Below are positions 1 to 64,000 of a stretch of DNA of 64,000 bases, one piece after another. How positions within the stretch are numbered: the first letter of the stretch is position 1; the number at the start of each line of letters is the position of its first letter. The notes below the pieces were generated by a model. It saw only the letters and a list, made by a program, of their open reading frames with translations. It made no database searches and was not told the origin of the DNA. The DNA is from an uncultured Bacteroides sp. (lineage in GTDB: Bacteria; Bacteroidota; Bacteroidia; Bacteroidales; Bacteroidaceae), in assembly GCA_964419245.1 (NCBI GenBank), contig CAYQOV010000003.1, forward strand, positions 21,334 through 85,333. Reading direction: 5' to 3'. Both the position numbers and the translations under genes were made by a program.

Positions 1-467
1 TAATACCCGTCGATGACATAGACCACCACCCTACCGTCCGCCAAGCGAAAAGCTTCGGGATTATGTCCTTTCCCAATGGAGTTCTTTATCTTGAACGGAC
101 CGGACAAACGGTCACTCACCGCATGGAAAACCGTCGATTTGGACCAGAACATGTGTCCTCTGGGTGAACGTTCGGGCCATCCGCAAACATACAGATGATA
201 TTTCCCGTCATTTGTCTGTAAGATGTTACCACCCCAAAAAGACACGTCGGGTAGCTCGATGCCGTTGTCTACATAGCGGTTCTGTACACTATCCGTACCC
301 CATACATGCGTTCCTTTTACACCGTCGGGCATCGGAAGGAAACGGTCCATGAAACGGGCACCCGGCACCAGCTGTTTCCATTCCTCAGGACGGGGACGTT
401 CCGTGACCTGTGCCCCCAACGAAGCACACAGGACAGAAGCCCAAAACCATAAAACAAGTTTCTTCAT
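1..467 (-). CDS. Secreted glycoside hydrolase, five-bladed beta-propeller (GH43/32/68-like); 3' end runs off the window
   Basis: Not in the ORF track; translated by hand from ATG at 467: MKKLVLWFWASVLCASLGAQVTERPRPEEW...SFWGGNILQTNDGKYHLYVCGWPE...GHNPEAF, with no stop before position 1. Signal peptide plus WGG/YHLY/HNP propeller-type motifs. Confidence 0.7.
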   Translation of the reverse strand, partial: MKKLVLWFWASVLCASLGAQVTERPRPEEWKQLVPGARFMDRFLPMPDGVKGTHVWGTDSVQNRYVDNGIELPDVSFWGGNILQTNDGKYHLYVCGWPERSPRGHMFWSKSTVFHAVSDRLSGPFKIKNSIGKGHNPEAFRLADGRVVVYVIDGY

Positions 468-510
468 CTATCTTACTCTTTTGCGTTATGTGAGAGAATA
501 CAATTGTAAA

Positions 511-1527
511 TCAGAATTTCACCAAAATACGAAACACCTTTCCGGGAGCAGCCGCCCAACGTTCCATGGCCTGCTGTGCCCCTTCGGGAGGAACAACAGC
601 AGAAGTAAACTTCTCTATCGGGCAATGTCCACTTTTCATATAATGAATGACGGCACGGAAGTCGGCAGGAAGCGCATTACGCGAGCCGCGGATATCCAGT
701 TCCTTCTGAACAAAGAGCTTCGTCTGGAAGACCACTTCGCTCTTGGCATATCCGATGCAAACCACACGCCCCGTAAAGCCTACAATATCCACAGCCATGA
801 CATATGTGGCCGGACTGCCGACCGCTTCGACCACGACATCGGCTCCCAGTCCATCCGTAAGTTCCCGGATTCGTTCGTCCACATTCTCGGTAGATGAATT
901 GATAACGTAAGAAGCACCTACGACCTTGGCCAAAGCCAGTTTCTCATTATCCAGGTCAACAGCCACAACTGTTGCACCACGTTGTACAGCGCGGATTACG
1001 GCTCCCATACCAACCATGCCGCAACCAATGACAACCACCCACTCATTATCGACCACCTGAGCCCTTGAAACAGCGTGGAAGCCCACACTCATCGGTTCAA
1101 TCAGCGCACTATCGCGCGAGGAAATACCCTCGGTAGGGATTATCTTCGTCCAAGGCAGAACCGCATATTCGCACATCACGCCGTTACGTTGGACACCCAA
1201 CGTCTCGTTGTGCTCACAGGCATTCACACGACCGTTGCGACAAGAGGCACACTTTCCGCAACTGGTATAGGGATTCAGCGTCACATTCATACCCTTGACA
1301 AAACCGACAGGCACTTCCGGACCGACAGCTTCGATTACCGCCCCCACTTCATGACCGGGAATAACGGGAAGCTTCACCATCGGATTCCGCCCAAGATACG
1401 TGTTCAAGTCCGAACCACAAAAACCTACATACTCTATTTTAACCAAAACTTCACCGGTATGAAGTACAGGGCGTTCCACCTCCACCACCTTCATATCCGA
1501 AGGGGCTGCTATTTGAACTGCTTTCAT
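511..1527 (-). CDS. Zn-dependent medium-chain dehydrogenase, probable L-galactonate 5-dehydrogenase
   Basis: GFCGSD, GHE, CxxCxxC...C structural Zn and GCGMVG Rossmann motifs; operon order matches the B. vulgatus L-galactose pathway. Confidence 0.85.
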   Translation of the reverse strand: MKAVQIAAPSDMKVVEVERPVLHTGEVLVKIEYVGFCGSDLNTYLGRNPMVKLPVIPGHEVGAVIEAVGPEVPVGFVKGMNVTLNPYTSCGKCASCRNGRVNACEHNETLGVQRNGVMCEYAVLPWTKIIPTEGISSRDSALIEPMSVGFHAVSRAQVVDNEWVVVIGCGMVGMGAVIRAVQRGATVVAVDLDNEKLALAKVVGASYVINSSTENVDERIRELTDGLGADVVVEAVGSPATYVMAVDIVGFTGRVVCIGYAKSEVVFQTKLFVQKELDIRGSRNALPADFRAVIHYMKSGHCPIEKFTSAVVPPEGAQQAMERWAAAPGKVFRILVKF

Positions 1528-1539
1528 TTCTATTTTACT

Positions 1540-2463
1540 TTATTCTGACATGTTCTTAATATAAGGCAAATCCGGCAAGGAACCGAAACCATAGAAAGTA
1601 CGGGCATTCTCACCCAAGAAAAGAGCCTTTTCCTCATCCGTCAGTTCGGACGACTTGAGTATGAAGTCATAAGACATGCGGTAAGTGATGGCCGTGATGG
1701 TGCGCGGATAGTCCGAACCCCACATCAGCTTGTCCATACCTACCTGATCGGCCGCCTCACGAATGGCACGAACCGCCCCACTGAACGGATAGAACTCGTC
1801 GTTGAAGAGCCACGTGATGCCGCCCGACTCGATGCGTACGTTCGGATGGCGGGCCAGCTTCACCTGCTCAATCCAACCCGGACGGGTCACCATGGCGAAA
1901 TGACCGATGGTTACCTTCAACCGCGGACATTCCTGAATGACTTCCTCCATCTCGGGCACCTGCGTATCGCCGTCGGCCAGGTCGATGGAGAGCAATACAC
2001 CGTTCTGCTCCATCAGCTTGAACATCTGCATCATCTCTTCACTGTTCAGCATCACGCGCCCTTCTTTCAGCAACAAACGCTGGGCAGGAATCTTGATGCC
2101 ACGGAAGCCGCAGGCTATCAGTTGGCGTGCCTGCTCCAAGTAGCCGGGCTTGCGAAACTCGCACATACCGCACACAAAAAAGCGATCAGGATATCGGGCA
2201 GACACCTCAGCGAGGTAATCGTTCTGAAAGCCGTCGATAAACTCCTGCGTAACGACGGCAGCCGACACATGCGCATAGTCCATGTTCGACAAAAATACCT
2301 CGGCACTGTTCACGCCGTCCACCATAAACGGAGGAAGCATTTGCCTCACTTCACCCATGAAGAGCGAACGTCCGTTTTCCAACGTACGGACAGGCATACC
2401 GTCAACCACCGTGTCCTGCTTCAGCCACAAGTGGGAATTGGCGTCTATTATGGTATAGTCCAT
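1540..2463 (-). CDS. Amidohydrolase_2 family sugar lactonase, probable L-galactono-1,5-lactonase
   Basis: IIDANSHLW, IGHF and MWGSDYP motifs; lies between the AKR and the dehydrogenase. Confidence 0.85.
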   Translation of the reverse strand: MDYTIIDANSHLWLKQDTVVDGMPVRTLENGRSLFMGEVRQMLPPFMVDGVNSAEVFLSNMDYAHVSAAVVTQEFIDGFQNDYLAEVSARYPDRFFVCGMCEFRKPGYLEQARQLIACGFRGIKIPAQRLLLKEGRVMLNSEEMMQMFKLMEQNGVLLSIDLADGDTQVPEMEEVIQECPRLKVTIGHFAMVTRPGWIEQVKLARHPNVRIESGGITWLFNDEFYPFSGAVRAIREAADQVGMDKLMWGSDYPRTITAITYRMSYDFILKSSELTDEEKALFLGENARTFYGFGSLPDLPYIKNMSE

Positions 2464-2479
2464 ATGTCTTCCCCTCCCC

Positions 2480-3412
2480 TTATGAATTGGCCCAGCTTAC
2501 ACGGAACTGGTCGCCGATAATCTCACGAACTTCACGTACCAGCGTTTCATCCATCGGCTCTTCGATGAAGGCCACGTTCTTGCGCACATTCTGCGGATTG
2601 GCCGTACTGAACAGGGTCGTGGCGATACGCGGATTGCTTACGGCATACTGCATGGCCAGCTTCTCGATGGGATAGTTCCGGGCTTTGCAATGCTCCATGG
2701 CCTTGCGACAAGCCTCGACCAACGGAAGGGGAGCCGGATGCCAGGCGGGAACACCACGCTCGGTGAGCAAACCCATGGACAAGGGAGAAGCACTGATGAC
2801 CCCAATGCCTCGGGATTCAAAATAATCCAGGAAATCTGCCAGCTTGTCGTCGCACAGGCAGTAGTGGCAGAAGTTGAGCACGGACTCCACCGTACCTGCG
2901 GGCGAATGGTCGATGACCCACTTCAGATTCTCCAGTTGCAGGTCTGTGATGCCCACGTGGTCCACCACACCTTTCTCGCGCAACTCCACCAGCGCCGGCA
3001 GGGTTTCGTTGACAACCTGATGGAGGTCGGCAAACTCGATGTCGTGTACATTGATGAGGTCGATGTAGTCGATGTTCAGGCGTTCCATGCTTTCGTAAAC
3101 GCTTTCCGTGGCACGCTTGCCCGAATAGTCCCACGTGTTGACACCGTCCTTGCCGTAACGGCCCACCTTGGTGGAGAGGTAATATTTGTCGCGCGGAATG
3201 TCCTTCAACGCCTTGCCCAAAACGGTTTCAGCCTTGTAATGTCCATAGTAGGGAGAAACGTCGATAAAGTTCATACCCAATTCGATGGCGGTGAACACCG
3301 CTTCGATACCTTCTTTTTCCTTGATATCATGGAATACGCCTCCCAACGAAGAAGCTCCGAAACTGAGCGAAGACACCTTCATACCTGTCTTTCCGATTTC
3401 ATGGTATTGCAT
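2480..3412 (-). CDS. Aldo/keto reductase, probable L-galactose dehydrogenase
   Basis: IDVSPYYG (Asp/Tyr), STKVG (Lys) and NVHD (His) make up the AKR catalytic tetrad. Confidence 0.88.
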   Translation of the reverse strand: MQYHEIGKTGMKVSSLSFGASSLGGVFHDIKEKEGIEAVFTAIELGMNFIDVSPYYGHYKAETVLGKALKDIPRDKYYLSTKVGRYGKDGVNTWDYSGKRATESVYESMERLNIDYIDLINVHDIEFADLHQVVNETLPALVELREKGVVDHVGITDLQLENLKWVIDHSPAGTVESVLNFCHYCLCDDKLADFLDYFESRGIGVISASPLSMGLLTERGVPAWHPAPLPLVEACRKAMEHCKARNYPIEKLAMQYAVSNPRIATTLFSTANPQNVRKNVAFIEEPMDETLVREVREIIGDQFRVSWANS

Positions 3413-3494
3413 AATCCTTCTGTTTTTAAATGTTTACGTCAACAAAGGTAAAGGAAGAAGCAGACAGTCTGTCCGCCGACAAATCGGAAAAAGC

Positions 3495-3510
3495 ACGTAA
3501 AGGTTTACGT
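3495..3510. promoter_or_regulatory. Probable LacI-family operator between divergent promoters
   Basis: Palindrome ACGTAAA-GG-TTTACGT. Flanked by Bacteroidetes -7 boxes TACCTTTG (3443-3450, minus) and TATATTTG (3536-3543, plus). A weaker copy TAAATGTTTACGT lies at 3427-3439. Confidence 0.7.
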
Positions 3511-3591
3511 AACATTTCTTACCTGCCGGTAGATGTATATTTGCCCGAAAAGTGCTTTCTTTGCACAAAGAATTAAAAATGTAGGCAGACA

Positions 3592-4659
3592 ATGGAACAC
3601 TCCAAACATACTTCGTTGAAAGACCTTGCCAAAGTACTGGGCGTATCCATCCCCACCGTTTCAAGGGCATTGAAAGACAGTCCCGACATCAGCCGCGACC
3701 TGTGTGAACGAGCCAAACGGCTGGCGAAGGAGATGAACTACCGCCCCAATCCCTTCGCCATGAGCCTGCGAAAAAACACACCACGCATCATCGGAGTGAT
3801 TGTGCCCGACATCGTGACCCACTTCTTCTCTTCTATCCTGAGCGGCATCGAAGATACGGCCGTGGCCAACGGCTACTTCGTCATTATCACCACCTCGCAC
3901 GAGTCCTACGAACACGAAAAACGAAACATCGAAAACCTGGTGAACATGCGCGTGGAGGGCATCATCGCCTGCCTCTCGCAGGAGACGACGGACTACAGCC
4001 ACTGGGCTGCCCTGACGGACATCAACATGCCCCTCATCCTCTTCGACCGTGTCTGCCTGAGCGACCGCTTCTCCACCGTCGTGGCCGACGGAGCGCAATC
4101 GGCCCAGGCAGCCACCCAGCACCTGCTGGACACAGGCAGCCACCGCGTGGCCTTCATCGGCGGAGCCAACCACCTGGACATCGTCAAACGGCGCAAGCAC
4201 GGCTACCTGGAGGCCCTGCGCGAAAACCATATTCCCATCGAAAAGGAACTGGTAGTGTGCCGCAAGATAGACTACGAGGAAGGCAAGATAGCCACAGAGT
4301 CGCTCCTCGCCCTGCCCCATCCGCCCGACGCCATCCTGGCCATGAACGACACGCTGGCCTTCGCCGCCATGGAAGTCATCAAGAGCCATGGCCTGCGCAT
4401 CCCCCAGGACATAGCCTTGATAGGCTATACCGACGAACAACATGCCAACTACGTGGAGCCCAAGCTATCCGCTGTATGCCACCAGACCTACCAGATGGGC
4501 GTAGCTGCCTGCCGTCTGCTGATTGACCGTCTGAAAGGTGACAAGACGGTGCGGCAGGTTGTGGTTCCCACAACTCTGCAAGTGAGGGAGAGCAGTGTTA
4601 AAAGGCCGATCACAAACGCCTCCAAAGCGCCCACCATCCAACATGTCATTCAAAACTAA
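3592..4659 (+). CDS. LacI-family transcriptional regulator
   Basis: N-terminal SLKDLAKVLGVSIPTVSRAL HTH, YRPN hinge and periplasmic-binding-protein-like domain. Confidence 0.95.
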   Translation: MEHSKHTSLKDLAKVLGVSIPTVSRALKDSPDISRDLCERAKRLAKEMNYRPNPFAMSLRKNTPRIIGVIVPDIVTHFFSSILSGIEDTAVANGYFVIITTSHESYEHEKRNIENLVNMRVEGIIACLSQETTDYSHWAALTDINMPLILFDRVCLSDRFSTVVADGAQSAQAATQHLLDTGSHRVAFIGGANHLDIVKRRKHGYLEALRENHIPIEKELVVCRKIDYEEGKIATESLLALPHPPDAILAMNDTLAFAAMEVIKSHGLRIPQDIALIGYTDEQHANYVEPKLSAVCHQTYQMGVAACRLLIDRLKGDKTVRQVVVPTTLQVRESSVKRPITNASKAPTIQHVIQN

Positions 4660-7070
4660 GGATGGGTCATCATTGTTGTTGATACTGTATTCAAACCATT
4701 ACATGTTGCTTTAATTGTTACTGCACCATCCTTACGTGTTGAGCGTAATATAGCAAGAGCACCACCCCGATATAATGTAGTAGAGGCCCTTTCAAAATTC
4801 TCATTTGTAAAATGGTCACCATTATCAAGAGCTATAAGTTTCGCCTCACCTGAAATAGAAATAGAAAGCTCACTTTCAAAATTTTCCACGACATATCCGT
4901 CATTATCTACTGCAATAAAACGCACATACTGAAGATCCATGCCATCAGCTTTCCAAGTTTTCATATTCTCCACTTCTACCTTCAAACGTATAGCCTGACC
5001 AGGCGATTGAAGCTCATGTCGAGCTACCTCCTTACCATTATTGCGTGCGATAGCTATTACGTTCCCCGGTTGCCAACTTATATTTCTCCAAAGTAATTTA
5101 TTCCGTACTTTATTATCCTTACAATTATTATATTTAATACCAAGACTTTTCTCATTTTGTAACAACTCCACCTCATCACAGTTCGTAGAGATTTCCAATG
5201 TAATACTATCACCTTTGTTCGGTTTCCAATAAAAATGGCTCATTTCTGCACGTCCAGAAAGAATATCATTCCAAATAACACTCTTTTGTTCACTGTCAAG
5301 GACACCAATGTGTACTTGCGGTTCATCAATAAAACATGAACGTACAAGCCATGCACGAGGATAAGGTTTTAGTGTGTGATCAAAAAATGAATAATTCCAT
5401 CCTTTTTTGGGCCAGCCATCACTTTCTCCCCAATATTCAATCGCCCCCCAATAACACAATCCGACAGTAGAATCCTTGTCCATACAAAAATAAGGCGTAA
5501 CGAGATCATTAACAGAGGCCTCGCTTTGAAATATAATCAAATTGGGATTACATTCCTTATAACGACGGTAGTCTGCATACTCATAATTATATGACGCAAT
5601 TTCTGTTATACAAGATAACTCTGGTGGAACAATATTTTTTACTTCACGAAATCCAGCATCAGCACGACGTATACCATTGGCACGCGCAGGATACATAGCA
5701 GCTGTAGAAGGACGAGTTTTATCATAGCGCTTCAAGTATACGTCAAAGATACGATATGTAGTAACTCCCCAATCACCAGTCATATACCCAGAAGCATTTT
5801 CCCGATGTTGCATCTCATTACCAAGACTCCACATTATGATACAAGGATGATTACGATCACGTTTTACCCATTCTGTTAAAATTTCAGGCCATATATGCAT
5901 GAATGGCTTTCGTCCTCCCCAACAATTGCCATCATTGCTCCACTTGTCCACAAACTCATCAACTACAACAAATCCCATTTCATCACAAAGATCATAAAAC
6001 ACATTTGGATAAGGATTGTGCGAACATCGTATTGCATTAAAACCAAATTCTTTAAGACGTTTCAATTGGCGTTCAATGGCACGACGAAATGTTGCCACAC
6101 CAACTCCACCGAAATCTGCATGATTAGCAATCCCTTTTAAAAACACTTTTCTACCATTGAGTCTAAAACCAAAATCTTTTCCATACTCTATTGTACGGAA
6201 ACCAAAACGAGTGGACAAACAATCCGTTTCCTTACCATCAACATACATCCGTACTACACAAGTATAAAGATTAGGAGTATCTATATCCCACAACTTTGGA
6301 TCAACAATCTCCATCTCATCAATAGGGACCTCAACTAATTGTAGGCGAGATTGTGAAGGAGCTGGAGTTAATTCGCTTTTTACAATTTCATTATCCTGTG
6401 AATCGATTATACAAGCTTGAAATGAGACATTTCCTTTATCAAGTAAATACCCCGGAAGCTCAGCTTGAGCACAAACACTCCATTTACAGCCTGCAATTTT
6501 TCTGGTCACAACATAGACTCCATGGCGAGACATTGACATAGTATCTTTCACAATGATACGAACATCTCTATTTATGCCTCCCCCTGTATACCAACGTGAA
6601 CCTCCCTCAACGCCAGTATGAGTATATACAGCAAGAAGATTGTCTTGACCATATTTTATTTTATTTGTCACATCACACTCAAAACCACAATAGCCATATT
6701 CAGTTGATCCGATTTTCTCACCATTGAGATAAACGTCACCATAATACATCATTCCTTCAAAATCAATAAGCACTTGACGTCCCTCCCACGTTTCACAAGG
6801 GCGAAAAGATTTACGAAACCATGCGCCGGACATTTCCTTAAAAGCCCGTGCTCGATTTGCAGTTTCTTTCCATGGCATATTCAATTGATAATCATATGGT
6901 AAATCCAGTTCTCTCCATTGACTATCATCTAAATTCGTTTTTTCTCCATCCTTTACTTCTCCTAATTGGAATTTCCATCCGAAATTTAACAAAATCACCT
7001 CCCTTTCACTTGCTGACATTGCATATACAATGAATGACAGCATCATACAAACAAGTATATTTCTTTTCAT
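4656..7070 (-). CDS. Glycoside hydrolase family 2 (beta-galactosidase-like), secreted
   Basis: LNFGWKF, SRWYTGGGI, NAIRCSHNP and WSLGNE (acid/base Glu) motifs; signal peptide. Confidence 0.92.
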   Translation of the reverse strand: MKRNILVCMMLSFIVYAMSASEREVILLNFGWKFQLGEVKDGEKTNLDDSQWRELDLPYDYQLNMPWKETANRARAFKEMSGAWFRKSFRPCETWEGRQVLIDFEGMMYYGDVYLNGEKIGSTEYGYCGFECDVTNKIKYGQDNLLAVYTHTGVEGGSRWYTGGGINRDVRIIVKDTMSMSRHGVYVVTRKIAGCKWSVCAQAELPGYLLDKGNVSFQACIIDSQDNEIVKSELTPAPSQSRLQLVEVPIDEMEIVDPKLWDIDTPNLYTCVVRMYVDGKETDCLSTRFGFRTIEYGKDFGFRLNGRKVFLKGIANHADFGGVGVATFRRAIERQLKRLKEFGFNAIRCSHNPYPNVFYDLCDEMGFVVVDEFVDKWSNDGNCWGGRKPFMHIWPEILTEWVKRDRNHPCIIMWSLGNEMQHRENASGYMTGDWGVTTYRIFDVYLKRYDKTRPSTAAMYPARANGIRRADAGFREVKNIVPPELSCITEIASYNYEYADYRRYKECNPNLIIFQSEASVNDLVTPYFCMDKDSTVGLCYWGAIEYWGESDGWPKKGWNYSFFDHTLKPYPRAWLVRSCFIDEPQVHIGVLDSEQKSVIWNDILSGRAEMSHFYWKPNKGDSITLEISTNCDEVELLQNEKSLGIKYNNCKDNKVRNKLLWRNISWQPGNVIAIARNNGKEVARHELQSPGQAIRLKVEVENMKTWKADGMDLQYVRFIAVDNDGYVVENFESELSISISGEAKLIALDNGDHFTNENFERASTTLYRGGALAILRSTRKDGAVTIKATCNGLNTVSTTMMTHP

Positions 7071-7085
7071 AAAAAATTATTTATA

Positions 7086-9650
7086 TTATTTTGCAATGAT
7101 AAACGTGCTTTCATAAGGTCTTAAATCAAGTATTCCATCAAATGATTTTCGTTCCAAGGTAAGCGGATTCCATACTTCTATATTCTTGTAATTAGTACGT
7201 AAAGCTACACTCTGAGTATAATCATGATTACTATGATTATATACAAAATAAATATCTGTATCTTTTGTCTGACGATGATAAAAAAATGTCTTATCGGAGG
7301 GGGTATCTGCACTATTTATAGTAATATCTGGCTTTATTCCCGCCTTCTCCATAATATCTGCAATTTCCTCACCTTTATCACAACGTATGATAAGCATACC
7401 TTGCTCACGCAATTTCATAAACCATTTTTCTGCTTCCGAAGATATATAAGTACGATCCTGTACAACTAACGCCTTATATCGCGGACAACAAGCGTTTTCA
7501 TCAAACAATGAAGACTCTTTCAATGAGCGCAACGTACACACATCATATTGATAACCTTCTGGAATAACCGGCAATTTGTAAGTCATAGTCTTTAACGGAG
7601 CATCTTCTCCAATATATATAAGAAGATCAACCACAGGACGTCCCGTCTGCAAAAGTTCTGCACAGCGTGCCTGATAATCCCAAAAATGAACACGACTCAA
7701 AGGCCATGCCGGATTCAAACGGTGAAAGATATAAGGATGATTGCTCTTCGAATCATCGTATTTATCATTAAGCCAAGGCTGATAACTCCCTGCACAAACA
7801 ACAAATTCATTGACACCTTTACAGTATGCCAAATTAGCAATGCGTAGCAATTTGTGCCAACCTTTAATACTCCTTTCTGGAGATGTATTTTTATCATCAA
7901 CAAAATAAGGACTATCAGTGAAAGCCTCCGCTGAAGATATGCTCCTGCCGTAAAGATGGGCTGCAGAAGTACAATCCAAACAATCGTAATTACCATTGAC
8001 TTGATATCCCCAGAACTCACCTTGCGGCTTATCAGAACGACCACGTGAAGCAATATTATCATTCACACATCCCAACATTGCCTGACAAGTGAAGGTTACC
8101 CTATCACGTTTACAAAGACGTGCAAATGTTCCATAAAACTGCTCGCTAATCGTTTCATCGATTACCCGACGGAAATCACGTAAAAAATGTTCTGTTCTTT
8201 CACGATTTCCAACAATATATCCACACAATGCCAAAAGCCAAGGCCTAATGTCATAACCAGCTATACGTTTAAAATGAACTGGCATTTCCGCAGTCCAATT
8301 AGCAATACCTGCCTCATGGCTATCCATATGAAAACCTTGAGGAGCACAATTTATGGCAGAAAGAGTATCATATATTGCTTTGAAATAATTCTCATAATGC
8401 AACTCTGCAGCCTTTGCATTCATCACATCTGCTTCCAACCATGTTTTAGCATATAGTTCCTCGCCTTTCCACATTACCCGACTACGCCCATGCTTAGTAT
8501 GTCCTCCTGTAGGAATGTAACCAATACGCACAATACGATATTCCCCCGCTTTAACACTTGACAACTGACTCATATCTATACAACCTTCAGAATCTACCAA
8601 AGATGTAATATCTATAATATCATTCACACTTAGCGCGCCATGATTTCCACCTGTCACATGCGGATAAGTAACTTCAGATCTCAGACCTGTTTTTACTTCC
8701 CAATTATCAATCATATCACGCCCACTAAGCCATACATTTTCTATCTCCAACTTGTCAAATCTTGATAATGCATCCATCCAATCATGCAAACGTACACGAA
8801 AATATCGTGCCTTTACTGCCGGGAAATTAATCGTACGCTGACTGCTTTTAGCCCCTATGATATTTTCTACTGTCAACAATTCAGCTGCCGATTTCCATGT
8901 TATACCATTATCACTATATTCAAGATCTCCAATAGGCGGAAAGTCAACATATCCGGCACCGAAAAAACGCTTCTGTGGTTGTCCCGGTACATTCATTGAA
9001 CCATACGAACCTTTACCACGAGGATTCGTCTTATATATTATCGTACTTACAGATAAAGGAGATCCCGCATCATAATTTATAACAAGTTCCGCATTATCTT
9101 CAACCCTTAACCGTTCTTTCTGTATACAAACAGAAGCATACATTGCTGGATTAGGAATCAGCACTGTCGCAATATCTTTGAAACCTTCACGAGAATATGT
9201 AGGTAGAGAGATACTTTCTCCTTTTTCGGCAGGAATTGAAACAAGAGCTTCCACACTTGCCACTTGTTGCATTCCCATGTCCGGCGTTATCCATGGACCA
9301 CCTGCCACATAACCATTAGACGCTGCAATCTCAAAACTTAAGCCTAAGTTCCTTGCACGAAGGGAAGCATATTTTAACATTTCCCACCATTCTGGCGACA
9401 TAGATGCAAAAGCGCCTTCTTCAGTACCATGAGTCTGATCATAATAGACAACACCTCCCAATCCTGCCTCTTTAAAGGCATTCAAATCTGCATCTATGCC
9501 TTCTTTAGTCGTAGTGGTTTCACCATGAAACCACCAGACTTTCGTACGTGCATCTTGCTTGGGATTACAAAACTGCTTCCATAATGCGTCTTGAGCTCCA
9601 GTCTTCAAAAAGAAGAAAGCTGAAAACATAGTAACAACAAAAAATTTCAT
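7086..9650 (-). CDS. Glycoside hydrolase family 106 (alpha-L-rhamnosidase-like)
   Basis: KVWWFHG, GGPWITP, MDSHEAG, PQGEFW and SAAHLYG...SAEAFT motifs typical of GH106. Confidence 0.85.
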   Translation of the reverse strand: MKFFVVTMFSAFFFLKTGAQDALWKQFCNPKQDARTKVWWFHGETTTTKEGIDADLNAFKEAGLGGVVYYDQTHGTEEGAFASMSPEWWEMLKYASLRARNLGLSFEIAASNGYVAGGPWITPDMGMQQVASVEALVSIPAEKGESISLPTYSREGFKDIATVLIPNPAMYASVCIQKERLRVEDNAELVINYDAGSPLSVSTIIYKTNPRGKGSYGSMNVPGQPQKRFFGAGYVDFPPIGDLEYSDNGITWKSAAELLTVENIIGAKSSQRTINFPAVKARYFRVRLHDWMDALSRFDKLEIENVWLSGRDMIDNWEVKTGLRSEVTYPHVTGGNHGALSVNDIIDITSLVDSEGCIDMSQLSSVKAGEYRIVRIGYIPTGGHTKHGRSRVMWKGEELYAKTWLEADVMNAKAAELHYENYFKAIYDTLSAINCAPQGFHMDSHEAGIANWTAEMPVHFKRIAGYDIRPWLLALCGYIVGNRERTEHFLRDFRRVIDETISEQFYGTFARLCKRDRVTFTCQAMLGCVNDNIASRGRSDKPQGEFWGYQVNGNYDCLDCTSAAHLYGRSISSAEAFTDSPYFVDDKNTSPERSIKGWHKLLRIANLAYCKGVNEFVVCAGSYQPWLNDKYDDSKSNHPYIFHRLNPAWPLSRVHFWDYQARCAELLQTGRPVVDLLIYIGEDAPLKTMTYKLPVIPEGYQYDVCTLRSLKESSLFDENACCPRYKALVVQDRTYISSEAEKWFMKLREQGMLIIRCDKGEEIADIMEKAGIKPDITINSADTPSDKTFFYHRQTKDTDIYFVYNHSNHDYTQSVALRTNYKNIEVWNPLTLERKSFDGILDLRPYESTFIIAK

Positions 9651-9889
9651 ATCATAAACTTTATATCAAATCTTATGTGACAAAAATACAACCTATCATT
9701 ATCAATACAAATCCAATATTATCCATTTCCTATCATTTTTGTTTCTTGCACATAAAAAATAATAGTAGAAAAGTACACTTCCGTTTCATTACTGACACTT
9801 TTATTTCATTTCTACGTTTCCTTCCCCTTCCAAGTACCAATGACTTATAAAAAACTCTATCTTTGTGATAGAATCAACTCATCTATAAA

Positions 9890-12800
9890 ATGAAACATAA
9901 TTATTCAATACAGCTATTGCCTGTATACTGCCTCCTAATATTCTCCATACTAAATATAAAAGGACATGGTATGGATTTAAAGATTACATCTCATCAACTT
10001 AACAAAACAAATGCCTTACCCAGTAATAATATCAGATGCATCATACAAGACCAAAACGGTTTTCTGTGGTTAGGCACACTAAACGGCCTCTACCGCTTTG
10101 ACGGATATCAAGCACATAAATTTACAAAATCCACCACAGGGAACAAAACTTTAATGAAAGAAAACAGAATTAGTAAATTGGAACAATGGAAAGATGGACA
10201 ACTGGCAGTAACGTTTCCTCCACATGGTGTAATAGGTTTCAACACAAAACACAACCTTTTTGAGCCATTGAAAGATTCAATAGAATATGTTCGTAAATCC
10301 AAGTCAAAACGGAATGCAATGATCGATAACTGTGGAAATCAGATCACAGTAATAAACGGGACTGAAAATATCATATATCAAAATATCAAAACTGGGCAGA
10401 AATTGACTCTAAACGCCATTCCCAGATTCTTATGGGAACTAAGTTCTGACATAAAATTAAAAGTCGTAACAGATAAGCGAGGATTTATATGGACATCTAC
10501 AGCTGGTGGAGGCATCACTGTATATGATAATAATGGCAATAGGATCAAACGTATTACGGCCAACAAATCAGAAAAATTAATTCCGTCAGATTACATTACA
10601 GATATGATAGAAGACAGAAATGGACGTATACTAGTATGCGAGCAATGGTATGGAATAACCATACTGACTATCGAAGAAGAAAAAATGAATCTAGTCACTC
10701 TCGGTAAAGAGAATGATATTGCTAATGCCAAAGAGGTAAAGGTCCTAACTAATGCATCAGACAAAATCATTGTTGCCAATAACATGGGCAAAGTTTTCAC
10801 ATTAGACGACAATGAGCTACTGTTTCCAGTAGCATCATTACCTACAAACGTAGAATATCTATATATTACAACAGACTCAAAAGGCCGTTTTTTAGCCGGC
10901 ACGAGAAACAATGGACTTTATACCTATGAAGGTTTCCTAACCCACTCTTCTGAGTTACCATCAATAAAAAGTAACCGTATAGATCACATTCTTGTAGACT
11001 CAAAAGACAGGATATGGATATGTAACATTAATGGTATGGTCGATATGTTGGAGCGCAAAGGCCTGAAATGGACATTCAACCATTTCTTTACCCAAATCGA
11101 AGGATTAGAAGTAAGATCTATGATTTGTGATCACAATAATAAGATTTGGATGGCTACAAACATCGGAATATTCAGTTTCAATCCCGAAAACCTTATTAAA
11201 AACAAAGAAAAATATACAAGACATCCTCTGAGCCCGTCTGATGAAGAAGTAAGAGTCACTTGTCTGATGGAAGACTCCAACCATACAATCTGGGCCGGAA
11301 CATCAGGTTGGGGAGTCTTTTCGTGTTCAGATGGGAAAAATTTTATACCTTTCAAAAAACAAATTGGAATAACACGCGTTATCAATACCATCACCGAAGA
11401 TACGGAACAAAATATCTGGATGGCAGGTGATGAAGGAGTGATATGCTATTCACCTATTCATGATTCAGCATTCAAACACTATTCAGAATTGTCCCCGTTA
11501 AGAAACATTTTCAATACACATTGTGCCGCAACAATGAATAACGGAAAAGTAGCATTAGGAACACTCGAAGGAATAGTGATAACCGACGCAGAAATGATGC
11601 GGAGAAATATAATAAAACAAACATTACAAATTTCAGAAATAAAGATTAATGGAATGACAGTGCAACATAATAACGATTTTCAACTAAAACATAACCAAAA
11701 CGCCTTAACGTTTTTCTTCACGGATTTATCATTTAATATCAGCCAACCGACATATTACACTTATCAAATGGAAGGGCTGGATATGCAATGGAGTGAACCC
11801 ACAACAGCCAATTTTGCAAATTTCAACTCACTGTCACCTGGGAAATACACTTTTCGTGTAAAAATTATCGATAGTGAAACTGAAACACGCGAACAATCCG
11901 TCAAATTTGTAATTCTTGCTCCTTGGTGGCAAACCTGGTGGTTCCGTTTGTCCATATTAATAATATTGGCAACGATCGCAATACAATTCTATATTCACCA
12001 TCTTCGCGAATCCAAACTCAAACAAACAGTACACGATGAACGCCTGCTCACAGAATACAGAATTAGATTCTTCACAAATATTTCACATGAGTTTCGTACC
12101 CCTCTAACATTAATCCAAGGCTCAATGGACAAAATATTGTCATTAGAAGAGACACCCAAACTATTACAACCGTCTATTTATATCATGCAACGTAACGTCA
12201 TAAGGATGAAGCGTTTAATAGATCAGTTTCTGGAATTCAGAAAAATGGAAACAGGCAATCTTGAACTACGCCTCGAACAGGTAGAAATAATAGAGATATT
12301 AAAGGATATTTTCCTGTCATTCCGTGATATCAGCGAGCGCCGACGCATCAACTACAAATTCAGCACCACAAACCCACAATTAATAATGTACGCAGACCGA
12401 AGTTATATAGACAAAATAGCATATAATCTATTGAGCAACGCATTCAAATATACACCTGTAGGTGGACACATATCCATGAAGCTATCTGTAACAGACAACA
12501 ATCTCGTTGTAAAAATACAAGATACGGGAATAGGAATTCCTGAAAAGACACGGGAACAACTGTTCAATAGATATAACAGATCAAAAATAGAAAGTAATTC
12601 CATCGGAATCGGATTAAATTTGACAGCTGAGTTAATACAAAAGCATCATGGTACAATAATTTACCAACCAGAATCTAAAGGAGGTTCTACATTCCTATTT
12701 ACCTTACCCTTAGATAAATCTATATACAAAACTGAAGATTTTCTACAAGAATCAGAATTAAATCTACAACGAGACCGTTCCAAATATCTCTATCAGGAAA

Positions 12801-13642
12801 AGATACATACTACATCAATGCGACCGATGAATGACAAAACAGTACTGATAGTTGAAGATGACATTGAAATATCAGACTTCCTGCAACAGGAACTATCAAA
12901 TTATTTCCATATAGAAATAGCAAATGATGGTGCAGAAGCTATAGAAGTAATCGAAGAAAAGATGCCAGACCTTATCATAACAGATATCCGCATGCCTAAT
13001 ATGGACGGTTTCCAACTATTGGCACATATACGAAAAAGTAGTTATCAATACTTACCCGTAATAATGCTTACGGCCGTTGACACAGCAGAAACAGAACTCA
13101 AAAGCATAAAACGAGGAGCAGATGTATATTTGCCTAAACCTTTTGATATGCGAATTCTGATAGCTCATTGCGTTGCACTTGTACAAAAATGTAACAACAG
13201 AAACAATAATTCTTCCACCATACACTCCACACAAGAATCACAACCTGCCATAGAAACAGCAAAAGAAACAGGCATAAAAACCCAAACAATTATAACAGAC
13301 GAACGAGACCGCAAATTCTTGGACCGCTTCAACACATATATTCAAAATCACTTTGATGATAAAGACCTGAATATAGACCATCTGGCAGAAGTGATGGGTT
13401 ATAGTCGCTCTAAATTTTACAGAAAAGTCAGCACACTCATCGGATACTCACCCAAAGAACACATACGCAAATTACGCATAGAACGTGCAGCAGAATTACT
13501 TCGTTCTTCTGATACAATCACAATCGCAGAAGTAGCATATATGACAGGCTTCAACACTCCTCAATATTTCAGCACGGTTTTCCGCGCCTACTACAATATG
13601 CTCCCGTCCGAATATCAAAAACAGAACATCAATACCGTATAA
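9890..13642 (+). CDS. Hybrid two-component system (beta-propeller sensor, Y_Y_Y, His kinase, receiver, AraC HTH)
   Basis: FFTNISHEFRTPLTLI H-box, NLLSNAFKY N-box, receiver ITDIRMP and C-terminal AraC IAEVAYMTGF. -7 box TATCTTTG at 9858-9865. Confidence 0.97.
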   Translation: MKHNYSIQLLPVYCLLIFSILNIKGHGMDLKITSHQLNKTNALPSNNIRCIIQDQNGFLWLGTLNGLYRFDGYQAHKFTKSTTGNKTLMKENRISKLEQWKDGQLAVTFPPHGVIGFNTKHNLFEPLKDSIEYVRKSKSKRNAMIDNCGNQITVINGTENIIYQNIKTGQKLTLNAIPRFLWELSSDIKLKVVTDKRGFIWTSTAGGGITVYDNNGNRIKRITANKSEKLIPSDYITDMIEDRNGRILVCEQWYGITILTIEEEKMNLVTLGKENDIANAKEVKVLTNASDKIIVANNMGKVFTLDDNELLFPVASLPTNVEYLYITTDSKGRFLAGTRNNGLYTYEGFLTHSSELPSIKSNRIDHILVDSKDRIWICNINGMVDMLERKGLKWTFNHFFTQIEGLEVRSMICDHNNKIWMATNIGIFSFNPENLIKNKEKYTRHPLSPSDEEVRVTCLMEDSNHTIWAGTSGWGVFSCSDGKNFIPFKKQIGITRVINTITEDTEQNIWMAGDEGVICYSPIHDSAFKHYSELSPLRNIFNTHCAATMNNGKVALGTLEGIVITDAEMMRRNIIKQTLQISEIKINGMTVQHNNDFQLKHNQNALTFFFTDLSFNISQPTYYTYQMEGLDMQWSEPTTANFANFNSLSPGKYTFRVKIIDSETETREQSVKFVILAPWWQTWWFRLSILIILATIAIQFYIHHLRESKLKQTVHDERLLTEYRIRFFTNISHEFRTPLTLIQGSMDKILSLEETPKLLQPSIYIMQRNVIRMKRLIDQFLEFRKMETGNLELRLEQVEIIEILKDIFLSFRDISERRRINYKFSTTNPQLIMYADRSYIDKIAYNLLSNAFKYTPVGGHISMKLSVTDNNLVVKIQDTGIGIPEKTREQLFNRYNRSKIESNSIGIGLNLTAELIQKHHGTIIYQPESKGGSTFLFTLPLDKSIYKTEDFLQESELNLQRDRSKYLYQEKIHTTSMRPMNDKTVLIVEDDIEISDFLQQELSNYFHIEIANDGAEAIEVIEEKMPDLIITDIRMPNMDGFQLLAHIRKSSYQYLPVIMLTAVDTAETELKSIKRGADVYLPKPFDMRILIAHCVALVQKCNNRNNNSSTIHSTQESQPAIETAKETGIKTQTIITDERDRKFLDRFNTYIQNHFDDKDLNIDHLAEVMGYSRSKFYRKVSTLIGYSPKEHIRKLRIERAAELLRSSDTITIAEVAYMTGFNTPQYFSTVFRAYYNMLPSEYQKQNINTV

Positions 13643-13841
13643 CCCCAAAGTATATCCCATTCATCATTGACAAATAACAGATTTCTTATCAGTATTGTAC
13701 AAGGATAAAGGATATACGAATTTTCATAAACAAACAATGCATATCCGCCCTTAATCCTCCCGAAAAACGAACATCAACGTTTTTATACCATCCTCCTCTA
13801 CTCATATCCATGGAATAAATTATCTTTGTGCCCGCATATAC

Positions 13842-14399
13842 ATGAAAAAAAATGCATCCATGACCGAACAGGAAGTCCGAAAATACTTGCGACAGATGAA
13901 GGAGGAAAGCTCTGAAAGGGCTTTCAAGGGCTTCTATGACCTGACCTACGACCGCCTGTTCCGCATTGCCTATTATTATCTGAAGCACGAGGAGTGGGCG
14001 CAAGAAGTGGTGCTCGACGTGTTCCTCGCCCTGTGGAAGCAGCGCGACACGCTGACGTCCGTGCAGAACATCGAGGACTATTGCTTCGTCCTCACCCGCA
14101 ACGCCTCGCTCAACTACCTGGAAAAGGAAGCGCGCCGAAGCGATTCCCTCTCTGCCGAACTGACCGAAAGCGACGCTTCCGACCCTTCGCCCGAGGAGTG
14201 CCTCATCAGCGAAGAGCTCTTTGCCCGCTACGTCAAGGCACTGGACCGCCTGCCCGAACGTTGCCGCGAGGTCTTCATCCGCGTCCGCGAAGAGAAGCAG
14301 AGCTATGCCCAAGTGGCCGAAGAGCTGGGCATCAGCGTCAAGACCGTCGATGCCCAGTTGCAGAAAGCCGTGTCCCGCCTGCGGGATATGCTGAAGTAA
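13842..14399 (+). CDS. ECF RNA polymerase sigma-70 factor (start may be 13860)
   Basis: AQEVVLDVFLALW region 2 and LPERCREVF...SYAQVAEELGISVKTVDAQL region 4; -7 box TATCTTTG at 13821-13828. Confidence 0.95.
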   Translation: MKKNASMTEQEVRKYLRQMKEESSERAFKGFYDLTYDRLFRIAYYYLKHEEWAQEVVLDVFLALWKQRDTLTSVQNIEDYCFVLTRNASLNYLEKEARRSDSLSAELTESDASDPSPEECLISEELFARYVKALDRLPERCREVFIRVREEKQSYAQVAEELGISVKTVDAQLQKAVSRLRDMLK

Positions 14400-14436
14400 A
14401 TCCTGTCTTCCGAAACCAATCATAGACCGTGAAGCC

Positions 14437-14546
14437 CGTTCCCTTACAGGGAAACGCTCGTTTCCCCTGTAGGGGACACTCGTTTCCTACACAGGGAACA
14501 GCCGTTTCCAACAGTTGGGAACAGGCGTTTCCTGTAAAGGGAACGG
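14437..14546. repeat. Five degenerate 22-23 bp tandem units, each a mini-palindrome (CGTTTCC...GGGAAC)
   Basis: Units start at 14437, 14459, 14481, 14503 and 14526. Confidence 0.8.
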
Positions 14547-14718
14547 ACCTCAGCTGCTAGGACATGCCCTACATCGTCCGTTTTTATGGGCAGGACAACG
14601 ATTGGAACTTTATACAAAAAAAACGCCGCCGCAGAAAAAAAGTCGTTTCCCGCGTAGGGAGTTTTCTGCTTTCCGCTGTCTTAATGGTAAAAGGAACTTC
14701 ATAAAACAACAGACTGAC

Positions 14719-15147
14719 ATGAAAAAAGCTATCCTCATCACCATCGGTCTCCTGCCGGCCCTGCTGCTCCTGACGGGCCTGACAGCCTGCGACGGCCACA
14801 ACGACAAGTACCCCAAAGCGTATCTGGGATTTGAAAAGACCCAGGAAAGTTTCACCTTCGACCGCCGGCAGAACAGCCAGGAAATCACACTGAAAATAGT
14901 TGTCGCCGACAAGGCCGACACCGAACGCAAGGCGGGCATCAGCATCCGAAGCCAGCCGGGACAGACGCCCGTCTATACCTTGCTGGACAAGGAGGTGACC
15001 ATCGCCCCCAAGAAGAAGTCGACCCTCGTACGCGTACGCATCTATCCCGCCAAAATAGACCAGCCGCAAGAAATCAAACTGACCTGCACGCCCAAGGACA
15101 AGGAAGTGAAACCCACCACCATCACGCTGAAGCTGGCGGTAAAATAA
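14719..15147 (+). CDS. Small Ig/Calx-beta-like lipoprotein
   Basis: ATG at 14719 gives MKKAILITIGLLPALLLLTGLTAC (lipobox) followed by beta-strand-rich sequence. The track's upstream TTG start runs through the repeat. Confidence 0.8.
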   Translation: MKKAILITIGLLPALLLLTGLTACDGHNDKYPKAYLGFEKTQESFTFDRRQNSQEITLKIVVADKADTERKAGISIRSQPGQTPVYTLLDKEVTIAPKKKSTLVRVRIYPAKIDQPQEIKLTCTPKDKEVKPTTITLKLAVK

Positions 15148-15157
15148 GAAAACGCTT

Positions 15158-16045
15158 ATGACAGAGAAAGACCCTTTTGAAACCCTGCTCAACCGCCTTG
15201 TGGCCTCGACCCGCTCGCCTCGCGGCCGGTTCAGCGCCGCCCGTTCCTGGCCGTTGCTTCAGTCGCGGCTGAAAAGAACCACCCTGCGGCGTACTCTCTG
15301 GATGCGTGTGGCCGGAGCGGCAGCCGTCGTGCTGCTCTGCGTGGTCGGATGGCAGGCCTACGAACGGCTCCGCCCCGTGGAGATGACGACGGTGACCGCA
15401 CAGGCAGAGACGCGCACCGTCGTCCTGCCCGACCGCACGGAAGTCATCCTGAACCGCTACTCCACGCTAACCTACCCGAAAGACTTCCGGCGGGAGGCGC
15501 GGCGCGAAGTCTCCCTGCAGGGAGGCGCCTACTTCGAAGTGGCCAAGGACCCGTCGCACCCGTTCGTGGTAGAAACGGGCGAGGTACAGGTGGAGGTACT
15601 GGGTACGCACTTCAACGTCGAAGCCTATCCGCGCGACCGTGAGGTGCGCACCACACTTCTGGAAGGCTCCGTGGCCGTCAGCCTCCGCGACCGGTCGCAA
15701 CGGCTGGTGCTGGCTCCCAACGAGCGGGCCGTTTACCACAAGGCCAGCGGCCGCCTGACGCAAGAACCCGTGGCCGATGCCGCCAACGACATCAGCTGGA
15801 GCCGCGGCCAACTGAGCTTCCAGAGCCAGCCCCTGCGCGAAATCGTCCGCCAGCTGGCCAACACCTATCAGACGGATATCCGCATCGCCGACCCGACGCT
15901 GGCCGAATACCGCCTCACGGCCACCTTCGACATCGGAGAGGGCCTGACACATATCCTCGACCTGCTGCAGGCCGCGGCCGGATTCACCTACCGACAAGAC
16001 AAGAACCAAAACATCATCCTACAAACTAAACTTAACCATCCATGA
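15158..16045 (+). CDS. FecR-family anti-sigma factor
   Basis: One TM helix, then LPDRTEVILN, REVSLQGGAYFEVAKD and VEVLGTHFNV FecR motifs. Confidence 0.95.
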   Translation: MTEKDPFETLLNRLVASTRSPRGRFSAARSWPLLQSRLKRTTLRRTLWMRVAGAAAVVLLCVVGWQAYERLRPVEMTTVTAQAETRTVVLPDRTEVILNRYSTLTYPKDFRREARREVSLQGGAYFEVAKDPSHPFVVETGEVQVEVLGTHFNVEAYPRDREVRTTLLEGSVAVSLRDRSQRLVLAPNERAVYHKASGRLTQEPVADAANDISWSRGQLSFQSQPLREIVRQLANTYQTDIRIADPTLAEYRLTATFDIGEGLTHILDLLQAAAGFTYRQDKNQNIILQTKLNHP

Positions 16046-18783
16046 ACTATTCTGAACCAAGCTGTTCCCACCGCTCCCTCAGGCTCCTGCTCCTGATGGG
16101 CGCGGTACTGCTTGGAGTCTGTCTCCAAGCCCAAAACCCGCAGGCCCCCATCACAATGGACATCCGCAACGCCACCCTCCGCGCCCTGGTGTCGCGGCTG
16201 GAGAACGCCACAGGTTACACCTTTGTCTATGGCGACGAAGTCAGACTCACCCGCCGCATCGACCTGAAAGTACAGAAGCTCACCATCGGCCAAGTGCTGG
16301 AACAGGCCTTCAGCGACCAACCGGTGGAGTTCGAAATATCGGGCAAGCACATCGTGCTGCGCAAGCGCGAGATGCCCCGCAAGCGCGAACGCCGCCGCTT
16401 CACCGTGAGCGGCTACGTCACCGACGCCGCCTCGGCCGAAACACTGATAGGCGCCAACATCCTGGACAGCCGCTATGCCGTGGGTACGGCCTCGAATGCC
16501 TACGGCTTCTATACCCTGACCCTGCCCGAAGGTGAGGTGAGCCTCTCGTCCTCCTACCTGGGCTACGCCACACGGACCGACCGCTTCTGCCTGAAGGCAG
16601 ACACCACGCTGAACATTGCCCTCAGTACCCACAACGAGCTGCAGGAAGTGGTCGTCACGTCGGAAAAGCGGGAAGCGGGCATCAATGCTACCCACATGGG
16701 AGCGCACGACATCCCCATGACGCAGATACGCCACACGCCCTCCATCCTCGGCGAGGCTGACGTACTGAAAACCATCCAGCTGATGCCGGGCGTACAGGCA
16801 GGCATGGAGGGCTTCGCGGGCATGTATGTCCGTGGCGGCACGCCCGACCAGAACCTGGTGATGCTGGACGGCATCCCCGTCTACAACGCCGACCACCTGC
16901 TGGGCATCTTCTCGGTGTTCACACCCGAGGCGGTGAAGAACGTCACCCTCTTCAAGAGCAGCTTTCCCGCCCGCTACGGCGGCCGCCTGTCGTCTGTAGT
17001 CGATGTACGTACCAACGACGGCGACATGAACCGTTATCACGGCGCGTTGAGCGTCGGGGTACTCACGACCAAATTCCACATCGAAGGCCCCATCTGGCGG
17101 GAACGCACGTCGTTCTCACTCAGCATGCGAGTCACACCCAGCATCCTGCTGCCCAATGGTATCCAAGCTACCTCCGAATGGGGCAGCGGTCGGGATACTG
17201 AACGATACAACTATTATTTCTACGACATCAACGCCAAGGTGAACCACAAGTTCGGCGACCGCGACCGTCTGTTCCTGGGCTTCTACCGGGGCAAAGACCA
17301 CTTCCGGTACGATAATGAATACGAACATAATACGACCTCTGCCAACGCTACCTACCAGAAAGACATCAGCCAGACCCGCCTGAACTGGGGAAACCTCATC
17401 GGCTACGCCCGCTGGAATCATGTGTTCAACAGCCGCCTGTTCGGTAACCTCACTGCTTCGTACAACCAATATCGCATGAGCCTGAACGAAAACATGGAAG
17501 ACCATGGCTTTCAGCAAAACCAACTATACGACTACCACCGATACCGTTCGGAGTTCCGTTCGGGCATCCGCGACTGGAGCCTGCGTGCCGACTTCGACTT
17601 CACCCCTTCCACCCGTCACCACATCCGCTTCGGCAGCGAGTTCATCCACCACCTGTTCACGCCGGGTGTATCGACCTCGCACATCGGCAACATGGACGAT
17701 GGCTCTGCCCGGCAGGACACTACCTATACCACCAGCAGCAACCGCCCGCAACGGGGCACGGAACTGTCGCTCTATGGCGAAGACAGCTGGGAGGCTACCG
17801 ACCGGCTCAGCCTGAACCTTGGTGTGCGAGCCTCGTTGTTCCACACGCAAGGCAAGAACTATCTGTCGGCACAACCCCGTGTCTCCGCCCGTTACGACTG
17901 GGGAAAGGGTATCGCAACAAAGGCCTCCTACTCGTGCATGGCCCAGTACGTCCATCTGCTCACCGCCACTCCCTTCTCCATGCCCACCGACCTGTGGGTA
18001 CCCATCACCCGGAACATACGCCCCATGTATGCCAACCAATACTCCGCCGGTACCTACTATACCGGCCTGCCCGGCTGGGAATTCTCACTGGAAGGTTACT
18101 ACAAACAGATGCGGCACATTCTGGAGTACCAGGACGGAGTCTCCTTCTTCGGTACCTCCACCCATTGGGAAGAAAAGGTGGAGATGGGCCAGGGGCGCAG
18201 CTATGGTCTGGAACTGATGGTTCAGCGCACCGTAGGAAACACGACGGGCTGGCTCGCCTATACTCTGGCCAAGAGCGAACGACGCTTCCCGAACGGCAGC
18301 ATCAACCAAGGCCGGTGGTTTCCCCACAAATACGACCGGCGTCACAGCCTCAACCTTTGCGTGAACCACCGCTTCAGCGACCGCATCGACGTGGGTGCCT
18401 CGTGGATTTTCTACACGGGAGGCTGCCTCACCATCCCCGAACGACGGACAGCCATCGTCAAGCCCGACGGCAGTACCGAAGAGACCGACTACATATCGGG
18501 ACGTAACAACTACCGTCTGCCCGCCACCCATCGCCTGAACCTAGGCGTAAACTTCAACAAGAAGACCAAGCACGGCATGCGTACCTGGAACATCAGCCTC
18601 TACAATGCCTACAACGCCATGAACCCCAATCTGGTATATACCAAACAGAAGCAGCTGACCAATAGTTGGGTCAATGACGGTCAAGGAGGCGCCATACAAA
18701 TAGATTCAAAATCAAGAACCGTCATCAAAAAACTGACCATCCTGCCATGTATTCCCTCCGTGACCTATACATACAGATTTTAA
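16042..18783 (+). CDS. TonB-dependent receptor/transducer with N-terminal STN signalling domain
   Basis: STN domain, CarbopepD_reg-like domain, plug GEADVLKTIQLMPGV...VRGG..DQN, and C-terminal YTYRF. Confidence 0.95.
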   Translation: MNYSEPSCSHRSLRLLLLMGAVLLGVCLQAQNPQAPITMDIRNATLRALVSRLENATGYTFVYGDEVRLTRRIDLKVQKLTIGQVLEQAFSDQPVEFEISGKHIVLRKREMPRKRERRRFTVSGYVTDAASAETLIGANILDSRYAVGTASNAYGFYTLTLPEGEVSLSSSYLGYATRTDRFCLKADTTLNIALSTHNELQEVVVTSEKREAGINATHMGAHDIPMTQIRHTPSILGEADVLKTIQLMPGVQAGMEGFAGMYVRGGTPDQNLVMLDGIPVYNADHLLGIFSVFTPEAVKNVTLFKSSFPARYGGRLSSVVDVRTNDGDMNRYHGALSVGVLTTKFHIEGPIWRERTSFSLSMRVTPSILLPNGIQATSEWGSGRDTERYNYYFYDINAKVNHKFGDRDRLFLGFYRGKDHFRYDNEYEHNTTSANATYQKDISQTRLNWGNLIGYARWNHVFNSRLFGNLTASYNQYRMSLNENMEDHGFQQNQLYDYHRYRSEFRSGIRDWSLRADFDFTPSTRHHIRFGSEFIHHLFTPGVSTSHIGNMDDGSARQDTTYTTSSNRPQRGTELSLYGEDSWEATDRLSLNLGVRASLFHTQGKNYLSAQPRVSARYDWGKGIATKASYSCMAQYVHLLTATPFSMPTDLWVPITRNIRPMYANQYSAGTYYTGLPGWEFSLEGYYKQMRHILEYQDGVSFFGTSTHWEEKVEMGQGRSYGLELMVQRTVGNTTGWLAYTLAKSERRFPNGSINQGRWFPHKYDRRHSLNLCVNHRFSDRIDVGASWIFYTGGCLTIPERRTAIVKPDGSTEETDYISGRNNYRLPATHRLNLGVNFNKKTKHGMRTWNISLYNAYNAMNPNLVYTKQKQLTNSWVNDGQGGAIQIDSKSRTVIKKLTILPCIPSVTYTYRF

Positions 18784-18807
18784 AAACTACATATCCTACA
18801 AACGAAT

Positions 18808-19971
18808 ATGAAACGAAAACATTTATACTTCATTATATACACAGTAACTCTTTTCGGATTATTATCATGTGAAAACGAAATCCCCTACAATCCTGAAACG
18901 AAACAACCCTGCCTCGTCATGAATGCTCTGCTCGAAGCAGGAGAAGGCAAAACAAACGAAGTGTATCTGTACCTAAGTACAGGAGACAATTTAGACAAAG
19001 TGAATGACGATGCCATACTCACCCTCTACGTCAACGGACAACTCACCGAAACTCCCCAAGCCTTCAAACCGGAAGACATCTATCCTTATCCAGGGGAATG
19101 GCTCTCTCCAGAAGATTATGAAACGCTATTAAAAAACATACATTACAGAAAATATCGCCTATCAACTCCCCTGCAGCCCGGCGACCTCGTCCGTCTGGAA
19201 GCGACGGCCCAAGGAGGTACCCTTCGGGCTACGGCAGAAGTACAGGTTCCCCAGCCTCCCCAAGATTTCCGTGTGGACACCTGTACCGTCCCGCTCAACA
19301 TGGGCAGCGGTATCGTCACTCCCCACCGCCGTTACCTCGTGACAGTGAATGACATAGCCAACGAAAACAACCACTACCGACTGGACATCCGTAACCAGTT
19401 CCTGGTGCGCTACCACATCTACGAATACCTCAGGGACGAAAACGGGAATTATATAGAAAATGAAAACGGAAACATCATGTACACCGAACGGGACAGCCTG
19501 TCCACCCAAATATACAGCAACCTTGTCAACCGCGAAGACGTCATCCTGACCGACGGCAACGTAAGCCATTCACAGGAAGATGAGGACAACCTGATGTTTC
19601 CCCGCATCGAGAACAAGTACAACATCTTCACCGACAACCGTTTCCGCAACAGTTCGGCCACGCTCAAGGTATATACCCGCCTCTACGATGACTTTACAGC
19701 CAATCCGCTCTACGGCATTACCTATGGCAACACACATTGTACCCAGTCCATCCACATCCGCCTGCTCAACTTGACAGCCGACTATTACCGTTACCTGAAG
19801 GCCTTGAACTGCCTGGAAGATGATGACTACGACACCGTTCTGATGGAACCTGTCTCTCTGCCCTGCAACGTCAGCGGCGGCATCGGCTTCGTGGGTGTCG
19901 CCACGCCGCGCGAGGTAGTTATCACCTTCCCCGAACGACCATGCAGAAATACAAGTTCGTCATTCCCCTGA
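18808..19971 (+). CDS. DUF4249-type lipoprotein partner of the TonB receptor
   Basis: Lipobox LLSC; C-terminal EPVSLPCNVSGGIGFVG motif. Confidence 0.85.
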   Translation: MKRKHLYFIIYTVTLFGLLSCENEIPYNPETKQPCLVMNALLEAGEGKTNEVYLYLSTGDNLDKVNDDAILTLYVNGQLTETPQAFKPEDIYPYPGEWLSPEDYETLLKNIHYRKYRLSTPLQPGDLVRLEATAQGGTLRATAEVQVPQPPQDFRVDTCTVPLNMGSGIVTPHRRYLVTVNDIANENNHYRLDIRNQFLVRYHIYEYLRDENGNYIENENGNIMYTERDSLSTQIYSNLVNREDVILTDGNVSHSQEDEDNLMFPRIENKYNIFTDNRFRNSSATLKVYTRLYDDFTANPLYGITYGNTHCTQSIHIRLLNLTADYYRYLKALNCLEDDDYDTVLMEPVSLPCNVSGGIGFVGVATPREVVITFPERPCRNTSSSFP

Positions 19972-21396
19972 CATTTTTAATCCCATCTTCTCTGCCCGTT
20001 GGAACATAAACTGGCGGGCAGCTTCATATTCGTTAGGAATAACACCGTCAAGAATAGCATCTTTGATGGCACTTTTCAAAGCTCCTACCTGCTGACAGGG
20101 AGGAAGACCGAAAGTACGCATAATCTCTTCACCACTGACAGGAGGCTGAAAATTGCGGATACGGTCGCGTTCTTCCAAATCTTTCAATTTCTGACGTACC
20201 AACTGAAAATTGTCCAAGAAACGCTTCTTACGCTCAGAGTTCTTCGACGTAATATCCGCCTCACATAAAGTCATCAGGTCATCAATGTCGTCACCGGCCT
20301 CAAAAAGCAATCGGCGAACAGCAGAATCCGTAACCTCTTCATCGGCTATCACAATCGGACGCATGTGCAGTCCCACAAGTTTCTGTACATATTTCATTTT
20401 CTCATTCATAGGCAGCTTCATCTTGCGGAAAATATTTGGTATCATCTTCTCGCCTATGAAATTATGGTTATGGAAGGTCCAACCTGCACGCGGATCCCAC
20501 CGCTTCGTGGCAGGTTTGGCAATGTCATGCAGCAGAGCTGCCCAGCGCAACCACAAATTATCAGTCTTACGGCTGATATTGTCGAGCACTTCCAATGTAT
20601 GATAAAAATTATCCTTATGCGCCCGCCCATTGCGAGTCTCTATTCCTTGCAAAGCCACCAATTCAGGAAAAATCAATTCAAGAAGTCCACTTCTGTCCAA
20701 ATCAATAAAGCCCTTTGAAGGAATAGGCGACAACATAATCTTATTCAGTTCGTCTGCAATACGCTCTTTGGAAATAATCCCGATGCGTTCCTTATTACGA
20801 CAAAGCGACTCAAATGTTTCATCATCAATATAGAAATTGAGTTGTGTGGCAAAACGGATGCAACGCATCATGCGCAACGGATCATCGCTGAAAGTAATGT
20901 CTGGATCAAGTGGTGTGCGAATCGTACGTTCCTTCAGATCATCCATTCCACCGAAAGGATCTACCAATTCACCATAACGCGCACTGTTCAAACAAACAGC
21001 CAAGGCATTGATCGTAAAATCGCGTCGGTTCTGATCATCTTCCAATGTGCCATCCTCTACGATAGGCTTCCGTGAATCGTGTGTATAAGATTCCTTGCGG
21101 GCACCGACAAACTCAACCTCCGTCCCCCTATATTTCAACTGGGCTGTACCGAAGTTCTTGAACACGGATACATAAGCTCCACGCCCCAACCGCCGTCCTA
21201 ATGCTTCAGCCATAGCTATTCCACTACCTACCACAACGACATCAATATCCTTTGACGGACGTTGCAGGAATATGTCACGCACGTATCCACCAACGACGTA
21301 ACATTCCAATCCAAGTTCATCGGCCGTTTCAGAGATTTGTTTGAATATCTTAGCATCGAAGCGCTGCTTCAGTTCATCAGCTGTCAGTTCAATCAT
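19960..21396 (-). CDS. cca: CCA tRNA nucleotidyltransferase with HD domain
   Basis: VGGYVRD, DID, RRDFTINAL, DDPLRMMR and LLHDIAK motifs. Confidence 0.95.
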   Translation of the reverse strand: MIELTADELKQRFDAKIFKQISETADELGLECYVVGGYVRDIFLQRPSKDIDVVVVGSGIAMAEALGRRLGRGAYVSVFKNFGTAQLKYRGTEVEFVGARKESYTHDSRKPIVEDGTLEDDQNRRDFTINALAVCLNSARYGELVDPFGGMDDLKERTIRTPLDPDITFSDDPLRMMRCIRFATQLNFYIDDETFESLCRNKERIGIISKERIADELNKIMLSPIPSKGFIDLDRSGLLELIFPELVALQGIETRNGRAHKDNFYHTLEVLDNISRKTDNLWLRWAALLHDIAKPATKRWDPRAGWTFHNHNFIGEKMIPNIFRKMKLPMNEKMKYVQKLVGLHMRPIVIADEEVTDSAVRRLLFEAGDDIDDLMTLCEADITSKNSERKKRFLDNFQLVRQKLKDLEERDRIRNFQPPVSGEEIMRTFGLPPCQQVGALKSAIKDAILDGVIPNEYEAARQFMFQRAEKMGLKMSGE

Positions 21397-21433
21397 AATT
21401 CAGTCTGTTTGCATTTTAATGGTTTCGCGGCGG

Positions 21434-21462
21434 CAAAGATAGCGATATTATTTCTATTTTTG
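21434..21462. promoter_or_regulatory. Back-to-back sigma-A -7 boxes for cca and the divergent lipoprotein
   Basis: TATCTTTG on minus (21434-21441) and TATTTTTG on plus (21455-21462); both match TAnnTTTG. Confidence 0.6.
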
Positions 21463-21514
21463 TCGCGACAAGGACAACCACATTGTAACATCCATAAAAA
21501 TTCAGATTATATAT

Positions 21515-22342
21515 ATGAAAAAAATTATCATTCTAGCATGTCTTTGCAGCACATTGGTTGCATGCGAAAACGTAGAAAAGAAAGCCGCTCTAAAACTGGC
21601 CGAAGCACGTGCCGCCTTCGAAGCCGGCAACTACAACGAAGCGAAGATACAAATAGACAGCATCAAAATACTTTATCCCAAAGCCTTCGACACCCGCCGT
21701 CAGGGTATCTACCTGATGCAGGAAGTCGAACTGAAAGAGCAACAAAAGACACTGGAATATTTGGACAGCATGCTAGCTGTAAAACAACAAGAATTCGAAG
21801 CCATCAAAAACAAATTTATTCTGGAAAAAGACACAGCCTATCAACGTATCGGACATTACCTGGTGCCCGCGCAAGTCATTGAACGAAATCTGCACCGCTC
21901 TTTTCTGAGATTTCAAACAGACGAGACAGGTGTAGTTAGCCTGACATCCATTTATTGTGGCAGTTATAACATCCACCACACAGCCGTAAAGGTAACCGCA
22001 CCCGATGGCAACTTCACGGAAACTTCCGTTTCACGTGACAGTTACGAAACCACCGACTTGGGAGAGCATATCGAAAAAGCAGATTATAAATTAGGAGAAG
22101 ACGGAGGTGTCATAGCTTTTGTGGCAGCCAACAAAGACAAAAACCTTCGTGTTGACTACAAAGGTGAGCGTTCCTATACAACCCACATGCTACCAGCCGA
22201 CCGCCAAGCAGCATCCGATATCTACGAACTTGGCAAAACACTTTCTGCCATCACCGAAATCAAGAAAAATATAGAAGAAGCCAACCTAAAGATACAATTC
22301 ATACAAAAGAAAATGACAGAACGAAAAACAGAAATGGAATAA
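21515..22342 (+). CDS. Hypothetical lipoprotein with coiled-coil segments
   Basis: MKKIIILACLCSTLVAC lipobox; helical N- and C-termini. Confidence 0.85.
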   Translation: MKKIIILACLCSTLVACENVEKKAALKLAEARAAFEAGNYNEAKIQIDSIKILYPKAFDTRRQGIYLMQEVELKEQQKTLEYLDSMLAVKQQEFEAIKNKFILEKDTAYQRIGHYLVPAQVIERNLHRSFLRFQTDETGVVSLTSIYCGSYNIHHTAVKVTAPDGNFTETSVSRDSYETTDLGEHIEKADYKLGEDGGVIAFVAANKDKNLRVDYKGERSYTTHMLPADRQAASDIYELGKTLSAITEIKKNIEEANLKIQFIQKKMTERKTEME

Positions 22343-22359
22343 ATACTATTTCTGTTTTC

Positions 22360-22411
22360 AAAACGACTGCGGAGCATCTTCTCACGAAGACACTCCGCAG
22401 CGTTTCTTTTT
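22360..22411 (+). terminator. Intrinsic terminator
   Basis: AAACG-A-CTGCGGAG-CA-TCTTC / GAAGA-CA-CTCCGCAG-CGTTT stem followed by CTTTTT. Confidence 0.8.
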
Positions 22412-22495
22412 CATCAATAAAAATTAAGAATAAAGAAACTATTATGTAAAGTTAAACTAACCAGGACATTTCCTGGCGAGAGAATATTTCTTTTT

Positions 22496-23368
22496 TTAAT
22501 CTGCAACAAAACGATCATATACTCCACCAACATTGCTATACCCCAATGTTCCTTCTGAAACGTAATAACTAATGCACAAAAAACAATTGTAATTTGCATA
22601 CATACCACTTTGGTAACCACTATTTGTTACAAAAGCATCATTACCTTGCCAATATCCTATATCACGTACACTAATTGCTCCATAGTTTCCATAAGTAAAA
22701 GGTGTATCAGCTGCCGGTATTCTAAAGAAACGATAAGTGCCATTATCATCTGAACCTGTATAATCAATAAGATTAATTTTCATAGAATAACCTTCCCCAA
22801 ACACATCTTTAAAGCGATATAAATCAGGATTCGTCGTACAAACCTGCAAAACTGTTGCTGCACTTTCTACACCTATAAATTTCTTACCCAAATCGAAATA
22901 ATAAGTACCTGAAACTACATCATTCCAATCCAATCCTGTAAAAGTCGTTTCAGAAGAAGTTTTAGTCTTTGCGGATACAGCTACAGCAGTAATAGTATAC
23001 TCACCATAAAGGTCTGTTACTACCACATCAACAGTTGTTGACCCTGAAGCACCTTCTATTTTTATACCTTCAGATACGACATAGTCTTTATAGCCCTCTT
23101 CACCCATTGAAGCCACATTAGCTTCTTTAGTTTCAGTCGGTTCCACCAAATAATAGGCAGACTCTGTTTTACTGTTTGTAGCAAAACGCAAGACTACATC
23201 ATTATCAGGGTTATTAGGACGACTGGCTGCATACTGATAAATTAATATAGATGGTTCAGAATCATTACCAGGCTCCGTACCTTCATCTACTATACAAGAT
23301 GTAAAAGTAGCCACCCCTCCCAACAAAAAGAGAAGTACATATATAAATAAATTCTTTTTCATAAACAT
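22496..23368 (-). CDS. Surface lipoprotein accessory to SusC/SusD
   Basis: Lipobox FTSC followed by acidic residues; third gene of the cassette. Confidence 0.85.
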   Translation of the reverse strand: MFMKKNLFIYVLLFLLGGVATFTSCIVDEGTEPGNDSEPSILIYQYAASRPNNPDNDVVLRFATNSKTESAYYLVEPTETKEANVASMGEEGYKDYVVSEGIKIEGASGSTTVDVVVTDLYGEYTITAVAVSAKTKTSSETTFTGLDWNDVVSGTYYFDLGKKFIGVESAATVLQVCTTNPDLYRFKDVFGEGYSMKINLIDYTGSDDNGTYRFFRIPAADTPFTYGNYGAISVRDIGYWQGNDAFVTNSGYQSGMYANYNCFLCISYYVSEGTLGYSNVGGVYDRFVAD

Positions 23369-23394
23369 TATCTTTTAACCATTACTATTAATTA

Positions 23395-25092
23395 TCACCA
23401 CGCATGTTCAGGAGAATCACTTGTAGGCATCAACGGAGTCGGATTATTTGTACAAGCAACATTATAATTGGTTTCAGTCTGTACAATACAGAAATCCATC
23501 CAATTGGGATGTACATTTCCATCATTAATCCCATAACCTCCATAATTCCACCGATAACCTTCCGGGTGATTGGTATTAGCGTAGCTACGAATAATACCTT
23601 TATCCAAACGTTTAATGTCGAACATTGCAAAACCTTCACCCCACAATTCTACGCGACGCTGCCACCAAACCTCATTTTGGAATGTGGTTGCATATGAACT
23701 ACCATATCCTTCTGCATGTTCTCCATACGTAAATTCGGCATCACGTGTCTTTGCAAATTCAGTCAACAACTGAATACCATTTGCTTCATTCTGCATACCA
23801 GCAGCCTCTATCTCTATCAACTTCATTTCTTCTACACGCATTAATGGAACTGCAACAGTAAAAGCCGTATATTGGTTATTATGTTCACCGCCAGCAGGAC
23901 GGAATTTTACTTCCAGACCACCCACGACGCCCGATGGAGTAGCTTCTGCCGTAATTAAAAGTCCATCAGGAACATCACTATAAGCAGAAAGAGCTTCTAA
24001 GGCTTCAGCTTCTCCCATCTCATCTATTGCAAAATCTACAAAGTTCTTTTTACGAAAATCAGTATCCGGAATTGTTTGATAAAGATGATAATCTATATAG
24101 TTAGGAGTACCATAGCTACCAGCATAACCGCAACCGGAACCCGTAACCTCAATAATCATCTGAGATCCCCAACTACTATCAGCATCATTCAGCAGAATGT
24201 TATCATCTGTACTTTTAAAAGTCACACCAAACATCCAAGCCGAATTAGGAGAATTGAATCCAGTTGTCCGAGAATTATATTCGGCTTCCGACATCATGGT
24301 ATAACCAACCTGAGCTTTCTTAGCATAAAGTTCCGCATTGGCCCAATCTTCCATTGTCAAATATGCACGGGCTTTCAGACCGTAAACGACAGACAAGTCT
24401 GGAGTATATACATCCTCACGTTCATAATCTGCTAAATAAATTTCTGCCTTATCCAAATCTGAAAGAATCTGAGCCCACATCACTTCATTCGTAGCACGAG
24501 GATTATTAGACAAATCAGCTACTGCCGTAGACTCTAAAATAAGAGGTACCGTTTCTGAACTCTTATCTTGGCCATAAGTTTTCTGAGCAAACATACGCGC
24601 TAAATCCATATAAAACATAGCACGCATTGCATATGCAATACCCACACCTGACATTTTATCATCAGAAGGTTCCGTTCCTGCTAAAGATATCACCGTATTA
24701 CAATTCTTAATCCAACCATAATAATATGTCCATGGCATTTGACAAACTGCATATTGAGGTCCAAGTCCCGTACCACAGCCATACCAAGTTGTATACCATT
24801 CTGAACCAAAATCTTCTACAGCAATATCTTGCCCCATTACATCACGGGCCAAAAAGAAGGAAGGATACCCAAAGTCATATGGATAAGAATTGCCCGTTCC
24901 TCCATATTCAAAAGAGCCACACAACGAGTTCGTTATAGCCGTTACAAAATTATCAAACGAACCTGGCGCATTTCCAGCTTGCTCACCAGTGACTGTACTT
25001 GAATGTGGATCAATTTCTTGAATACAGCTGACAGCAAGTAAAAGCCCAGCTGTTGCAACCGATAATGATTTTATAATATTTTTCATATACAT
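23395..25092 (-). CDS. RagB/SusD-family lipoprotein
   Basis: Lipobox AVSC; LKARAYL, LMRVEEMKL and RRVELWGEGFAMFDIKR motifs. Confidence 0.95.
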   Translation of the reverse strand: MYMKNIIKSLSVATAGLLLAVSCIQEIDPHSSTVTGEQAGNAPGSFDNFVTAITNSLCGSFEYGGTGNSYPYDFGYPSFFLARDVMGQDIAVEDFGSEWYTTWYGCGTGLGPQYAVCQMPWTYYYGWIKNCNTVISLAGTEPSDDKMSGVGIAYAMRAMFYMDLARMFAQKTYGQDKSSETVPLILESTAVADLSNNPRATNEVMWAQILSDLDKAEIYLADYEREDVYTPDLSVVYGLKARAYLTMEDWANAELYAKKAQVGYTMMSEAEYNSRTTGFNSPNSAWMFGVTFKSTDDNILLNDADSSWGSQMIIEVTGSGCGYAGSYGTPNYIDYHLYQTIPDTDFRKKNFVDFAIDEMGEAEALEALSAYSDVPDGLLITAEATPSGVVGGLEVKFRPAGGEHNNQYTAFTVAVPLMRVEEMKLIEIEAAGMQNEANGIQLLTEFAKTRDAEFTYGEHAEGYGSSYATTFQNEVWWQRRVELWGEGFAMFDIKRLDKGIIRSYANTNHPEGYRWNYGGYGINDGNVHPNWMDFCIVQTETNYNVACTNNPTPLMPTSDSPEHAW

Positions 25093-25113
25093 AAATTCTT
25101 TTCCTTTTCAAAA

Positions 25114-28100
25114 TTAGAATGTTAACTGAATACCTCCCATAATAGTACGTACCGGAGAATAAACATTTACCGATGCACTAGAGGAATAAGAGTAACGCGG
25201 ATCAAGTCCTTTACGTGCAGACCAGAAACATAAATTCTCTCCAGAAGCATATACACGAAGCTTACGTAAATTCATTTTAGAAGTCAGGCTGTTTGGCAAA
25301 GTATAACCAATCGTAAACGATTGGAAATTAAGGTACTTAGCACTCGTTAACCAACGATTTGAAGTAGCAGATGTATATTGATCGCCATATTGCATACGTG
25401 GTATACTACTTGACGTATTATTGGGTGTCCAAGCTTTGAGAGCGTCTACATGAATAGCATTACCAGCTCCTGAAGCAGATGCAATATTTCCCATAAGTCC
25501 CTGATACATACTATCAAAGATCTTTCCGCCAATTTGGTAATCAAACATCAAAGAAACATCAATACCATAAGCTGTCAAAGATGTGCCAAATCCGCCATAT
25601 GCTTTCGGAAGAGTAGTTCCTTGTTCATATTTTGTAGCTTCATTAGGATTGGTAGTTGTAAACGAGTGCTTGGTACCCGGCATACTAGTAGCATTAGTGG
25701 TACCATATAAATCTTCATCAACCCAATAAGTTGCTTCACCTTTTTCATTTGTACCAGCATATTCCACACAGAAATAATTGTAAAGCGGACCACCGACTTC
25801 ATACCACATACTACTTTCTGTGAAACCACCTAACTGATTGGTTTTTGACTCAGGTAATGCTAAGATTTTACTCTTATTATGAGATATATTGAATTGTACA
25901 CTCCAATCTATGTCTTTTGTACGAATAATAGAACCTTGCAAGCTCAATTCTACACCAGAGTTACGTATATCACCTACGTTTCCATAATATCCACGTGTAC
26001 CTGCAGACTCTGGTATTGAAAGCCAAAAGAGCAAATCAGTAGTTTTCTTATTATAATAATCAATGTTACCCGTCAGGCGACTATTGAATAAATTAAACTC
26101 TAATCCGACATTGAGATTGGTAGTTGTTTCCCAAGTAATATCAGGATTTCCCATCTGAGCAAATGAAGCTGACATCTGCGTTTCCGATGCAGGAGTCAAA
26201 GAATAAAGGTCTGTATAAGCCCAGTCACCGATATTATCATTACCTTGCTGACCAATAGAAAATTTCAATTTCAGTTCATCCACCCAATTGGCATTGAAAA
26301 AATTCTCCTTGTTAATCAACCATGCAGCACCAACTGACCAGAAGTTACCCCAACGATTCTCTTTAGCAAAGCGAGAAGATGCATCACGACGGAAAGAAGC
26401 AGAAGCAAAATACTTTTCATCATAATTATATTGCAAATTGCCAAAATAACCTTCCACATTATATTCACTTGTATAAGAGTTGGAGCTAACCGGATTTGCA
26501 GCAGCATTTATTTCTTGAATATCAGGTGAGAACAAACCTTGTGCATAAGCATATAAATAGGTCGTTTTAGTATAATAATACTCATGTCCCAACATAACAT
26601 TTATATTATGTTTGTCGAACTGATCAAAATAAGTCAATGTCTGGACATGATTCTGACGTATATTATCGCTTTGATATTTATCTACCTGTCCATTTACTGA
26701 TACCGAAGGACCATATAAAGAATTAGAATAATAAGAATAATTAGTATGTCCCCAGTCAACAGTACTTGTTACATTAGCTTTCAAGAAATCTGTAAAGTTC
26801 AAATCCAAAGTAAAAGTTCCATTAAACTTCTGTCCTTCCGAAGTAGTATCGTTATATCGATTGGATCCCAAAGGATTACCTGTAGGCAAGAAAGCACGAG
26901 TCAATCCCGGATAGTTACTTGCAGCCACACCGTAATCATATTGCGGATTACCATTCTCGTCAGTACGGATCTGCGGATTTCCGTTAGCATCAAGGACGCG
27001 TACATAAATCGGATAAATAGGAGCAATTTTAGATGTATAATACATCAGGTTCGTACTGTTCCAACTAGTACCTAAATTAGGATTAGACTCTGTTTTTGAA
27101 TTTGTATAACCAATATTTGCACCTAATTTCAGCCAATCAAGAGCCTGATAATCAGCCTTAACACGAGCTGAAAGACGGTTAAAACCAGAATATTCGATAA
27201 TACCATCCTCATCCAAATAGTTCAAGCTTGCATAAAAAGCTCCTTTATCATTTGCACCGTTAACACTGACATTATATTCCTGACGAAGCGCTGTGCTATA
27301 AGCCGCGTCACGCCAATTGTCATTAATCAAATAATAGGTTTCTCCATTGGCCTCATACGAACGCCCCAAAGTAGCATTCGGGTTTAATTTGCCGTCCGTA
27401 CCAATCAGAAATTCTCCATCGGGAACAGTATAAATATTATATCCCAATTGGTTCAACATCGTATTATTAGCATTTGCATTGGCTGTAGCAATATTCTGGC
27501 CAAGCCCATAATAATAATAGTTATAATACTGGCCATAAATCGTTTCATAATATTGGCCTGGGTCATTGATTGTTTCATAATCTTGAATGGCTCGGCTATT
27601 CGCACCCCATTTCACGTCTACATTTACCTGAGCTTTTTTAGTTTTACCACTCTTAGTCGTAACCAAAATAACACCTGCAGCACCACGTGCTCCATAAAGT
27701 GCAGCAGAAGCCGCATCTTTCAAGACCGTAATAGATTCAATATCTTCTTGAGCAATATTACTCAACGAAGCGCTATAAGGCGCACCGTCTACAATAATTA
27801 GCGGATCCGTATCAGCATACATGGAAGCAATACCACGTATCTTAATACTTCCTTGACTAGCACCTGGAGCACCCGAACTACCACGCAATTGCAAACCCGG
27901 CGTACTGCCGACCAACGCATTGGCAACATTAGTCGTAATATGCTTCGATAATTCTTCATTGCTCATCACTGCAGCAGAACCTGTAAATGAACTCTTCTTC
28001 TGAGTACCAAAAGCTACTACCATTACTTCATCAAGAATTTCCGTATCCGGCTTCAAGGTTACAAGAATCGTACCACGCTTAATTGGCACATCTTGAGCCT

Positions 28101-28341
28101 GCATTCCAACAAAAGAAATACGCAAGTTCTTTGCAGAACCTGGTACATTAGAAATTGTAAACCGACCATCAACGTCAGTAACAGTACCCAGAGAAGTCCC
28201 CAATACAAGGACTGACGCTCCAATAACAGGCTCACCATCTTCTTCTGAAGTTACAATACCTGTAACAGTGGATGTCTGAGCCGTCACGTGGCTTATACCC
28301 ATAAAAAGGCAAGCCAACAACAACATTAATTTTTCCTTCAT
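25114..28341 (-). CDS. SusC/RagA-family TonB-dependent transporter
   Basis: IESITVLKDAASAALYGARGAAGVILVTTK plug signature, RRDASSRF, GNPDITWETT, terminal IQLTF. Confidence 0.97.
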   Translation of the reverse strand: MKEKLMLLLACLFMGISHVTAQTSTVTGIVTSEEDGEPVIGASVLVLGTSLGTVTDVDGRFTISNVPGSAKNLRISFVGMQAQDVPIKRGTILVTLKPDTEILDEVMVVAFGTQKKSSFTGSAAVMSNEELSKHITTNVANALVGSTPGLQLRGSSGAPGASQGSIKIRGIASMYADTDPLIIVDGAPYSASLSNIAQEDIESITVLKDAASAALYGARGAAGVILVTTKSGKTKKAQVNVDVKWGANSRAIQDYETINDPGQYYETIYGQYYNYYYYGLGQNIATANANANNTMLNQLGYNIYTVPDGEFLIGTDGKLNPNATLGRSYEANGETYYLINDNWRDAAYSTALRQEYNVSVNGANDKGAFYASLNYLDEDGIIEYSGFNRLSARVKADYQALDWLKLGANIGYTNSKTESNPNLGTSWNSTNLMYYTSKIAPIYPIYVRVLDANGNPQIRTDENGNPQYDYGVAASNYPGLTRAFLPTGNPLGSNRYNDTTSEGQKFNGTFTLDLNFTDFLKANVTSTVDWGHTNYSYYSNSLYGPSVSVNGQVDKYQSDNIRQNHVQTLTYFDQFDKHNINVMLGHEYYYTKTTYLYAYAQGLFSPDIQEINAAANPVSSNSYTSEYNVEGYFGNLQYNYDEKYFASASFRRDASSRFAKENRWGNFWSVGAAWLINKENFFNANWVDELKLKFSIGQQGNDNIGDWAYTDLYSLTPASETQMSASFAQMGNPDITWETTTNLNVGLEFNLFNSRLTGNIDYYNKKTTDLLFWLSIPESAGTRGYYGNVGDIRNSGVELSLQGSIIRTKDIDWSVQFNISHNKSKILALPESKTNQLGGFTESSMWYEVGGPLYNYFCVEYAGTNEKGEATYWVDEDLYGTTNATSMPGTKHSFTTTNPNEATKYEQGTTLPKAYGGFGTSLTAYGIDVSLMFDYQIGGKIFDSMYQGLMGNIASASGAGNAIHVDALKAWTPNNTSSSIPRMQYGDQYTSATSNRWLTSAKYLNFQSFTIGYTLPNSLTSKMNLRKLRVYASGENLCFWSARKGLDPRYSYSSSASVNVYSPVRTIMGGIQLTF

Positions 28342-28719
28342 AAATTCTCTCTTAAAATTAACCTATTAAAACTCTTTTTAATCCAAATCACAGGCAAATG
28401 TATTTTATATGATTTAAAAATCAAAGAAAATAAAATAGAAAAATCATATTAAAGCTTATATTTAACACAAAACGATATTTTATCAAATACAAGCATATAT
28501 TATTTTCATATTATCACTTTAACAACGCAATATATTTATTCTTATAAAAACAAGCATTTTCTACTATTTATATTTTTATACATATACCATATAAAACAAC
28601 CATATTATTAACATTCAAAAGCAATATAAATAAGATTTATTCACAATAAAACCATAAAAAAAACACATATCACAAGCCACCTAAATTAACATTTAAATAT
28701 TAAATATTATAAATAAAAA

Positions 28720-28840
28720 AAGAGGATTAGTATATCAGATTATATATTAATTAGTAGACGTGGACAAATTCAACCAACCACACGCCTATATATAAAACTG
28801 ATATAGTAATCCTCTTCGGGATTAGCCTTTTTAAGGCTAA
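28720..28840. other. Structured intergenic element: 19-bp inverted repeat plus overlapping smaller hairpins
   Basis: AAGAGGATTAGTATATCAG (28720-28738) pairs with CTGATATAGTAATCCTCTT (28798-28816), one mismatch. A T-run follows on the minus strand. Confidence 0.65.
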
Positions 28841-28883
28841 AATGCACTCTCTTTCATTGAGAACCTAACAGGTTACAATATTC

Positions 28884-30194
28884 CTACCATCTGTTACGAA
28901 CCGTACGATAGCCATACCACGATATGACGATAAAACAGATAAAGGGAAGAAGGAAAGACAGATTAACTGCCGGAAAACCACCGACAGTCTTCATATCAAT
29001 TACAAGTGCCTGCAACGGAGGCAACACAGAGCCTCCCAATATAGCCATGATCAGACCAGCCGCACCAAACTTGGCATCTTCGCCAAGCCCTTTCAACGCA
29101 ATACCATAAATGGTAGGAAACATCAGAGACATGCAAGCCGAAATGGCAACCAACGAATACAAGCCATAAATATTCTGCAAGAAGACAGCCCCCAACGTAA
29201 ACACGCCTCCCAACACGGCCAAAATCATCAGCAAGCGGCCTGCATTCAGATAACGAAGAATAAAGGTACAAACAAAACGACTGATACAGAAGATGACCAT
29301 CGCCACAATATTATACTTCTGCGAAAGGACTTCTGCCGCCTTTTCTTCCATACCTTGCGACATGAAAAGATGCGTACCATACTGGATAATGAACGTCCAG
29401 CACATGATTTGCGCACCTACATAAAAGAATTGCGCAATAACACCTTCCCGATAGCGGGATTGTGTAAAGATACGCTTCAAGGTCGGAACAAAATTTATAT
29501 CGTGGTTTTCCTCCCCATTTTTAGGCATCTTGACCAAACGGATCAGTATCAGCATCAGCAAGATAACCAGACCAATGGCCAGATAAGGAGCAATCAGCAC
29601 ACTGAGATCACTATCTTTGATCGCCTCAAACTCCTGCTCGCCCAAGAGAGCACGATCGGCCGTATCGAGTGGATGAAGACGCGCCTGAATAAAGTTCATA
29701 GCCACATACATTCCAGCCAGCGATCCAATCGGATTGAAAGACTGAGCCAGATTCAGCCTTCGAGTAGCAGTTTCCTCGGTACCCATGGAAAGGATATAGG
29801 GATTGCAACTGGTTTCCAAGAAAGAGAGTCCACAGGTCAAAATAAAATATGCAATCAAGAAAGGATAATACTCTCCTGTCATCTTGGCGGGGAAGAAAAG
29901 GAAAGCTCCGAAAGCATACATGCCGAGCCCCAACAAGACTCCAGCCTTGTACGAATACCTGCGGATAAACATAGCGGCAGGAAAGGCCATGGCGAAGTAT
30001 CCACCATAAAACGCTACCTGCACCAATGCACCATCGGTAGCACTCATACGGAAAATTTTGGAGAAAGCCTTCACCATCGGATTGGTAATGTCGTTGGCAA
30101 ATCCCCACAAGGCAAAACAAGAAGTTATCAACACAAAAGGAATCAGGTAACTTACGCCGTCCTTTGAAAGAATGGAAGCTTTATCGGTTTTCAT
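28884..30194 (-). CDS. fucP: L-fucose:H+ symporter (MFS, FHS family)
   Basis: FALWGFAND, LETSCNPY, RRLNLAQSFN, FFYVGAQ and SLMFPTIY motifs; located in the fuc operon. Confidence 0.92.
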   Translation of the reverse strand: MKTDKASILSKDGVSYLIPFVLITSCFALWGFANDITNPMVKAFSKIFRMSATDGALVQVAFYGGYFAMAFPAAMFIRRYSYKAGVLLGLGMYAFGAFLFFPAKMTGEYYPFLIAYFILTCGLSFLETSCNPYILSMGTEETATRRLNLAQSFNPIGSLAGMYVAMNFIQARLHPLDTADRALLGEQEFEAIKDSDLSVLIAPYLAIGLVILLMLILIRLVKMPKNGEENHDINFVPTLKRIFTQSRYREGVIAQFFYVGAQIMCWTFIIQYGTHLFMSQGMEEKAAEVLSQKYNIVAMVIFCISRFVCTFILRYLNAGRLLMILAVLGGVFTLGAVFLQNIYGLYSLVAISACMSLMFPTIYGIALKGLGEDAKFGAAGLIMAILGGSVLPPLQALVIDMKTVGGFPAVNLSFLLPFICFIVISWYGYRTVRNRW

Positions 30195-30215
30195 GGTTTC
30201 TTATCGGATCTATTA

Positions 30216-30605
30216 TTACTCATACAAATGGAACATCCGTTCCATCAGTTTCCATTTTCCAGCAGAGCTAGCTTGAGGATCAGCCTGCTGAAAGACTGAC
30301 ATATAGGCCTCCCATTCACGTTGTCTGGGCAGTGTGTCCAGCCGGGCCATCGCCGTATCCCAATCGAAATCGAGCGGCGTCTCTACGATCATAAAAAGAC
30401 GTGTGCCCACTATATATATTTCCATTTCCAGAATACCCACTTCACGAATGCCCGCCAATATTTCCGGCCACACTTCCGCACGGCTATGGCGCTTCCGATA
30501 TTCGGCTATCAATTCAGGATTGTCACGCAAGTCAAGTGTCTGGCAATATCTTTTTACAGGTACATGATAGGTCTGTACACGATAACCCTCTTGAGGAGTG
30601 TCCAT
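30216..30605 (-). CDS. L-rhamnose/L-fucose mutarotase (RhaM family)
   Basis: EYRKRH...VWPEI...GILEMEIY motif; lies between fucI and fucP. Confidence 0.88.
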   Translation of the reverse strand: MDTPQEGYRVQTYHVPVKRYCQTLDLRDNPELIAEYRKRHSRAEVWPEILAGIREVGILEMEIYIVGTRLFMIVETPLDFDWDTAMARLDTLPRQREWEAYMSVFQQADPQASSAGKWKLMERMFHLYE

Positions 30606-30643
30606 GATGTTCTCGTTTTTTTAATTTCGATTCATTAATATGA

Positions 30644-30729
30644 TAGAAACAAAGCATTGCTTTCGTACGGACAAAGCATCGTTTTCTACTCAAGAAAGCA
30701 ATGCTTTCATCCGACGAAAGCAAGACTTC
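30644..30729. repeat. Four degenerate 22-bp tandem units (AAAGCA..GCTTTC)
   Basis: AAAGCA recurs at 30651, 30673, 30695 and 30717. Confidence 0.75.
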
Positions 30730-30746
30730 ACCCTAACGTGTTATTT

Positions 30747-32522
30747 TTATTTATACAAAGGTCCATATACATTGCATGCACGATAGTCAGCGCCTTCCTT
30801 ATCCATGCCGAAAGCATTCCATGCGGCAGGACGGAAGATCTTATCGTCTTCCACATTGTGCATGCAGACGGGAATACGCAACATAGAAGCCAGCGTAATC
30901 AAATCCTGACCAATGTGGCCGTAGCTGATGGCACCATGGTTGGCTCCCCAGTTGTTCATAACCGAATAAACATCCTTGAAGGCAGGTTTGTCACAGAGAC
31001 GAGGAACGAACCAAGTCGTAGGCCAAGTCGGGTCGGTACGCATGTTCAGCTTCTCATGGATTTCAGGATCGATGTCCACCGTCCATCCTTCTGCTATCTG
31101 AAGCACAGGGCCAAGGCCTTTGATCAGGTTCAGACGCATCATCGTGACAGGCATGCCGCCTTTGGACAGGAAGTTGGACGAGAAGCCACCGCCACGGAAG
31201 TAGTCACGGTCGGCAGGATACCAGGTCGTAGCCTTCAGGCAGTTGTCCACATCGGCCTGATTCATGTTCCAAGGCTCCTTCATCACAGGATTGCCTGCTT
31301 CGTCCACCGACTGGCCGGAACCGTCCAACGTCGTAGCACCAGAATTGATCAAATGGATGATACCGTTGGATGCCAACCCTGTGAGTTCCTTACCCGTCAC
31401 ACGCTTCACAGCCTCAGGACTCCAATACGTACGCACGTCGGAGAAGATCTGTGCACGATTGGTCAGCAGATGGCCGAAGAGCATGGCTACGCCGTTGCAG
31501 GCATCGTTCTCTGTAGCCACCACAAAAGCTTCGCGGATACCATTCCAATCGAAGGAAGTGTTGAGCAGTGCCTCTGGATAATCGCCGTTGGGATAGAAGT
31601 CGGTCCACTGGCGCTGGCCTTGGAAACCTGCGGCGATGGCGTTGTGTCCCAATGCCTCTTCCTTGAAGCCCATTTCTTTCAGTTTCGGATTGCCCGTCAT
31701 CAGGTCGCGCATGATGATCATCATCTTTACGATGAATTCCCAGTCAGCATCTTTCTGCTCACGCGTCTTGCGTTTCTCAGGACGGTTCTTGAAGTCTTCA
31801 CCTTCGTTCACCTTACAATATTTCTCTGTCCATGCCATCGCCTTGGCATACTCTTCCTTGTCATAAATGCCTTCCGTCATGCGGCGGATGATTTCGGTCA
31901 GGTCAACCGACTCGTTGCGCATGCCCAGATACTCCTGGAAGAAATCTGGATTGACGATAGAGCCTGCGATACCCATAGACACGCTACCCATAGAAAGGTA
32001 AGACTTGCCACGCATCGTAGCCACGGCTTGGGCTGCACGTGCAAAACGGAGTATCTTCTCGGCCACATCGGCAGGGATCGTGTTGTCATCCAAGTCCTGT
32101 ACATCATGGCCATAAATGCCAAAAGCTGGAAGACCCTTCTGAGCATGACCAGCCAACACGGCAGCCAGATAAACGGCACCCGGACGTTCTGTTCCGTTGA
32201 AGCCCCACACGGCTTTCGGATAATAAGGATTCATGTCCATCGTCTCGGCACCATAGCACCAGCAGGAAGTGACGGTAATGGTAGAGCCTACGCCTTCGCG
32301 TTCGAATTTTTCGGCACAAGCGGCACTTTCGGCCACACGACCGATGGTACCGTCGGCAATCACACACTCTACGGGGCTACCGTCGCCATTTTTCAGGTTA
32401 CTGCTGATCAACTCGGCCACAGCTTTTGCCAAGCTCATGGTCTTTTCTTCCAAACTCTCGCGAACACCGCCCTGACGACCGTCGATGGTCGGGCGGATAC
32501 CAATTTTAGGATACTTTTTCAT
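30747..32522 (-). CDS. fucI: L-fucose isomerase
   Basis: [34 protein letters not shown] and NNWGANH motifs; 591 aa. Confidence 0.98.
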
Positions 32523-32579
32523 AAACTGTTCTATTTAATTCTTACAATATCATCTATATTTATTCATCCATTTTCCTAC

Positions 32580-32596
32580 ACTGAACTGTACTGAAA
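32580..32596. promoter_or_regulatory. Candidate FucR operator upstream of fucI
   Basis: ACTGAACTGTACTGAAA matches ACTGAACTATGCTGATA upstream of fucR at 14/17 positions. Confidence 0.55.
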
Positions 32597-32609
32597 ACAC
32601 TTCAAAAGA

Positions 32610-33593
32610 TCAAAGTGAATTCCGAAGCCGGACTTCCGTAGGCAGATATTTCTGCACCACCGCATTGTCCAGCACAAAGCGAGCCACTTCATTTCCCATC
32701 TGCTGCCAGTCGATCGTCAAAGCCGTAATTCCCTCGTCGATCACTTCATAAGAAGGAATGTCATTATAAGCCAGCAGACCGAAATCCTTTCCACACTTCA
32801 ACCCGGCCAGCCTTCCTTGCTTCACCACTTTCACTACGTCCTGTTGCTTAATTGCCAAATAGGCCGTATCTTTCTCCACTTTCAAGTTTTCGATATCTTC
32901 CTCTACACTTCCGGAAAGGTTATAATCCTGACAGAAACGAAAGAAATAGTCCTTACTGCTTTGAGGATGCTTCAAAGAAGAAGGAAAAAGAAATACAAAC
33001 TTTCGATACGAAGAAAAGCGGTCGTCCAAACGTTGCAAGGCACCATAAAAAGATTCATCAAAGTCCTGACAAACATAAGAATACCGTTCTTTTTCAAACT
33101 TCCCAAAATCGAGCAGCAAGAGACGGGCAGGGCTGATTTTATTCAAAGAGGCACTGAATCTTTCATTATCAAAATTCATCACAACATATTTGTTGTACTT
33201 TCCGACAGACTCCCGAACTATTGTACTGAAAAGACGTTCATTATACTGATGGAAAAGCAAATCCACCTTATAATTGACTGGAAGGTGTTTTGCAAAACTA
33301 TTGTATAACGTTTCCTTGAAAGGAGTATATTGGTCAAGCAACAACAGCACATTGGTGACCTGACCTGTCACAAAATAACCCTTGCGAGGAGTCGAGTCGA
33401 TGATACCTCTTTCCCTCAAATCACTGAAAGCCTTGAAGACCGTATCACGCGACACTCCGTACCGCCGGCTCAGTTCGTTGATGGACGGCAAAGAATCCCC
33501 TTCAAGAAATTCCCGCATGGAAATTGCCTGGCTGATCAGGTCCGCCAACTGGGTAACCTTACTCGATTGCTGTCCGAACAATTTAGCGTCCAT
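32610..33593 (-). CDS. fucR: GntR-HTH / sugar-binding-domain repressor of the fucose operon
   Basis: LPSINELSRRYGVSRDTV GntR HTH plus a LacI-like C-terminal domain; first gene before fucI, as in B. thetaiotaomicron. Confidence 0.88.
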   Translation of the reverse strand: MDAKLFGQQSSKVTQLADLISQAISMREFLEGDSLPSINELSRRYGVSRDTVFKAFSDLRERGIIDSTPRKGYFVTGQVTNVLLLLDQYTPFKETLYNSFAKHLPVNYKVDLLFHQYNERLFSTIVRESVGKYNKYVVMNFDNERFSASLNKISPARLLLLDFGKFEKERYSYVCQDFDESFYGALQRLDDRFSSYRKFVFLFPSSLKHPQSSKDYFFRFCQDYNLSGSVEEDIENLKVEKDTAYLAIKQQDVVKVVKQGRLAGLKCGKDFGLLAYNDIPSYEVIDEGITALTIDWQQMGNEVARFVLDNAVVQKYLPTEVRLRNSL

Positions 33594-33622
33594 CGCACCT
33601 GTTTATTTGAATCTTTTTCTGT

Positions 33623-33639
33623 ACTGAACTATGCTGATA
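33623..33639. promoter_or_regulatory. Candidate FucR operator upstream of fucR
   Basis: ACTGAACTATGCTGATA, second copy of the motif at 32580. Confidence 0.55.
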
Positions 33640-33709
33640 CAAAGGAAACAAATATTTCGGAAAGGAACAACCTAAAGGCTATGTTATGCAACATAAGAGT
33701 TTTTGTTTT

Positions 33710-33866
33710 TACACCTCGGAAATACAAAAGATGAAAACTGTGTTTTCCTCTTTTGTACTTCACTCGGTTTGCACTATCTTTTCAGAACATAGGCTACACC
33801 TCGGAAATACAAAAGATGAAAACTGCGTTTTCCTCTTTTGTACTTCACTCGGTTTGCACTATCTTT
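33710..33866 (+). repeat. 72-bp direct repeat (period 85) with an internal hairpin, ending at the -7 promoter box
   Basis: TACACCTCGGAAATACAAAAG...CTTTTGTACTTCACTCGGTTTGCACTATCTTT at 33710-33781 and 33795-33866, one mismatch. Confidence 0.9.
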
Positions 33867-33893
33867 GCACCCTCAAACAATGACATTATATAT

Positions 33894-35532
33894 ATGATAA
33901 GCATAGACGGACTGGCCGTAGAGTTTGGCGGCACCACCCTGTTCAGTGACATATCTTTCGTAATCAACGAAAAAGACCGCATCGCCCTCATGGGCAAGAA
34001 CGGAGCGGGAAAGAGTACCCTGCTGAAGATTCTGGCCGGCGTACGCCAGCCCACCCGCGGCAAGGTGTCGGCTCCCAAGGACTGTGTCATCGCCTATCTG
34101 CCCCAGCACCTGATGACCGAAGACGGACGCACCGTGTTCGAAGAAACGGCACAGGCCTTTGCCCATCTGCACGAGATGGAGGCCGAGATTGACCGCCTGA
34201 ATAAAGAGCTGGAAACGCGCACCGACTACGAGAGCGACAGCTACATGGAGCTCATCGAACAGGTATCGGCCCTGAGCGAGAAATACTATGCTATCGACGC
34301 CACCAACTACGAGGAGGATGTAGAGAAGACCCTGCTGGGCCTTGGCTTCGAACGGACGGATTTCAACCGCCCCACGAGCGACTTCAGCGGCGGATGGCGC
34401 ATGCGCATCGAGCTGGCCAAGCTGCTCCTTCAGAAGCCCGACGTGCTGCTCCTCGACGAGCCCACCAACCACCTCGACATCGAGTCCATCCAATGGCTCG
34501 AAGACTTCCTCATCAGCAACGGCAAGGCGGTGGTAGTCATCAGCCACGACCGAAAGTTTGTGGACAACATCACCACCCGCACCATCGAGGTCACGATGGG
34601 CCGCATCTACGACTACAAGGTAAACTACTCCAAATACCTCGAGCTACGCAAGGAACGCCGCGAACAGCAGCAGAAGGCCTACGACGAGCAACAGAAATTC
34701 ATCGCCGAGACGAAGGAGTTCATCGAACGCTTCAAGGGCACCTACTCCAAGACCCTGCAGGTGCAGAGCCGCGTGAAGATGCTGGAAAAGCTGGAGCTGC
34801 TCGAAGTGGACGAGGAAGACACCTCGGCCCTGCGCCTCAAGTTCCCCCCATCGCCCCGCTCGGGCAACTACCCCGTCATCATGGATGGCGTGGGCAAGAC
34901 GTACGGCGACCACGTAGTATTCAAAAACGCGACGCTCACCATCGAGCGTGGCGACAAGGTGGCCTTCGTGGGCCGCAACGGCGAGGGAAAGTCCACACTG
35001 GTAAAATGTATCATGGGCGAAATTGAGCACGAAGGCACCCTGACGCTAGGCCACAACGTGCAGATAGGCTACTTCGCCCAGAACCAGGCCTCCCTGCTCG
35101 ACGAGAACCTGACCGTCTTCCAGACCATCGACGACGTGGCCAAAGGCGAGATACGCAACAAGATACGCGACCTGCTGGGTGCCTTTATGTTCGGCAGCCC
35201 CGAAGCCTCGATGAAGAAGGTCAAGGTGCTCTCCGGCGGCGAACGTACCCGTCTGGCCATGATTAGGCTGCTGCTCGAGCCGGTGAACCTGCTCATCCTG
35301 GACGAGCCCACCAACCACCTCGACCTGAAGACCAAGGACATCCTGAAGCAGGCACTGATGGACTTCGACGGCACACTGATTGTCGTGAGCCACGACCGCG
35401 ACTTCCTCGACGGCCTGGTGAGCAAAGTCTATGAGTTCGGCCACCAGCGAGTCCGTGAGCACCTCTGTGGCGTTTACGAATTCCTGGAGAAGAAAAAAAA
35501 TGGAGTCGCTCAGCGAGCTGGAAAAGAAATAA
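33894..35532 (+). CDS. ABC-F family ribosome-associated ATPase, with an apparent +1 frameshift in an A8 run about 10 codons before the stop
   Basis: Two ABC cassettes (GKNGAGKST/FSGGW/LDEPTNHLD and GRNGEGKST/LSGGE), no TM domain. Removing one A at 35493-35500 gives ...EKKKMESLSELEKK* ending at 35532. Confidence 0.9.
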
Positions 35533-35565
35533 TCCTTATCTTTGCGCAACTCCACACTGAACGCT

Positions 35566-35985
35566 ATGATGATACGGAAGCCCTACATTACCGCACTGCT
35601 GCTCCTGCTCAGCATCCTGATGCTGGCAGTGCCCGTCGTGCCCCATCATCATCATGGCAGCGAGGCCATCTGCCTGAAGAACGACCTGCATACGGGTTGC
35701 GGCGAAACGAATCATCACCACCATCCGGCAGGCCATCCCAACTGCTGCCACGACAAGGGCTGCCTCACCCACCAGTTCGTCCAGCGCACGCCGCGGGTGG
35801 AGCGCCAGGCTCCCCAGCCGCGCCCTGTCCTGCAACCGGCCGACCTCAGTCTGCTTGTCAGCTTGTTGTCACCCTACACCGATTCTTATTCAACCGCTTT
35901 ATATTCTCCCTATATCGAATCGCTGCACGGTGTCTACATCGCCCGTGCCTCGGGATTAAGGGCTCCTCCCAGCCTTCTTGCATAA
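35566..35985 (+). CDS. His/Cys-rich exported leader protein with C-terminal RAPP motif (DUF6769-like, from memory)
   Basis: Hydrophobic N-terminus, PHHHH, HHHH, CC..C, and terminal GLRAPPSLLA. The -7 box TATCTTTG at 35537-35544 supports ATG 35566. Confidence 0.85.
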   Translation: MMIRKPYITALLLLLSILMLAVPVVPHHHHGSEAICLKNDLHTGCGETNHHHHPAGHPNCCHDKGCLTHQFVQRTPRVERQAPQPRPVLQPADLSLLVSLLSPYTDSYSTALYSPYIESLHGVYIARASGLRAPPSLLA

Positions 35986-36096
35986 ACGCTGCCGTGTGCA
36001 TCTGCACATCGCAACCCGGTTGCGGCCTCCGTGCATTACCTTTGCAACCGGAAACTACATCTGTTTATTTTGCAAGAACTTAATCCACATCTATCA

Positions 36097-37338
36097 ATGA
36101 AGAAACTGATATTTCTGGGAGTCCTCGTCGCATGGTCATTGGGCTCCTGCAACAGCCAGTCCGACCACGGACACGAAGGGCACGACCATGCTACCGAAGC
36201 CCACAACCACGAACATGACCATGACCACGAACAGCATGCCCACGAGGAAGCAGGTCACAGCCACGACCACGAAGCAGACGCACATGCTGAAGAAAAGGGA
36301 CACGCCGAAGCCGCCTCAGACGAAATCGTCATGCCGCCCGCCAAGGCACAAGCCGCAGGCGTAGAGACAGGTACCGTAGAACCGGGCAACTTCACCCAGG
36401 TCATCAAGACCAGCGGGCAGGTACTGGCCGCACAGGGCAACGAACGGGTAGCCGTAGCCACCGTGGCAGGCGTCGTGTCGTTCAAGGGGAAAGTGACCGA
36501 AGGCATGAGCGTACGCGAAGGCATGCCGCTCGTCCTGCTTTCGTCGGGCAACATCGCCGAGGGCGACCCCGTGCAGAAAGCCCGTGTAGCCTACGAGGTG
36601 TCGAAGAAGGAATACGAACGCATGCAGGCACTCGTGGAGAGCCGCATCGTCTCGGAGAAGGACTTCGCGCAGGCCAAGCAAGCGTACGAGAACGCCCGCA
36701 TCAGCTACGAGGCCGTAGCCAAGAACCACACCGACCGCGGACAGGCCGTCACCGCCCCCATAGGCGGCTACGTGAAGAGCCTGCTGGTGAAGGAAGGCGA
36801 CTACGTCACCGTGGGCCAGCCGCTGGTGAGCATCACACAGAACCGCCGCCTCTTCCTCCGTGCCGACGTGTCGGAGAAGTACTATGCCTCGCTGCCCGCC
36901 ATCACCTCGGCCAACTTCTGCACGCCCTATAACAGCAAAGTGTATGCCCTGCAGGACCTGAACGGCCGTCTGCTGTCCTACGGCAAGGCCGCGGGCGAAG
37001 GCAGCTACTACATCCCCGTGACCTTTGAGTTCGACAACCGCGGCGACGTGGTGCCCGGCTCCTTTGTCGAGATTTATCTGCTGGCCCGCCCGATGGAGGG
37101 TGTCATCAGCGTGCCCCGCTCGGCCCTGACCGAAGAACAGGGCAGCTTCTACGTCTACCTGCAGCTGGACGAGGAGTGCTACCGCAAGCAGCTCGTCACC
37201 CTGGGTGCCGACAATGGCCAGCGCGTGCAGGTACTCAGCGGGCTGAAGGCAGGCGACCGCCTCGTGACCCGCGGCGCCTATCAGGTGAAACTGGCCGGAG
37301 CGGCGAACACACTTCCGGCGCATAGTCATGAACACTAA
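36097..37338 (+). CDS. RND periplasmic adaptor (CzcB/CusB-like) with His-rich N-terminus
   Basis: Lipobox LGSC, long H/E/D tract, APIGGYV...VKEGDYV lipoyl motif, terminal AHSHEH. Confidence 0.93.
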   Translation: MKKLIFLGVLVAWSLGSCNSQSDHGHEGHDHATEAHNHEHDHDHEQHAHEEAGHSHDHEADAHAEEKGHAEAASDEIVMPPAKAQAAGVETGTVEPGNFTQVIKTSGQVLAAQGNERVAVATVAGVVSFKGKVTEGMSVREGMPLVLLSSGNIAEGDPVQKARVAYEVSKKEYERMQALVESRIVSEKDFAQAKQAYENARISYEAVAKNHTDRGQAVTAPIGGYVKSLLVKEGDYVTVGQPLVSITQNRRLFLRADVSEKYYASLPAITSANFCTPYNSKVYALQDLNGRLLSYGKAAGEGSYYIPVTFEFDNRGDVVPGSFVEIYLLARPMEGVISVPRSALTEEQGSFYVYLQLDEECYRKQLVTLGADNGQRVQVLSGLKAGDRLVTRGAYQVKLAGAANTLPAHSHEH

Positions 37339-37340
37339 AA

Positions 37341-37433
37341 TTAAACGAAGAATGAAGAATGGAAGCCACGCTTCCTAATGAAGAATTTCCCATACACAAG
37401 AGTTCTTCGTTCTTCATTCTTAATTCTTCATTT
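37341..37433. repeat. Inverted arrays of 7-mer repeats (GAAGAAT / ATTCTTC) forming a hairpin
   Basis: AACGAAGAATGAAGAAT...AATGAAGAAT versus TTCTTCGTTCTTCATTCTTAATTCTTCATT. Confidence 0.75.
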
Positions 37434-37441
37434 AACAAGTT

Positions 37442-40400
37442 ATGCTCAACAAAATCATACACTTCTCCCTACAGAACCGCATCCTGGTGCTCGTCGCCTC
37501 GGTGCTGTTGCTCGTGGGCGGTACCTACACCGCCATGCACACGGAAGTGGACGTGTTTCCCGACCTCACCGCGCCGACCGTGGTCGTCATGACCGAAGCC
37601 AACGGCATGGCAGCCGAGGAGGTGGAACAGCTCGTCACCTTCCCCATCGAAACCGCCGTCAACGGCGCCACACACGTGCGCCGCGTACGCTCTTCGTCCA
37701 CCCACAGCTTCTCCGTGGTCTGGGTGGAATTCGACTGGGACACGGACATCTACCTGGCCCGACAGATTGTCAGCGAAAAGCTCTCGCTCGTGGCCGAAGA
37801 ACTGCCTGAAAGCGTGGGCAAGCCGACGCTGGGACCGCAGTCGTCCATCCTGGGCGAGATGATGATCGTGGGCCTCACGGCCGACTCCACCTCCATGCTC
37901 GACCTGCGCACGCTGGCCGACTGGACCATCCGTCCGCGCCTGCTCTCCACCGGAGGCGTGGCGCAGGTGGCCGTGCTGGGAGGCGACATCAAGGAATACC
38001 AGATACAGCTCGACCCCGAGCGGATGCGCCACTACGGCGTCACGCTGGGCCAGGTGCTCAGTGCCACGCGCGGCATGAACCTCAACGCCAACGGAGGCGT
38101 CATCTACGAATACGGCAACGAGTACATCGTGCGCGGACTGACGGCTACGACCAATACCGAACTGCTGGGCAAGACCGTAGTCAAGTCGGCTACGGACAGC
38201 AACGGCTCGCCCTCCGCTCCCATCTTACTGGAAGACGTGGCCGACGTACGCATCGGCGCACAGACACCCAAACTGGGACTGGCCTCGGAACGGGGCAAAC
38301 CCGCCGTGCTGCTCACCGTGACGAAGCAGCCTGCCACCAGCACGCTGGAGCTGACCGGCAAGCTGGAAGCCGCCCTCCAGGACCTGCAGAAGAACCTGCC
38401 CCCCGACGTGAAGGTATCGACCGACATCTTCCGCCAGAGTCGCTTCATCGAAAGCTCCATCGGCAACGTGCGCAAGTCGCTCGTCGAAGGCGGCATCTTC
38501 GTGGTCATCGTGCTGTTCCTCTTCCTGGCCAACGTGCGGACCACCATCATCTCGCTCGTCACCCTGCCCCTGTCTCTCGTCGTGTCCGTGCTGGTGCTCC
38601 ACTACATGGGGCTCACCATCAACACCATGAGTCTGGGCGGTATGGCCATCGCCATCGGTTCGCTGGTCGATGACGCCATCGTCGACGTGGAGAACGTCTG
38701 GCGCCGCCTGCACGAAAACCGCCTCCTGCCGCCCGACCGCCGTCTGCCCGTGCTGCAGGTAGTGTTCAACGCCTCGCGCGAGGTGCGCATGCCCATCCTC
38801 AACTCCACGCTCATCATCGTCGTCAGCTTCGTGCCCCTGTTCTTCCTGAGCGGCATGGAAGGGCGCATGCTCGTCCCGCTGGGCATCGCCTTCATCACTG
38901 CCCTGGCCGCCTCTACGGTAGTGGCGCTCACACTGACACCTGTGCTCTGCTCATACCTGCTGCGCAGCAAAGAAAATAGCAATGAGGCCGATTCGGGCGA
39001 CTCCGCCGTGGCCCGCACGCTGAAGAAGGCCTACGGCACCGTGCTCGAAAAAGCTTTACAACACAAGCGTGCCGTGCTGGGCTGCACCGTCCTGCTCTTC
39101 GCCGTCGCCCTGGGCCTGTTCTTCACCCTGGGCCGCTCGTTCCTGCCGCCCTTCAACGAAGGGTCGTTCACCATCAACCTCTCCTCGCTGCCGGGCATCT
39201 CGCTCGAGGAGAGCGACGCCATCGGCCGACGGGCCGAGGAACTGCTGCTCACCGTGCCCGAAATCCGGACCGTGGCCCGCAAGACCGGCCGCGCCGAGCT
39301 GGACGAACATTCGCGCGGCGTCAACGGGTCGGAAATCGAGGCCCCCTTCGAGCTGACAGACCGTTCGCGCAGCGAGGTGGTGGCCGAGGTGCGCGAGAAG
39401 CTCGCCACCCTGTCCGGCGTCAACGTCGAGATAGGCCAGCCCATCAGCCACCGCATCGACGCCATGCTCTCGGGCACGAAGGCCAACATCGCCATCAAGC
39501 TCTTCGGCGACGACCTGAACCGCATGTTCAGCCTCGCCAGCCAGATAAGGGACCAGATACAGGACGTCGAGGGCGTGGCCGACCTCACCGTGGAGCAGCA
39601 GATCGAGCGCCCGCAGCTGACGCTGACGCCCCGCCGCGAGATGCTGGCCCGCTACGGCATCACCCTGCCCCAGTTTGCCGAGTACGTCAACGCCTGCCTG
39701 GCGGGCGAGGCCGTGTCGCAGGTCTACGAGCAGGGCAAGTCGTTCAACCTCACCGTCCGCCTGCGCGACGACCTGCGCGACCAGGCCTCGAAGATAGGCG
39801 ACCTGATGATTGATACGGGCGACGGCCGTCAGGTGCCGCTCAGCTATGTGGCCGACATCCGCTCGTCCATGGGCCCCAACAGCATCAGCCGCGAGAACGT
39901 GAAGCGCAAGATAGTCATCTCCGCCAACGTGGCCGACCGCGACCTGCGCTCCGTGGTGACCGACATCCAGGCCCGCATCGACGCCGACATCAAGCTGCCC
40001 GAAGGCTACCACGTGGAATACGGCGGCCAGTTCGAGAGTGAGCAGGCGGCCAGCCGCACGCTGCTGCTGACGTCGCTGATGTCCATCGTCGTCATCTTCC
40101 TGCTGCTCTACCACGAGTTCCGCAGCGTCAGGGAGAGCGCCGTCATCCTCATCAACCTGCCGCTGGCCCTCATCGGAGGCGTGTTCGCCCTGCTGCTGAC
40201 CACCGGCGAGGTGAGCATCCCCGCCATCATCGGCTTCATCTCGCTGTTCGGCATCGCCACGCGCAACGGCATGCTGCTCATCAGCCACTACAACCACCTG
40301 CAGCGCGTGGAAGGCTACACGCTGCACGACAGCATCATCCGCGGCTCGCTCGACCGTCTGAACCCCATCCTGATGACGGCCCTCAGCAGTGCACTGGCCC

Positions 40401-40552
40401 TCATCCCGCTGGCCCTCGGCGGCGACCTGCCCGGCAACGAGATACAGAGCCCCATGGCGAAGGTCATCCTCGGCGGTCTGCTGACGTCGACCTTCCTCAA
40501 CGGGTTCATCATCCCCATCGTTTATCTGCTCATACACACCAAGAAGAAATGA
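37442..40552 (+). CDS. CusA/CzcA-family heavy-metal efflux RND permease
   Basis: VDVFPDL, NTMSLGGMAIAIGSLVDDAIVDVEN and RLNPILMTAL motifs; 1036 aa. Confidence 0.96.
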   Translation: MLNKIIHFSLQNRILVLVASVLLLVGGTYTAMHTEVDVFPDLTAPTVVVMTEANGMAAEEVEQLVTFPIETAVNGATHVRRVRSSSTHSFSVVWVEFDWDTDIYLARQIVSEKLSLVAEELPESVGKPTLGPQSSILGEMMIVGLTADSTSMLDLRTLADWTIRPRLLSTGGVAQVAVLGGDIKEYQIQLDPERMRHYGVTLGQVLSATRGMNLNANGGVIYEYGNEYIVRGLTATTNTELLGKTVVKSATDSNGSPSAPILLEDVADVRIGAQTPKLGLASERGKPAVLLTVTKQPATSTLELTGKLEAALQDLQKNLPPDVKVSTDIFRQSRFIESSIGNVRKSLVEGGIFVVIVLFLFLANVRTTIISLVTLPLSLVVSVLVLHYMGLTINTMSLGGMAIAIGSLVDDAIVDVENVWRRLHENRLLPPDRRLPVLQVVFNASREVRMPILNSTLIIVVSFVPLFFLSGMEGRMLVPLGIAFITALAASTVVALTLTPVLCSYLLRSKENSNEADSGDSAVARTLKKAYGTVLEKALQHKRAVLGCTVLLFAVALGLFFTLGRSFLPPFNEGSFTINLSSLPGISLEESDAIGRRAEELLLTVPEIRTVARKTGRAELDEHSRGVNGSEIEAPFELTDRSRSEVVAEVREKLATLSGVNVEIGQPISHRIDAMLSGTKANIAIKLFGDDLNRMFSLASQIRDQIQDVEGVADLTVEQQIERPQLTLTPRREMLARYGITLPQFAEYVNACLAGEAVSQVYEQGKSFNLTVRLRDDLRDQASKIGDLMIDTGDGRQVPLSYVADIRSSMGPNSISRENVKRKIVISANVADRDLRSVVTDIQARIDADIKLPEGYHVEYGGQFESEQAASRTLLLTSLMSIVVIFLLLYHEFRSVRESAVILINLPLALIGGVFALLLTTGEVSIPAIIGFISLFGIATRNGMLLISHYNHLQRVEGYTLHDSIIRGSLDRLNPILMTALSSALALIPLALGGDLPGNEIQSPMAKVILGGLLTSTFLNGFIIPIVYLLIHTKKK

Positions 40553-41775
40553 AGAAGACAATAATCATCTGTGCATGCCTTGCCCTGGCGGCAGGGGTGC
40601 ACGCCCAAAGCAGCATCGAAGCCATCCTCCGGCAGGTGGAGGCCAACAACAAGGAACTGCAGGCCAACGCCCGCACCACGGAGGCACAGAAGCTGGAGAA
40701 CCGCGCCTCGAACAACCTGGCCGACCCCACCCTGTCGTATGCCCACCTGTGGGACTCGCAGGACAAGAACATCACCGTGGGCGAGCTGGTCATTGCCCAG
40801 AGCTTCGACTTCCCCTCGCTCTACGTCAGCCGTGCCCGCATGAACCGCCTCAAGGCCAGCTCACTGGACGCGCAGGCCAACGCCCGGCGGCAGGCCATCC
40901 TGCTCCAGGCACAGGAAGCCTGCCTCGACATCATCCACCTCAGCCGCCAGCAGCAGCTGCTGGACGAGCGCCTGAAGAATGCCGAGGAGCTGGCCGCCTA
41001 CTACCGCCGACGCCTGGAGACGGGCGACGCCAGCACGCTGGAGACCAATAAAATCAACCTGGAACTGCTGAACGTGCGCACCGAGGCCCGCATGAACCGC
41101 ACGGCACTGGACAGCAAGCTGAAGGAGCTGACGGCCCTGAACGGCAACCTGTCGCTCGTCCCCGGCCGCCCCATGCCCGACGGCCCTGCCGCCCCCACGG
41201 CGCAGAACCTGGGCCTGACGGACTATTCCTCCGTCCCCCTGCCTGCCGACTTCGGCCCGCTGTGCGAAGAGCTGCTGGCCTCCGACCCTGCCCTGCTCTC
41301 GCTCCGGCAGGAAAGCCAGGCGGCACAGAAGCAGCTGTCCGTCAGCCGTCAGGGCTGGCTGCCCGGCCTGGAGCTGGGCTACCGCCGCAACACCGAGAGC
41401 CGCCATCCGCTCAACGGACTGGTGGTGGGCTTCTCGTTCCCCCTCTTCCAGAACCACGGCAAGGTGAAGGCCGCCCGTTCGCAGGCCCTCAGTGCCGACT
41501 TCCGCGAAGAGAACGCCCGCCTCAGCGCCAGCACCGCCCTGTGGCAGCTCTACGACGAGGCCTGCAACCTCCACGCCTCCATGCAGGAGTATGCCGAGAC
41601 CTTCGGCCGCCAGCAGGACCTGAAGCTGCTGCGTCAGGCACTGGACGGCGGACAGATCAGCATGATCGAGTACTTCGTCGAAGTCTCCGTCATCTACCAG
41701 AGCCAGGCCAACCTGCTGCAGCTGGAGAACCAGTACCAGAAGGTGATGGCAAGAATATATAAGAGTAAGCTATAA
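40549..41775 (+). CDS. TolC/CzcC-family outer-membrane channel
   Basis: Signal peptide, helical OEP repeats; last gene of the RND operon. Confidence 0.9.
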   Translation: MKKTIIICACLALAAGVHAQSSIEAILRQVEANNKELQANARTTEAQKLENRASNNLADPTLSYAHLWDSQDKNITVGELVIAQSFDFPSLYVSRARMNRLKASSLDAQANARRQAILLQAQEACLDIIHLSRQQQLLDERLKNAEELAAYYRRRLETGDASTLETNKINLELLNVRTEARMNRTALDSKLKELTALNGNLSLVPGRPMPDGPAAPTAQNLGLTDYSSVPLPADFGPLCEELLASDPALLSLRQESQAAQKQLSVSRQGWLPGLELGYRRNTESRHPLNGLVVGFSFPLFQNHGKVKAARSQALSADFREENARLSASTALWQLYDEACNLHASMQEYAETFGRQQDLKLLRQALDGGQISMIEYFVEVSVIYQSQANLLQLENQYQKVMARIYKSKL

Positions 41776-43227
41776 GATTCTTGTTTCTTGGGGAAAGTAT
41801 CCGCTACGGATGCGCCATTCCTGCGGATAGAGGTTGTTGGCCCGGTTGCCGACATTCTTCACAAAGCCGAGAGGAAAACCCCGATAAGCAAGCAATACAA
41901 AACCACGGGAGGCCGCATCGGAAAGGGTGACGGCCTCCTTGCGCAGATAAGCAATGGCCGTCGGATAGTCCACCTCCTCGCAGGCAAAGGCCTCGCGGCG
42001 AAGCAGGCTGCTCATGGCCAGTGCATGGGCAGGAACGCAATCCTTCCCTTTCGCCCCGGCCAGCGTCACGCCGGCCTGCAGGACACGGACATGCTGCTTC
42101 AAAGCCGACAACACAGGGAGCCACGACGTAGCGAAGACAGTCAGCGTCTGTCCCTCGGGCATCAGGCTATATCCTTCCGCCCCGCGCAGCCAGCCCTGCA
42201 CCACCGCCAGCTGCTCCTTGCCGAAAGCCGGGGGAGCCGAAGCCTTGCCACCGCTCCCCTTCTTCCCCTTCCATTTGTCCGCGTTCATCCGCCCCATCCG
42301 CGTGCCATCGTTCTCGTCTTCTTCCCCCGCCTTGCGCAGCACGGCCAGGAAGAATCCTTCACCTTGCGTCTTGTGTGGCAGGAAACGATACACGGGGAAA
42401 TCTTCCCCCGCCAGCAGGTTGCCCGTGATGTGCCAGTCGGCAGGCACGTCGAGCGGCAGCACCTCCGCCCCCAGCCCGTCGCGAATCCAGCGCACATTCT
42501 CCTCGTTCTCCTTCGTATTATAGGTACACGTGCTGTACACCAGCAGTCCGCCCGGCTTCAGGCAGGGCCAGATGTCCGCCAGGATGCGCCGCTGGCGTTG
42601 CCAGCAGATTTCCACATTCTCCGGACTCCATTCCTCGATGGCCGTCTCGTCCTTGCGGAACATGCCTTCGCCCGAACAGGGCACGTCGGTCACGATGCAG
42701 TCGAACAGATGTTCCAACGGCGTGAACTCGGCCGGATCGCTATTCGTCACCACCACGTCGGGATGCCCCCATTTCGTCAGGTTCTCCACCAGCACCTGCA
42801 CCCGGTTGCGCATCACCTCGTTGGCCACCAGCAGGCTGCCCGCCGGTAACAGGCTGCGCAGGTGGGTGGACTTGCCGCCCGGTGCGGCACAAAGATCAAG
42901 TACCGCCACCGGCCTGTCGGGCAGATACCGCCTCACCGCCTGCTCCACAAACATGGACGACGCCTCCTGCACGTAGTAACACCCCGCATGAAACAGGGGG
43001 TCGAAGGTAAACGTCAACCGCTGGTCCAGATAATAAGCACCGGTAGCCCAAGGAACCTCATTTAATGGAGAATGGAGAATGGAGAATGGAGAATGACCGA
43101 ACTTCAGCGGGTTCAGGCGGATGCTGACGGGTTGTTCGTCCTCCAGCAGGGCGGCGGAAAAACGATTGTATTCTGCTTCGCCCAGCAGGGCACGGGTATA
43201 GTCTACAAAAAGAGCAGGTAGTTGCAT
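41770..43227 (-). CDS. RsmF/NOL1/NOP2-family rRNA cytosine-C5 methyltransferase
   Basis: YYVQEASSM, VLDLCAAPGGKS, DVPCSGEGMFRK and YSTCT..EENE motifs. Confidence 0.95.
   Translation of the reverse strand: MQLPALFVDYTRALLGEAEYNRFSAALLEDEQPVSIRLNPLKFGHSPFSILHSPLNEVPWATGAYYLDQRLTFTFDPLFHAGCYYVQEASSMFVEQAVRRYLPDRPVAVLDLCAAPGGKSTHLRSLLPAGSLLVANEVMRNRVQVLVENLTKWGHPDVVVTNSDPAEFTPLEHLFDCIVTDVPCSGEGMFRKDETAIEEWSPENVEICWQRQRRILADIWPCLKPGGLLVYSTCTYNTKENEENVRWIRDGLGAEVLPLDVPADWHITGNLLAGEDFPVYRFLPHKTQGEGFFLAVLRKAGEEDENDGTRMGRMNADKWKGKKGSGGKASAPPAFGKEQLAVVQGWLRGAEGYSLMPEGQTLTVFATSWLPVLSALKQHVRVLQAGVTLAGAKGKDCVPAHALAMSSLLRREAFACEEVDYPTAIAYLRKEAVTLSDAASRGFVLLAYRGFPLGFVKNVGNRANNLYPQEWRIRSGYFPQETRIL
43064..43095. 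repeat. Intragenic heptamer microsatellite (AATGGAG)x4 + AATG
   Basis: Read directly from the sequence; encodes HSPFSILHSPL on the minus strand. Confidence 0.9.
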
Positions 43228-43461
43228 GGCATATCTCTTGAAATGTTCGGCTACAAAAGTAAAGAATTTGAAGGGAAGTTCCTCTCCTTAAATCACAGAT
43301 ATTTCTCCACGATTGAAAAAAACAAGCCATACCGCTTTTGACGATATGGCTTGACAAACAAAACAAACAATTGCTTATTGCGATTAATAAGCTATTCCTG
43401 TCCCGCTTCTCCAAGCCCGGACAGGAGGCTCGCCTCACGACGATTTCTCTTTGCGACGGCT

Positions 43462-44427
43462 TCAGCGTTCCTGCAGAGCCGCACGTATTTTTTCGTAGGC
43501 CGCGTCTTTCAGCAGCACCGTTTTCTTTCCGTCCAGCAGGTAGAGCGAGGGCATGGCCTTCAGGTCGTAGAGCGCCCCCAGCTTCACCGCCTCGCGGTCG
43601 GTGCCCACCGTCCAGCCCCGGGGCATGTCGGGCAGGGCCTTGCGCCACGCCTCTTCGTTGCCTTCGGTATAGACGGCCAGCACGCTCAGCTGGCCACTCT
43701 GCACCGCTGCGGCCAGCGATGCATCGGCAGCCATCTGCTGCAACACTTCGTGACACGACTCACATTCGGGGTCGTAGAACACCAGCAACAGACGGTCGTT
43801 CTTCGCAGGCGTGGCGGCCAGCGTGCGGCGCGTGCCGTCGGGCAGGTAGTAGGTGAAGTCCGTGGCCCGGTCGCCCGGGTTGTTGCGCCTCACCAGCTCC
43901 AGCTTGAACTGATAGGAAGAGCGCACGGCGTCCGTCTGCGGCAGCACGCCGAGCATGGTCTCCAGGTACAGCCCGTAGAGTGCCTCGTTGTAGAAAGGCG
44001 AGTTGGGGTTGAAGAGGTAGTCGTCCGCCGTTTGGGTCAGCACCCGTCGGGCATGTGCCTCCCCGATGAAGCCCGCGCACCAGTTCTTCAGGCTCTCGCG
44101 TGACAGTTTCTCCGAAGTCGTTCCGTCCAGCAGCAGGGCGATGAAGTTCACGAAGCCCTGCTCCGTCACGTCGCGGTTGTTCACCAGGGTAGTATCGGCA
44201 AAGCTGAACTGGTCCCAGTAGTGGGTCAGCAGCCAGGCTTTGCGGGCTTCCGGTTCCGTCAGAGTGGCGGGGATTTCGGGGAAAGGGAAAGAGTTACGGG
44301 ATCTTTCCTCTACTATTATTCCATCCTTAAAGACCTTTGTATCCGCTTTATTGTTCCCTTGACAAGAAAAAAGTAATGGCAAAGATATGACAACATATAT
44401 GTATTTATTCACACACAAAAAAGCCAT
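43462..44427 (-). CDS. DUF5106 + thioredoxin-like lipoprotein at the end of the pilus operon
   Basis: Lipobox LFSC, HYWDQFSF, FYDPECESC (CxxC) and YDLKAMPSLYLLD motifs. Confidence 0.88.
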   Translation of the reverse strand: MAFLCVNKYIYVVISLPLLFSCQGNNKADTKVFKDGIIVEERSRNSFPFPEIPATLTEPEARKAWLLTHYWDQFSFADTTLVNNRDVTEQGFVNFIALLLDGTTSEKLSRESLKNWCAGFIGEAHARRVLTQTADDYLFNPNSPFYNEALYGLYLETMLGVLPQTDAVRSSYQFKLELVRRNNPGDRATDFTYYLPDGTRRTLAATPAKNDRLLLVFYDPECESCHEVLQQMAADASLAAAVQSGQLSVLAVYTEGNEEAWRKALPDMPRGWTVGTDREAVKLGALYDLKAMPSLYLLDGKKTVLLKDAAYEKIRAALQER

Positions 44428-44442
44428 ATAATCTTCCTATTT

Positions 44443-47400
44443 TTATTTTCCATTAATCATATCACGAACACAACGAACTTTGACGTAGCTTCCACCTTGT
44501 GTTGTTACGAAACCTTGGGCTGCATCATATGAAAAGCCTGGACGATCTGTTGTATTTCCCGAGAATCCTGTAGAAATAGCATAATAGTCACTCGTTATTC
44601 CTAAAACTGAAGCTTTAGTCGCTAAAACCATCATTTCACGTAGATTTGGTACTCTCCAATATCCCCGATAACTTTGATCATCTCCTGTTTGGCTATAATT
44701 TGCACAAGGATCAAGATCACCCTTCCAAATATTTGATGCTAAGTACGTTGCACCAGAATTCACATCATTTTTCGCTACAACAAATCCCTGAGGCAAACGA
44801 TTCAAGTCGGTCATATTATCCAATGCCGGTTCCTCGTAATGCGGAGCGTACGGTCCATATTGAAGAGCAGAACGATAGATACGAGGATCCAAACGGTCAC
44901 CAAAGTCAAAAATGTAATCGCCTTTGCCTTGATCATAAGAAACATCTCCTAATGCTTTATCATCGACAACAGTCTCATTGGAATTTTGGTCCTTTACCTC
45001 TTCACTAGGCAAATTTCTCACACAACGTACCAATCCCTCATACTTGAACCCTTGATTTTGCTTTCTTGCCCCAAAAGCTCCAACTTCAGCAGCCCATAAC
45101 AACTGCCGAGCATCTCCTTTTGAAGAGGATGAATAAGTACTTGTATAATACAAAACTCCTTCTTCATAAAAAGCATCTGGATAAGCCTTCTTACTCAGCT
45201 GCGTTTTATCTCCTTGAAAAAGTTTGGCAGCATCTGACATGGCTGCACTACCTATCTGTAATCTTGTATATTGATCGCCTGATGCTAAGTACCATCTGAT
45301 TTCATTATCATCTATTTTACCATCACCATCCAAATCTCTATTACGACTTAAGCATGCATAAAAAGGATGAGGATTATTCAATGATTCATTATTTTCTATT
45401 TTATGCTTCAAACTTTGAGAAGATGTCAAATATCCATTAGTTTTGATATTAACATAGTTGTTCCATTTAGAATTACTGTTTATTCCAACCAAATCGATCA
45501 TATTTTTCCTTCCATTAACATCTGAAGTACCCTTTCCTGACCAAAGATTCCACGGGTACGCATTATATTCTGAAAACGGACTATTCTCACAATATGTTTC
45601 CAATCCTATTGCATTAACATTATCTGCTACTGATGCATTATAAAATGTCTGAATAGAACGTTGGGAAATAGAAGTACGAGCCTTCGCATAAATACTATGC
45701 CCATCAGGACTAATATTCATATCGCTGGCTATAGTCATAGTACGATCATTTTGTCTAGTAAATGTAGCCCAACTCACACTCTCTCCACTAAGAGGATTTT
45801 TATCATAATAATATTCATTCACAAAGGCTGTAAAATATACTTTATTATCAGATGATACAATAATTCCCTCATTATTAGTAGATATATCTTCACCATTGAG
45901 CAGTTTTGCCACTAAATTACCTAACTTAACGCACAAGTTATATGGATCTATAAGCTTAGCATTCCCATCTCCAGGATATGAAGAAAGTTCGGAAGAACTA
46001 GCTTGTGAATAAAAATAAACCCACTTATAATCCATTAAATTAAGAATATTTTTCTCACTACTTGCACTTTGTAAATCTTTCGCTATCGCATAAGGACGAA
46101 TATACTCAGATCCACTTAAATCAAACGGAGTAGAAGTCTTCAGAATAAAAGCATTGGCTATTTTCTCGTCTTGAGATAATTCTGATTGATCAGCTCTTAT
46201 AGCATCTCTTATTGCGGCCAAATCATATGAAACAATCATTTGTTCATACGTACAATCCAAATCAAAAATCTCAGAAGCAGTTTCATTTCCTATAATAATA
46301 CCCTCTGCCCCAGGTTGATCACCATCTCCTGTTTCTTTTTTAGCTTCCGTGATAATACTCGTAACTCCTTGTACAGTTATATTATATTGATAACGGGCAT
46401 TTCGTTCCACCGAGAAGTTACCCATGCTTCCCGTGTTACTAAAATCTCCCAAATGAATTGTATAAGAAGTAGTTCCTTGATTTACCAACGTACCATTCTG
46501 ATCTTTTTCTGAATAAGTTCCAGATATAACAACATATGTACTCTTCTCAGGTGCAAACTTCCACTTACGAGTATTTGGATCACGTTCATCACGCTTTGAA
46601 TATTCTTTTTCGCCTATAACATCAATTTTCAACTGAATATTTTCGGGTAAGTAGAACTGACAAGTCTTAGCAATAACGTTATTATCATTATCATATTTAT
46701 TAGCCCATGTCGTAAATTCCTGGGTATCATAATACTGACGTTCTTCCACCACAGGTACAATATCATTATCGGAAATGACCAATGCATTCTGACATACGTT
46801 ATATATCTTATATGTTTGAGGTATAAATTCAATGGAATTGTTATTATTTGTTGCTGTAGTATTGACAGTAAACTCAATACTTGCAATAGGGCGTTTCAAA
46901 AGTATCTTACCTGTTGCTTGTGCACCATCACCTGTTCCTGAAACCTGAATTTTCCCCTCTCCTGTTAGAAATATTGAAGAAATAGAAACAGGTAAAGACT
47001 GATTTGTTGCATAGATTGAATTAATTGCAAATAATTTCTTCTTAAAATCATCTTCTGACTCAATCTTTTTTAATTCATCTAAAAGAGTCTGACTATTATA
47101 ATATGCACTTGAAGTATTTCCTAAAGCATATACAGTATTTTCACCCGTATTTGCTTCAAATGCCCCTGTAACCACATAATCATACTCATTCCCTTGAGCA
47201 GAAGCTTTTATTTGTTCCTGAGGGATATCAACAACTGACACTTTATATCCTCCTGAAAAAATAAATAGAGTCAAATTAGTTAATGTCGGCTTATCAGCAT
47301 CGGCCCGTGAAAGTACCATTTTTTTCGACATTACATCACTCAATCGAAAACTTAAAGAAGATAACTGAACTTTTTCCCCTGAAGCAGATGAAAAATAATC

Positions 47401-47466
47401 ATCATCCTGACATGCACAAAAACAAACGAGTAACAATGCCCAATATATATATATAACTTTCTTCAT
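44443..47466 (-). CDS. Type V pilus tip adhesin (DUF4906-like) with C-terminal C-type-lectin-fold motifs
   Basis: Lipobox CAC, LSR-A processing site, FYLPEN, HLGDF...NFSVERN, RNRDLDGDGKID..EIRWYL, WRVPNLRE and two VRCVR motifs. Confidence 0.82.
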   Translation of the reverse strand: MKKVIYIYWALLLVCFCACQDDDYFSSASGEKVQLSSLSFRLSDVMSKKMVLSRADADKPTLTNLTLFIFSGGYKVSVVDIPQEQIKASAQGNEYDYVVTGAFEANTGENTVYALGNTSSAYYNSQTLLDELKKIESEDDFKKKLFAINSIYATNQSLPVSISSIFLTGEGKIQVSGTGDGAQATGKILLKRPIASIEFTVNTTATNNNNSIEFIPQTYKIYNVCQNALVISDNDIVPVVEERQYYDTQEFTTWANKYDNDNNVIAKTCQFYLPENIQLKIDVIGEKEYSKRDERDPNTRKWKFAPEKSTYVVISGTYSEKDQNGTLVNQGTTSYTIHLGDFSNTGSMGNFSVERNARYQYNITVQGVTSIITEAKKETGDGDQPGAEGIIIGNETASEIFDLDCTYEQMIVSYDLAAIRDAIRADQSELSQDEKIANAFILKTSTPFDLSGSEYIRPYAIAKDLQSASSEKNILNLMDYKWVYFYSQASSSELSSYPGDGNAKLIDPYNLCVKLGNLVAKLLNGEDISTNNEGIIVSSDNKVYFTAFVNEYYYDKNPLSGESVSWATFTRQNDRTMTIASDMNISPDGHSIYAKARTSISQRSIQTFYNASVADNVNAIGLETYCENSPFSEYNAYPWNLWSGKGTSDVNGRKNMIDLVGINSNSKWNNYVNIKTNGYLTSSQSLKHKIENNESLNNPHPFYACLSRNRDLDGDGKIDDNEIRWYLASGDQYTRLQIGSAAMSDAAKLFQGDKTQLSKKAYPDAFYEEGVLYYTSTYSSSSKGDARQLLWAAEVGAFGARKQNQGFKYEGLVRCVRNLPSEEVKDQNSNETVVDDKALGDVSYDQGKGDYIFDFGDRLDPRIYRSALQYGPYAPHYEEPALDNMTDLNRLPQGFVVAKNDVNSGATYLASNIWKGDLDPCANYSQTGDDQSYRGYWRVPNLREMMVLATKASVLGITSDYYAISTGFSGNTTDRPGFSYDAAQGFVTTQGGSYVKVRCVRDMINGK

Positions 47467-47478
47467 AATACATCATTT

Positions 47479-48588
47479 TTAATTGAACTCTATATCCATA
47501 TCACCCTTAGAATTCCAGTCTTCAATTTTTACTTGAAGGTTACTAGAGACAGTAAAAGAACCTGGATTTATAGTACCATTAACTATCAGAATAGTATTCC
47601 GTCCCAATATTGTCCGACTACCTTCTGTCTTATAAAATTCTTTATATTGTCCATTAATAGTCGGAAAGTTCGTAGTACTTAAAGCTATACTAAATCGATA
47701 ATAATCATCAGTATTATCTGTGCTAGAAGGATATAAATAATAAGTTAAGACATTCTCATTTTCACCTACTCCCAAAGTCGCATCTTTCACAAAAGCATGA
47801 TAAGTAAGAGCTGTTTGATTAGGAGTTTGGACATCATTCTCTGTATGCCGATAATAATATACTTTATCTGCGAAAAAACAACCAAACCTCACATGAGTCA
47901 AATCAATAGAAGAAGATGTATTATTAGTAAGATTTACCACAATTTTTGCGACACATCGTATCAAATAAATCGTGATATTTTTCTCTGATATTTGTTCATC
48001 TGTCAAATCCAGAGGCACACCGCCATCATGATATTCTTCACTTTCTTTCACGCCATAACACCCTGTCATGGGTAAACCAGCATCTTTATCTTCAGCTTCT
48101 TCTGTAGTTAATGGGAAAAATGTAGCCTGATTTTCACTATCCCAGGCACGCGCTAAAATTTCATCAGGCTCAAGTTTTCCATTATTATTACCAATGTCAT
48201 ATGAAGTATTCTGATCAATATCTTTCAATAAAGACTCCGTATCAAAAGAGCGTCCCATACTCCCTTCGTTTGCAAAAGCATACACACGTATTTTACTACG
48301 AGGAACACCCACTATGCGAATAGGTTTACTTAAATCAACATTGTTCAATATGCTATTTATCAAAATCTCACCATCAACATCTGTGATAAGAAAACGTAAA
48401 GTCTTTATTTCATTGTCGAAATCATTTACATTATCTACTGTAGATCTACTCAATCCAGCTAAATGAAAATTTAAAGTTACGGTTTCCGATGATGATTCAA
48501 CAATATCTGAATCTTTAATGCACGAACTCATTACCCCAGTTAAAAACATGAGTAAGATTACACTCAAATATTTTCTAAATTTCTTCAT
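47479..48588 (-). CDS. Type V minor pilin (fimbrillin)
   Basis: Lipobox MSSC, LSR-S cleavage site, GLPMTG, LIRCVAKI, and C-terminal VKIEDW donor strand. Confidence 0.82.
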   Translation of the reverse strand: MKKFRKYLSVILLMFLTGVMSSCIKDSDIVESSSETVTLNFHLAGLSRSTVDNVNDFDNEIKTLRFLITDVDGEILINSILNNVDLSKPIRIVGVPRSKIRVYAFANEGSMGRSFDTESLLKDIDQNTSYDIGNNNGKLEPDEILARAWDSENQATFFPLTTEEAEDKDAGLPMTGCYGVKESEEYHDGGVPLDLTDEQISEKNITIYLIRCVAKIVVNLTNNTSSSIDLTHVRFGCFFADKVYYYRHTENDVQTPNQTALTYHAFVKDATLGVGENENVLTYYLYPSSTDNTDDYYRFSIALSTTNFPTINGQYKEFYKTEGSRTILGRNTILIVNGTINPGSFTVSSNLQVKIEDWNSKGDMDIEFN

Positions 48589-48606
48589 ATACAGTCCTCC
48601 TTAAGG

Positions 48607-49560
48607 TTAGTTCCAATCCGGTTTTCCGTTTACAATCACCCAATCGGGAACTTTAATTTCAACATTCATTTCGCTAAACACGATTGAAATAGGTAATTCA
48701 GCTTCCTGTTTTGTTACATCAATGACATCAGCATTACGAACCAGATAATTATATAGATTTCCACGAACCAGCTCTGTTCCCGTATTTATATCGGTCAAAA
48801 CTAATGTGTGTTCACAATGTTCCGCACTTAATTCTCCTTCGGAATCCATACGGAACAATGCCAAATCTTGTGTACGATAGCATTGATTTTCACTATCATA
48901 TATCAAATCGGGATAAATAGAGCCTTTTTCGTTTAAGTTAATTTCATTGTTAAAAGAAACTTGTGCGTTCGAATTTTCGAAGCTCAGTTGGTAAGGAATT
49001 CCTGCAGTCTGACGTGTTCCACTTGGAGCAGGAAGTCCATGAATTTCTACAAACACCTTCACATGCGCACTGTATAGAGTCACTGTATCACGATACATCA
49101 CCCCTTCCTGATCGGGCATCACGAACTCTTTCTCACCCAGATAATTGTAATCGTGGTTGGTTACAGGAACATTGGGATCACTCCAAGCCGGATCCTGAAG
49201 ATAAATATTGGCAAAATTTGTTTCAGTAGCATAGTTTACCACTTCCGTATGATCGTAATGGTTACCTACAGCCACCACTCTATAACGTTGCCCCGGGCGA
49301 AGTTTAAACGACGGGACAGCTTCGAATTTGGTTAATTCGTCCTGATTATATGAGCCGACTCCCAGTATATGTCCATTCGAATCAAAAACATACAGGTCCA
49401 CCTTGCTCATATACTGGTTCAATACGTCCTTATCGCCGTCAGCCAGATACTGGAAATAGATAGTCACATTGTGACACTCATCCAGATCATCTTTAATACA
49501 ACTGGTCGTCAGGACGGTAGCGACCAGCGCCATTAATATATATCTTACTAATTTCATCAT
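48607..49560 (-). CDS. FimB/Mfa2-family anchor pilin
   Basis: SCIKDDLDEC lipoprotein start, VDLYVFD, VVAVGN, C-terminal IKVPDWVIVNGKPDW. Confidence 0.88.
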   Translation of the reverse strand: MMKLVRYILMALVATVLTTSCIKDDLDECHNVTIYFQYLADGDKDVLNQYMSKVDLYVFDSNGHILGVGSYNQDELTKFEAVPSFKLRPGQRYRVVAVGNHYDHTEVVNYATETNFANIYLQDPAWSDPNVPVTNHDYNYLGEKEFVMPDQEGVMYRDTVTLYSAHVKVFVEIHGLPAPSGTRQTAGIPYQLSFENSNAQVSFNNEINLNEKGSIYPDLIYDSENQCYRTQDLALFRMDSEGELSAEHCEHTLVLTDINTGTELVRGNLYNYLVRNADVIDVTKQEAELPISIVFSEMNVEIKVPDWVIVNGKPDWN

Positions 49561-49595
49561 TCTTATTAAGGTTTATTATTTCTGTATGTTCGGAG

Positions 49596-49628
49596 TATTT
49601 TGGCGGAGAGTCATTCTCCGCCAAAATA
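49596..49628 (-). terminator. 14-bp stem-loop just after the major pilin gene (attenuator or mRNA-stabilising hairpin)
   Basis: TATTTTGGCGGAGA-GTCAT-TCTCCGCCAAAATA; no clear U-tract on the minus strand. Confidence 0.7.
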
Positions 49629-49640
49629 AAACTTTAATTA

Positions 49641-50732
49641 TTACTTATTCCATTCTACTGTTGCATTCACCAATGTCCAAGGTTCAACAGTAACGGTAGC
49701 CGTCAACGTAACGCCTTCACCGTCAGGAGTAGGACCAAGATCACCATCCTCAAGAATCAATCCCGTTATATTATAAATATAGCCAGCCTTGAAATTTGTA
49801 ATATAGCCACTATCATCAATACCATCATCTTCGCCTTCAGGTAACTGCAACTGACCTTTACTACTATCAAATTTGTATTTAGCCACCCTTGCATATCTAT
49901 ATGGTGATCCCGATACATTATTCTGTTCTGCACCACTAAAGCAAACAGTCAGTTTAGGGAGATTGTCAGCACCGCTTGCTGGGAATATGTTATAAGCATA
50001 GCATTGAGGCTTATCCTCTGCATCATTGGCTGGCCATGGTCCAGTTTGTGCACCTGTACCAATGACAACGGCATTAATCTCATCATAAACAGGGGCATCT
50101 GTCCATGTTTTAACAGTTTCCCAAGCTCCAATGTTATCAGCAATAGCCTTATCAGTTCCATTCTCTGTCTTAACAGCTCCATTCAGATAGATGCCATCTA
50201 ATGTAAGTGCAGTATAAGAAGATCCTTCAGTTGTGAATTTAAGTCCAGAGAACTGCAAACGGGCCAGACGACGCTCCAAATTGATGGTTACTGTATAATT
50301 ACCTGTCTTCTCATCTTGCACGAACGTGGATGATTCGCCATAAAGCGGTTCTGCCAAACCTGTATCATAAACGCTGGCCAAACTCATACCGGTCTTAATT
50401 CCATCATTAACGACAACCTTTATTAATTCCGGAGCTCTTACACCTGTAAATGTTATCCCTTTACTTAAATCACCATCACTAAGTTCTTGATCAATATCAC
50501 CTTCCGATGCAGTTAAAGTAATTGTACCACTTTTTACTTCAACAGGAAATGTTTTTCCATTATTCCCTGTGGTTGGTGTCTCCAGGGTTCGAGTAATAGC
50601 ATCACCTACAAATCTGACAGTTACTGTAGCACCATTTTGATGGGCTGTATCTATCACTTCTTCATTGTTACATGCCGCAAAAGCCAATCCGGACAATCCG
50701 AGCATAAAAAACTTGTTCATTTTCATAACCAC
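49641..50732 (-). CDS. Type V major (stalk) pilin, FimA/Mfa1-like
   Basis: Lipobox FAAC, ITR-T cleavage site, RRLARLQ, FKAGYIYNI, terminal VTVEPWTLVNATVEW donor strand. Confidence 0.85.
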   Translation of the reverse strand: MVMKMNKFFMLGLSGLAFAACNNEEVIDTAHQNGATVTVRFVGDAITRTLETPTTGNNGKTFPVEVKSGTITLTASEGDIDQELSDGDLSKGITFTGVRAPELIKVVVNDGIKTGMSLASVYDTGLAEPLYGESSTFVQDEKTGNYTVTINLERRLARLQFSGLKFTTEGSSYTALTLDGIYLNGAVKTENGTDKAIADNIGAWETVKTWTDAPVYDEINAVVIGTGAQTGPWPANDAEDKPQCYAYNIFPASGADNLPKLTVCFSGAEQNNVSGSPYRYARVAKYKFDSSKGQLQLPEGEDDGIDDSGYITNFKAGYIYNITGLILEDGDLGPTPDGEGVTLTATVTVEPWTLVNATVEWNK

Positions 50733-50782
50733 AAATTTTAGTTAATAAATATCTATTGTATGATCTCTCTGTTTTCTCAAAC

Positions 50783-52243
50783 TTATTCGCTGAACAGTGC
50801 TTTGGCTTCCTGTAGCTGTTTCAGGTTGCCGGAAGCATCGCTGTAACCGGCTTTGACCGCCCGGGCAAAAGTTTCCTCCGCCTTGTCGGCCTGTCCGCTC
50901 TTATAGTAGGCCACGCCCAGCAGGTTGAGCGAAGCTCCGTCCGTTGCACCCTTCAGCAGGGCGATGGCTTCGTCGTAGTGTTCCGTTTCGACTGCAGCCA
51001 AGGCGGCATTGTTGCGGGCTGCAAAGTTGTCGGGATAGGTACGCACCGCCACATCCAAGGTCTTACGATAGCCATCGGAGTTGCGTCCGTAGCTGTCGGC
51101 CACGCGCTGTATCTCTGCCACACTGAGCAGGTCGGGACGGGTCTTCAGCACTTCTTTGGCTTCTTCGAGCGTGAAGTTGCGCACGTTGTACTCGATACGG
51201 TATTCGTTGCGACGCAACGGGGCATAAAGCTCGTCGATCAGGTAGCGGTAGTCATCGGACGAAAGCTGCTGGCGGATTTTCCATTCGCAGCCGTCGAGGT
51301 CGTCATCGCACTGATCAATGGCTTCCTGCACCTTTGCACGGGCCGACCATCCGTCAGCCTGCTCTACCTGAGCCACAAAGCCGTCCCAGTCTTCACCCTT
51401 CCAGGCCACGTGCCAGAGGTCCTTCTTCAGTTCGGGATTTTGTTTCTGCACGTAAGCGGCAAATGTCTCTGCACGCTGCTGGGAAAGACGCAGGTTGTAG
51501 GGCATCGATCCTTCGGGAGACGCATAACCGGTGACGTAGACGCCCGTCACGGTCAGGTTCAGATTCCGCTTCACCGTTTCGAGCGAATGCTGTACACTGT
51601 CCAGCTCGGCACGGTTCTTACGGAAGTTCGGCAACACGTTGTAACCGTTTACAGGGTATTCCAGACGGGCCATCTTTACCTCTGAACGCCGTTTCACTTC
51701 TTCCTCTTCGGGCTGGACAAACGGAGAAACCGCGAGCACCGGATCCTGATAGGGCAAGATGCTACCTGCGGCCAACACCTCATCGCCTTCGGAGCACTCG
51801 GCACAGCCCGTGACATAACCGCGCAGCTCCAGGCGTCCGTTCACCATCCAGCGGTTGAAAGGCACCTCGGTAGTATAATCTACCGTCTGCGGCTTTCCAT
51901 TCTGACGCTTTATGCGCACAAGACCCTCTTCTTCTGAAATAGTGCCTAAAGCGATCTTACGTTCAGTCACCTTATTGCGAACTTTGCCTTCCAGCACCAC
52001 CGGCTTCAGTTCCATCTGCTGACTACCATCGGCCGATACCAAAACCGGCACTAGCCGCAAGGTCTGCTGACGGTTCAGTTCCACAGCGTCCAACCGGATG
52101 TCGGCACTCACCCGAACACTACGCCCGACCTTCTCCACCTTACTATTTTCCAGCGTCAGGCTTTCCAGGTAATGCGTCTGCCCCAGAACAGCCATCGGAC
52201 ATGCCGCCAACATCCATGCAAAGAATATCATTATCTTTTTCAT
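50783..52243 (-). CDS. DUF3868 / OmpA-like domain / TPR protein
   Basis: VTGYASPEG..YNLRLSQQRA and AWKGEDW OmpA-like motifs; C-terminal TPR (NLLGVAY). Confidence 0.88.
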   Translation of the reverse strand: MKKIMIFFAWMLAACPMAVLGQTHYLESLTLENSKVEKVGRSVRVSADIRLDAVELNRQQTLRLVPVLVSADGSQQMELKPVVLEGKVRNKVTERKIALGTISEEEGLVRIKRQNGKPQTVDYTTEVPFNRWMVNGRLELRGYVTGCAECSEGDEVLAAGSILPYQDPVLAVSPFVQPEEEEVKRRSEVKMARLEYPVNGYNVLPNFRKNRAELDSVQHSLETVKRNLNLTVTGVYVTGYASPEGSMPYNLRLSQQRAETFAAYVQKQNPELKKDLWHVAWKGEDWDGFVAQVEQADGWSARAKVQEAIDQCDDDLDGCEWKIRQQLSSDDYRYLIDELYAPLRRNEYRIEYNVRNFTLEEAKEVLKTRPDLLSVAEIQRVADSYGRNSDGYRKTLDVAVRTYPDNFAARNNAALAAVETEHYDEAIALLKGATDGASLNLLGVAYYKSGQADKAEETFARAVKAGYSDASGNLKQLQEAKALFSE

Positions 52244-52259
52244 ATTCTTCCTCCTTCCC

Positions 52260-52832
52260 TTATTTAATAATGTATATCAGAGAAACGGCAGCCTTGGTGA
52301 CACCCAGGTAGTTCTTTTTGCCGCTATCTTTCCATTCACCGCATTCAGGGCACTCGTACTTGTCGTAATGAGCGCGTATATAGCCGACGCCGATGGCAGC
52401 CTCGATGCTCCAGCGCTTTCCCAGCAGCCACTGGTAGCCATAGACCAGACCGGCGCCAGCATACCAACCTTCGTAGCGGTAGTTCTCCAGGTTCTTCCAG
52501 AGTCCGAACGGCATCTTGATACCGCCCCAGTTGTACTGTCCGCCCAACAGATGAGCACCGACAAAGTGGCCGTTAAAGCGTTCGCACAGCCAGTAGCGGG
52601 CTTCGGGCTGAGCCAGCCAATGCTTCCACTTCTTGTTGTCGTTGAAGGTCCAGCCGTTGTAGTTGGCAGACAGATCCAGCGTCCACTTGGGGGCAAGGCC
52701 GATTTCCGCACCCAGGTTGACCGTTGCTGTCGCGTCGTAAAGCAGGTTGGTCTTGACAGCCCAGTCCTGAGCCGACAAAGAAATGCTGACAAACAGCATC
52801 CATAAGAGCAAGATTCGTTTCATATTTTTCAT
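52260..52832 (-). CDS. DUF3575 outer-membrane beta-barrel protein, first gene of the pilus operon
   Basis: AVKTNLLYDAT, HWLAQPEARYWLCE and RYEGW motifs. ATG 52832 (or 52823) gives a signal peptide. Confidence 0.92.
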   Translation of the reverse strand: MKNMKRILLLWMLFVSISLSAQDWAVKTNLLYDATATVNLGAEIGLAPKWTLDLSANYNGWTFNDNKKWKHWLAQPEARYWLCERFNGHFVGAHLLGGQYNWGGIKMPFGLWKNLENYRYEGWYAGAGLVYGYQWLLGKRWSIEAAIGVGYIRAHYDKYECPECGEWKDSGKKNYLGVTKAAVSLIYIIK

Positions 52833-52880
52833 TTTTATAGCACGATTTCTTTCAATCTCAATAAAAAAACAGGCTTTTCT

Positions 52881-53539
52881 GTTACTTTGTAGGTAACGGT
52901 GAAAGACGTTTTTCAAGACTCTTCTTCCTTTCACACGGAATGAAAAAAGTTCTTTCAATGAAACTTCACTACAAGAAGCTGTGTGTCAATAGCTTGTAGT
53001 GAAACCAACAATTTTCCCTCCTGTAACTGTGAAAGCAGTGTGAAATACATCTCGTTTCACTTCATTCGGTTGCTGTTCAGTGTTTTATGCTTCGTGTGAA
53101 GCCTTGAAGGCAGAATCTAGAAGAGAACTTGTAAACATCTACTTTAGCGTCATAAACATCTACTTTAGCCGCGTAAACAGGCACTTTAGCCAAGCCAACA
53201 TCTATATTTGTGGAAGGCGGTTCCTTTCCGTAGGCAGGTCCGGCCTCACAGTAGGGGCGTGAAGCGGAGGGCGGTTTTCAGGCGTATAGAAGGACTGGCT
53301 GTCTGAGCGTAGCGAGTTCCTGTCTTTTAGCCCGAGAATCGTCCGAAGTAGTCCCGGAAGTGCAGCTGTGTTCCTTTCTTTTTGGTATCTTTTTCTTTCG
53401 GGCAGGCGAAAGAAAAAGTATGAACTTTATAATCGAACTGTAAAATTTTAATGTTAAAATCCAGTTCTTGTTTGTTTGTCTGTAAATAAAAGTTTAATTT
53501 TGTACCATTGATTTAAATCAACGTTACCTACAAAGTAAC
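52881..53539. promoter_or_regulatory. Invertible promoter segment (659 bp) bounded by perfect 18-bp inverted repeats; OFF orientation
   Basis: GTTACTTTGTAGGTAACG (52881-52898) and CGTTACCTACAAAGTAAC (53522-53539). Internal promoter TTTG (53471-53474)-N20-TAATTTTG (53495-53502) faces away from the pilus genes. Confidence 0.9.
53131..53204. repeat. About 3.5 tandem 21-bp units (TAAACATCTACTTTAGC) inside the invertible segment
   Basis: TAAACA at 53132, 53153 and 53174; a degenerate copy at 53195. Confidence 0.8.
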
Positions 53540-53614
53540 CGTATCTGCACATCTTTCCCGAAACGTAAAATAATCTCCTTTCACCAAATTACAACCTGAT
53601 TATACGGTTGTCAC

Positions 53615-54592
53615 CTAATTGGGGGACACTTCCGCCCAAAGGCATAAGAAAAGCCCCAAGAGATCAGGCACAAAAAATACTTGTGAAAGAATCTCCCGGT
53701 TCATCTGTCCGATACGTTCGTCTGTATGCCGTTTGAAATAGGTTTCAGTAACCTTTACAGATGAATGGCCCATGGCGTGGCTGATCAGCTCCTGCTGGTA
53801 GTTGTGATAATTGGCAATCGTGGCCCAACTGTGACGGGCGCAATAGCTGCTGAGTACCGAACCGATGCCCATCCGGACACCCAGCTGCTTCAAGTCGGCG
53901 TTGAAGTTGCGCAGGGCTGCCTGATAACAACGATAGGCACGAATACCCGTGCCCTTGATAAAGGGGAACAGATAGGGAGAGCTTTCGTCGGAGGTTTTCA
54001 GCTGCTCGATCAGCGACATGGCGCGGGGCTCTACCTGCACGGAAAGCCAGGAACCGGTCTTGCGCCGGCGGTAAACCAGAACATCCCCCTGAAGGTCGCA
54101 CTTACGGAGATAGGCCACGTCGACAAAGGGAATGCCACGCAGCATGAACAACAGCAAGAACAGGAGACGGGCTTTCTCCAGACGGGCGGTGCAGCCGGGT
54201 AACGGTGTGTCCAGCTTGCGGAACACAGACTCGTCGAGCGCCCGTTTCACCGTGACACGGGTACCGGTATAGACTCCCTTGAACAGTCGGGGACGAAACG
54301 GAGCACGTCCCGCATCGACACCGCGGAAATAGACTGCGCGAAGCATGCGCATATAGGTGGAAATGGAGTTCCACTGCAGCTGGCGGTCCAGTAGGTAGTT
54401 CTGGAAACTTTTCAACCAAAGAGGGGTCACCTCACAAAAAGAAAGAGGGACACCCCCGGTGAAGTCGAGCACACGACGCAGCGTACTGCGATAGACGTGT
54501 GCCGTACCGGGGCGTCCCTCTTTCTCCAATTGGAGGATCAGGGCGGCCATACAGGCCGTCAAAGATTCTTTTCCTTTTTTCATAAGCTTCAT
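53615..54592 (-). CDS. Tyrosine site-specific recombinase, probable invertase
   Basis: SAM-like N-domain; catalytic R (LRGIPFVD), K (RRKT), YCARHSWAT, MGH and Y (TETY); no arm-binding domain; adjacent to the inverted repeats. Confidence 0.93.
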   Translation of the reverse strand: MKLMKKGKESLTACMAALILQLEKEGRPGTAHVYRSTLRRVLDFTGGVPLSFCEVTPLWLKSFQNYLLDRQLQWNSISTYMRMLRAVYFRGVDAGRAPFRPRLFKGVYTGTRVTVKRALDESVFRKLDTPLPGCTARLEKARLLFLLLFMLRGIPFVDVAYLRKCDLQGDVLVYRRRKTGSWLSVQVEPRAMSLIEQLKTSDESSPYLFPFIKGTGIRAYRCYQAALRNFNADLKQLGVRMGIGSVLSSYCARHSWATIANYHNYQQELISHAMGHSSVKVTETYFKRHTDERIGQMNREILSQVFFVPDLLGLFLCLWAEVSPN

Positions 54593-54697
54593 GGGTTATG
54601 AGTTAAAATCCAAAGGAAAAATAAGGAAAAGAACTGAGAATGAACGAAGATTCTCCCATTTTTCTTTTGCAGGAGAATCTGTATCAGCCTTCACGCA

Positions 54698-56998
54698 TCA
54701 GTAACTGATCTTCACTCCCGCAAAATAGGAACGGGGCAGGCCAGGACCGTAGATGTAGCCGGAGTCGCGCAGCTTGCCCTGGTCGAAGTCTTTCTGATAG
54801 GCGTTGAAGAGGTTCTGTACGCCGGCATTCACCTGAAGGGTGATATCCTTGTAGAGGGTGAAGTCGTAAGCGGCCTTGAGGTTCATTTCCCAGAAACTGG
54901 GCGTAGTCTCGGCACGGTCTTTCTCGATGTAGCCGGCACGGTGTTCCACCAGCATACTGTCCGTATAGGTACCCGACAGGGCGATGCTCAGAGGTTTCAC
55001 AGGACTGTAGGTCAGGGTCATGTAGCCATAGGTGTCGGGCGTGCGGAAGATGCGCTTCTCCATGGGAACGGTTTCATCGTCGCTCCACTGGCGGGCCTCC
55101 TTGTATTCCGCCTTCTGCAGGGTAACGCCCGCCTGAAGCTGGAGCGTAGTGAGCCAGGCCAGCTTGCCTTCGAGCGTCACGCCATAGACACGGGCTCCTT
55201 TCTCGTTGTAGCGTTCGTTCTTCAGGATGCCGTCTTCGGTGCCGATCTGGCGCAAGGCAAAGGCGTCGGACAGGTTGGTGTAGAAACCTTCGACCAACAG
55301 ATTGCCCTGCAAGGCGCCCCAACGGTGGTACAGGTCGGCCGAAAGACTGACGCTGCGCGACTTCTCTTCACGCAGGTCCTTGGCCAGCTGGATCATGGAT
55401 ACGTTGCCACCCACGTTCTCGACATGCAGGTCCTCGTCGAAGGCCTGCGGGGCACGGAAGCCCACGGAGTAGGCGGCACGCAGGTTGATATCTTTCGTGG
55501 GATTGTAGCGCAGGTTGACACGCGGACTGAAGATGACGTGGTCTATCAGATTGTGCTTGTCCAAACGTCCGCCTACAAGGAAACTCCAGTGGTCGTTCTT
55601 CCACTCGTTCTGCAGGAAGGCGCCGGCGATGCGCACCGTCTGGTCGATGTAACGGTTGTAGCCCCACATCTTGTCGTGCATGGCGTCCTGGTTGTACTCC
55701 ACACCACCCGTCAGGTCGGCAGGCAGGAAGAGGCAGCGGTCGAAATGGTAGACATACTGCGAACCGACTACCCACGTCAGGTCTGTAGTGGCACCGTAGG
55801 CATTGAGCGAATGGTCGCCACCGTAGTAGCTGTCGCGGTCGATGTGCTGCATGGAGGCGTAGACATTGACTTTATGTTTTTCGTTGGGCGAAAAGTAGTC
55901 GAACTTTACGCTACCGCTATTGATGCTGTGTTCGGTCTGTTCGGTGATGTCGGTCTCGTGGGGCGGACGGTCGAGCAGGTTACCGCCACGGCGGAACTCC
56001 TGCAGATGGTGGTACTCGAAGGTCAGCTTGGAGTAAGTACTGGTCTTGAGGAAGGAACGGAAGCCTACGGTCTGGTTGCGCAGCTTGGGCAGCTCGGTGA
56101 AGCCGTCGCCGTCGTAGTCGAAGCCGCTGCGCTGGCGGTTCTGCCCGAAGACATAGATGCCCGCCTTGTGGTTGTCGGTCACCAGCGAGGCGTTCATCGT
56201 CGTATTGTTGTCGAACGCAGAGAAGCCTCCTACACCCATAATCGTATGTCCCAGTTGGGCGGAGTTGCGCAGGGGTTCCTTGGTGATGATGTTGATGGTA
56301 CCCGCAATGGCCGACGCACCGAAGAGGGCCGAACCGCCTCCACGCATCACTTCCACACGTTCGATCATGTTGGCCGGTATCTGCTCCAACCCGTACACAC
56401 CTGCCAGAGCGCTGAATACAGGACGCGAGTCTATAAGAATCTGGGTATAGGGACCGTCGAGGCCGTTGATGCGCACCTGCTGGAAACCGCAGTTCTGGCA
56501 GTTGTTCTCCACACGCACGCCGGGCTGAAAGTTCAGTCCCTGAGCCAATGTGGTAGAGTTGGTCTGTTCGAAGAGCTTGAAGTCCATGACGTTGACCAGC
56601 GTGGGGGCTAGGCGTCGGGTCGTCTCACTGCGGTTGGCGGTGACCACCACGCCGTCCAGCGCCACAAGGTCTTCCTCCAGTTCGAAATTCTCTTCCAGCG
56701 TGACGCCCTTCTTCAGAACGACTTCGCGTGTCAGTGTCTTGTAACCTACGGAGCTGACTTGCAACGTAAAGCGGCCTTCGGGCAGATTCTTCAGAAAATA
56801 GTGTCCAGTGGCATCGGTCAGGGTACCGATGGTGGTTCCTTTCAGGGAAACGGTAATATAAGAGAGGTGTTCTTTGGAATGTTTTTCCAATACATGTCCT
56901 ACGATGTTGGCATCCGAACTCTTCAGTTCTTCGGCCATAAGAGTGGCTGGCAGCAATGCGCACAGCAGAGCCACCACAAGAAAGATATATTTTTTCAT
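54698..56998 (-). CDS. TonB-dependent receptor (FepA/CirA-like, probable metal uptake)
   Basis: ATG 56998 gives a signal peptide; plug PGVRVENNCQNCG...RINGLDGPYTQILID; IERVEVMRGGGSALFG; terminal ISY. Confidence 0.93.
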   Translation of the reverse strand: MKKYIFLVVALLCALLPATLMAEELKSSDANIVGHVLEKHSKEHLSYITVSLKGTTIGTLTDATGHYFLKNLPEGRFTLQVSSVGYKTLTREVVLKKGVTLEENFELEEDLVALDGVVVTANRSETTRRLAPTLVNVMDFKLFEQTNSTTLAQGLNFQPGVRVENNCQNCGFQQVRINGLDGPYTQILIDSRPVFSALAGVYGLEQIPANMIERVEVMRGGGSALFGASAIAGTINIITKEPLRNSAQLGHTIMGVGGFSAFDNNTTMNASLVTDNHKAGIYVFGQNRQRSGFDYDGDGFTELPKLRNQTVGFRSFLKTSTYSKLTFEYHHLQEFRRGGNLLDRPPHETDITEQTEHSINSGSVKFDYFSPNEKHKVNVYASMQHIDRDSYYGGDHSLNAYGATTDLTWVVGSQYVYHFDRCLFLPADLTGGVEYNQDAMHDKMWGYNRYIDQTVRIAGAFLQNEWKNDHWSFLVGGRLDKHNLIDHVIFSPRVNLRYNPTKDINLRAAYSVGFRAPQAFDEDLHVENVGGNVSMIQLAKDLREEKSRSVSLSADLYHRWGALQGNLLVEGFYTNLSDAFALRQIGTEDGILKNERYNEKGARVYGVTLEGKLAWLTTLQLQAGVTLQKAEYKEARQWSDDETVPMEKRIFRTPDTYGYMTLTYSPVKPLSIALSGTYTDSMLVEHRAGYIEKDRAETTPSFWEMNLKAAYDFTLYKDITLQVNAGVQNLFNAYQKDFDQGKLRDSGYIYGPGLPRSYFAGVKISY

Positions 56999-57070
56999 GT
57001 GTCTTCTATTTAATAATTTGAATAAAGGAAATGATAGATGCATCTAAACAGATGCTCACCACAGATTACA

Positions 57071-57394
57071 TCAACAAGAGAAGACACAAACGGGAGGGGC
57101 GCGCAGACGGATGCCGTCGTCCGGCCGACGCAGGCAGAGGCACGACGTACGCGCCACAACCAGCAAGCCCAACAGGGCACAGAAGCAGGGAACGGCAACC
57201 AACAGCACAGGAACGGAGGAAGCCACATAGTGGTCGAGGAAGAAGATGGTCTCGGCCTGGCTCTCGGTGTGCTGATGACCGGTTTTGAAGGGATGCGAAT
57301 GCACAATGATAACTCCGTTCACCACATGTGAGTGGGTGAACAGCGTAACTCCTCCCCAATACGCCAGGAACAGCAGGGGAAGAAAATACTTCAT
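57071..57394 (-). CDS. His-rich membrane/exported leader protein with C-terminal RAPP motif
   Basis: MKYFLPLLFLAYWGGVTLFTHSHVVNGVIIVHSHPFKTGHQH...IRLRAPPVCVFSC. Promoter TTTG (57473-57476)-N20-TATCTTTG (57445-57452) on minus. Confidence 0.85.
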   Translation of the reverse strand: MKYFLPLLFLAYWGGVTLFTHSHVVNGVIIVHSHPFKTGHQHTESQAETIFFLDHYVASSVPVLLVAVPCFCALLGLLVVARTSCLCLRRPDDGIRLRAPPVCVFSC

Positions 57395-57524
57395 AATGCG
57401 GCGCAGTTTCTCCAAAAGCGTTTGTTTATGATTGATTGTGGCGGCAAAGATAGGAGTATTTAGGCGATCCAACAAATTTTCAGTCTCCCCATTTATAAGG
57501 ATTTAAAACAGAATAACGACAAGG

Positions 57525-57560
57525 TGCATCACATTTCGGGACAGGTTTCCCTTATTTTTA
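57525..57560 (+). promoter_or_regulatory. Candidate WYL-regulator box and -7 element for the WYL operon
   Basis: TGCATCA-N5-CGGGACA, a 9-nt spacer, then TATTTTTA. Confidence 0.55.
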
Positions 57561-57655
57561 CAGCATAAAATTGGAACATTTTTTATAAATTTGGAATTAA
57601 AATATTTCACTTAGAAAAAATCAGCAACATACATCTCAAAAGTCTGTAGCATACC

Positions 57656-58567
57656 ATGTCAATACTGAATAAATACATATGGATAGTCGATACCCTGCAT
57701 CAAGCAGGCGAACGCGGTATTTCACTGAAGGAACTGAACGAAAAATGGGTACGCAACGAAGAACTGAGCCATGGTGAATCCATTCCGCGCCAGACCTTTG
57801 ACCGCTGGAAAGGAAATATTTTGGATTTGTTGGGCATAATCATAGAATGTCATACCAAAGGCGGTTATCGGTATTACATTGAAAATCCGGAGGTTTTATC
57901 TGACAGCAAACTGAGCCGATGGTTACTTGATACTTATAGCACAGTCAATGCTCTATCGAAGCATACCGCATTACACAACCGCATTCTAGTAGAGGAAATC
58001 CCTTCAAACAGAAACTTCTTGGCACTCATCATCAATGCCATGAAGGAAAATAAAATTGTAGCTCTCACCTATAAAAATTTCATTTCGGACAAAGAACACT
58101 CATGCCCCATCTGCCCCTATTGCCTGAAGATGTTTCAAAAACGATGGTACACGCTGGCTTTGAGTGTTAATGAAAACAAGTTGCGTATTTATGCACTTGA
58201 CCGAATTGTGAATGCACAACTTACAGAGCAACATTTCACTATACCCAAAGATTTTGATGCAAGGGAATACTTCTCCTCTTATTTCGGAATAGTTCTTGAT
58301 GAAACAGTAAAAGAGCAACGAATTATACTACGCGCTTATAAACCACATCAGAATTATCTTCGAACTCTTCCGCTCCATCCTTCGCAAAAAGAAATATACA
58401 CATGTGAGGTCTATTCAGACTTTGAACTTTTTCTTCGCCCAACCTACGATTTCGTCATGGAATTACTTCATGCCGGAGCATTGGTCGAGGTGCTGGAACC
58501 CGAGTCTTTGCGACAACAGATGTACAGTTGGGTGAAAGATTTGTGGAATATGTACAAGAATAAATAA
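57656..58567 (+). CDS. WYL-domain transcriptional regulator (wHTH-WYL-WCX)
   Basis: N-terminal ISLKELNEKW...IPRQTFDRWK wHTH; CPYCLKMFQKRWYTL...IYALDRI WYL core; YLRTLPLHPSQ and VEVLEPESLR WCX. Confidence 0.93.
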   Translation: MSILNKYIWIVDTLHQAGERGISLKELNEKWVRNEELSHGESIPRQTFDRWKGNILDLLGIIIECHTKGGYRYYIENPEVLSDSKLSRWLLDTYSTVNALSKHTALHNRILVEEIPSNRNFLALIINAMKENKIVALTYKNFISDKEHSCPICPYCLKMFQKRWYTLALSVNENKLRIYALDRIVNAQLTEQHFTIPKDFDAREYFSSYFGIVLDETVKEQRIILRAYKPHQNYLRTLPLHPSQKEIYTCEVYSDFELFLRPTYDFVMELLHAGALVEVLEPESLRQQMYSWVKDLWNMYKNK

Positions 58568-58586
58568 CACTAAAAAATCAAAAGTC

Positions 58587-59390
58587 ATGAAAAAAGAAGA
58601 ATTAGAACTCCGTAAAGCATTTTACAACTTAGAAAAGCAGTACCGCCCTTATTTTGATGTGTTAACAGAGAATCAAGATATATATCCAGAGTACACTGGT
58701 GCAGTTACCATTGACGGATATCTCAATTATAAACCTGAAATACTATTCTTAGGTTATAATCCTGCACATGGAAAATATCGAGACTGGAATAAAGATGGAG
58801 CTCATCTTGTATATACGGGAGAAAGACCATTCGGATTTTTCGAGGTAGGAAATGCACGTAAAAATGGACGACAATGGTGGGAAACCAATCAAGCCAGAGG
58901 AAATTCTTTTCCAGCTAATATTATAGATTTCTTATATCAATATGTGGCAGAATTAGGCATTGATTCTGAATATCAAACATTCAAAAGGCCCAAATGGAGT
59001 AATGGTATCGAATCCAAAATAATGGCTATAAATATCTATCCTATTGCAACCAAATCGAGTAAAGAGTTAATGAATCTTTTCAAAAAGATGATAAATAACA
59101 AAGCAATTCCTGAAATTAAATCATGTGAAGAAGAATGGGATATTCGAAAAATCTTCATTCATCAGATACACGATTTTATAGTAGATTTTGTCAAACCCAA
59201 AGCCATACTATGTATTGGAACCCAAACTATTTCAGATTATACCTGGGGAGAATTTCAAAAAAAGGAAGGAGGTATTATGATATCCCCCAATTATCCCAAT
59301 ATGATAGGAATAAGTAGAAGTGGGACATGGAATACTCGGGCAAAAACAGCAGCTAAATTAATAGCTGATATAGCAAAGCAATACAACTGA
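58587..59390 (+). CDS. Hypothetical protein with a probable uracil-DNA-glycosylase-like fold
   Basis: PEILFLGYNP resembles UDG motif A; also MAINIYPIAT and VKPKAILCIG; no HPS motif B. Confidence 0.6.
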   Translation: MKKEELELRKAFYNLEKQYRPYFDVLTENQDIYPEYTGAVTIDGYLNYKPEILFLGYNPAHGKYRDWNKDGAHLVYTGERPFGFFEVGNARKNGRQWWETNQARGNSFPANIIDFLYQYVAELGIDSEYQTFKRPKWSNGIESKIMAINIYPIATKSSKELMNLFKKMINNKAIPEIKSCEEEWDIRKIFIHQIHDFIVDFVKPKAILCIGTQTISDYTWGEFQKKEGGIMISPNYPNMIGISRSGTWNTRAKTAAKLIADIAKQYN

Positions 59391-59423
59391 TAATTTTTTG
59401 ATATCTATATGTATCTTATCATT

Positions 59424-59464
59424 AAAATAGCTCAACCCTCCATCAACGAGAGTTGAGCCATTTT
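59424..59464. terminator. Probable bidirectional terminator between convergent island genes
   Basis: AAAAT-A-GCTCAAC-C-CTC / GAG-A-GTTGAGC-C-ATTTT stem flanked by A and T runs. Confidence 0.7.
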
Positions 59465-59479
59465 CTTAAATACAAAACC

Positions 59480-59704
59480 TCACCCCATTTTTTCACAAAC
59501 AAGATGCGAAACATTCATCCTCAATTTGTCAAATTTGGTAGAATACTTGGTATTAAATGCTTTTGCAATTATTTCCTGATATTGGTATTGCCCAATAGGC
59601 GGTGTAGTTGATTGCGTACTAAGTTCGATATACATACCTTTGGTCAGTACCATGTCTTTACCCCAATTCCAATTGCTTCTTGCAGAAATTTTCCAGAGTG
59701 GCAT
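59480..59704 (-). CDS. Small hypothetical protein, 74 aa (DUF6140-like, from memory)
   Basis: A-rich translation-initiation region (TTAAAAACTTACAATT-ATG), own -7 box TACTTTTG, and a terminator just after the stop. Confidence 0.7.
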   Translation of the reverse strand: MPLWKISARSNWNWGKDMVLTKGMYIELSTQSTTPPIGQYQYQEIIAKAFNTKYSTKFDKLRMNVSHLVCEKMG

Positions 59705-59753
59705 AATTGTAAGTTTTTAAGTGTTAATACTATTATTGTCTAATTGGTAACGA

Positions 59754-59852
59754 CAAAAGTAAGAACGACCTGTCTCATTCCCTGTTACAAGTCGAAAAAT
59801 ACAGTTTTCCTAAACATGTCACAAAAAATGAGACTGCTACAATGAACATTTG
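59754..59852. promoter_or_regulatory. Divergent promoters, each with a candidate WYL box
   Basis: Minus: TGTAACA-N5-TGAGACA (59789-59771)-N9-TACTTTTG (59761-59754). Plus: TGTCACA-N5-TGAGACT (59817-59835)-N9-AACATTTG (59845-59852). Confidence 0.7.
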
Positions 59853-59880
59853 CTCCATAACTATTAACGAAATCGCAATT

Positions 59881-60414
59881 ATGACAAATCAAACAGTAAA
59901 ATCGGATTTTCTTCATCAAACAATCGAAGAAGAAGCTTGGAAAGAAGTATCAGAACATTTTCCATGGACAGAGACATTATTGGAAAAATTCCAAGATGAA
60001 GTAAATTGGAATCGCATTTCCTACAATAACAATATTGTATGGACAACATCCATGCTTGAAAAATTTAAAAGCCACATCAACTGGAATGTATTTTCATACT
60101 GTACCAACAAAACGGTTTTCACTCCCGAAAACCTTGAAATCTATAAAGACTATTGGGATTGGAACTGTCTTTCCGATTCTCAGGAAATAGAATTCAATTA
60201 TGAGATTATTGATAGGTTCATAAACAAATGGAATTGGAGTAAACTCATCAACAATTATCGTGCTAGCAAAGACATTCCATTTGACGAAAAGTTTTTGAAT
60301 CGTTACTGCAATCATATTCCTACATTTGCTTTATTAAACGGATCTCGCTTATGGAATTGTATAATTAAAGATAGGACCCAAAAACTTAGCTCTAAAATTA
60401 TCCAACAAACATAA
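59881..60414 (+). CDS. Tryptophan-repeat protein (about 25-aa repeats)
   Basis: WTETLLEKFQDEVNWNRIS / WTTSMLEKFKSHINWNVFS / FTPENLEIYKDYWDWNCLS / FNYEIIDRFINKWNWSKLI. ATG 59881 preferred because 59842 lies upstream of the -7 box. Confidence 0.85.
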   Translation: MTNQTVKSDFLHQTIEEEAWKEVSEHFPWTETLLEKFQDEVNWNRISYNNNIVWTTSMLEKFKSHINWNVFSYCTNKTVFTPENLEIYKDYWDWNCLSDSQEIEFNYEIIDRFINKWNWSKLINNYRASKDIPFDEKFLNRYCNHIPTFALLNGSRLWNCIIKDRTQKLSSKIIQQT

Positions 60415-60602
60415 ATACAATTGCAAAAAAGTTTTCTATAATAGTACAAAACAGACGGTATATCCCGTATATAAACAAAATAAATCGAATAAGAGCGATA
60501 AAATCTGAAAAAAAGTCGTCTCTTTGCAACCTGGCGGGATAGATGTTCCGTCTAACAGACAAAGAAAACAAAAAATAAGCAACGAATAAAAGACTGACGA
60601 AT

Positions 60603-61367
60603 ATGAAACGTATCCTTATCTTACTTGGCCTGATGGCCGCCACCAGCCTGGGAATGCAGGCAGAAAACAGAACCGTGACCGACACCGTAGACGGCAAGAA
60701 ACGCGTCATCGAACTGCAAGACACCGTGATAAACGGGCAACAGACTACCGACACCCTGAGCATCACTACCTACGAAGGCACCGACTCCTGCGAAGCCGAC
60801 AGTGACGGCACCTACCGCCACCGCCACGACAGTAGCGGGCTGCAATGGGTGGGCTTCAACTTCAGCGAAGACGCACCGGAAACAATTGTTGCCCTGACAG
60901 CCATCATCTTCGTATTCGGCTTACCCGCACTGCTCCTCTTCATCATCTTCTATTTCCGCTACAAAAACCGCAAGGCCAAGTATCGCCTGGCCGAACAGGC
61001 ACTGGCTGCCGGACAGCAGCTTCCACCCGAATTCTTCAAAGAAACCAAGGAAGGAGAAAGCAAAGACCTGCGCAGCCGGGGCATCAAGAATATCTTCCTG
61101 GGCATCGGGCTTTTCATCTTTCTCTGGGCTCTTACAGGTGAATTCAGCCTGGGATGCATCGGGCTGCTCATCATGTTCACGGGTTTCGGACAGGTAACCA
61201 TCTACTATACCCAGCCGGGACAAGGCGACGGCAAGCCCTTCATCCGCATGGAACGCGATGAAAAGACCGGCTACCGCTACATGAAAGTGGGCGGCATCGA
61301 ACTCCGCGACCAGACTGAAAAGAAAGACACTCCCGACGCCGAAGACACAAACAAACCGAAAGAATGA
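60603..61367 (+). CDS. Membrane protein (DUF6249-like) upstream of an ECF sigma
   Basis: Signal peptide, three TM segments, YKNRKAKYRLAEQALAAGQ motif. Confidence 0.8.
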   Translation: MKRILILLGLMAATSLGMQAENRTVTDTVDGKKRVIELQDTVINGQQTTDTLSITTYEGTDSCEADSDGTYRHRHDSSGLQWVGFNFSEDAPETIVALTAIIFVFGLPALLLFIIFYFRYKNRKAKYRLAEQALAAGQQLPPEFFKETKEGESKDLRSRGIKNIFLGIGLFIFLWALTGEFSLGCIGLLIMFTGFGQVTIYYTQPGQGDGKPFIRMERDEKTGYRYMKVGGIELRDQTEKKDTPDAEDTNKPKE

Positions 61368-61909
61368 GCCAACTCAACGACATATCGCTGATTGCACAAG
61401 TTGTGATGTTCCACAACAACCGCGCCTTCGACCAGCTGGTCAGGAAATACCAGTCGCCCGTGAGGCGCTTCTTCCTGAACCTGACCTGCGGCGACAGCGA
61501 ACTGAGCGACGACCTGGCGCAGGACACCTTTATCCGTACCTACACCAGCCTGGCTTCCTTCAAGAACCTGTCCAGCTTCTCCACCTGGCTCTACCGCATT
61601 GCGTACAACCAATATTATGACTATCTTCGCAGCCGGAAGGAGACAGACGATCTGGACACGACGCGGGTAGACGCCCAATGCAGCGTGCGCCAGCCAGACA
61701 CGGGCCTGCAGTCGGACCTGCACCGCGCACTGGCCACGCTGAGAGACATCGAGCGAACCTGCATCACCCTCTTCTACCTGGAGGACCAGAGCATAGACAA
61801 GATAGCGAGCATTACCGGATGCCCTACGGGAACCGTAAAAAGCCACCTTTCGAGGGCCAAGGAAAAGATGGCGACATACTTAAAACAGAATGGATATGAC
61901 GGAAAATGA
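61364..61909 (+). CDS. ECF sigma-70 factor
   Basis: AFDQLV, SDDLAQDTF, FSTWLYRIAYN and GTVKSHLSRAK motifs; 4-bp overlap with the upstream gene. Confidence 0.95.
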   Translation: MSQLNDISLIAQVVMFHNNRAFDQLVRKYQSPVRRFFLNLTCGDSELSDDLAQDTFIRTYTSLASFKNLSSFSTWLYRIAYNQYYDYLRSRKETDDLDTTRVDAQCSVRQPDTGLQSDLHRALATLRDIERTCITLFYLEDQSIDKIASITGCPTGTVKSHLSRAKEKMATYLKQNGYDGK

Positions 61910-62222
61910 TGACAAGTTACTGGAAGGCTTCTTCGCCGAAGAACGGCAGGAAGTGGCCGACAACGGCTTCACACGCCGCGTGATGCGCAGCCTGCCCCGC
62001 CGGAACAACCGCCTGGCACGCCTGTGGACGGCCGGAAGCTTCACGCTGGCCGCAGTGCTGTTCGTCCTGCTGGACGGAGTACAGCTGGTGTGGAACACGC
62101 TGCGCGAGACATTCACCTCCACCCTGGAAAGCGGCATGGCACAGACAGACCCCAAATCGCTGGCACTGGCCGTCGTGGTACTGCTGTTCCTCATGTATAA
62201 AAAAATAGCCTCATTGGCCTGA
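61896..62222 (+). CDS. DUF5056-like membrane protein, probable anti-sigma factor
   Basis: EVADNGFTRRVM motif and two TM helices; overlaps the sigma stop codon. Confidence 0.8.
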   Translation: MTENDDKLLEGFFAEERQEVADNGFTRRVMRSLPRRNNRLARLWTAGSFTLAAVLFVLLDGVQLVWNTLRETFTSTLESGMAQTDPKSLALAVVVLLFLMYKKIASLA

Positions 62223-62296
62223 ATAAACGTTTTTTTACGCCACAAGAACAATATTGTCAGCGAGATGTTATATCTTTGTCCCCGCAAAAAACTAAG

Positions 62297-63547
62297 ATGA
62301 CAAAGAAAGTTTTTATATATCATTTATTACTGACAACAGTATTTTTCTTATTCACGGAATTCGCTTCCGCCCAGACTAACAACAGTGACAGCACCGTCAT
62401 GCAGCGACTGAAGGACATGGGTGCTTCGCTGACCTGTAACAACCGGATAGAACTGCTGATGAGCGGTGAAGACAAGTTCACCGACCTGTTCGAAGCCATC
62501 CGCGGCGCACGCCACCACATCCACCTGGAGTACTTCAATTTCCGCAACGACTCCATCGCCGGTGTCCTCTTCCGTCTGCTGGCCCAAAAGGTAAAGGAAG
62601 GTGTGGAGGTACGTGCGCTGTTCGACGCCTTCGGCAATCTGTCGAACAACAAGCCCCTGAGAAAAAAACATCTGAAAGCCATCCGCGAGCAGGGCATCGA
62701 AATCGTGAAATTCGATCCCTTCACCTTCCCATGGTTCAACCACGCCGCCCACCGCGACCACCGCAAGATTGTAGTCATCGACGGCAAGACAGGCTATACG
62801 GGCGGCATGAACGTGGCCGACTACTACATCAAGGGCCTGCCCAAGATAGGCGAATGGCACGACATCCACGCCCGCATCGAAGGCGACGCCGTGCGCTACC
62901 TGCAAGGCATCTTCCTGACCATGTGGAACCGCGAGACAGGACAGCACATCGGCGGACCGGAATACTTCCCCGACACCCCCCAGCTGCCGGACAGCATCGC
63001 CGAGGAAATCATGATTGTAGACCGCACGCCCCGCGAGACGCCGCGCTCCATCAGCCGTGCCTATGCTACCTCCATCCGCGAAGCCGACAGCCTGATACGC
63101 ATCGTGAACCCTTACTTCGTACCGACCAAGTCCATCCGCGAAGCCATCAAGTATGCGTTGAAGAAAGGTACGGAGGTGGAAATCATGGTGCCACGGGTAT
63201 CCGACGTCCCCTTTACGCCCGAAGCGGCCTTCTACATCCTGCACAAGCTGATGAAGAAAGGTGCCAAGGTGTATCTGTTCAACGGCGGCTTCCACCATTC
63301 CAAGGTGATGATGGTGGACGGAAGCTTCTGTACCGTGGGTACGGCCAACCTGAACAGCCGCAGCCTGCGCTACGACTACGAGACCAATGCCTTCATCTTC
63401 GACCCCGAAACGACAGCCGAGCTGACGGAGATGTTCGAACGCGACAAGCAACGCAGCATCTTGCTGACACCCGAAGTATGGAAGGAACGCTCGGCATGGA
63501 AGAAGTTTGTAGGGTGGTTCGGCAATCTGCTAACCCCGTTCCTCTGA
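62297..63547 (+). CDS. cls: Cardiolipin synthase (phospholipase D family)
   Basis: Two HKD motifs: RDHRKIVVIDG...GGMN and HHSKVMMVDG...GTANL. Confidence 0.92.
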   Translation: MTKKVFIYHLLLTTVFFLFTEFASAQTNNSDSTVMQRLKDMGASLTCNNRIELLMSGEDKFTDLFEAIRGARHHIHLEYFNFRNDSIAGVLFRLLAQKVKEGVEVRALFDAFGNLSNNKPLRKKHLKAIREQGIEIVKFDPFTFPWFNHAAHRDHRKIVVIDGKTGYTGGMNVADYYIKGLPKIGEWHDIHARIEGDAVRYLQGIFLTMWNRETGQHIGGPEYFPDTPQLPDSIAEEIMIVDRTPRETPRSISRAYATSIREADSLIRIVNPYFVPTKSIREAIKYALKKGTEVEIMVPRVSDVPFTPEAAFYILHKLMKKGAKVYLFNGGFHHSKVMMVDGSFCTVGTANLNSRSLRYDYETNAFIFDPETTAELTEMFERDKQRSILLTPEVWKERSAWKKFVGWFGNLLTPFL

Positions 63548-63621
63548 AAATTCCCTACGACCGTTTGTTTCTTTCTTTGCCTAAAAAGGTTACCTTTGCA
63601 TCCAAATAAAGAAATTACGTC

Positions 63622-64000
63622 ATGAAACAATACTTAGACTTGCTCAACCGCATCCTGACCGAAGGCGTCGAGAAGAGCGACCGAACCGGCACAGGCACCA
63701 TCAGCGTGTTCGGCCACCAGATGCGCTTCAACCTGGACGACGGTTTCCCCTGCCTCACTACCAAAAAGCTGCACCTGAAGTCCATCATCTACGAACTGCT
63801 CTGGTTCCTCAAAGGCGACACCAACGTGAAGTACCTGCAGGAACACGGTGTGCGCATCTGGAACGAATGGGCCGACGCGGACGGTGACTTGGGACACATC
63901 TACGGCTATCAGTGGCGTTCGTGGCCCGACTACAAAGGAGGCTTCATCGACCAGATCAGCGAAGCGGTGGAAACCATCAAGCACAATCCCGACTCACGCC
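63622..64000 (+). CDS. thyA: Thymidylate synthase, 5' part (runs off the window)
   Basis: Not in the ORF track; hand translation gives [36 protein letters not shown]...TTKKLH...[11 protein letters not shown]...IWNEWA...YGYQWR. Confidence 0.97.

Follow-up and report, generated by a model that had tools for sequence, protein, structure and literature searches.

RESULTS

A leader ORF precedes a TonB-dependent receptor gene

On the reverse strand of the window, the whole stretch of 64,000 nt of DNA analyzed here, a short leader ORF lies ahead of the gene of a TonB-dependent receptor (Table 1). Read from its ATG (57394-57071), the leader has a C-terminal LRAPPVCVFSC, and this translation bears out the preliminary description of a 107-aa ORF ending in LRAPP with the RAPP codons at 57103-57092. 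The in-frame TTG at 57415 appears the likelier start, since TTG is found in 11 of the 12 relatives listed and several of them have no second Met. As for the receptor, an in-frame ATG at 57043 was rejected as its start because it lies inside a variable hairpin and the relatives start at MKKY. Searches of the leader against Pfam (E ≤ 0.5) and NCBIfam returned no family, and those of four homologues against Pfam gave only a weak EXS match. The AF2 model of the leader (mean pLDDT, 79.6) has strands at residues 20 to 25 and 28 to 33; a fold search with this model against 48,161 chains was uninformative (best Z, 3.2). Among 34 receptors, the plug carries an invariant C167xxC170 (CQNC, 56500-56489), and H347, H357, and D523/H525 are also conserved; the receptor itself scored below the cutoff of all 25 NCBIfam models listed and gave generic plug matches only in a PDB sequence search.

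Upstream of the leader, the candidate -7 box TATCTTTG is preceded by a TTTG that we take to be the -33 element of a Bacteroides-type promoter. A TAnnTTTG box stands 50 to 260 nt upstream of the first His codon at 101 of 134 loci of the leader family, compared to 11 of 134 control windows, and a sigma-70 promoter/terminator scan called no site at the leader. Leader and receptor are both covered by RNA contigs from four studies and are bridged by one of them, these contigs carrying no transcript ends, strand, or levels; as a weak signal, RNA-library contigs of the four studies end near 57364-57452 and none lies within 57557-57990.

Table 1. Features of the leader-receptor locus (positions in the window)
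Feature	Positions	Strand	Description and basis
Candidate -33 promoter element TTTG	57473..57476	-	20 nt upstream of the -7 box; sequence
Candidate -7 box TATCTTTG (TAnnTTTG), leader-receptor transcript	57445..57452	-	Bacteroides-type motif
Leader ORF	57071..57415	-	114 aa (TTG 57415) or 107 aa (ATG 57394); matches no Pfam family
N-terminal hydrophobic helix, signal or signal-anchor	57335..57394	-	Residues 1-20 from ATG; AF2 helix 4-18
Six-His cluster, candidate metal site	57269..57334	-	H21xH23, H32xH34 (predicted beta-hairpin), H40xH42
RAPP codons, predicted arrest site	57092..57103	-	Assigned from CruR: P site, first Pro; A site, second Pro
5' arm of sequestering stem	57079..57088	-	nt +10 to +19 from predicted P-site codon; covariation
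Inner hairpin in intergenic loop	57031..57062	-	Folding; variable between relatives
3' arm, receptor translation-initiation region including A of AUG	56998..57007	-	Pairing, covariation
TonB-dependent receptor	54698..56998	-	766 aa; Pfam PF13715+PF07715+PF00593

The leader belongs to a large family in Bacteroidota

The leader family comprises 1,373 clusters at 50% identity in Bacteroidota (E ≤ 0.001) and is present in 88 of 401 sampled genomes of Bacteroidales. R[AG]PP occurs in 150 of 163 leader-family profile matches and in 47 of 54 of another set of profile matches, and 2 to 6 codons follow PP at 124 of 134 loci; the supplement of PMC12992588 gives RAPP as depleted in Bacteroidota proteomes (mean bias, 0.137). 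Three HxH motifs in order were found in 103 of 107 aligned members, the rows having been preselected for a His pattern. The third HxH lies 56 to 59 aa from the Arg of RAPP in 120 of 129 cases, while the distance from the first His to this Arg ranges from 74 to 90. Among 60 representatives, 48 have an N-terminal hydrophobic segment (19-residue hydropathy ≥ 1.6) and just 1 has a CxxC. The downstream gene encodes a TonB receptor at 121 of the 134 loci and sometimes a CzcB-like efflux adaptor instead. No conserved third gene naming the metal was seen in the neighborhoods of 20 leader loci, and no leader match was found upstream of a Persicobacter receptor.

A stem links the end of the leader to the receptor start

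The 10-nt stretch TGTGTCTTCT (57088-57079), 3 nt past the last Pro codon, is the exact complement of AGAAGACACA (57007-56998), whose final base, 56998, is the A in the ATG of the receptor, as the preliminary description had claimed. The 10-bp stem closes both the MFE and the centroid structures (-25.7 kcal/mol; z, -2.69; matched by 2 of 200 shuffles). Its duplex energy of -14.7 was reached by none of 3,540 noncognate arm/start pairs from 60 divergent representatives and, thus, the stem is more than a chance pairing. In a related strain, 57078-57012 is swapped for 163 other bases and both arms are kept. The footprint of a ribosome stalled at RAPP, predicted to reach about +16, would cover 7 of the 10 arm bases and bring the computed opening cost of the start region, 13.4 kcal/mol, down to 6.3; the earlier idea that a stalled ribosome covers the 5' arm agrees with this computation, which places that arm under the predicted ribosome and the 3' arm over the initiation region. 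An Rfam search of 54000-58000 yielded three chance matches only (E, 0.77 to 0.95) and no Rfam family.

The stem covaries across the family

Covariation was measured in fixed windows by pairing the 18 nt after PP with their own or with swapped downstream start regions. Cognate and swapped duplex energies were -6.88 and -3.66, respectively, at 134 loci (z, -18). With one member per cluster, z was about -12 at <50% identity (60 clusters) and -6.5 at <45% (40 clusters), values that come from predicted energies and from loci that remain related even after clustering. The same windows gave a z of -10.7 at 40 held-out loci, with +0.9 for a control window, and 150 generic gene pairs of the same genome gave -0.4. 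The peak is limited to 5' windows starting 6 to 15 nt into or after RAPP and, on the 3' side, to windows from -30 to +10 of the downstream AUG, and arm sequences are unrelated between lineages (22 representatives listed). Covariation of the stem in homologues, which the preliminary description had suggested as a check, is therefore found, and about half of the loci have a strong stem. The fixed windows with swapped controls were relied on because a search for the best partner anywhere proved too permissive, 107 of 134 loci reaching -9 kcal somewhere and 17 of 47 near the AUG, compared to 10.5 expected.

We also observed that the covariation stays anchored at the AUG although the intergenic length varies from 23 to 398 nt across the family.

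In all 57 strong stems, pairing begins at +4 to +13 from the P site, and the A of the AUG is paired in 15 of these 57. The conserved feature is the masking of the A-rich region upstream of the AUG rather than of the AUG itself; the inclusion of this A in the arm, put forward in the preliminary description, holds at the present locus and does not extend to the family. The footprint cuts the opening energy by more than 2 kcal in 20 of 47 representatives, compared to 3 of 47 with a shifted footprint. Within the tested window, 64 of 121 receptor-heading loci fall short of a stem of -10 kcal, close relatives such as L020 and L022 among them. In the 16 nearest relatives, the fixed-register pairs are mostly invariant and thus uninformative.

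At CzcB-like efflux-adaptor loci of the leader family, the stem has the same polarity (z, -3.9 for 19 loci; -1.0 for the first 11 alone), and DUF6769 leaders show the same covariation between the post-RAPP segment and the initiation region (z, -9.3; 29 loci). Since this polarity is also found upstream of efflux adaptors, the RNA alone does not fix the sign of control. An inverted, antisequestrator layout at efflux-heading members was rejected, as the pooled data show unchanged polarity.

Expression of relatives under chelation

BT0503 of B. thetaiotaomicron is a member of the leader family, with BT0504 downstream. Under dipyridyl, the BT0503 and BT0504 mRNAs rise equally, by 2.4-fold (2.39 versus 2.43), and PG2006/PG2008 by 3.2/2.0-fold, compared to 109- to 291-fold for the hmu iron operon; the figures in colitis are 8.9/4.9-fold (PMC10434189). 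The DUF6769-led BT2038-2040 pump is upregulated 2.5- to 3.3-fold under chelation, alongside the 2.4-fold of BT0503-0504. These chelator responses are at the mRNA level, small, and may be indirect. PMC12094164 and PMC12119571 hold nothing on the metal.

DISCUSSION

Judging from the sequence, receptor translation is likely unlocked by a stalled ribosome, probably in response to metal shortage. We propose a model of a promoter-leader-receptor unit, which we favor somewhat over its alternatives taken together, in which stalling at RAPP would melt the stem and allow translation of the receptor, and the six His, by taking up a divalent metal, most likely zinc, would release the stall and turn the receptor off. 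The parts of this model differ in strength: it is very likely that a stall at the predicted arrest site opens the stem, likely that the signal read by the leader is a metal, and reasonably likely that the metal relieves the stall. As to its identity, our judgment places zinc first, as a tentative choice, followed by nickel or cobalt as a weaker candidate, copper as an unlikely one, and iron or heme as the least likely.

The proposed sequence of events is based on the following: (i) leader and receptor would be cotranscribed from the TAnnTTTG promoter, whose motif is present and whose transcript the RNA contigs weakly support; (ii) as long as no ribosome is there, the stem would be shut, as computed and in line with its covariation; (iii) the N-terminal helix would take the nascent leader into the Sec channel, and the leader would, as in CruR and ApdP, arrest with Pro100 in the P site; (iv) the ribosome footprint over the arm would, by computation, ease opening of the receptor start region; and (v) at arrest, the His hairpin would stand 66 to 79 residues, and the third HxH 58 to 60 residues, from the peptidyl transferase center, thus probably level with the channel's periplasmic mouth or past it, where metal could fasten the third HxH to the hairpin and tug the chain loose. 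Such a metal-off logic looks backwards for the CzcB-like efflux adaptors, which have the same stem polarity, and this counts against the model.

The opposite sign, as in CutF, would have metal lengthen the stall and turn the downstream gene on. The stem polarity is unchanged where the leader family or the DUF6769 leaders stand ahead of CzcB-like adaptors of CusA/CzcA pumps, and CutF acts in this way on cutO (PMC9973294; bioRxiv 2025.02.05.636593). We nevertheless hold this sign to be unlikely: 121 of the 134 members head a TonB receptor, normally an importer, BT0503-0504 and the DUF6769-led BT2038-2040 are both upregulated under chelation, and arrest at RAPP occurs by default in CruR.

Transcription control of the CruR type, with the stalled ribosome shielding a Rho loading site and the stem being secondary, appears improbable. 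In the literature found, just one RAPP leader of a TonB receptor, CruR, has been tested, and it does work through Rho (PMC9426467); the 30-nt stretch at RAPP is also rich in C (C/G, 1.6 to 1.7), but there is no long C-rich, G-poor tract, C and G being at about 1:1 over the 90 nt before RAPP. The covarying arm anchored on the downstream AUG and the equal dipyridyl rise of the BT0503 and BT0504 mRNAs also argue against it, although Rho could still act after a translation block or in the stemless half of the family.

Even less probable is a SecM-like monitor, in which the stall would be released by Sec pulling, or would sense pH or heme through the histidines, and would couple receptor synthesis to export capacity instead of to a metal ion. 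The N-terminal hydrophobic helix and the stem geometry fit monitors of the SecM/VemP type, whereas the six near-invariant His at a fixed distance from the arrest site, the CxxC/His-bearing receptor, the metal-efflux partners, and downstream genes that are not export factors do not. Finally, a stem unrelated to stalling, whether a terminator, a hairpin for processing or stability, or an artifact of base composition, is highly improbable and largely refuted already: leader ends rich in U readily pair with start regions rich in A and about half of the loci lack a strong stem, but composition is controlled by the swapped pairs, by further windows at these loci, and by the generic gene pairs, no terminator-like site was called, the loops measure tens to hundreds of nucleotides, and no Rfam family was found.

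Metal competition shapes gut Bacteroidales, and Bacteroidota mostly do without Shine-Dalgarno (SD) use; leader control would thus be feasible on start sites without an SD sequence. Through its covariation, the stem makes what was a guess from a motif into a specific switch whose parts are defined, and for this switch BT0503-BT0504 of B. thetaiotaomicron and the paralogue BT_RS02460-65 offer a tractable model. A broader and doubtful hypothesis could be that Bacteroidota metal traffic runs on a protein-based riboswitch platform of at least two unrelated His-rich RAPP leader families sharing one covarying anti-initiation stem. The present leader, as a cysteine-free sensor, would then read zinc in the periplasm, its third HxH closing onto the His hairpin where the Sec channel ends and pulling the chain loose. 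If true, no arrest-peptide sensor for zinc would precede it, the substrate of an orphan CxxC TonB receptor would be identified, and the DUF6769-led Czc-type pumps would be starvation induced rather than plain detoxifiers; Roy 2022 reported no riboswitch for Cu or Zn (PMC9426467).

Comparison with known systems

The class is already known from CruR and CutF, and the leader family is, by its residues, the histidine-only counterpart. The tested metal-sensing arrest peptides in the literature found, CruR and CutF, are cysteine/copper systems of Proteobacteria (PMC9426467, PMC9973294), and a literature search largely outside subscription journals returned no paper naming the leader family or describing the stem.

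CutF, the leader of cutO in Rhodobacter capsulatus, is, as we predict for the present leader, an exported leader with a metal motif and a C-terminal proline stall that melts a stem hiding the initiation site of the next gene (PMC9973294; bioRxiv 10.1101/2025.02.05.636593). It differs by its CxxxC and PPP, the importance of EF-P, stalling promoted by copper, and a detoxifying oxidase as target, whereas the family described here has six His, RAPP, mostly a TonB receptor, and a masked A-rich region instead of a Shine-Dalgarno sequence. With 107 to 114 aa, PP 6 codons from the stop, and a 72-nt gap, our leader falls within these limits of the CutF-like filter of Ozturk 2023 (<150 aa, PP among the last 15 residues at the C terminus, co-oriented neighbor within 1,000 nt). 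That filter also asks for a cleavable Sec/SPI signal peptide by SignalP, for which the hydrophobic N-terminal helix of our leader is a candidate. Of the 29 clusters published, the His-only CutF-like clusters 14 and 17 given in PMC9973294 are tied to HupE/UreJ neighbors, not TonB receptors.

CruR (Bp2923, DUF2946/PF11162) of Bordetella pertussis has a signal peptide, where our leader has a putative signal or signal-anchor, and shares a candidate metal motif at fixed spacing from RAPP, a downstream TonB-dependent transporter, and, as predicted here, a stall that means on; its arrest at RAPP was demonstrated by toeprinting (PMC12992588). CruR, however, has a CxxC 45 residues before RAPP, is signal-peptide independent, and acts by Rho-dependent termination (PMC9426467), in contrast to the His-only candidate site 58 to 79 residues away and the covarying initiation-site stem found here. 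The leader does not match PF11162, and a DUF2946 cluster is merely a distant atlas neighbor of one homologue, P0027 (0.92; 117 of 256 features). The CruR precedent invoked in the preliminary description holds, therefore, for a RAPP leader of a TonB receptor and fails for the mode of action, CutF and SecM being closer through stem opening.

The family belongs to the class of RAPP/RGPP uORFs before TonB receptors in Fig. 4 of Fujiwara 2025 (PMC12992588), our leader having fewer than 300 aa, RAPP near the C terminus, a putative localization signal, and a TonB receptor downstream. The source table of that paper lists family members, including BT0503 of B. thetaiotaomicron, and contains at least 115 occurrences of HSHPF; the tags among the members are BT_RS02460 and BT_RS02470 of this species and BVU_RS15600. 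The idea is therefore less novel than first assumed. The text available from that paper describes neither the His pattern nor the mRNA stem, and it neither names the family nor reports a test of a Bacteroidota TonB leader.

DUF6769 (PF20558) proteins, one of which is encoded in the window, are Bacteroidales His/Cys-rich RAPP leaders of CzcB-CzcA-TolC operons with the same covariation and a longer spacing of 96 to 117 aa; our leader has no PF20558 match and no detectable homology to them beyond LRAPP (hhalign probability, 10%). Lastly, SecM, MifM, VemP, and ApdA/ApdP lack a metal cluster, sense export, and lie ahead of sec/yidC genes, and they would share with the present leader a RAPP-like motif, its third residue in the P site, and an arrest that holds a stem open so that the downstream gene is translated.

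Leader, receptor and stem in the window

The His-rich RAPP leader, its motifs and the 10-nt complementarity between the segment just after RAPP and the receptor start, as claimed in the preliminary description, were all found in place, and this stem closes both the MFE and the centroid folds of 57103-56975 (-25.7 kcal/mol, z -2.69). A TTG codon appears to be the likelier leader start (114 aa), since it is kept in 11 of the 12 relatives displayed. A TAnnTTTG box, which we take to be the Bacteroides promoter consensus, precedes the leader and was found 5' of homologous leaders at 101 of 134 loci versus 11 of 134 control windows; homology with the homologous locus L001 stops just 5' of it, and thus the WYL-WCX neighbor is not conserved. 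The 766-aa TonB receptor passed none of the 25 NCBIfam models shown, and in 34 aligned receptors the CxxC of the plug is invariant and His/Asp/Glu are conserved. Weak, contig-level evidence of expression came from RNA libraries: in four studies, contigs extend over leader and receptor and end near 57364-57452, and one spanning both has the same arms and a different loop. An opposite-strand joint at 53000/53518 in such contigs suggests an invertible segment in the cluster 3' of the receptor.

Features of the window (positions refer to the whole stretch)
Feature	Position	Strand	Remark
His-rich RAPP leader	57071-57415	-	TTG start at 57415
TAnnTTTG box	57452-57445		before leader
Stem arms	57088-57079; 57007-56998		10 bp
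TonB-dependent receptor	54698-56998	-	3' of leader
WYL-WCX domain regulator	57656-58567	+	divergent from leader
Tyrosine integrase/recombinase, DUF3575, DUF3868/OmpA, fimbrillin-like lipoprotein cluster	44443-54592	-	directly 3' of receptor
ABC-F-type ATPase gene	33753-35533	+	directly 5' of DUF6769 leader
DUF6769 (PF20558) His-rich RAPP leader	35566-35985	+	operon to 41775
DUF6769 stem arms	TTCTTGCA 35975-35982; TGCAAGAA 36071-36078	+	5' of ATG 36097

Covariation of the stem

The test started from 146 loci that had RAPP followed by an ORF; removal of 6 unclear starts and 6 duplicates left 134 (3 starts were shifted by hand). The 18 nt 3' of PP were paired against -25..+3 of each downstream start, with permuted pairs as the control. 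This covariation analysis, called for in the preliminary description, bore out the stem, with a mean cognate duplex energy of -6.88 kcal/mol versus -3.66 for permutations (z -18, n = 134). With one member per single-linkage cluster, z was -12.9 (76 members, <60% identity), -11.6 (60, <50%) and -6.5 (40, <45%). A held-out set gave -10.7, its control window +0.9; of the 55 loci in this set, 47 had RAPP, and 40 of them remained once duplicates and unclear starts were excluded. The same type of test on 150 generic co-oriented gene pairs of the same genome gave z -0.4. The 5' window was slid across 39 positions in leader and spacer: z was between -10 and -13 for offsets of +6..+15 relative to the Arg codon and nowhere else, with -5.2 at +18 and at most -3.9 in strength for the remaining positions. 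For the 3' window, the strongest values (z -7.9, -11.3 and -6.6) were found at -30..+10 of the AUG, even though the gap between leader and downstream gene ranges from 23 to 398 nt. As the arms are completely different from lineage to lineage, complementarity was kept while sequence was replaced.

The stem had been described as covering the A of the AUG, which stands for the window and does not extend to most of the family: stems of -10 kcal/mol or better occur at 57 of the 121 loci with a receptor (22 of 49 among the representatives), and of these 57, 49 reach -13..0 and only 15 have the A paired. Thus, the broader rule is that the stem masks the A-rich region 5' of the AUG, of which the window is one instance, and roughly half of the leader family shows weaker or different behavior.

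A stalled ribosome has a footprint of -12..+16. With this stretch forced open, the mean start-region opening energy in 47 representatives was 5.8 kcal/mol instead of 8.5 (8.4 with a shifted footprint as the control; Wilcoxon p 2e-5); for the window, it dropped from 13.4 to 6.3 kcal/mol. In CruR, the third RAPP residue of the stalled ribosome is reported in the P site and the fourth in the A site (PMC12992588); if this register is applied, pairing begins at +4..+13 in all 57 of 57 strong stems.

The leader family and its targets

The leader had no match in Pfam. Its homologues gave 155 matches, with RAPP within the last 30 residues in 97 of 120 among the matches listed, and form 1373 clusters at 50% identity; matches per sampled genomes were 88/401 for the order, 60/251 for the family and 16/401 for the phylum sample, the closest named record being from Caecibacteroides pullorum (99%). 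R[AG]PP is present in 150 of 163 profile-hit segments, the other 13 being variants (10; RPPP, RDPP, KAPP, KGPP, HAPP) or broken or cut (3). Natural variants, these five and WAPP, occur across 15 listed loci (L058, L066, L092, L096, L100, L102, L107, L113, L133, L158, L237, L241, L243, L264, L269) and provide a ready-made series to test arrest strength. In an alignment of 107 members, four His are invariant, with H40 in 102 and H42 in 104, a count that is partly circular since rows were picked for RAPP and the His pattern. Unlike these counts, spacing to the Arg is non-circular: 56-59 residues from the third HxH in 120 of 129, and 74-90 from the first His. The AF2 model (pLDDT 79.6, pTM 0.47) has three helices (4-18, 44-54 and 61-83) and, at 20-33, a hairpin bearing two HxH.

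Downstream genes at the 134 loci encode 121 TonB receptors (CxNC in 117), 11 CzcB-like efflux adaptors or TolC-like proteins (L070, L072, L075, L077, L078, L084, L090, L099, L104, L112, L129; third HxH-Arg spacing mostly 57, not 58) and 2 others. At L039, L040 and L044, a paralogous leader precedes a different receptor, nearest to heme/hemoglobin models (TIGR01786, below cut-off), with a gap of 346-350 nt and no strong stem at the receptor start. At L121, L122, L217 and B. thetaiotaomicron BT_RS02460-BT_RS02475, leader-receptor pairs are arranged in tandem, with a separate leader for every receptor. A third Bacteroides RAPP leader type before TonB receptors, FHxH ... CxIC, carries both His and CxxC (source-table rows BT_RS07200, BVU_RS13615 and BVU_RS22920, PMC12992588).

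The DUF6769 leader of the window, followed by a CzcB-like adaptor, a CusA/CzcA pump and TolC, has no homology to the six-His leader outside LRAPP, and its family shows the same post-RAPP/start covariation (z -9.3, 29 loci). The adjacent ABC-F-type gene looks frameshifted at an A-run near 35490-35500, possibly an assembly error, and reads through the leader to 776 aa; ABC-F proteins are listed among stall-rescue factors in the CutF preprint (bioRxiv 2025.02.05.636593), and the adjacency may be due to chance.

Sign of the proposed switch and the candidate metal

Efflux-heading members of the six-His family covary likewise when pooled (z -3.9, 19 loci; the first 11 alone, z -1.0). With the same covariation at receptors, DUF6769 pumps and these members, the stall is predicted to mean "on" for importer and pump alike, so that the RNA would give no sign.

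In B. thetaiotaomicron, the leader-family member BT_RS02470 lies before the receptor gene BT_RS02475, and BT_RS10325 follows the DUF6769 leader BT_RS10320 (source table, PMC12992588). According to PMC10434189, which maps these as BT0503-0504 and BT2038, dipyridyl raised mRNA of BT0503-0504 2.4-fold, of the BT2038 operon 2.5- to 3.3-fold and of hmu 109- to 291-fold; both operons rose 4.4- to 8.9-fold in colitis. The named P. gingivalis counterpart, PG2006-PG2008, rose 3.2- and 2.0-fold under dipyridyl. A primer published for PG2008, translated here, gives CGFNQV, matching the receptor motif. B. finegoldii has a leader as well, and its genes stand in the same order. These data, although the mRNA changes are small, fit expression when metal is scarce, with iron not the main cue.

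Three points favor metal-relieved arrest over the opposite sign: the targets are mostly importers, chelation raises both B. thetaiotaomicron operons, and the fixed third-HxH distance suggests a folding-generated pull. In our judgement, zinc is the candidate metal, given a site made up of His alone and the weak response to iron; the gene neighborhoods of 20 loci held no gene naming the metal.

Comparison with known systems

A search of mainly open-access literature found no description of the leader family or its stem. With no Pfam match and no CxxC, the six-His leader falls outside DUF2946, the CruR family, by sequence. It belongs to the class cataloged by Fujiwara, whose source table holds at least 115 occurrences of HSHPF (PMC12992588). 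As for CutF-like proteins, Ozturk 2023 (PMC9973294) places 40% in Bacteroidota and His-only clusters next to HupE/UreJ. The RNA step of the six-His leader would work as in CutF/SecM, and its target and presumed sign resemble those of CruR. Altogether, the principle is already published; in this family, the covariation evidence, together with the platform common to DUF6769 and the B. thetaiotaomicron handle, makes it directly testable.

What the first reader, a model, noticed from the sequence alone, without database searches (positions are those of the whole stretch)
57480..60420. Four-gene WYL island with a UDG-fold protein: candidate undescribed defence or DNA-stress system
Seen: an AT-rich block between GC-rich core genes encodes a WYL regulator in tandem with a 267-aa unknown protein, plus a divergent pair (74-aa protein and Trp-repeat protein). 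All predicted promoters share one palindrome (next finding). Established: WYL regulators (BrxR, CapW, DriD, PafBC) sense nucleic-acid ligands and control anti-phage or DNA-damage genes. Inference: the three uncharacterised genes are effectors of a nucleic-acid-triggered response. I do not recognise this combination as a named system.
Basis: partly seen in the sequence, partly recalled or inferred. Interest (0 to 1): 0.85.

Follow-up and report, generated by a model that had tools for sequence, protein, structure and literature searches.

The report
Swappable glycosylase in WYL-controlled island
A 3-kb gut-Bacteroides island carries a regulator gene, three matching promoter sites and a strain-to-strain swappable slot whose present gene has the predicted fold of a base-removing DNA enzyme, so it is likely a damage-triggered defence against phages with chemically modified DNA rather than a fixed four-gene machine.

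The parts
57453..60507 (.). Whole island; replaces a 34-nt spacer between the -7 boxes of two divergent core promoters; no integrase inside, no terminal direct repeat among the 20 largest repeat families shown
   Evidence: Contig in run X13 joins 57452 to 60508 with 34 letters between; site empty in G003, G008, G023 and holding HEC-01 in G011; repeats
57525..57543 (+). Predicted WYL operator 1 (TGCATCACATTTCGGGACA), 9 nt before the -7-like box TATTTTTA at 57553-57560; would drive WYL and the UDG-fold gene
   Evidence: orthologous site in L042/L043 is TGTAACATAATTTGAGACA at the same spacing
57656..58567 (+). WYL-WCX transcription regulator, 303 aa; RWYTL instead of the repressor motif RWHVR; Ala180 at the first of the two ligand Arg positions, as reported for DdaA
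   Evidence: PMC11662680 passages; PMC12392091 section 28
58568..59479 (.). Variable slot between the WYL stop and the 74-aa gene stop
   Evidence: Loose ends at 58567 and 59480 in run X10 and at 59483 in X14; slot depth 4-14 against 54-86 for the neighbours in X10
58587..59390 (+). 267-aa UDG-superfamily protein of an unnamed family (GYNP with N58, N149, T155, P204, G211, R244 conserved); predicted base-excision effector
59424..59464 (.). Hairpin between the converging UDG-fold and 74-aa genes, likely a two-way terminator
   Evidence: -15 kcal/mol, z -6.6, 0 of 200 shuffles as stable
59480..59704 (-). 74-aa DUF6140-like protein, function unknown; recurrent in WYL cassettes
   Evidence: Pfam DUF6140 E 1.1e-3, below cut-off; relatives reach 1.7e-12; alignment A4
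59771..59789 (-). Predicted WYL operator 2 (TGTAACAGGGAATGAGACA), 9 nt before TACTTTTG at 59761-59754; would drive the 74-aa gene
59817..59835 (+). Predicted WYL operator 3 (TGTCACAAAAAATGAGACT), 9 nt before AACATTTG at 59845-59852; would drive the Trp-repeat gene
   Evidence: near-identical site before the Trp-repeat homologue in G262, whose WYL is 60% identical
59881..60414 (+). 177-aa all-helical tryptophan-repeat protein (ORF opens at 59842); fold shared with entomopoxvirus 'tryptophan repeat gene family' proteins and Bacillus phage G gp558-563

Best explanation
This is a mobile WYL cassette whose regulator likely acts as a single-stranded-DNA-triggered activator of three promoters, and whose swappable slot holds a UDG-fold enzyme predicted to cut modified bases out of invading phage DNA, as Brig1-3 do. 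Shown: the island, its empty and alternative alleles, the variable slot, the three sites at a fixed 9 nt from the -7 box, the predicted UDG fold and the conserved motif residues. Inferred steps: (1) ssDNA from phage replication or DNA damage binds the WYL domain; (2) the dimer binds the 19-bp site over the -33 position and recruits RNA polymerase, raising its own gene, the UDG-fold gene, the 74-aa gene and the Trp-repeat gene; (3) the UDG-fold protein flips out a non-standard base, Asn58 positions the water, and abasic sites block phage replication; (4) the 74-aa and Trp-repeat proteins are accessory members of such regulons with no assigned chemistry. The cassette is likely exchanged by homologous recombination through the conserved flanks. 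The substrate base is unknown.
Against: No activity, phage protection or induction was tested. Only 1 of 7 integron UDG-like candidates gave defence in the Brig2 study. Several family members are lone genes among apparent housekeeping genes (L035, L036, L037, L068, L143), and 14 of 20 evaluable groups have no WYL upstream. Motif B has Arg, not His, so catalysis is not assured. The WYL cassettes also carry repair-type cargo (RtcB, DEDD exonuclease, metallophosphoesterase, DprA/SLOG), and known WYL activators mostly run DNA-damage regulons. The gene that fills the slot in other strains was not retrieved, so it is not shown to be a defence gene. The operator pattern was drawn from the window's own sites; one search is the only test on loci not used to shape it, and 12 of 22 there lacked a match.
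Confidence: 0.5

Rival explanations
1. A local, LexA-independent damage-response cassette: WYL senses ssDNA and induces a glycosylase for a damaged host base (deaminated, oxidised or adducted), with accessory repair proteins. Phage defence is not the main role.
For: Activator-type geometry as in DriD and DdaA, which run DNA-damage regulons. Related cassettes carry RtcB, exonuclease, phosphoesterase and SLOG proteins. GINPG-like motif A as in MUG/TDG repair enzymes (family motifs recalled). In L030/L031/L053 the gene precedes DUF1848.
Against: Only 3 strict operator sites in the 3.39-Mb genome, all inside the island, so no chromosomal repair gene seems to be under this regulator. The gene is rare, swapped between strains and recently exchanged between species, which fits arms-race genes better than repair genes.
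Confidence: 0.25
2. The WYL protein is a CapW/BrxR-like repressor sitting on the -33 region; ssDNA releases it and the cargo is de-repressed. The cargo may still be defensive.
For: A site over the -33 position could block polymerase; an operator at the regulator's own promoter and defence cargo are typical of CapW and BrxR (BrxR-BrxU link recalled).
Against: No RWHVR motif. The PDB relatives at E up to 1 are PafBC and entries I recall as DriD, with no entry named CapW or BrxR. A repressor would not need a spacing fixed to the base, nor promoters lacking a -33 consensus.
Confidence: 0.12
3. A fixed four-component system in which all four proteins are needed.
For: All four in the same order in L042/L043. 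The same four kinds of gene in one run in G174 and G094, with a different UDG family. WYL, DUF6140 and this UDG family together in L046-L050. WYL, Trp-repeat and a member of this family together in G222.
Against: Other DNA in the slot in strains that keep the other three genes. No other of 250 genus genomes has all four. Three separate promoters and a terminator-like hairpin between the converging genes.
Confidence: 0.08
4. The UDG-fold protein is a non-catalytic binder of modified or abasic DNA (sensor or shield), or neutral hitch-hiking cargo.
For: Motif B His replaced by Arg in 73 of 76; about 10% identity to solved UDGs.
Against: The Asn of motif A is invariant in 76 sequences of 15-58% identity; Brig3 also uses an Asn-Pro-Ser loop and a Trp-lined pocket.
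Confidence: 0.05

Closest known systems
Brig1, Brig2, Brig3 anti-phage DNA glycosylases
   Different: No sequence link shown. Brig1's 42 homologues are listed in five phyla without Bacteroidota. No ADP-ribosyl glycohydrolase or BapA partner here. The Brig1 text has 0 occurrences of WYL; I did not search the Brig2 and Brig3 texts for it. Arg244 is near-invariant here. Substrate unknown.
DriD (Caulobacter), DdaA (Moraxellaceae), PafBC: WYL activators
   Same: WYL-WCX architecture; pseudo-palindromic site with an xxWCA-N5-TGWxx core like DdaA's CGWCA-N5-TGWCG; site over the -35-equivalent at a constant distance from the -10-equivalent, as for DriD; Arg-to-Ala change as in DdaA.
   Different: Bacteroides -7/-33 promoter type; regulon confined to a mobile island (3 strict sites in the genome); binding, ligand and activation untested; three-helix bundle not examined.
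CapW and BrxR, WYL repressors of CBASS and BREX
   Same: WYL gene at the head of a candidate defence operon, with an operator at its own promoter.
   Different: RWHVR motif absent; no CBASS or BREX genes in the island; geometry fits activation.
MUG/TDG (UDG family 2) and family-4 UDG repair enzymes
   Same: Fold; GINPG-like motif A in the family consensus; weak hits to UDG_fam4 in 7 of 76 and mug in 1 of 76 members.
   Different: Window protein has no hit to these models; about 10% identity; Arg at motif B; no conserved four-Cys cluster in A1; rare and mobile.
Entomopoxvirus 'tryptophan repeat gene family' and Bacillus phage G gp558-563
   Same: Foldseek E 1e-6 to 1e-4, TM 0.3-0.6; phrog_3532 E 1e-10.
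   Different: Here a short stand-alone bacterial gene in WYL cassettes; in other genus members the repeat is part of a 1,798-aa DarT-domain protein next to DarG. No function is known to me for the viral family.

Membership tests
UDG superfamily | Alpha/beta UDG fold | tested here: met
UDG superfamily | Motif A with a water-positioning Asn or Asp (motif recalled) | tested here: met
   G56-Y57-N58-P59; N58 in 76/76, consensus GINPG; aligns with GEAPG of 4zbx
Canonical UDG families 1-6 | Motif B His/Asn-Pro-Ser (motif recalled) | tested here: not met
   The C-terminal loop is GISRSG with Arg in 73/76, His in 1/76. Position assigned by sequence order, not by a residue-level structural alignment
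Family-4 UDG | Four conserved Cys for an Fe-S cluster and GE(A/G)PG motif (recalled) | tested here: not met
   Only C209 is conserved in A1; motif A is GYNP
Brig1/Brig2/Brig3 | Excises a modified base from phage DNA and protects against that phage | not testable with these tools
   Needs enzyme and plaque assays
Brig1/Brig2/Brig3 | Sequence homology to the named proteins | not testable with these tools
   No Brig sequence was returned by any tool; no PDB sequence hit named Brig.
Brig1/Brig2/Brig3 | Patchy distribution, AT-rich and defence-linked neighbourhoods | tested here: met
   3/250 and 6/401 genomes; GC 0.34; neighbours
CapW/BrxR WYL repressors | RWHVR motif | tested here: not met
   R163-W-Y-T-L167; motif from PMC11662680 passages
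DriD/DdaA-type WYL activators | wHTH-WYL-WCX architecture | tested here: inconclusive
   WYL and WCX found; the N-terminal wHTH got no Pfam hit and was not modelled
DriD/DdaA-type WYL activators | Pseudo-palindromic site over the -35-equivalent at a constant distance from the -10-equivalent, in promoters lacking a -35 consensus | tested here: met
   DriD geometry; Bacteroides -7 consensus from PMC12632263 passage
DriD/DdaA-type WYL activators | ssDNA-stimulated DNA binding and polymerase recruitment | not testable with these tools
   Needs EMSA and transcription assays
PADLOC-DB 2.0.0 systems | Profile match of the cargo genes to a catalogued system | tested here: not met
   0 families at E 0.1 for the 267-, 74- and 190-aa proteins; only WYL-type hits for protein 1. 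The library dates from 2023; DefenseFinder was not available

The most novel reading that the evidence does not exclude
Bacteroidales have a widespread class of mobile, self-activating WYL cassettes with one promoter design (19-bp site 9 nt before the -7 box, sequence varying with the WYL lineage). These cassettes serve as inducible docks for enzymes against modified phage DNA. The slot here holds the first member of a new Arg-motif UDG-fold glycosylase family with a new base specificity, and the operator can be used to find further unknown defence genes across gut Bacteroidales.
Probability: 0.3. Interest if true: 0.78.

Novelty: new variant of a known kind. Interest (0 to 1): 0.52.

Why it matters
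If right, it adds a glycosylase family from gut Bacteroidales to the short list of base-excision phage defences, and its substrate would reveal a DNA modification in Bacteroidales phages. It would also be a case of such an effector under a WYL activator, tying ssDNA sensing to modification-dependent defence. The operator rule is simple and testable, and it marks co-regulated cargo even where no WYL gene is adjacent (G017, G223, G110), giving a route to more unknown defence or damage-response genes. Cultured isolates hold close cluster members (Bacteroides sp. ET489, B. ndongoniae), so tests are feasible.

Full report
Observation. The four ORFs are as described, in a block of GC 0.31-0.41 between flanks of 0.50-0.60. 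Protein 1 is a WYL-WCX regulator. The other three have no hit above a curated cut-off in Pfam, PADLOC or NCBIfam; the 74-aa protein has a sub-threshold DUF6140 hit and the 190-aa protein matches phrog_3532 of unknown function.

The site. A search of 40 relatives with the region and fetched loci show the same flanking genes directly adjacent in G003, G008 and G023. The closest genome on flank identity, G011, has other cargo there: an ATPase and partner matching PADLOC HEC-01A/B and an 844-aa protein that I did not scan. Public contigs laid on the window (four runs) give the limits: a contig of run X13 joins 57452 to 60508 with 34 letters between. No integrase lies inside, and the 20 largest repeat families shown include no terminal repeat, so exchange through the conserved flanks is the likely route (inference).

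The slot. In run X10 a contig runs 57253-58567 with 4 differences and goes on for 558 unlike letters right after the WYL stop; another starts at 59480, the stop of the 74-aa gene, after 374 unlike letters. Depth over the UDG-fold gene is 4-14 against 54-86 on either side. Run X14 also has foreign DNA before 59483; in X9 the slot has depth 16 against about 45 for WYL. These are separate contigs of mixed samples and the replacing gene was not retrieved, but the breakpoints sit on the gene ends. A sister species has all four genes at this site (L042, L043). Fourfold-site divergence from L043 is 7/78 for the UDG-fold gene, 25/98 for WYL, 9/26 and 6/37 for the small genes, and 0.36-0.44 for four core genes, so the UDG-fold gene has moved between the species more recently than the chromosome split.

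Its neighbours. Of 60 family ORFs in fetched loci, forming 34 groups at 70% identity, 14 groups had under 2 kb of upstream DNA and were set aside. Of the other 20, 6 (own group included) have a WYL gene within 2.1 kb upstream, three of them with WYL directly in front, one of these in another family of the order (L188). Five more lie next to type I RM, a CD-NTase with patatin, Shedu, GmrSD_N, TIR or HNH genes. Several others are lone genes among apparent housekeeping genes. Kin are not independent and no formal control was run.

The other two genes. The Trp-repeat protein folds as a helical repeat (pLDDT 93) like entomopoxvirus tryptophan-repeat proteins and phage G gp558-563. It occurs in 24 of 250 genus genomes, counting long fusions. 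Of 13 full-length homologue loci, 8 have a WYL gene within about 3.5 kb, and several have RtcB-like genes (RtcB confirmed by Pfam for one). In G160 the repeat is part of a 1,798-aa protein with a DarT domain beside DarG. The 74-aa protein occurs in 6 of 250. The families recur in shuffled form: WYL-UDG2-66aa-Trp-repeat-74aa in G174 and G094; WYL-exonuclease-UDG2-DUF6140-this UDG in L046-L050; WYL divergent from Trp-repeat-RtcB-like-this UDG family in G222; operator-Trp-repeat-PDC-S26-WYL in G262. UDG2 is a second family with an HPS motif, in 11 of 250 genomes, at least 4 of them within 1.2 kb of a WYL gene (the other 7 not examined). No other genus genome has all four families of this island. 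The set is a pool of WYL-cassette cargo, not a fixed machine.

The operator. Each of the three island promoters has a 19-bp site, TG(T/C)-N13-AC(A/T), ending 9 nt before a match to the Bacteroides -7 box TAnnTTTG (consensus from a passage of PMC12632263). A strict form finds 3 sites in the 3.39-Mb genome, all in the island (0-2 at other spacings). A general form gives 21 hits at spacer 9 in 14 WYL loci against 0-3 at spacers 4-14, and 10 of 22 distinct upstream regions of further genus WYL genes against 0-1. The inner sequence follows the WYL lineage: the 60%-identical WYL locus of G262 has a near-identical site, the 40%-identical ones have TGTGCC or TATGCC types. The -33 position falls inside the site and lacks TTTG. 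DriD sites likewise overlap -35 at a constant distance from -10 (PMC13004042, passages); DdaA's motif is CGWCA-N5-TGWCG and it has the same Arg-to-Ala change (PMC12392091, passages and section 28). The repressor motif RWHVR (PMC11662680, passages) is absent, and the nearest PDB sequences are PafBC and entries I recall as DriD. Activation is therefore the likelier mode, but it is untested.

Mechanism and rivals. Best reading (0.5): ssDNA activates WYL, which turns on all three promoters; the slot enzyme excises a modified base from phage DNA as Brig1-3 do. I read the abstract-level passages and section 7 of PMC11078745, parts 1-4 of 6 of 10.1101/2025.10.29.685425, and the abstract, part 1 of section 8, section 11 and passages of 10.64898/2026.02.25.707755. 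For it: rarity, turnover, defence cargo at the same site and in sister cassettes. Against it: no assay; only 1 of 7 UDG-like candidates defended in the Brig2 study; repair-type cargo in sister cassettes. Rivals: host-lesion repair (0.25), repressor mode (0.12), fixed four-part system (0.08), non-catalytic binder (0.05).

Novelty. Every part has a known kind: WYL control of defence, WYL activators, UDG-fold anti-phage enzymes. What I did not find in print (searches; passages of 10.1101/2025.02.28.640651 and PMC13092281) is this glycosylase family, a WYL-glycosylase cassette, or the Bacteroidales operator rule. Verdict: new variant of a known kind, interest 0.52; the most novel reading has probability about 0.3 and would merit about 0.78.

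Noticed in passing
L141:5562-11646 (G160:C1); similar 1,500-1,850-aa frames in G045, G057, G163, G223: A 1,798-aa protein with several tryptophan-repeat blocks and a DarT domain (Pfam E 4e-17, residues 1272-1456), followed by a DarG macrodomain and next to mobilisation genes; an unusually large DarT fusion in which the repeats might act as a sensor.
   Followed up: partly
L021:2765-7546 (G011:C24): The same chromosomal site holds HEC-01A/B plus an 844-aa protein that looks like a GH95 fucosidase (recalled, not scanned).
   Followed up: partly
L126:7213-8028, L046:3604-4407, L055, L070-L072, L139, L196: A second unnamed UDG-superfamily family (LKD motif A, HPS motif B), often in WYL cassettes and in tandem with the family studied here.
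   Followed up: partly
L192:5787-6497, L193:7025-7654, L171:4296-4985: Proteins of 209-236 aa with an FxPW(V/I)G motif beside WYL genes; possibly a third UDG-like family (recalled resemblance; no PADLOC hit, not scanned with Pfam).
   Followed up: no
L130, L131, L133, L148, L194: WYL, DEDD exonuclease and GmrSD/DUF262-type genes in a row in several genus genomes, with a divergent Trp-repeat and RtcB-like unit in some (Pfam GmrSD_N confirmed for L130 and L133).
   Followed up: partly
L027:6918-7204 (G017), L142:7131 (G223), L128:3240 (G110): Operator-type sites in front of cargo genes with no WYL gene in the fetched locus; G017 has no WYL match at E 1e-20 to the window protein, so its site may be orphaned.
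   Followed up: partly
window 57071-57475 (-): A conserved small ORF (about 105-134 aa, His-rich motif HSHP..HxH, no Pfam hit) upstream of the TonB-dependent receptor gene, present in all relatives with this locus; perhaps linked to metal uptake.
   Followed up: no
window 53615-54592 (-): A 325-aa tyrosine recombinase-like gene 3 kb from the island, beyond the TonB receptor; no link to the island was tested.
   Followed up: no
L036:5971-6837: The family member in Lacinutrix himadriensis matches over residues 14-267 but its ORF is only 160 aa, so it appears broken.
   Followed up: no
window 57452 (run X10): A further loose end right at the left island limit, suggesting yet another allele of this site in near relatives.
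   Followed up: no
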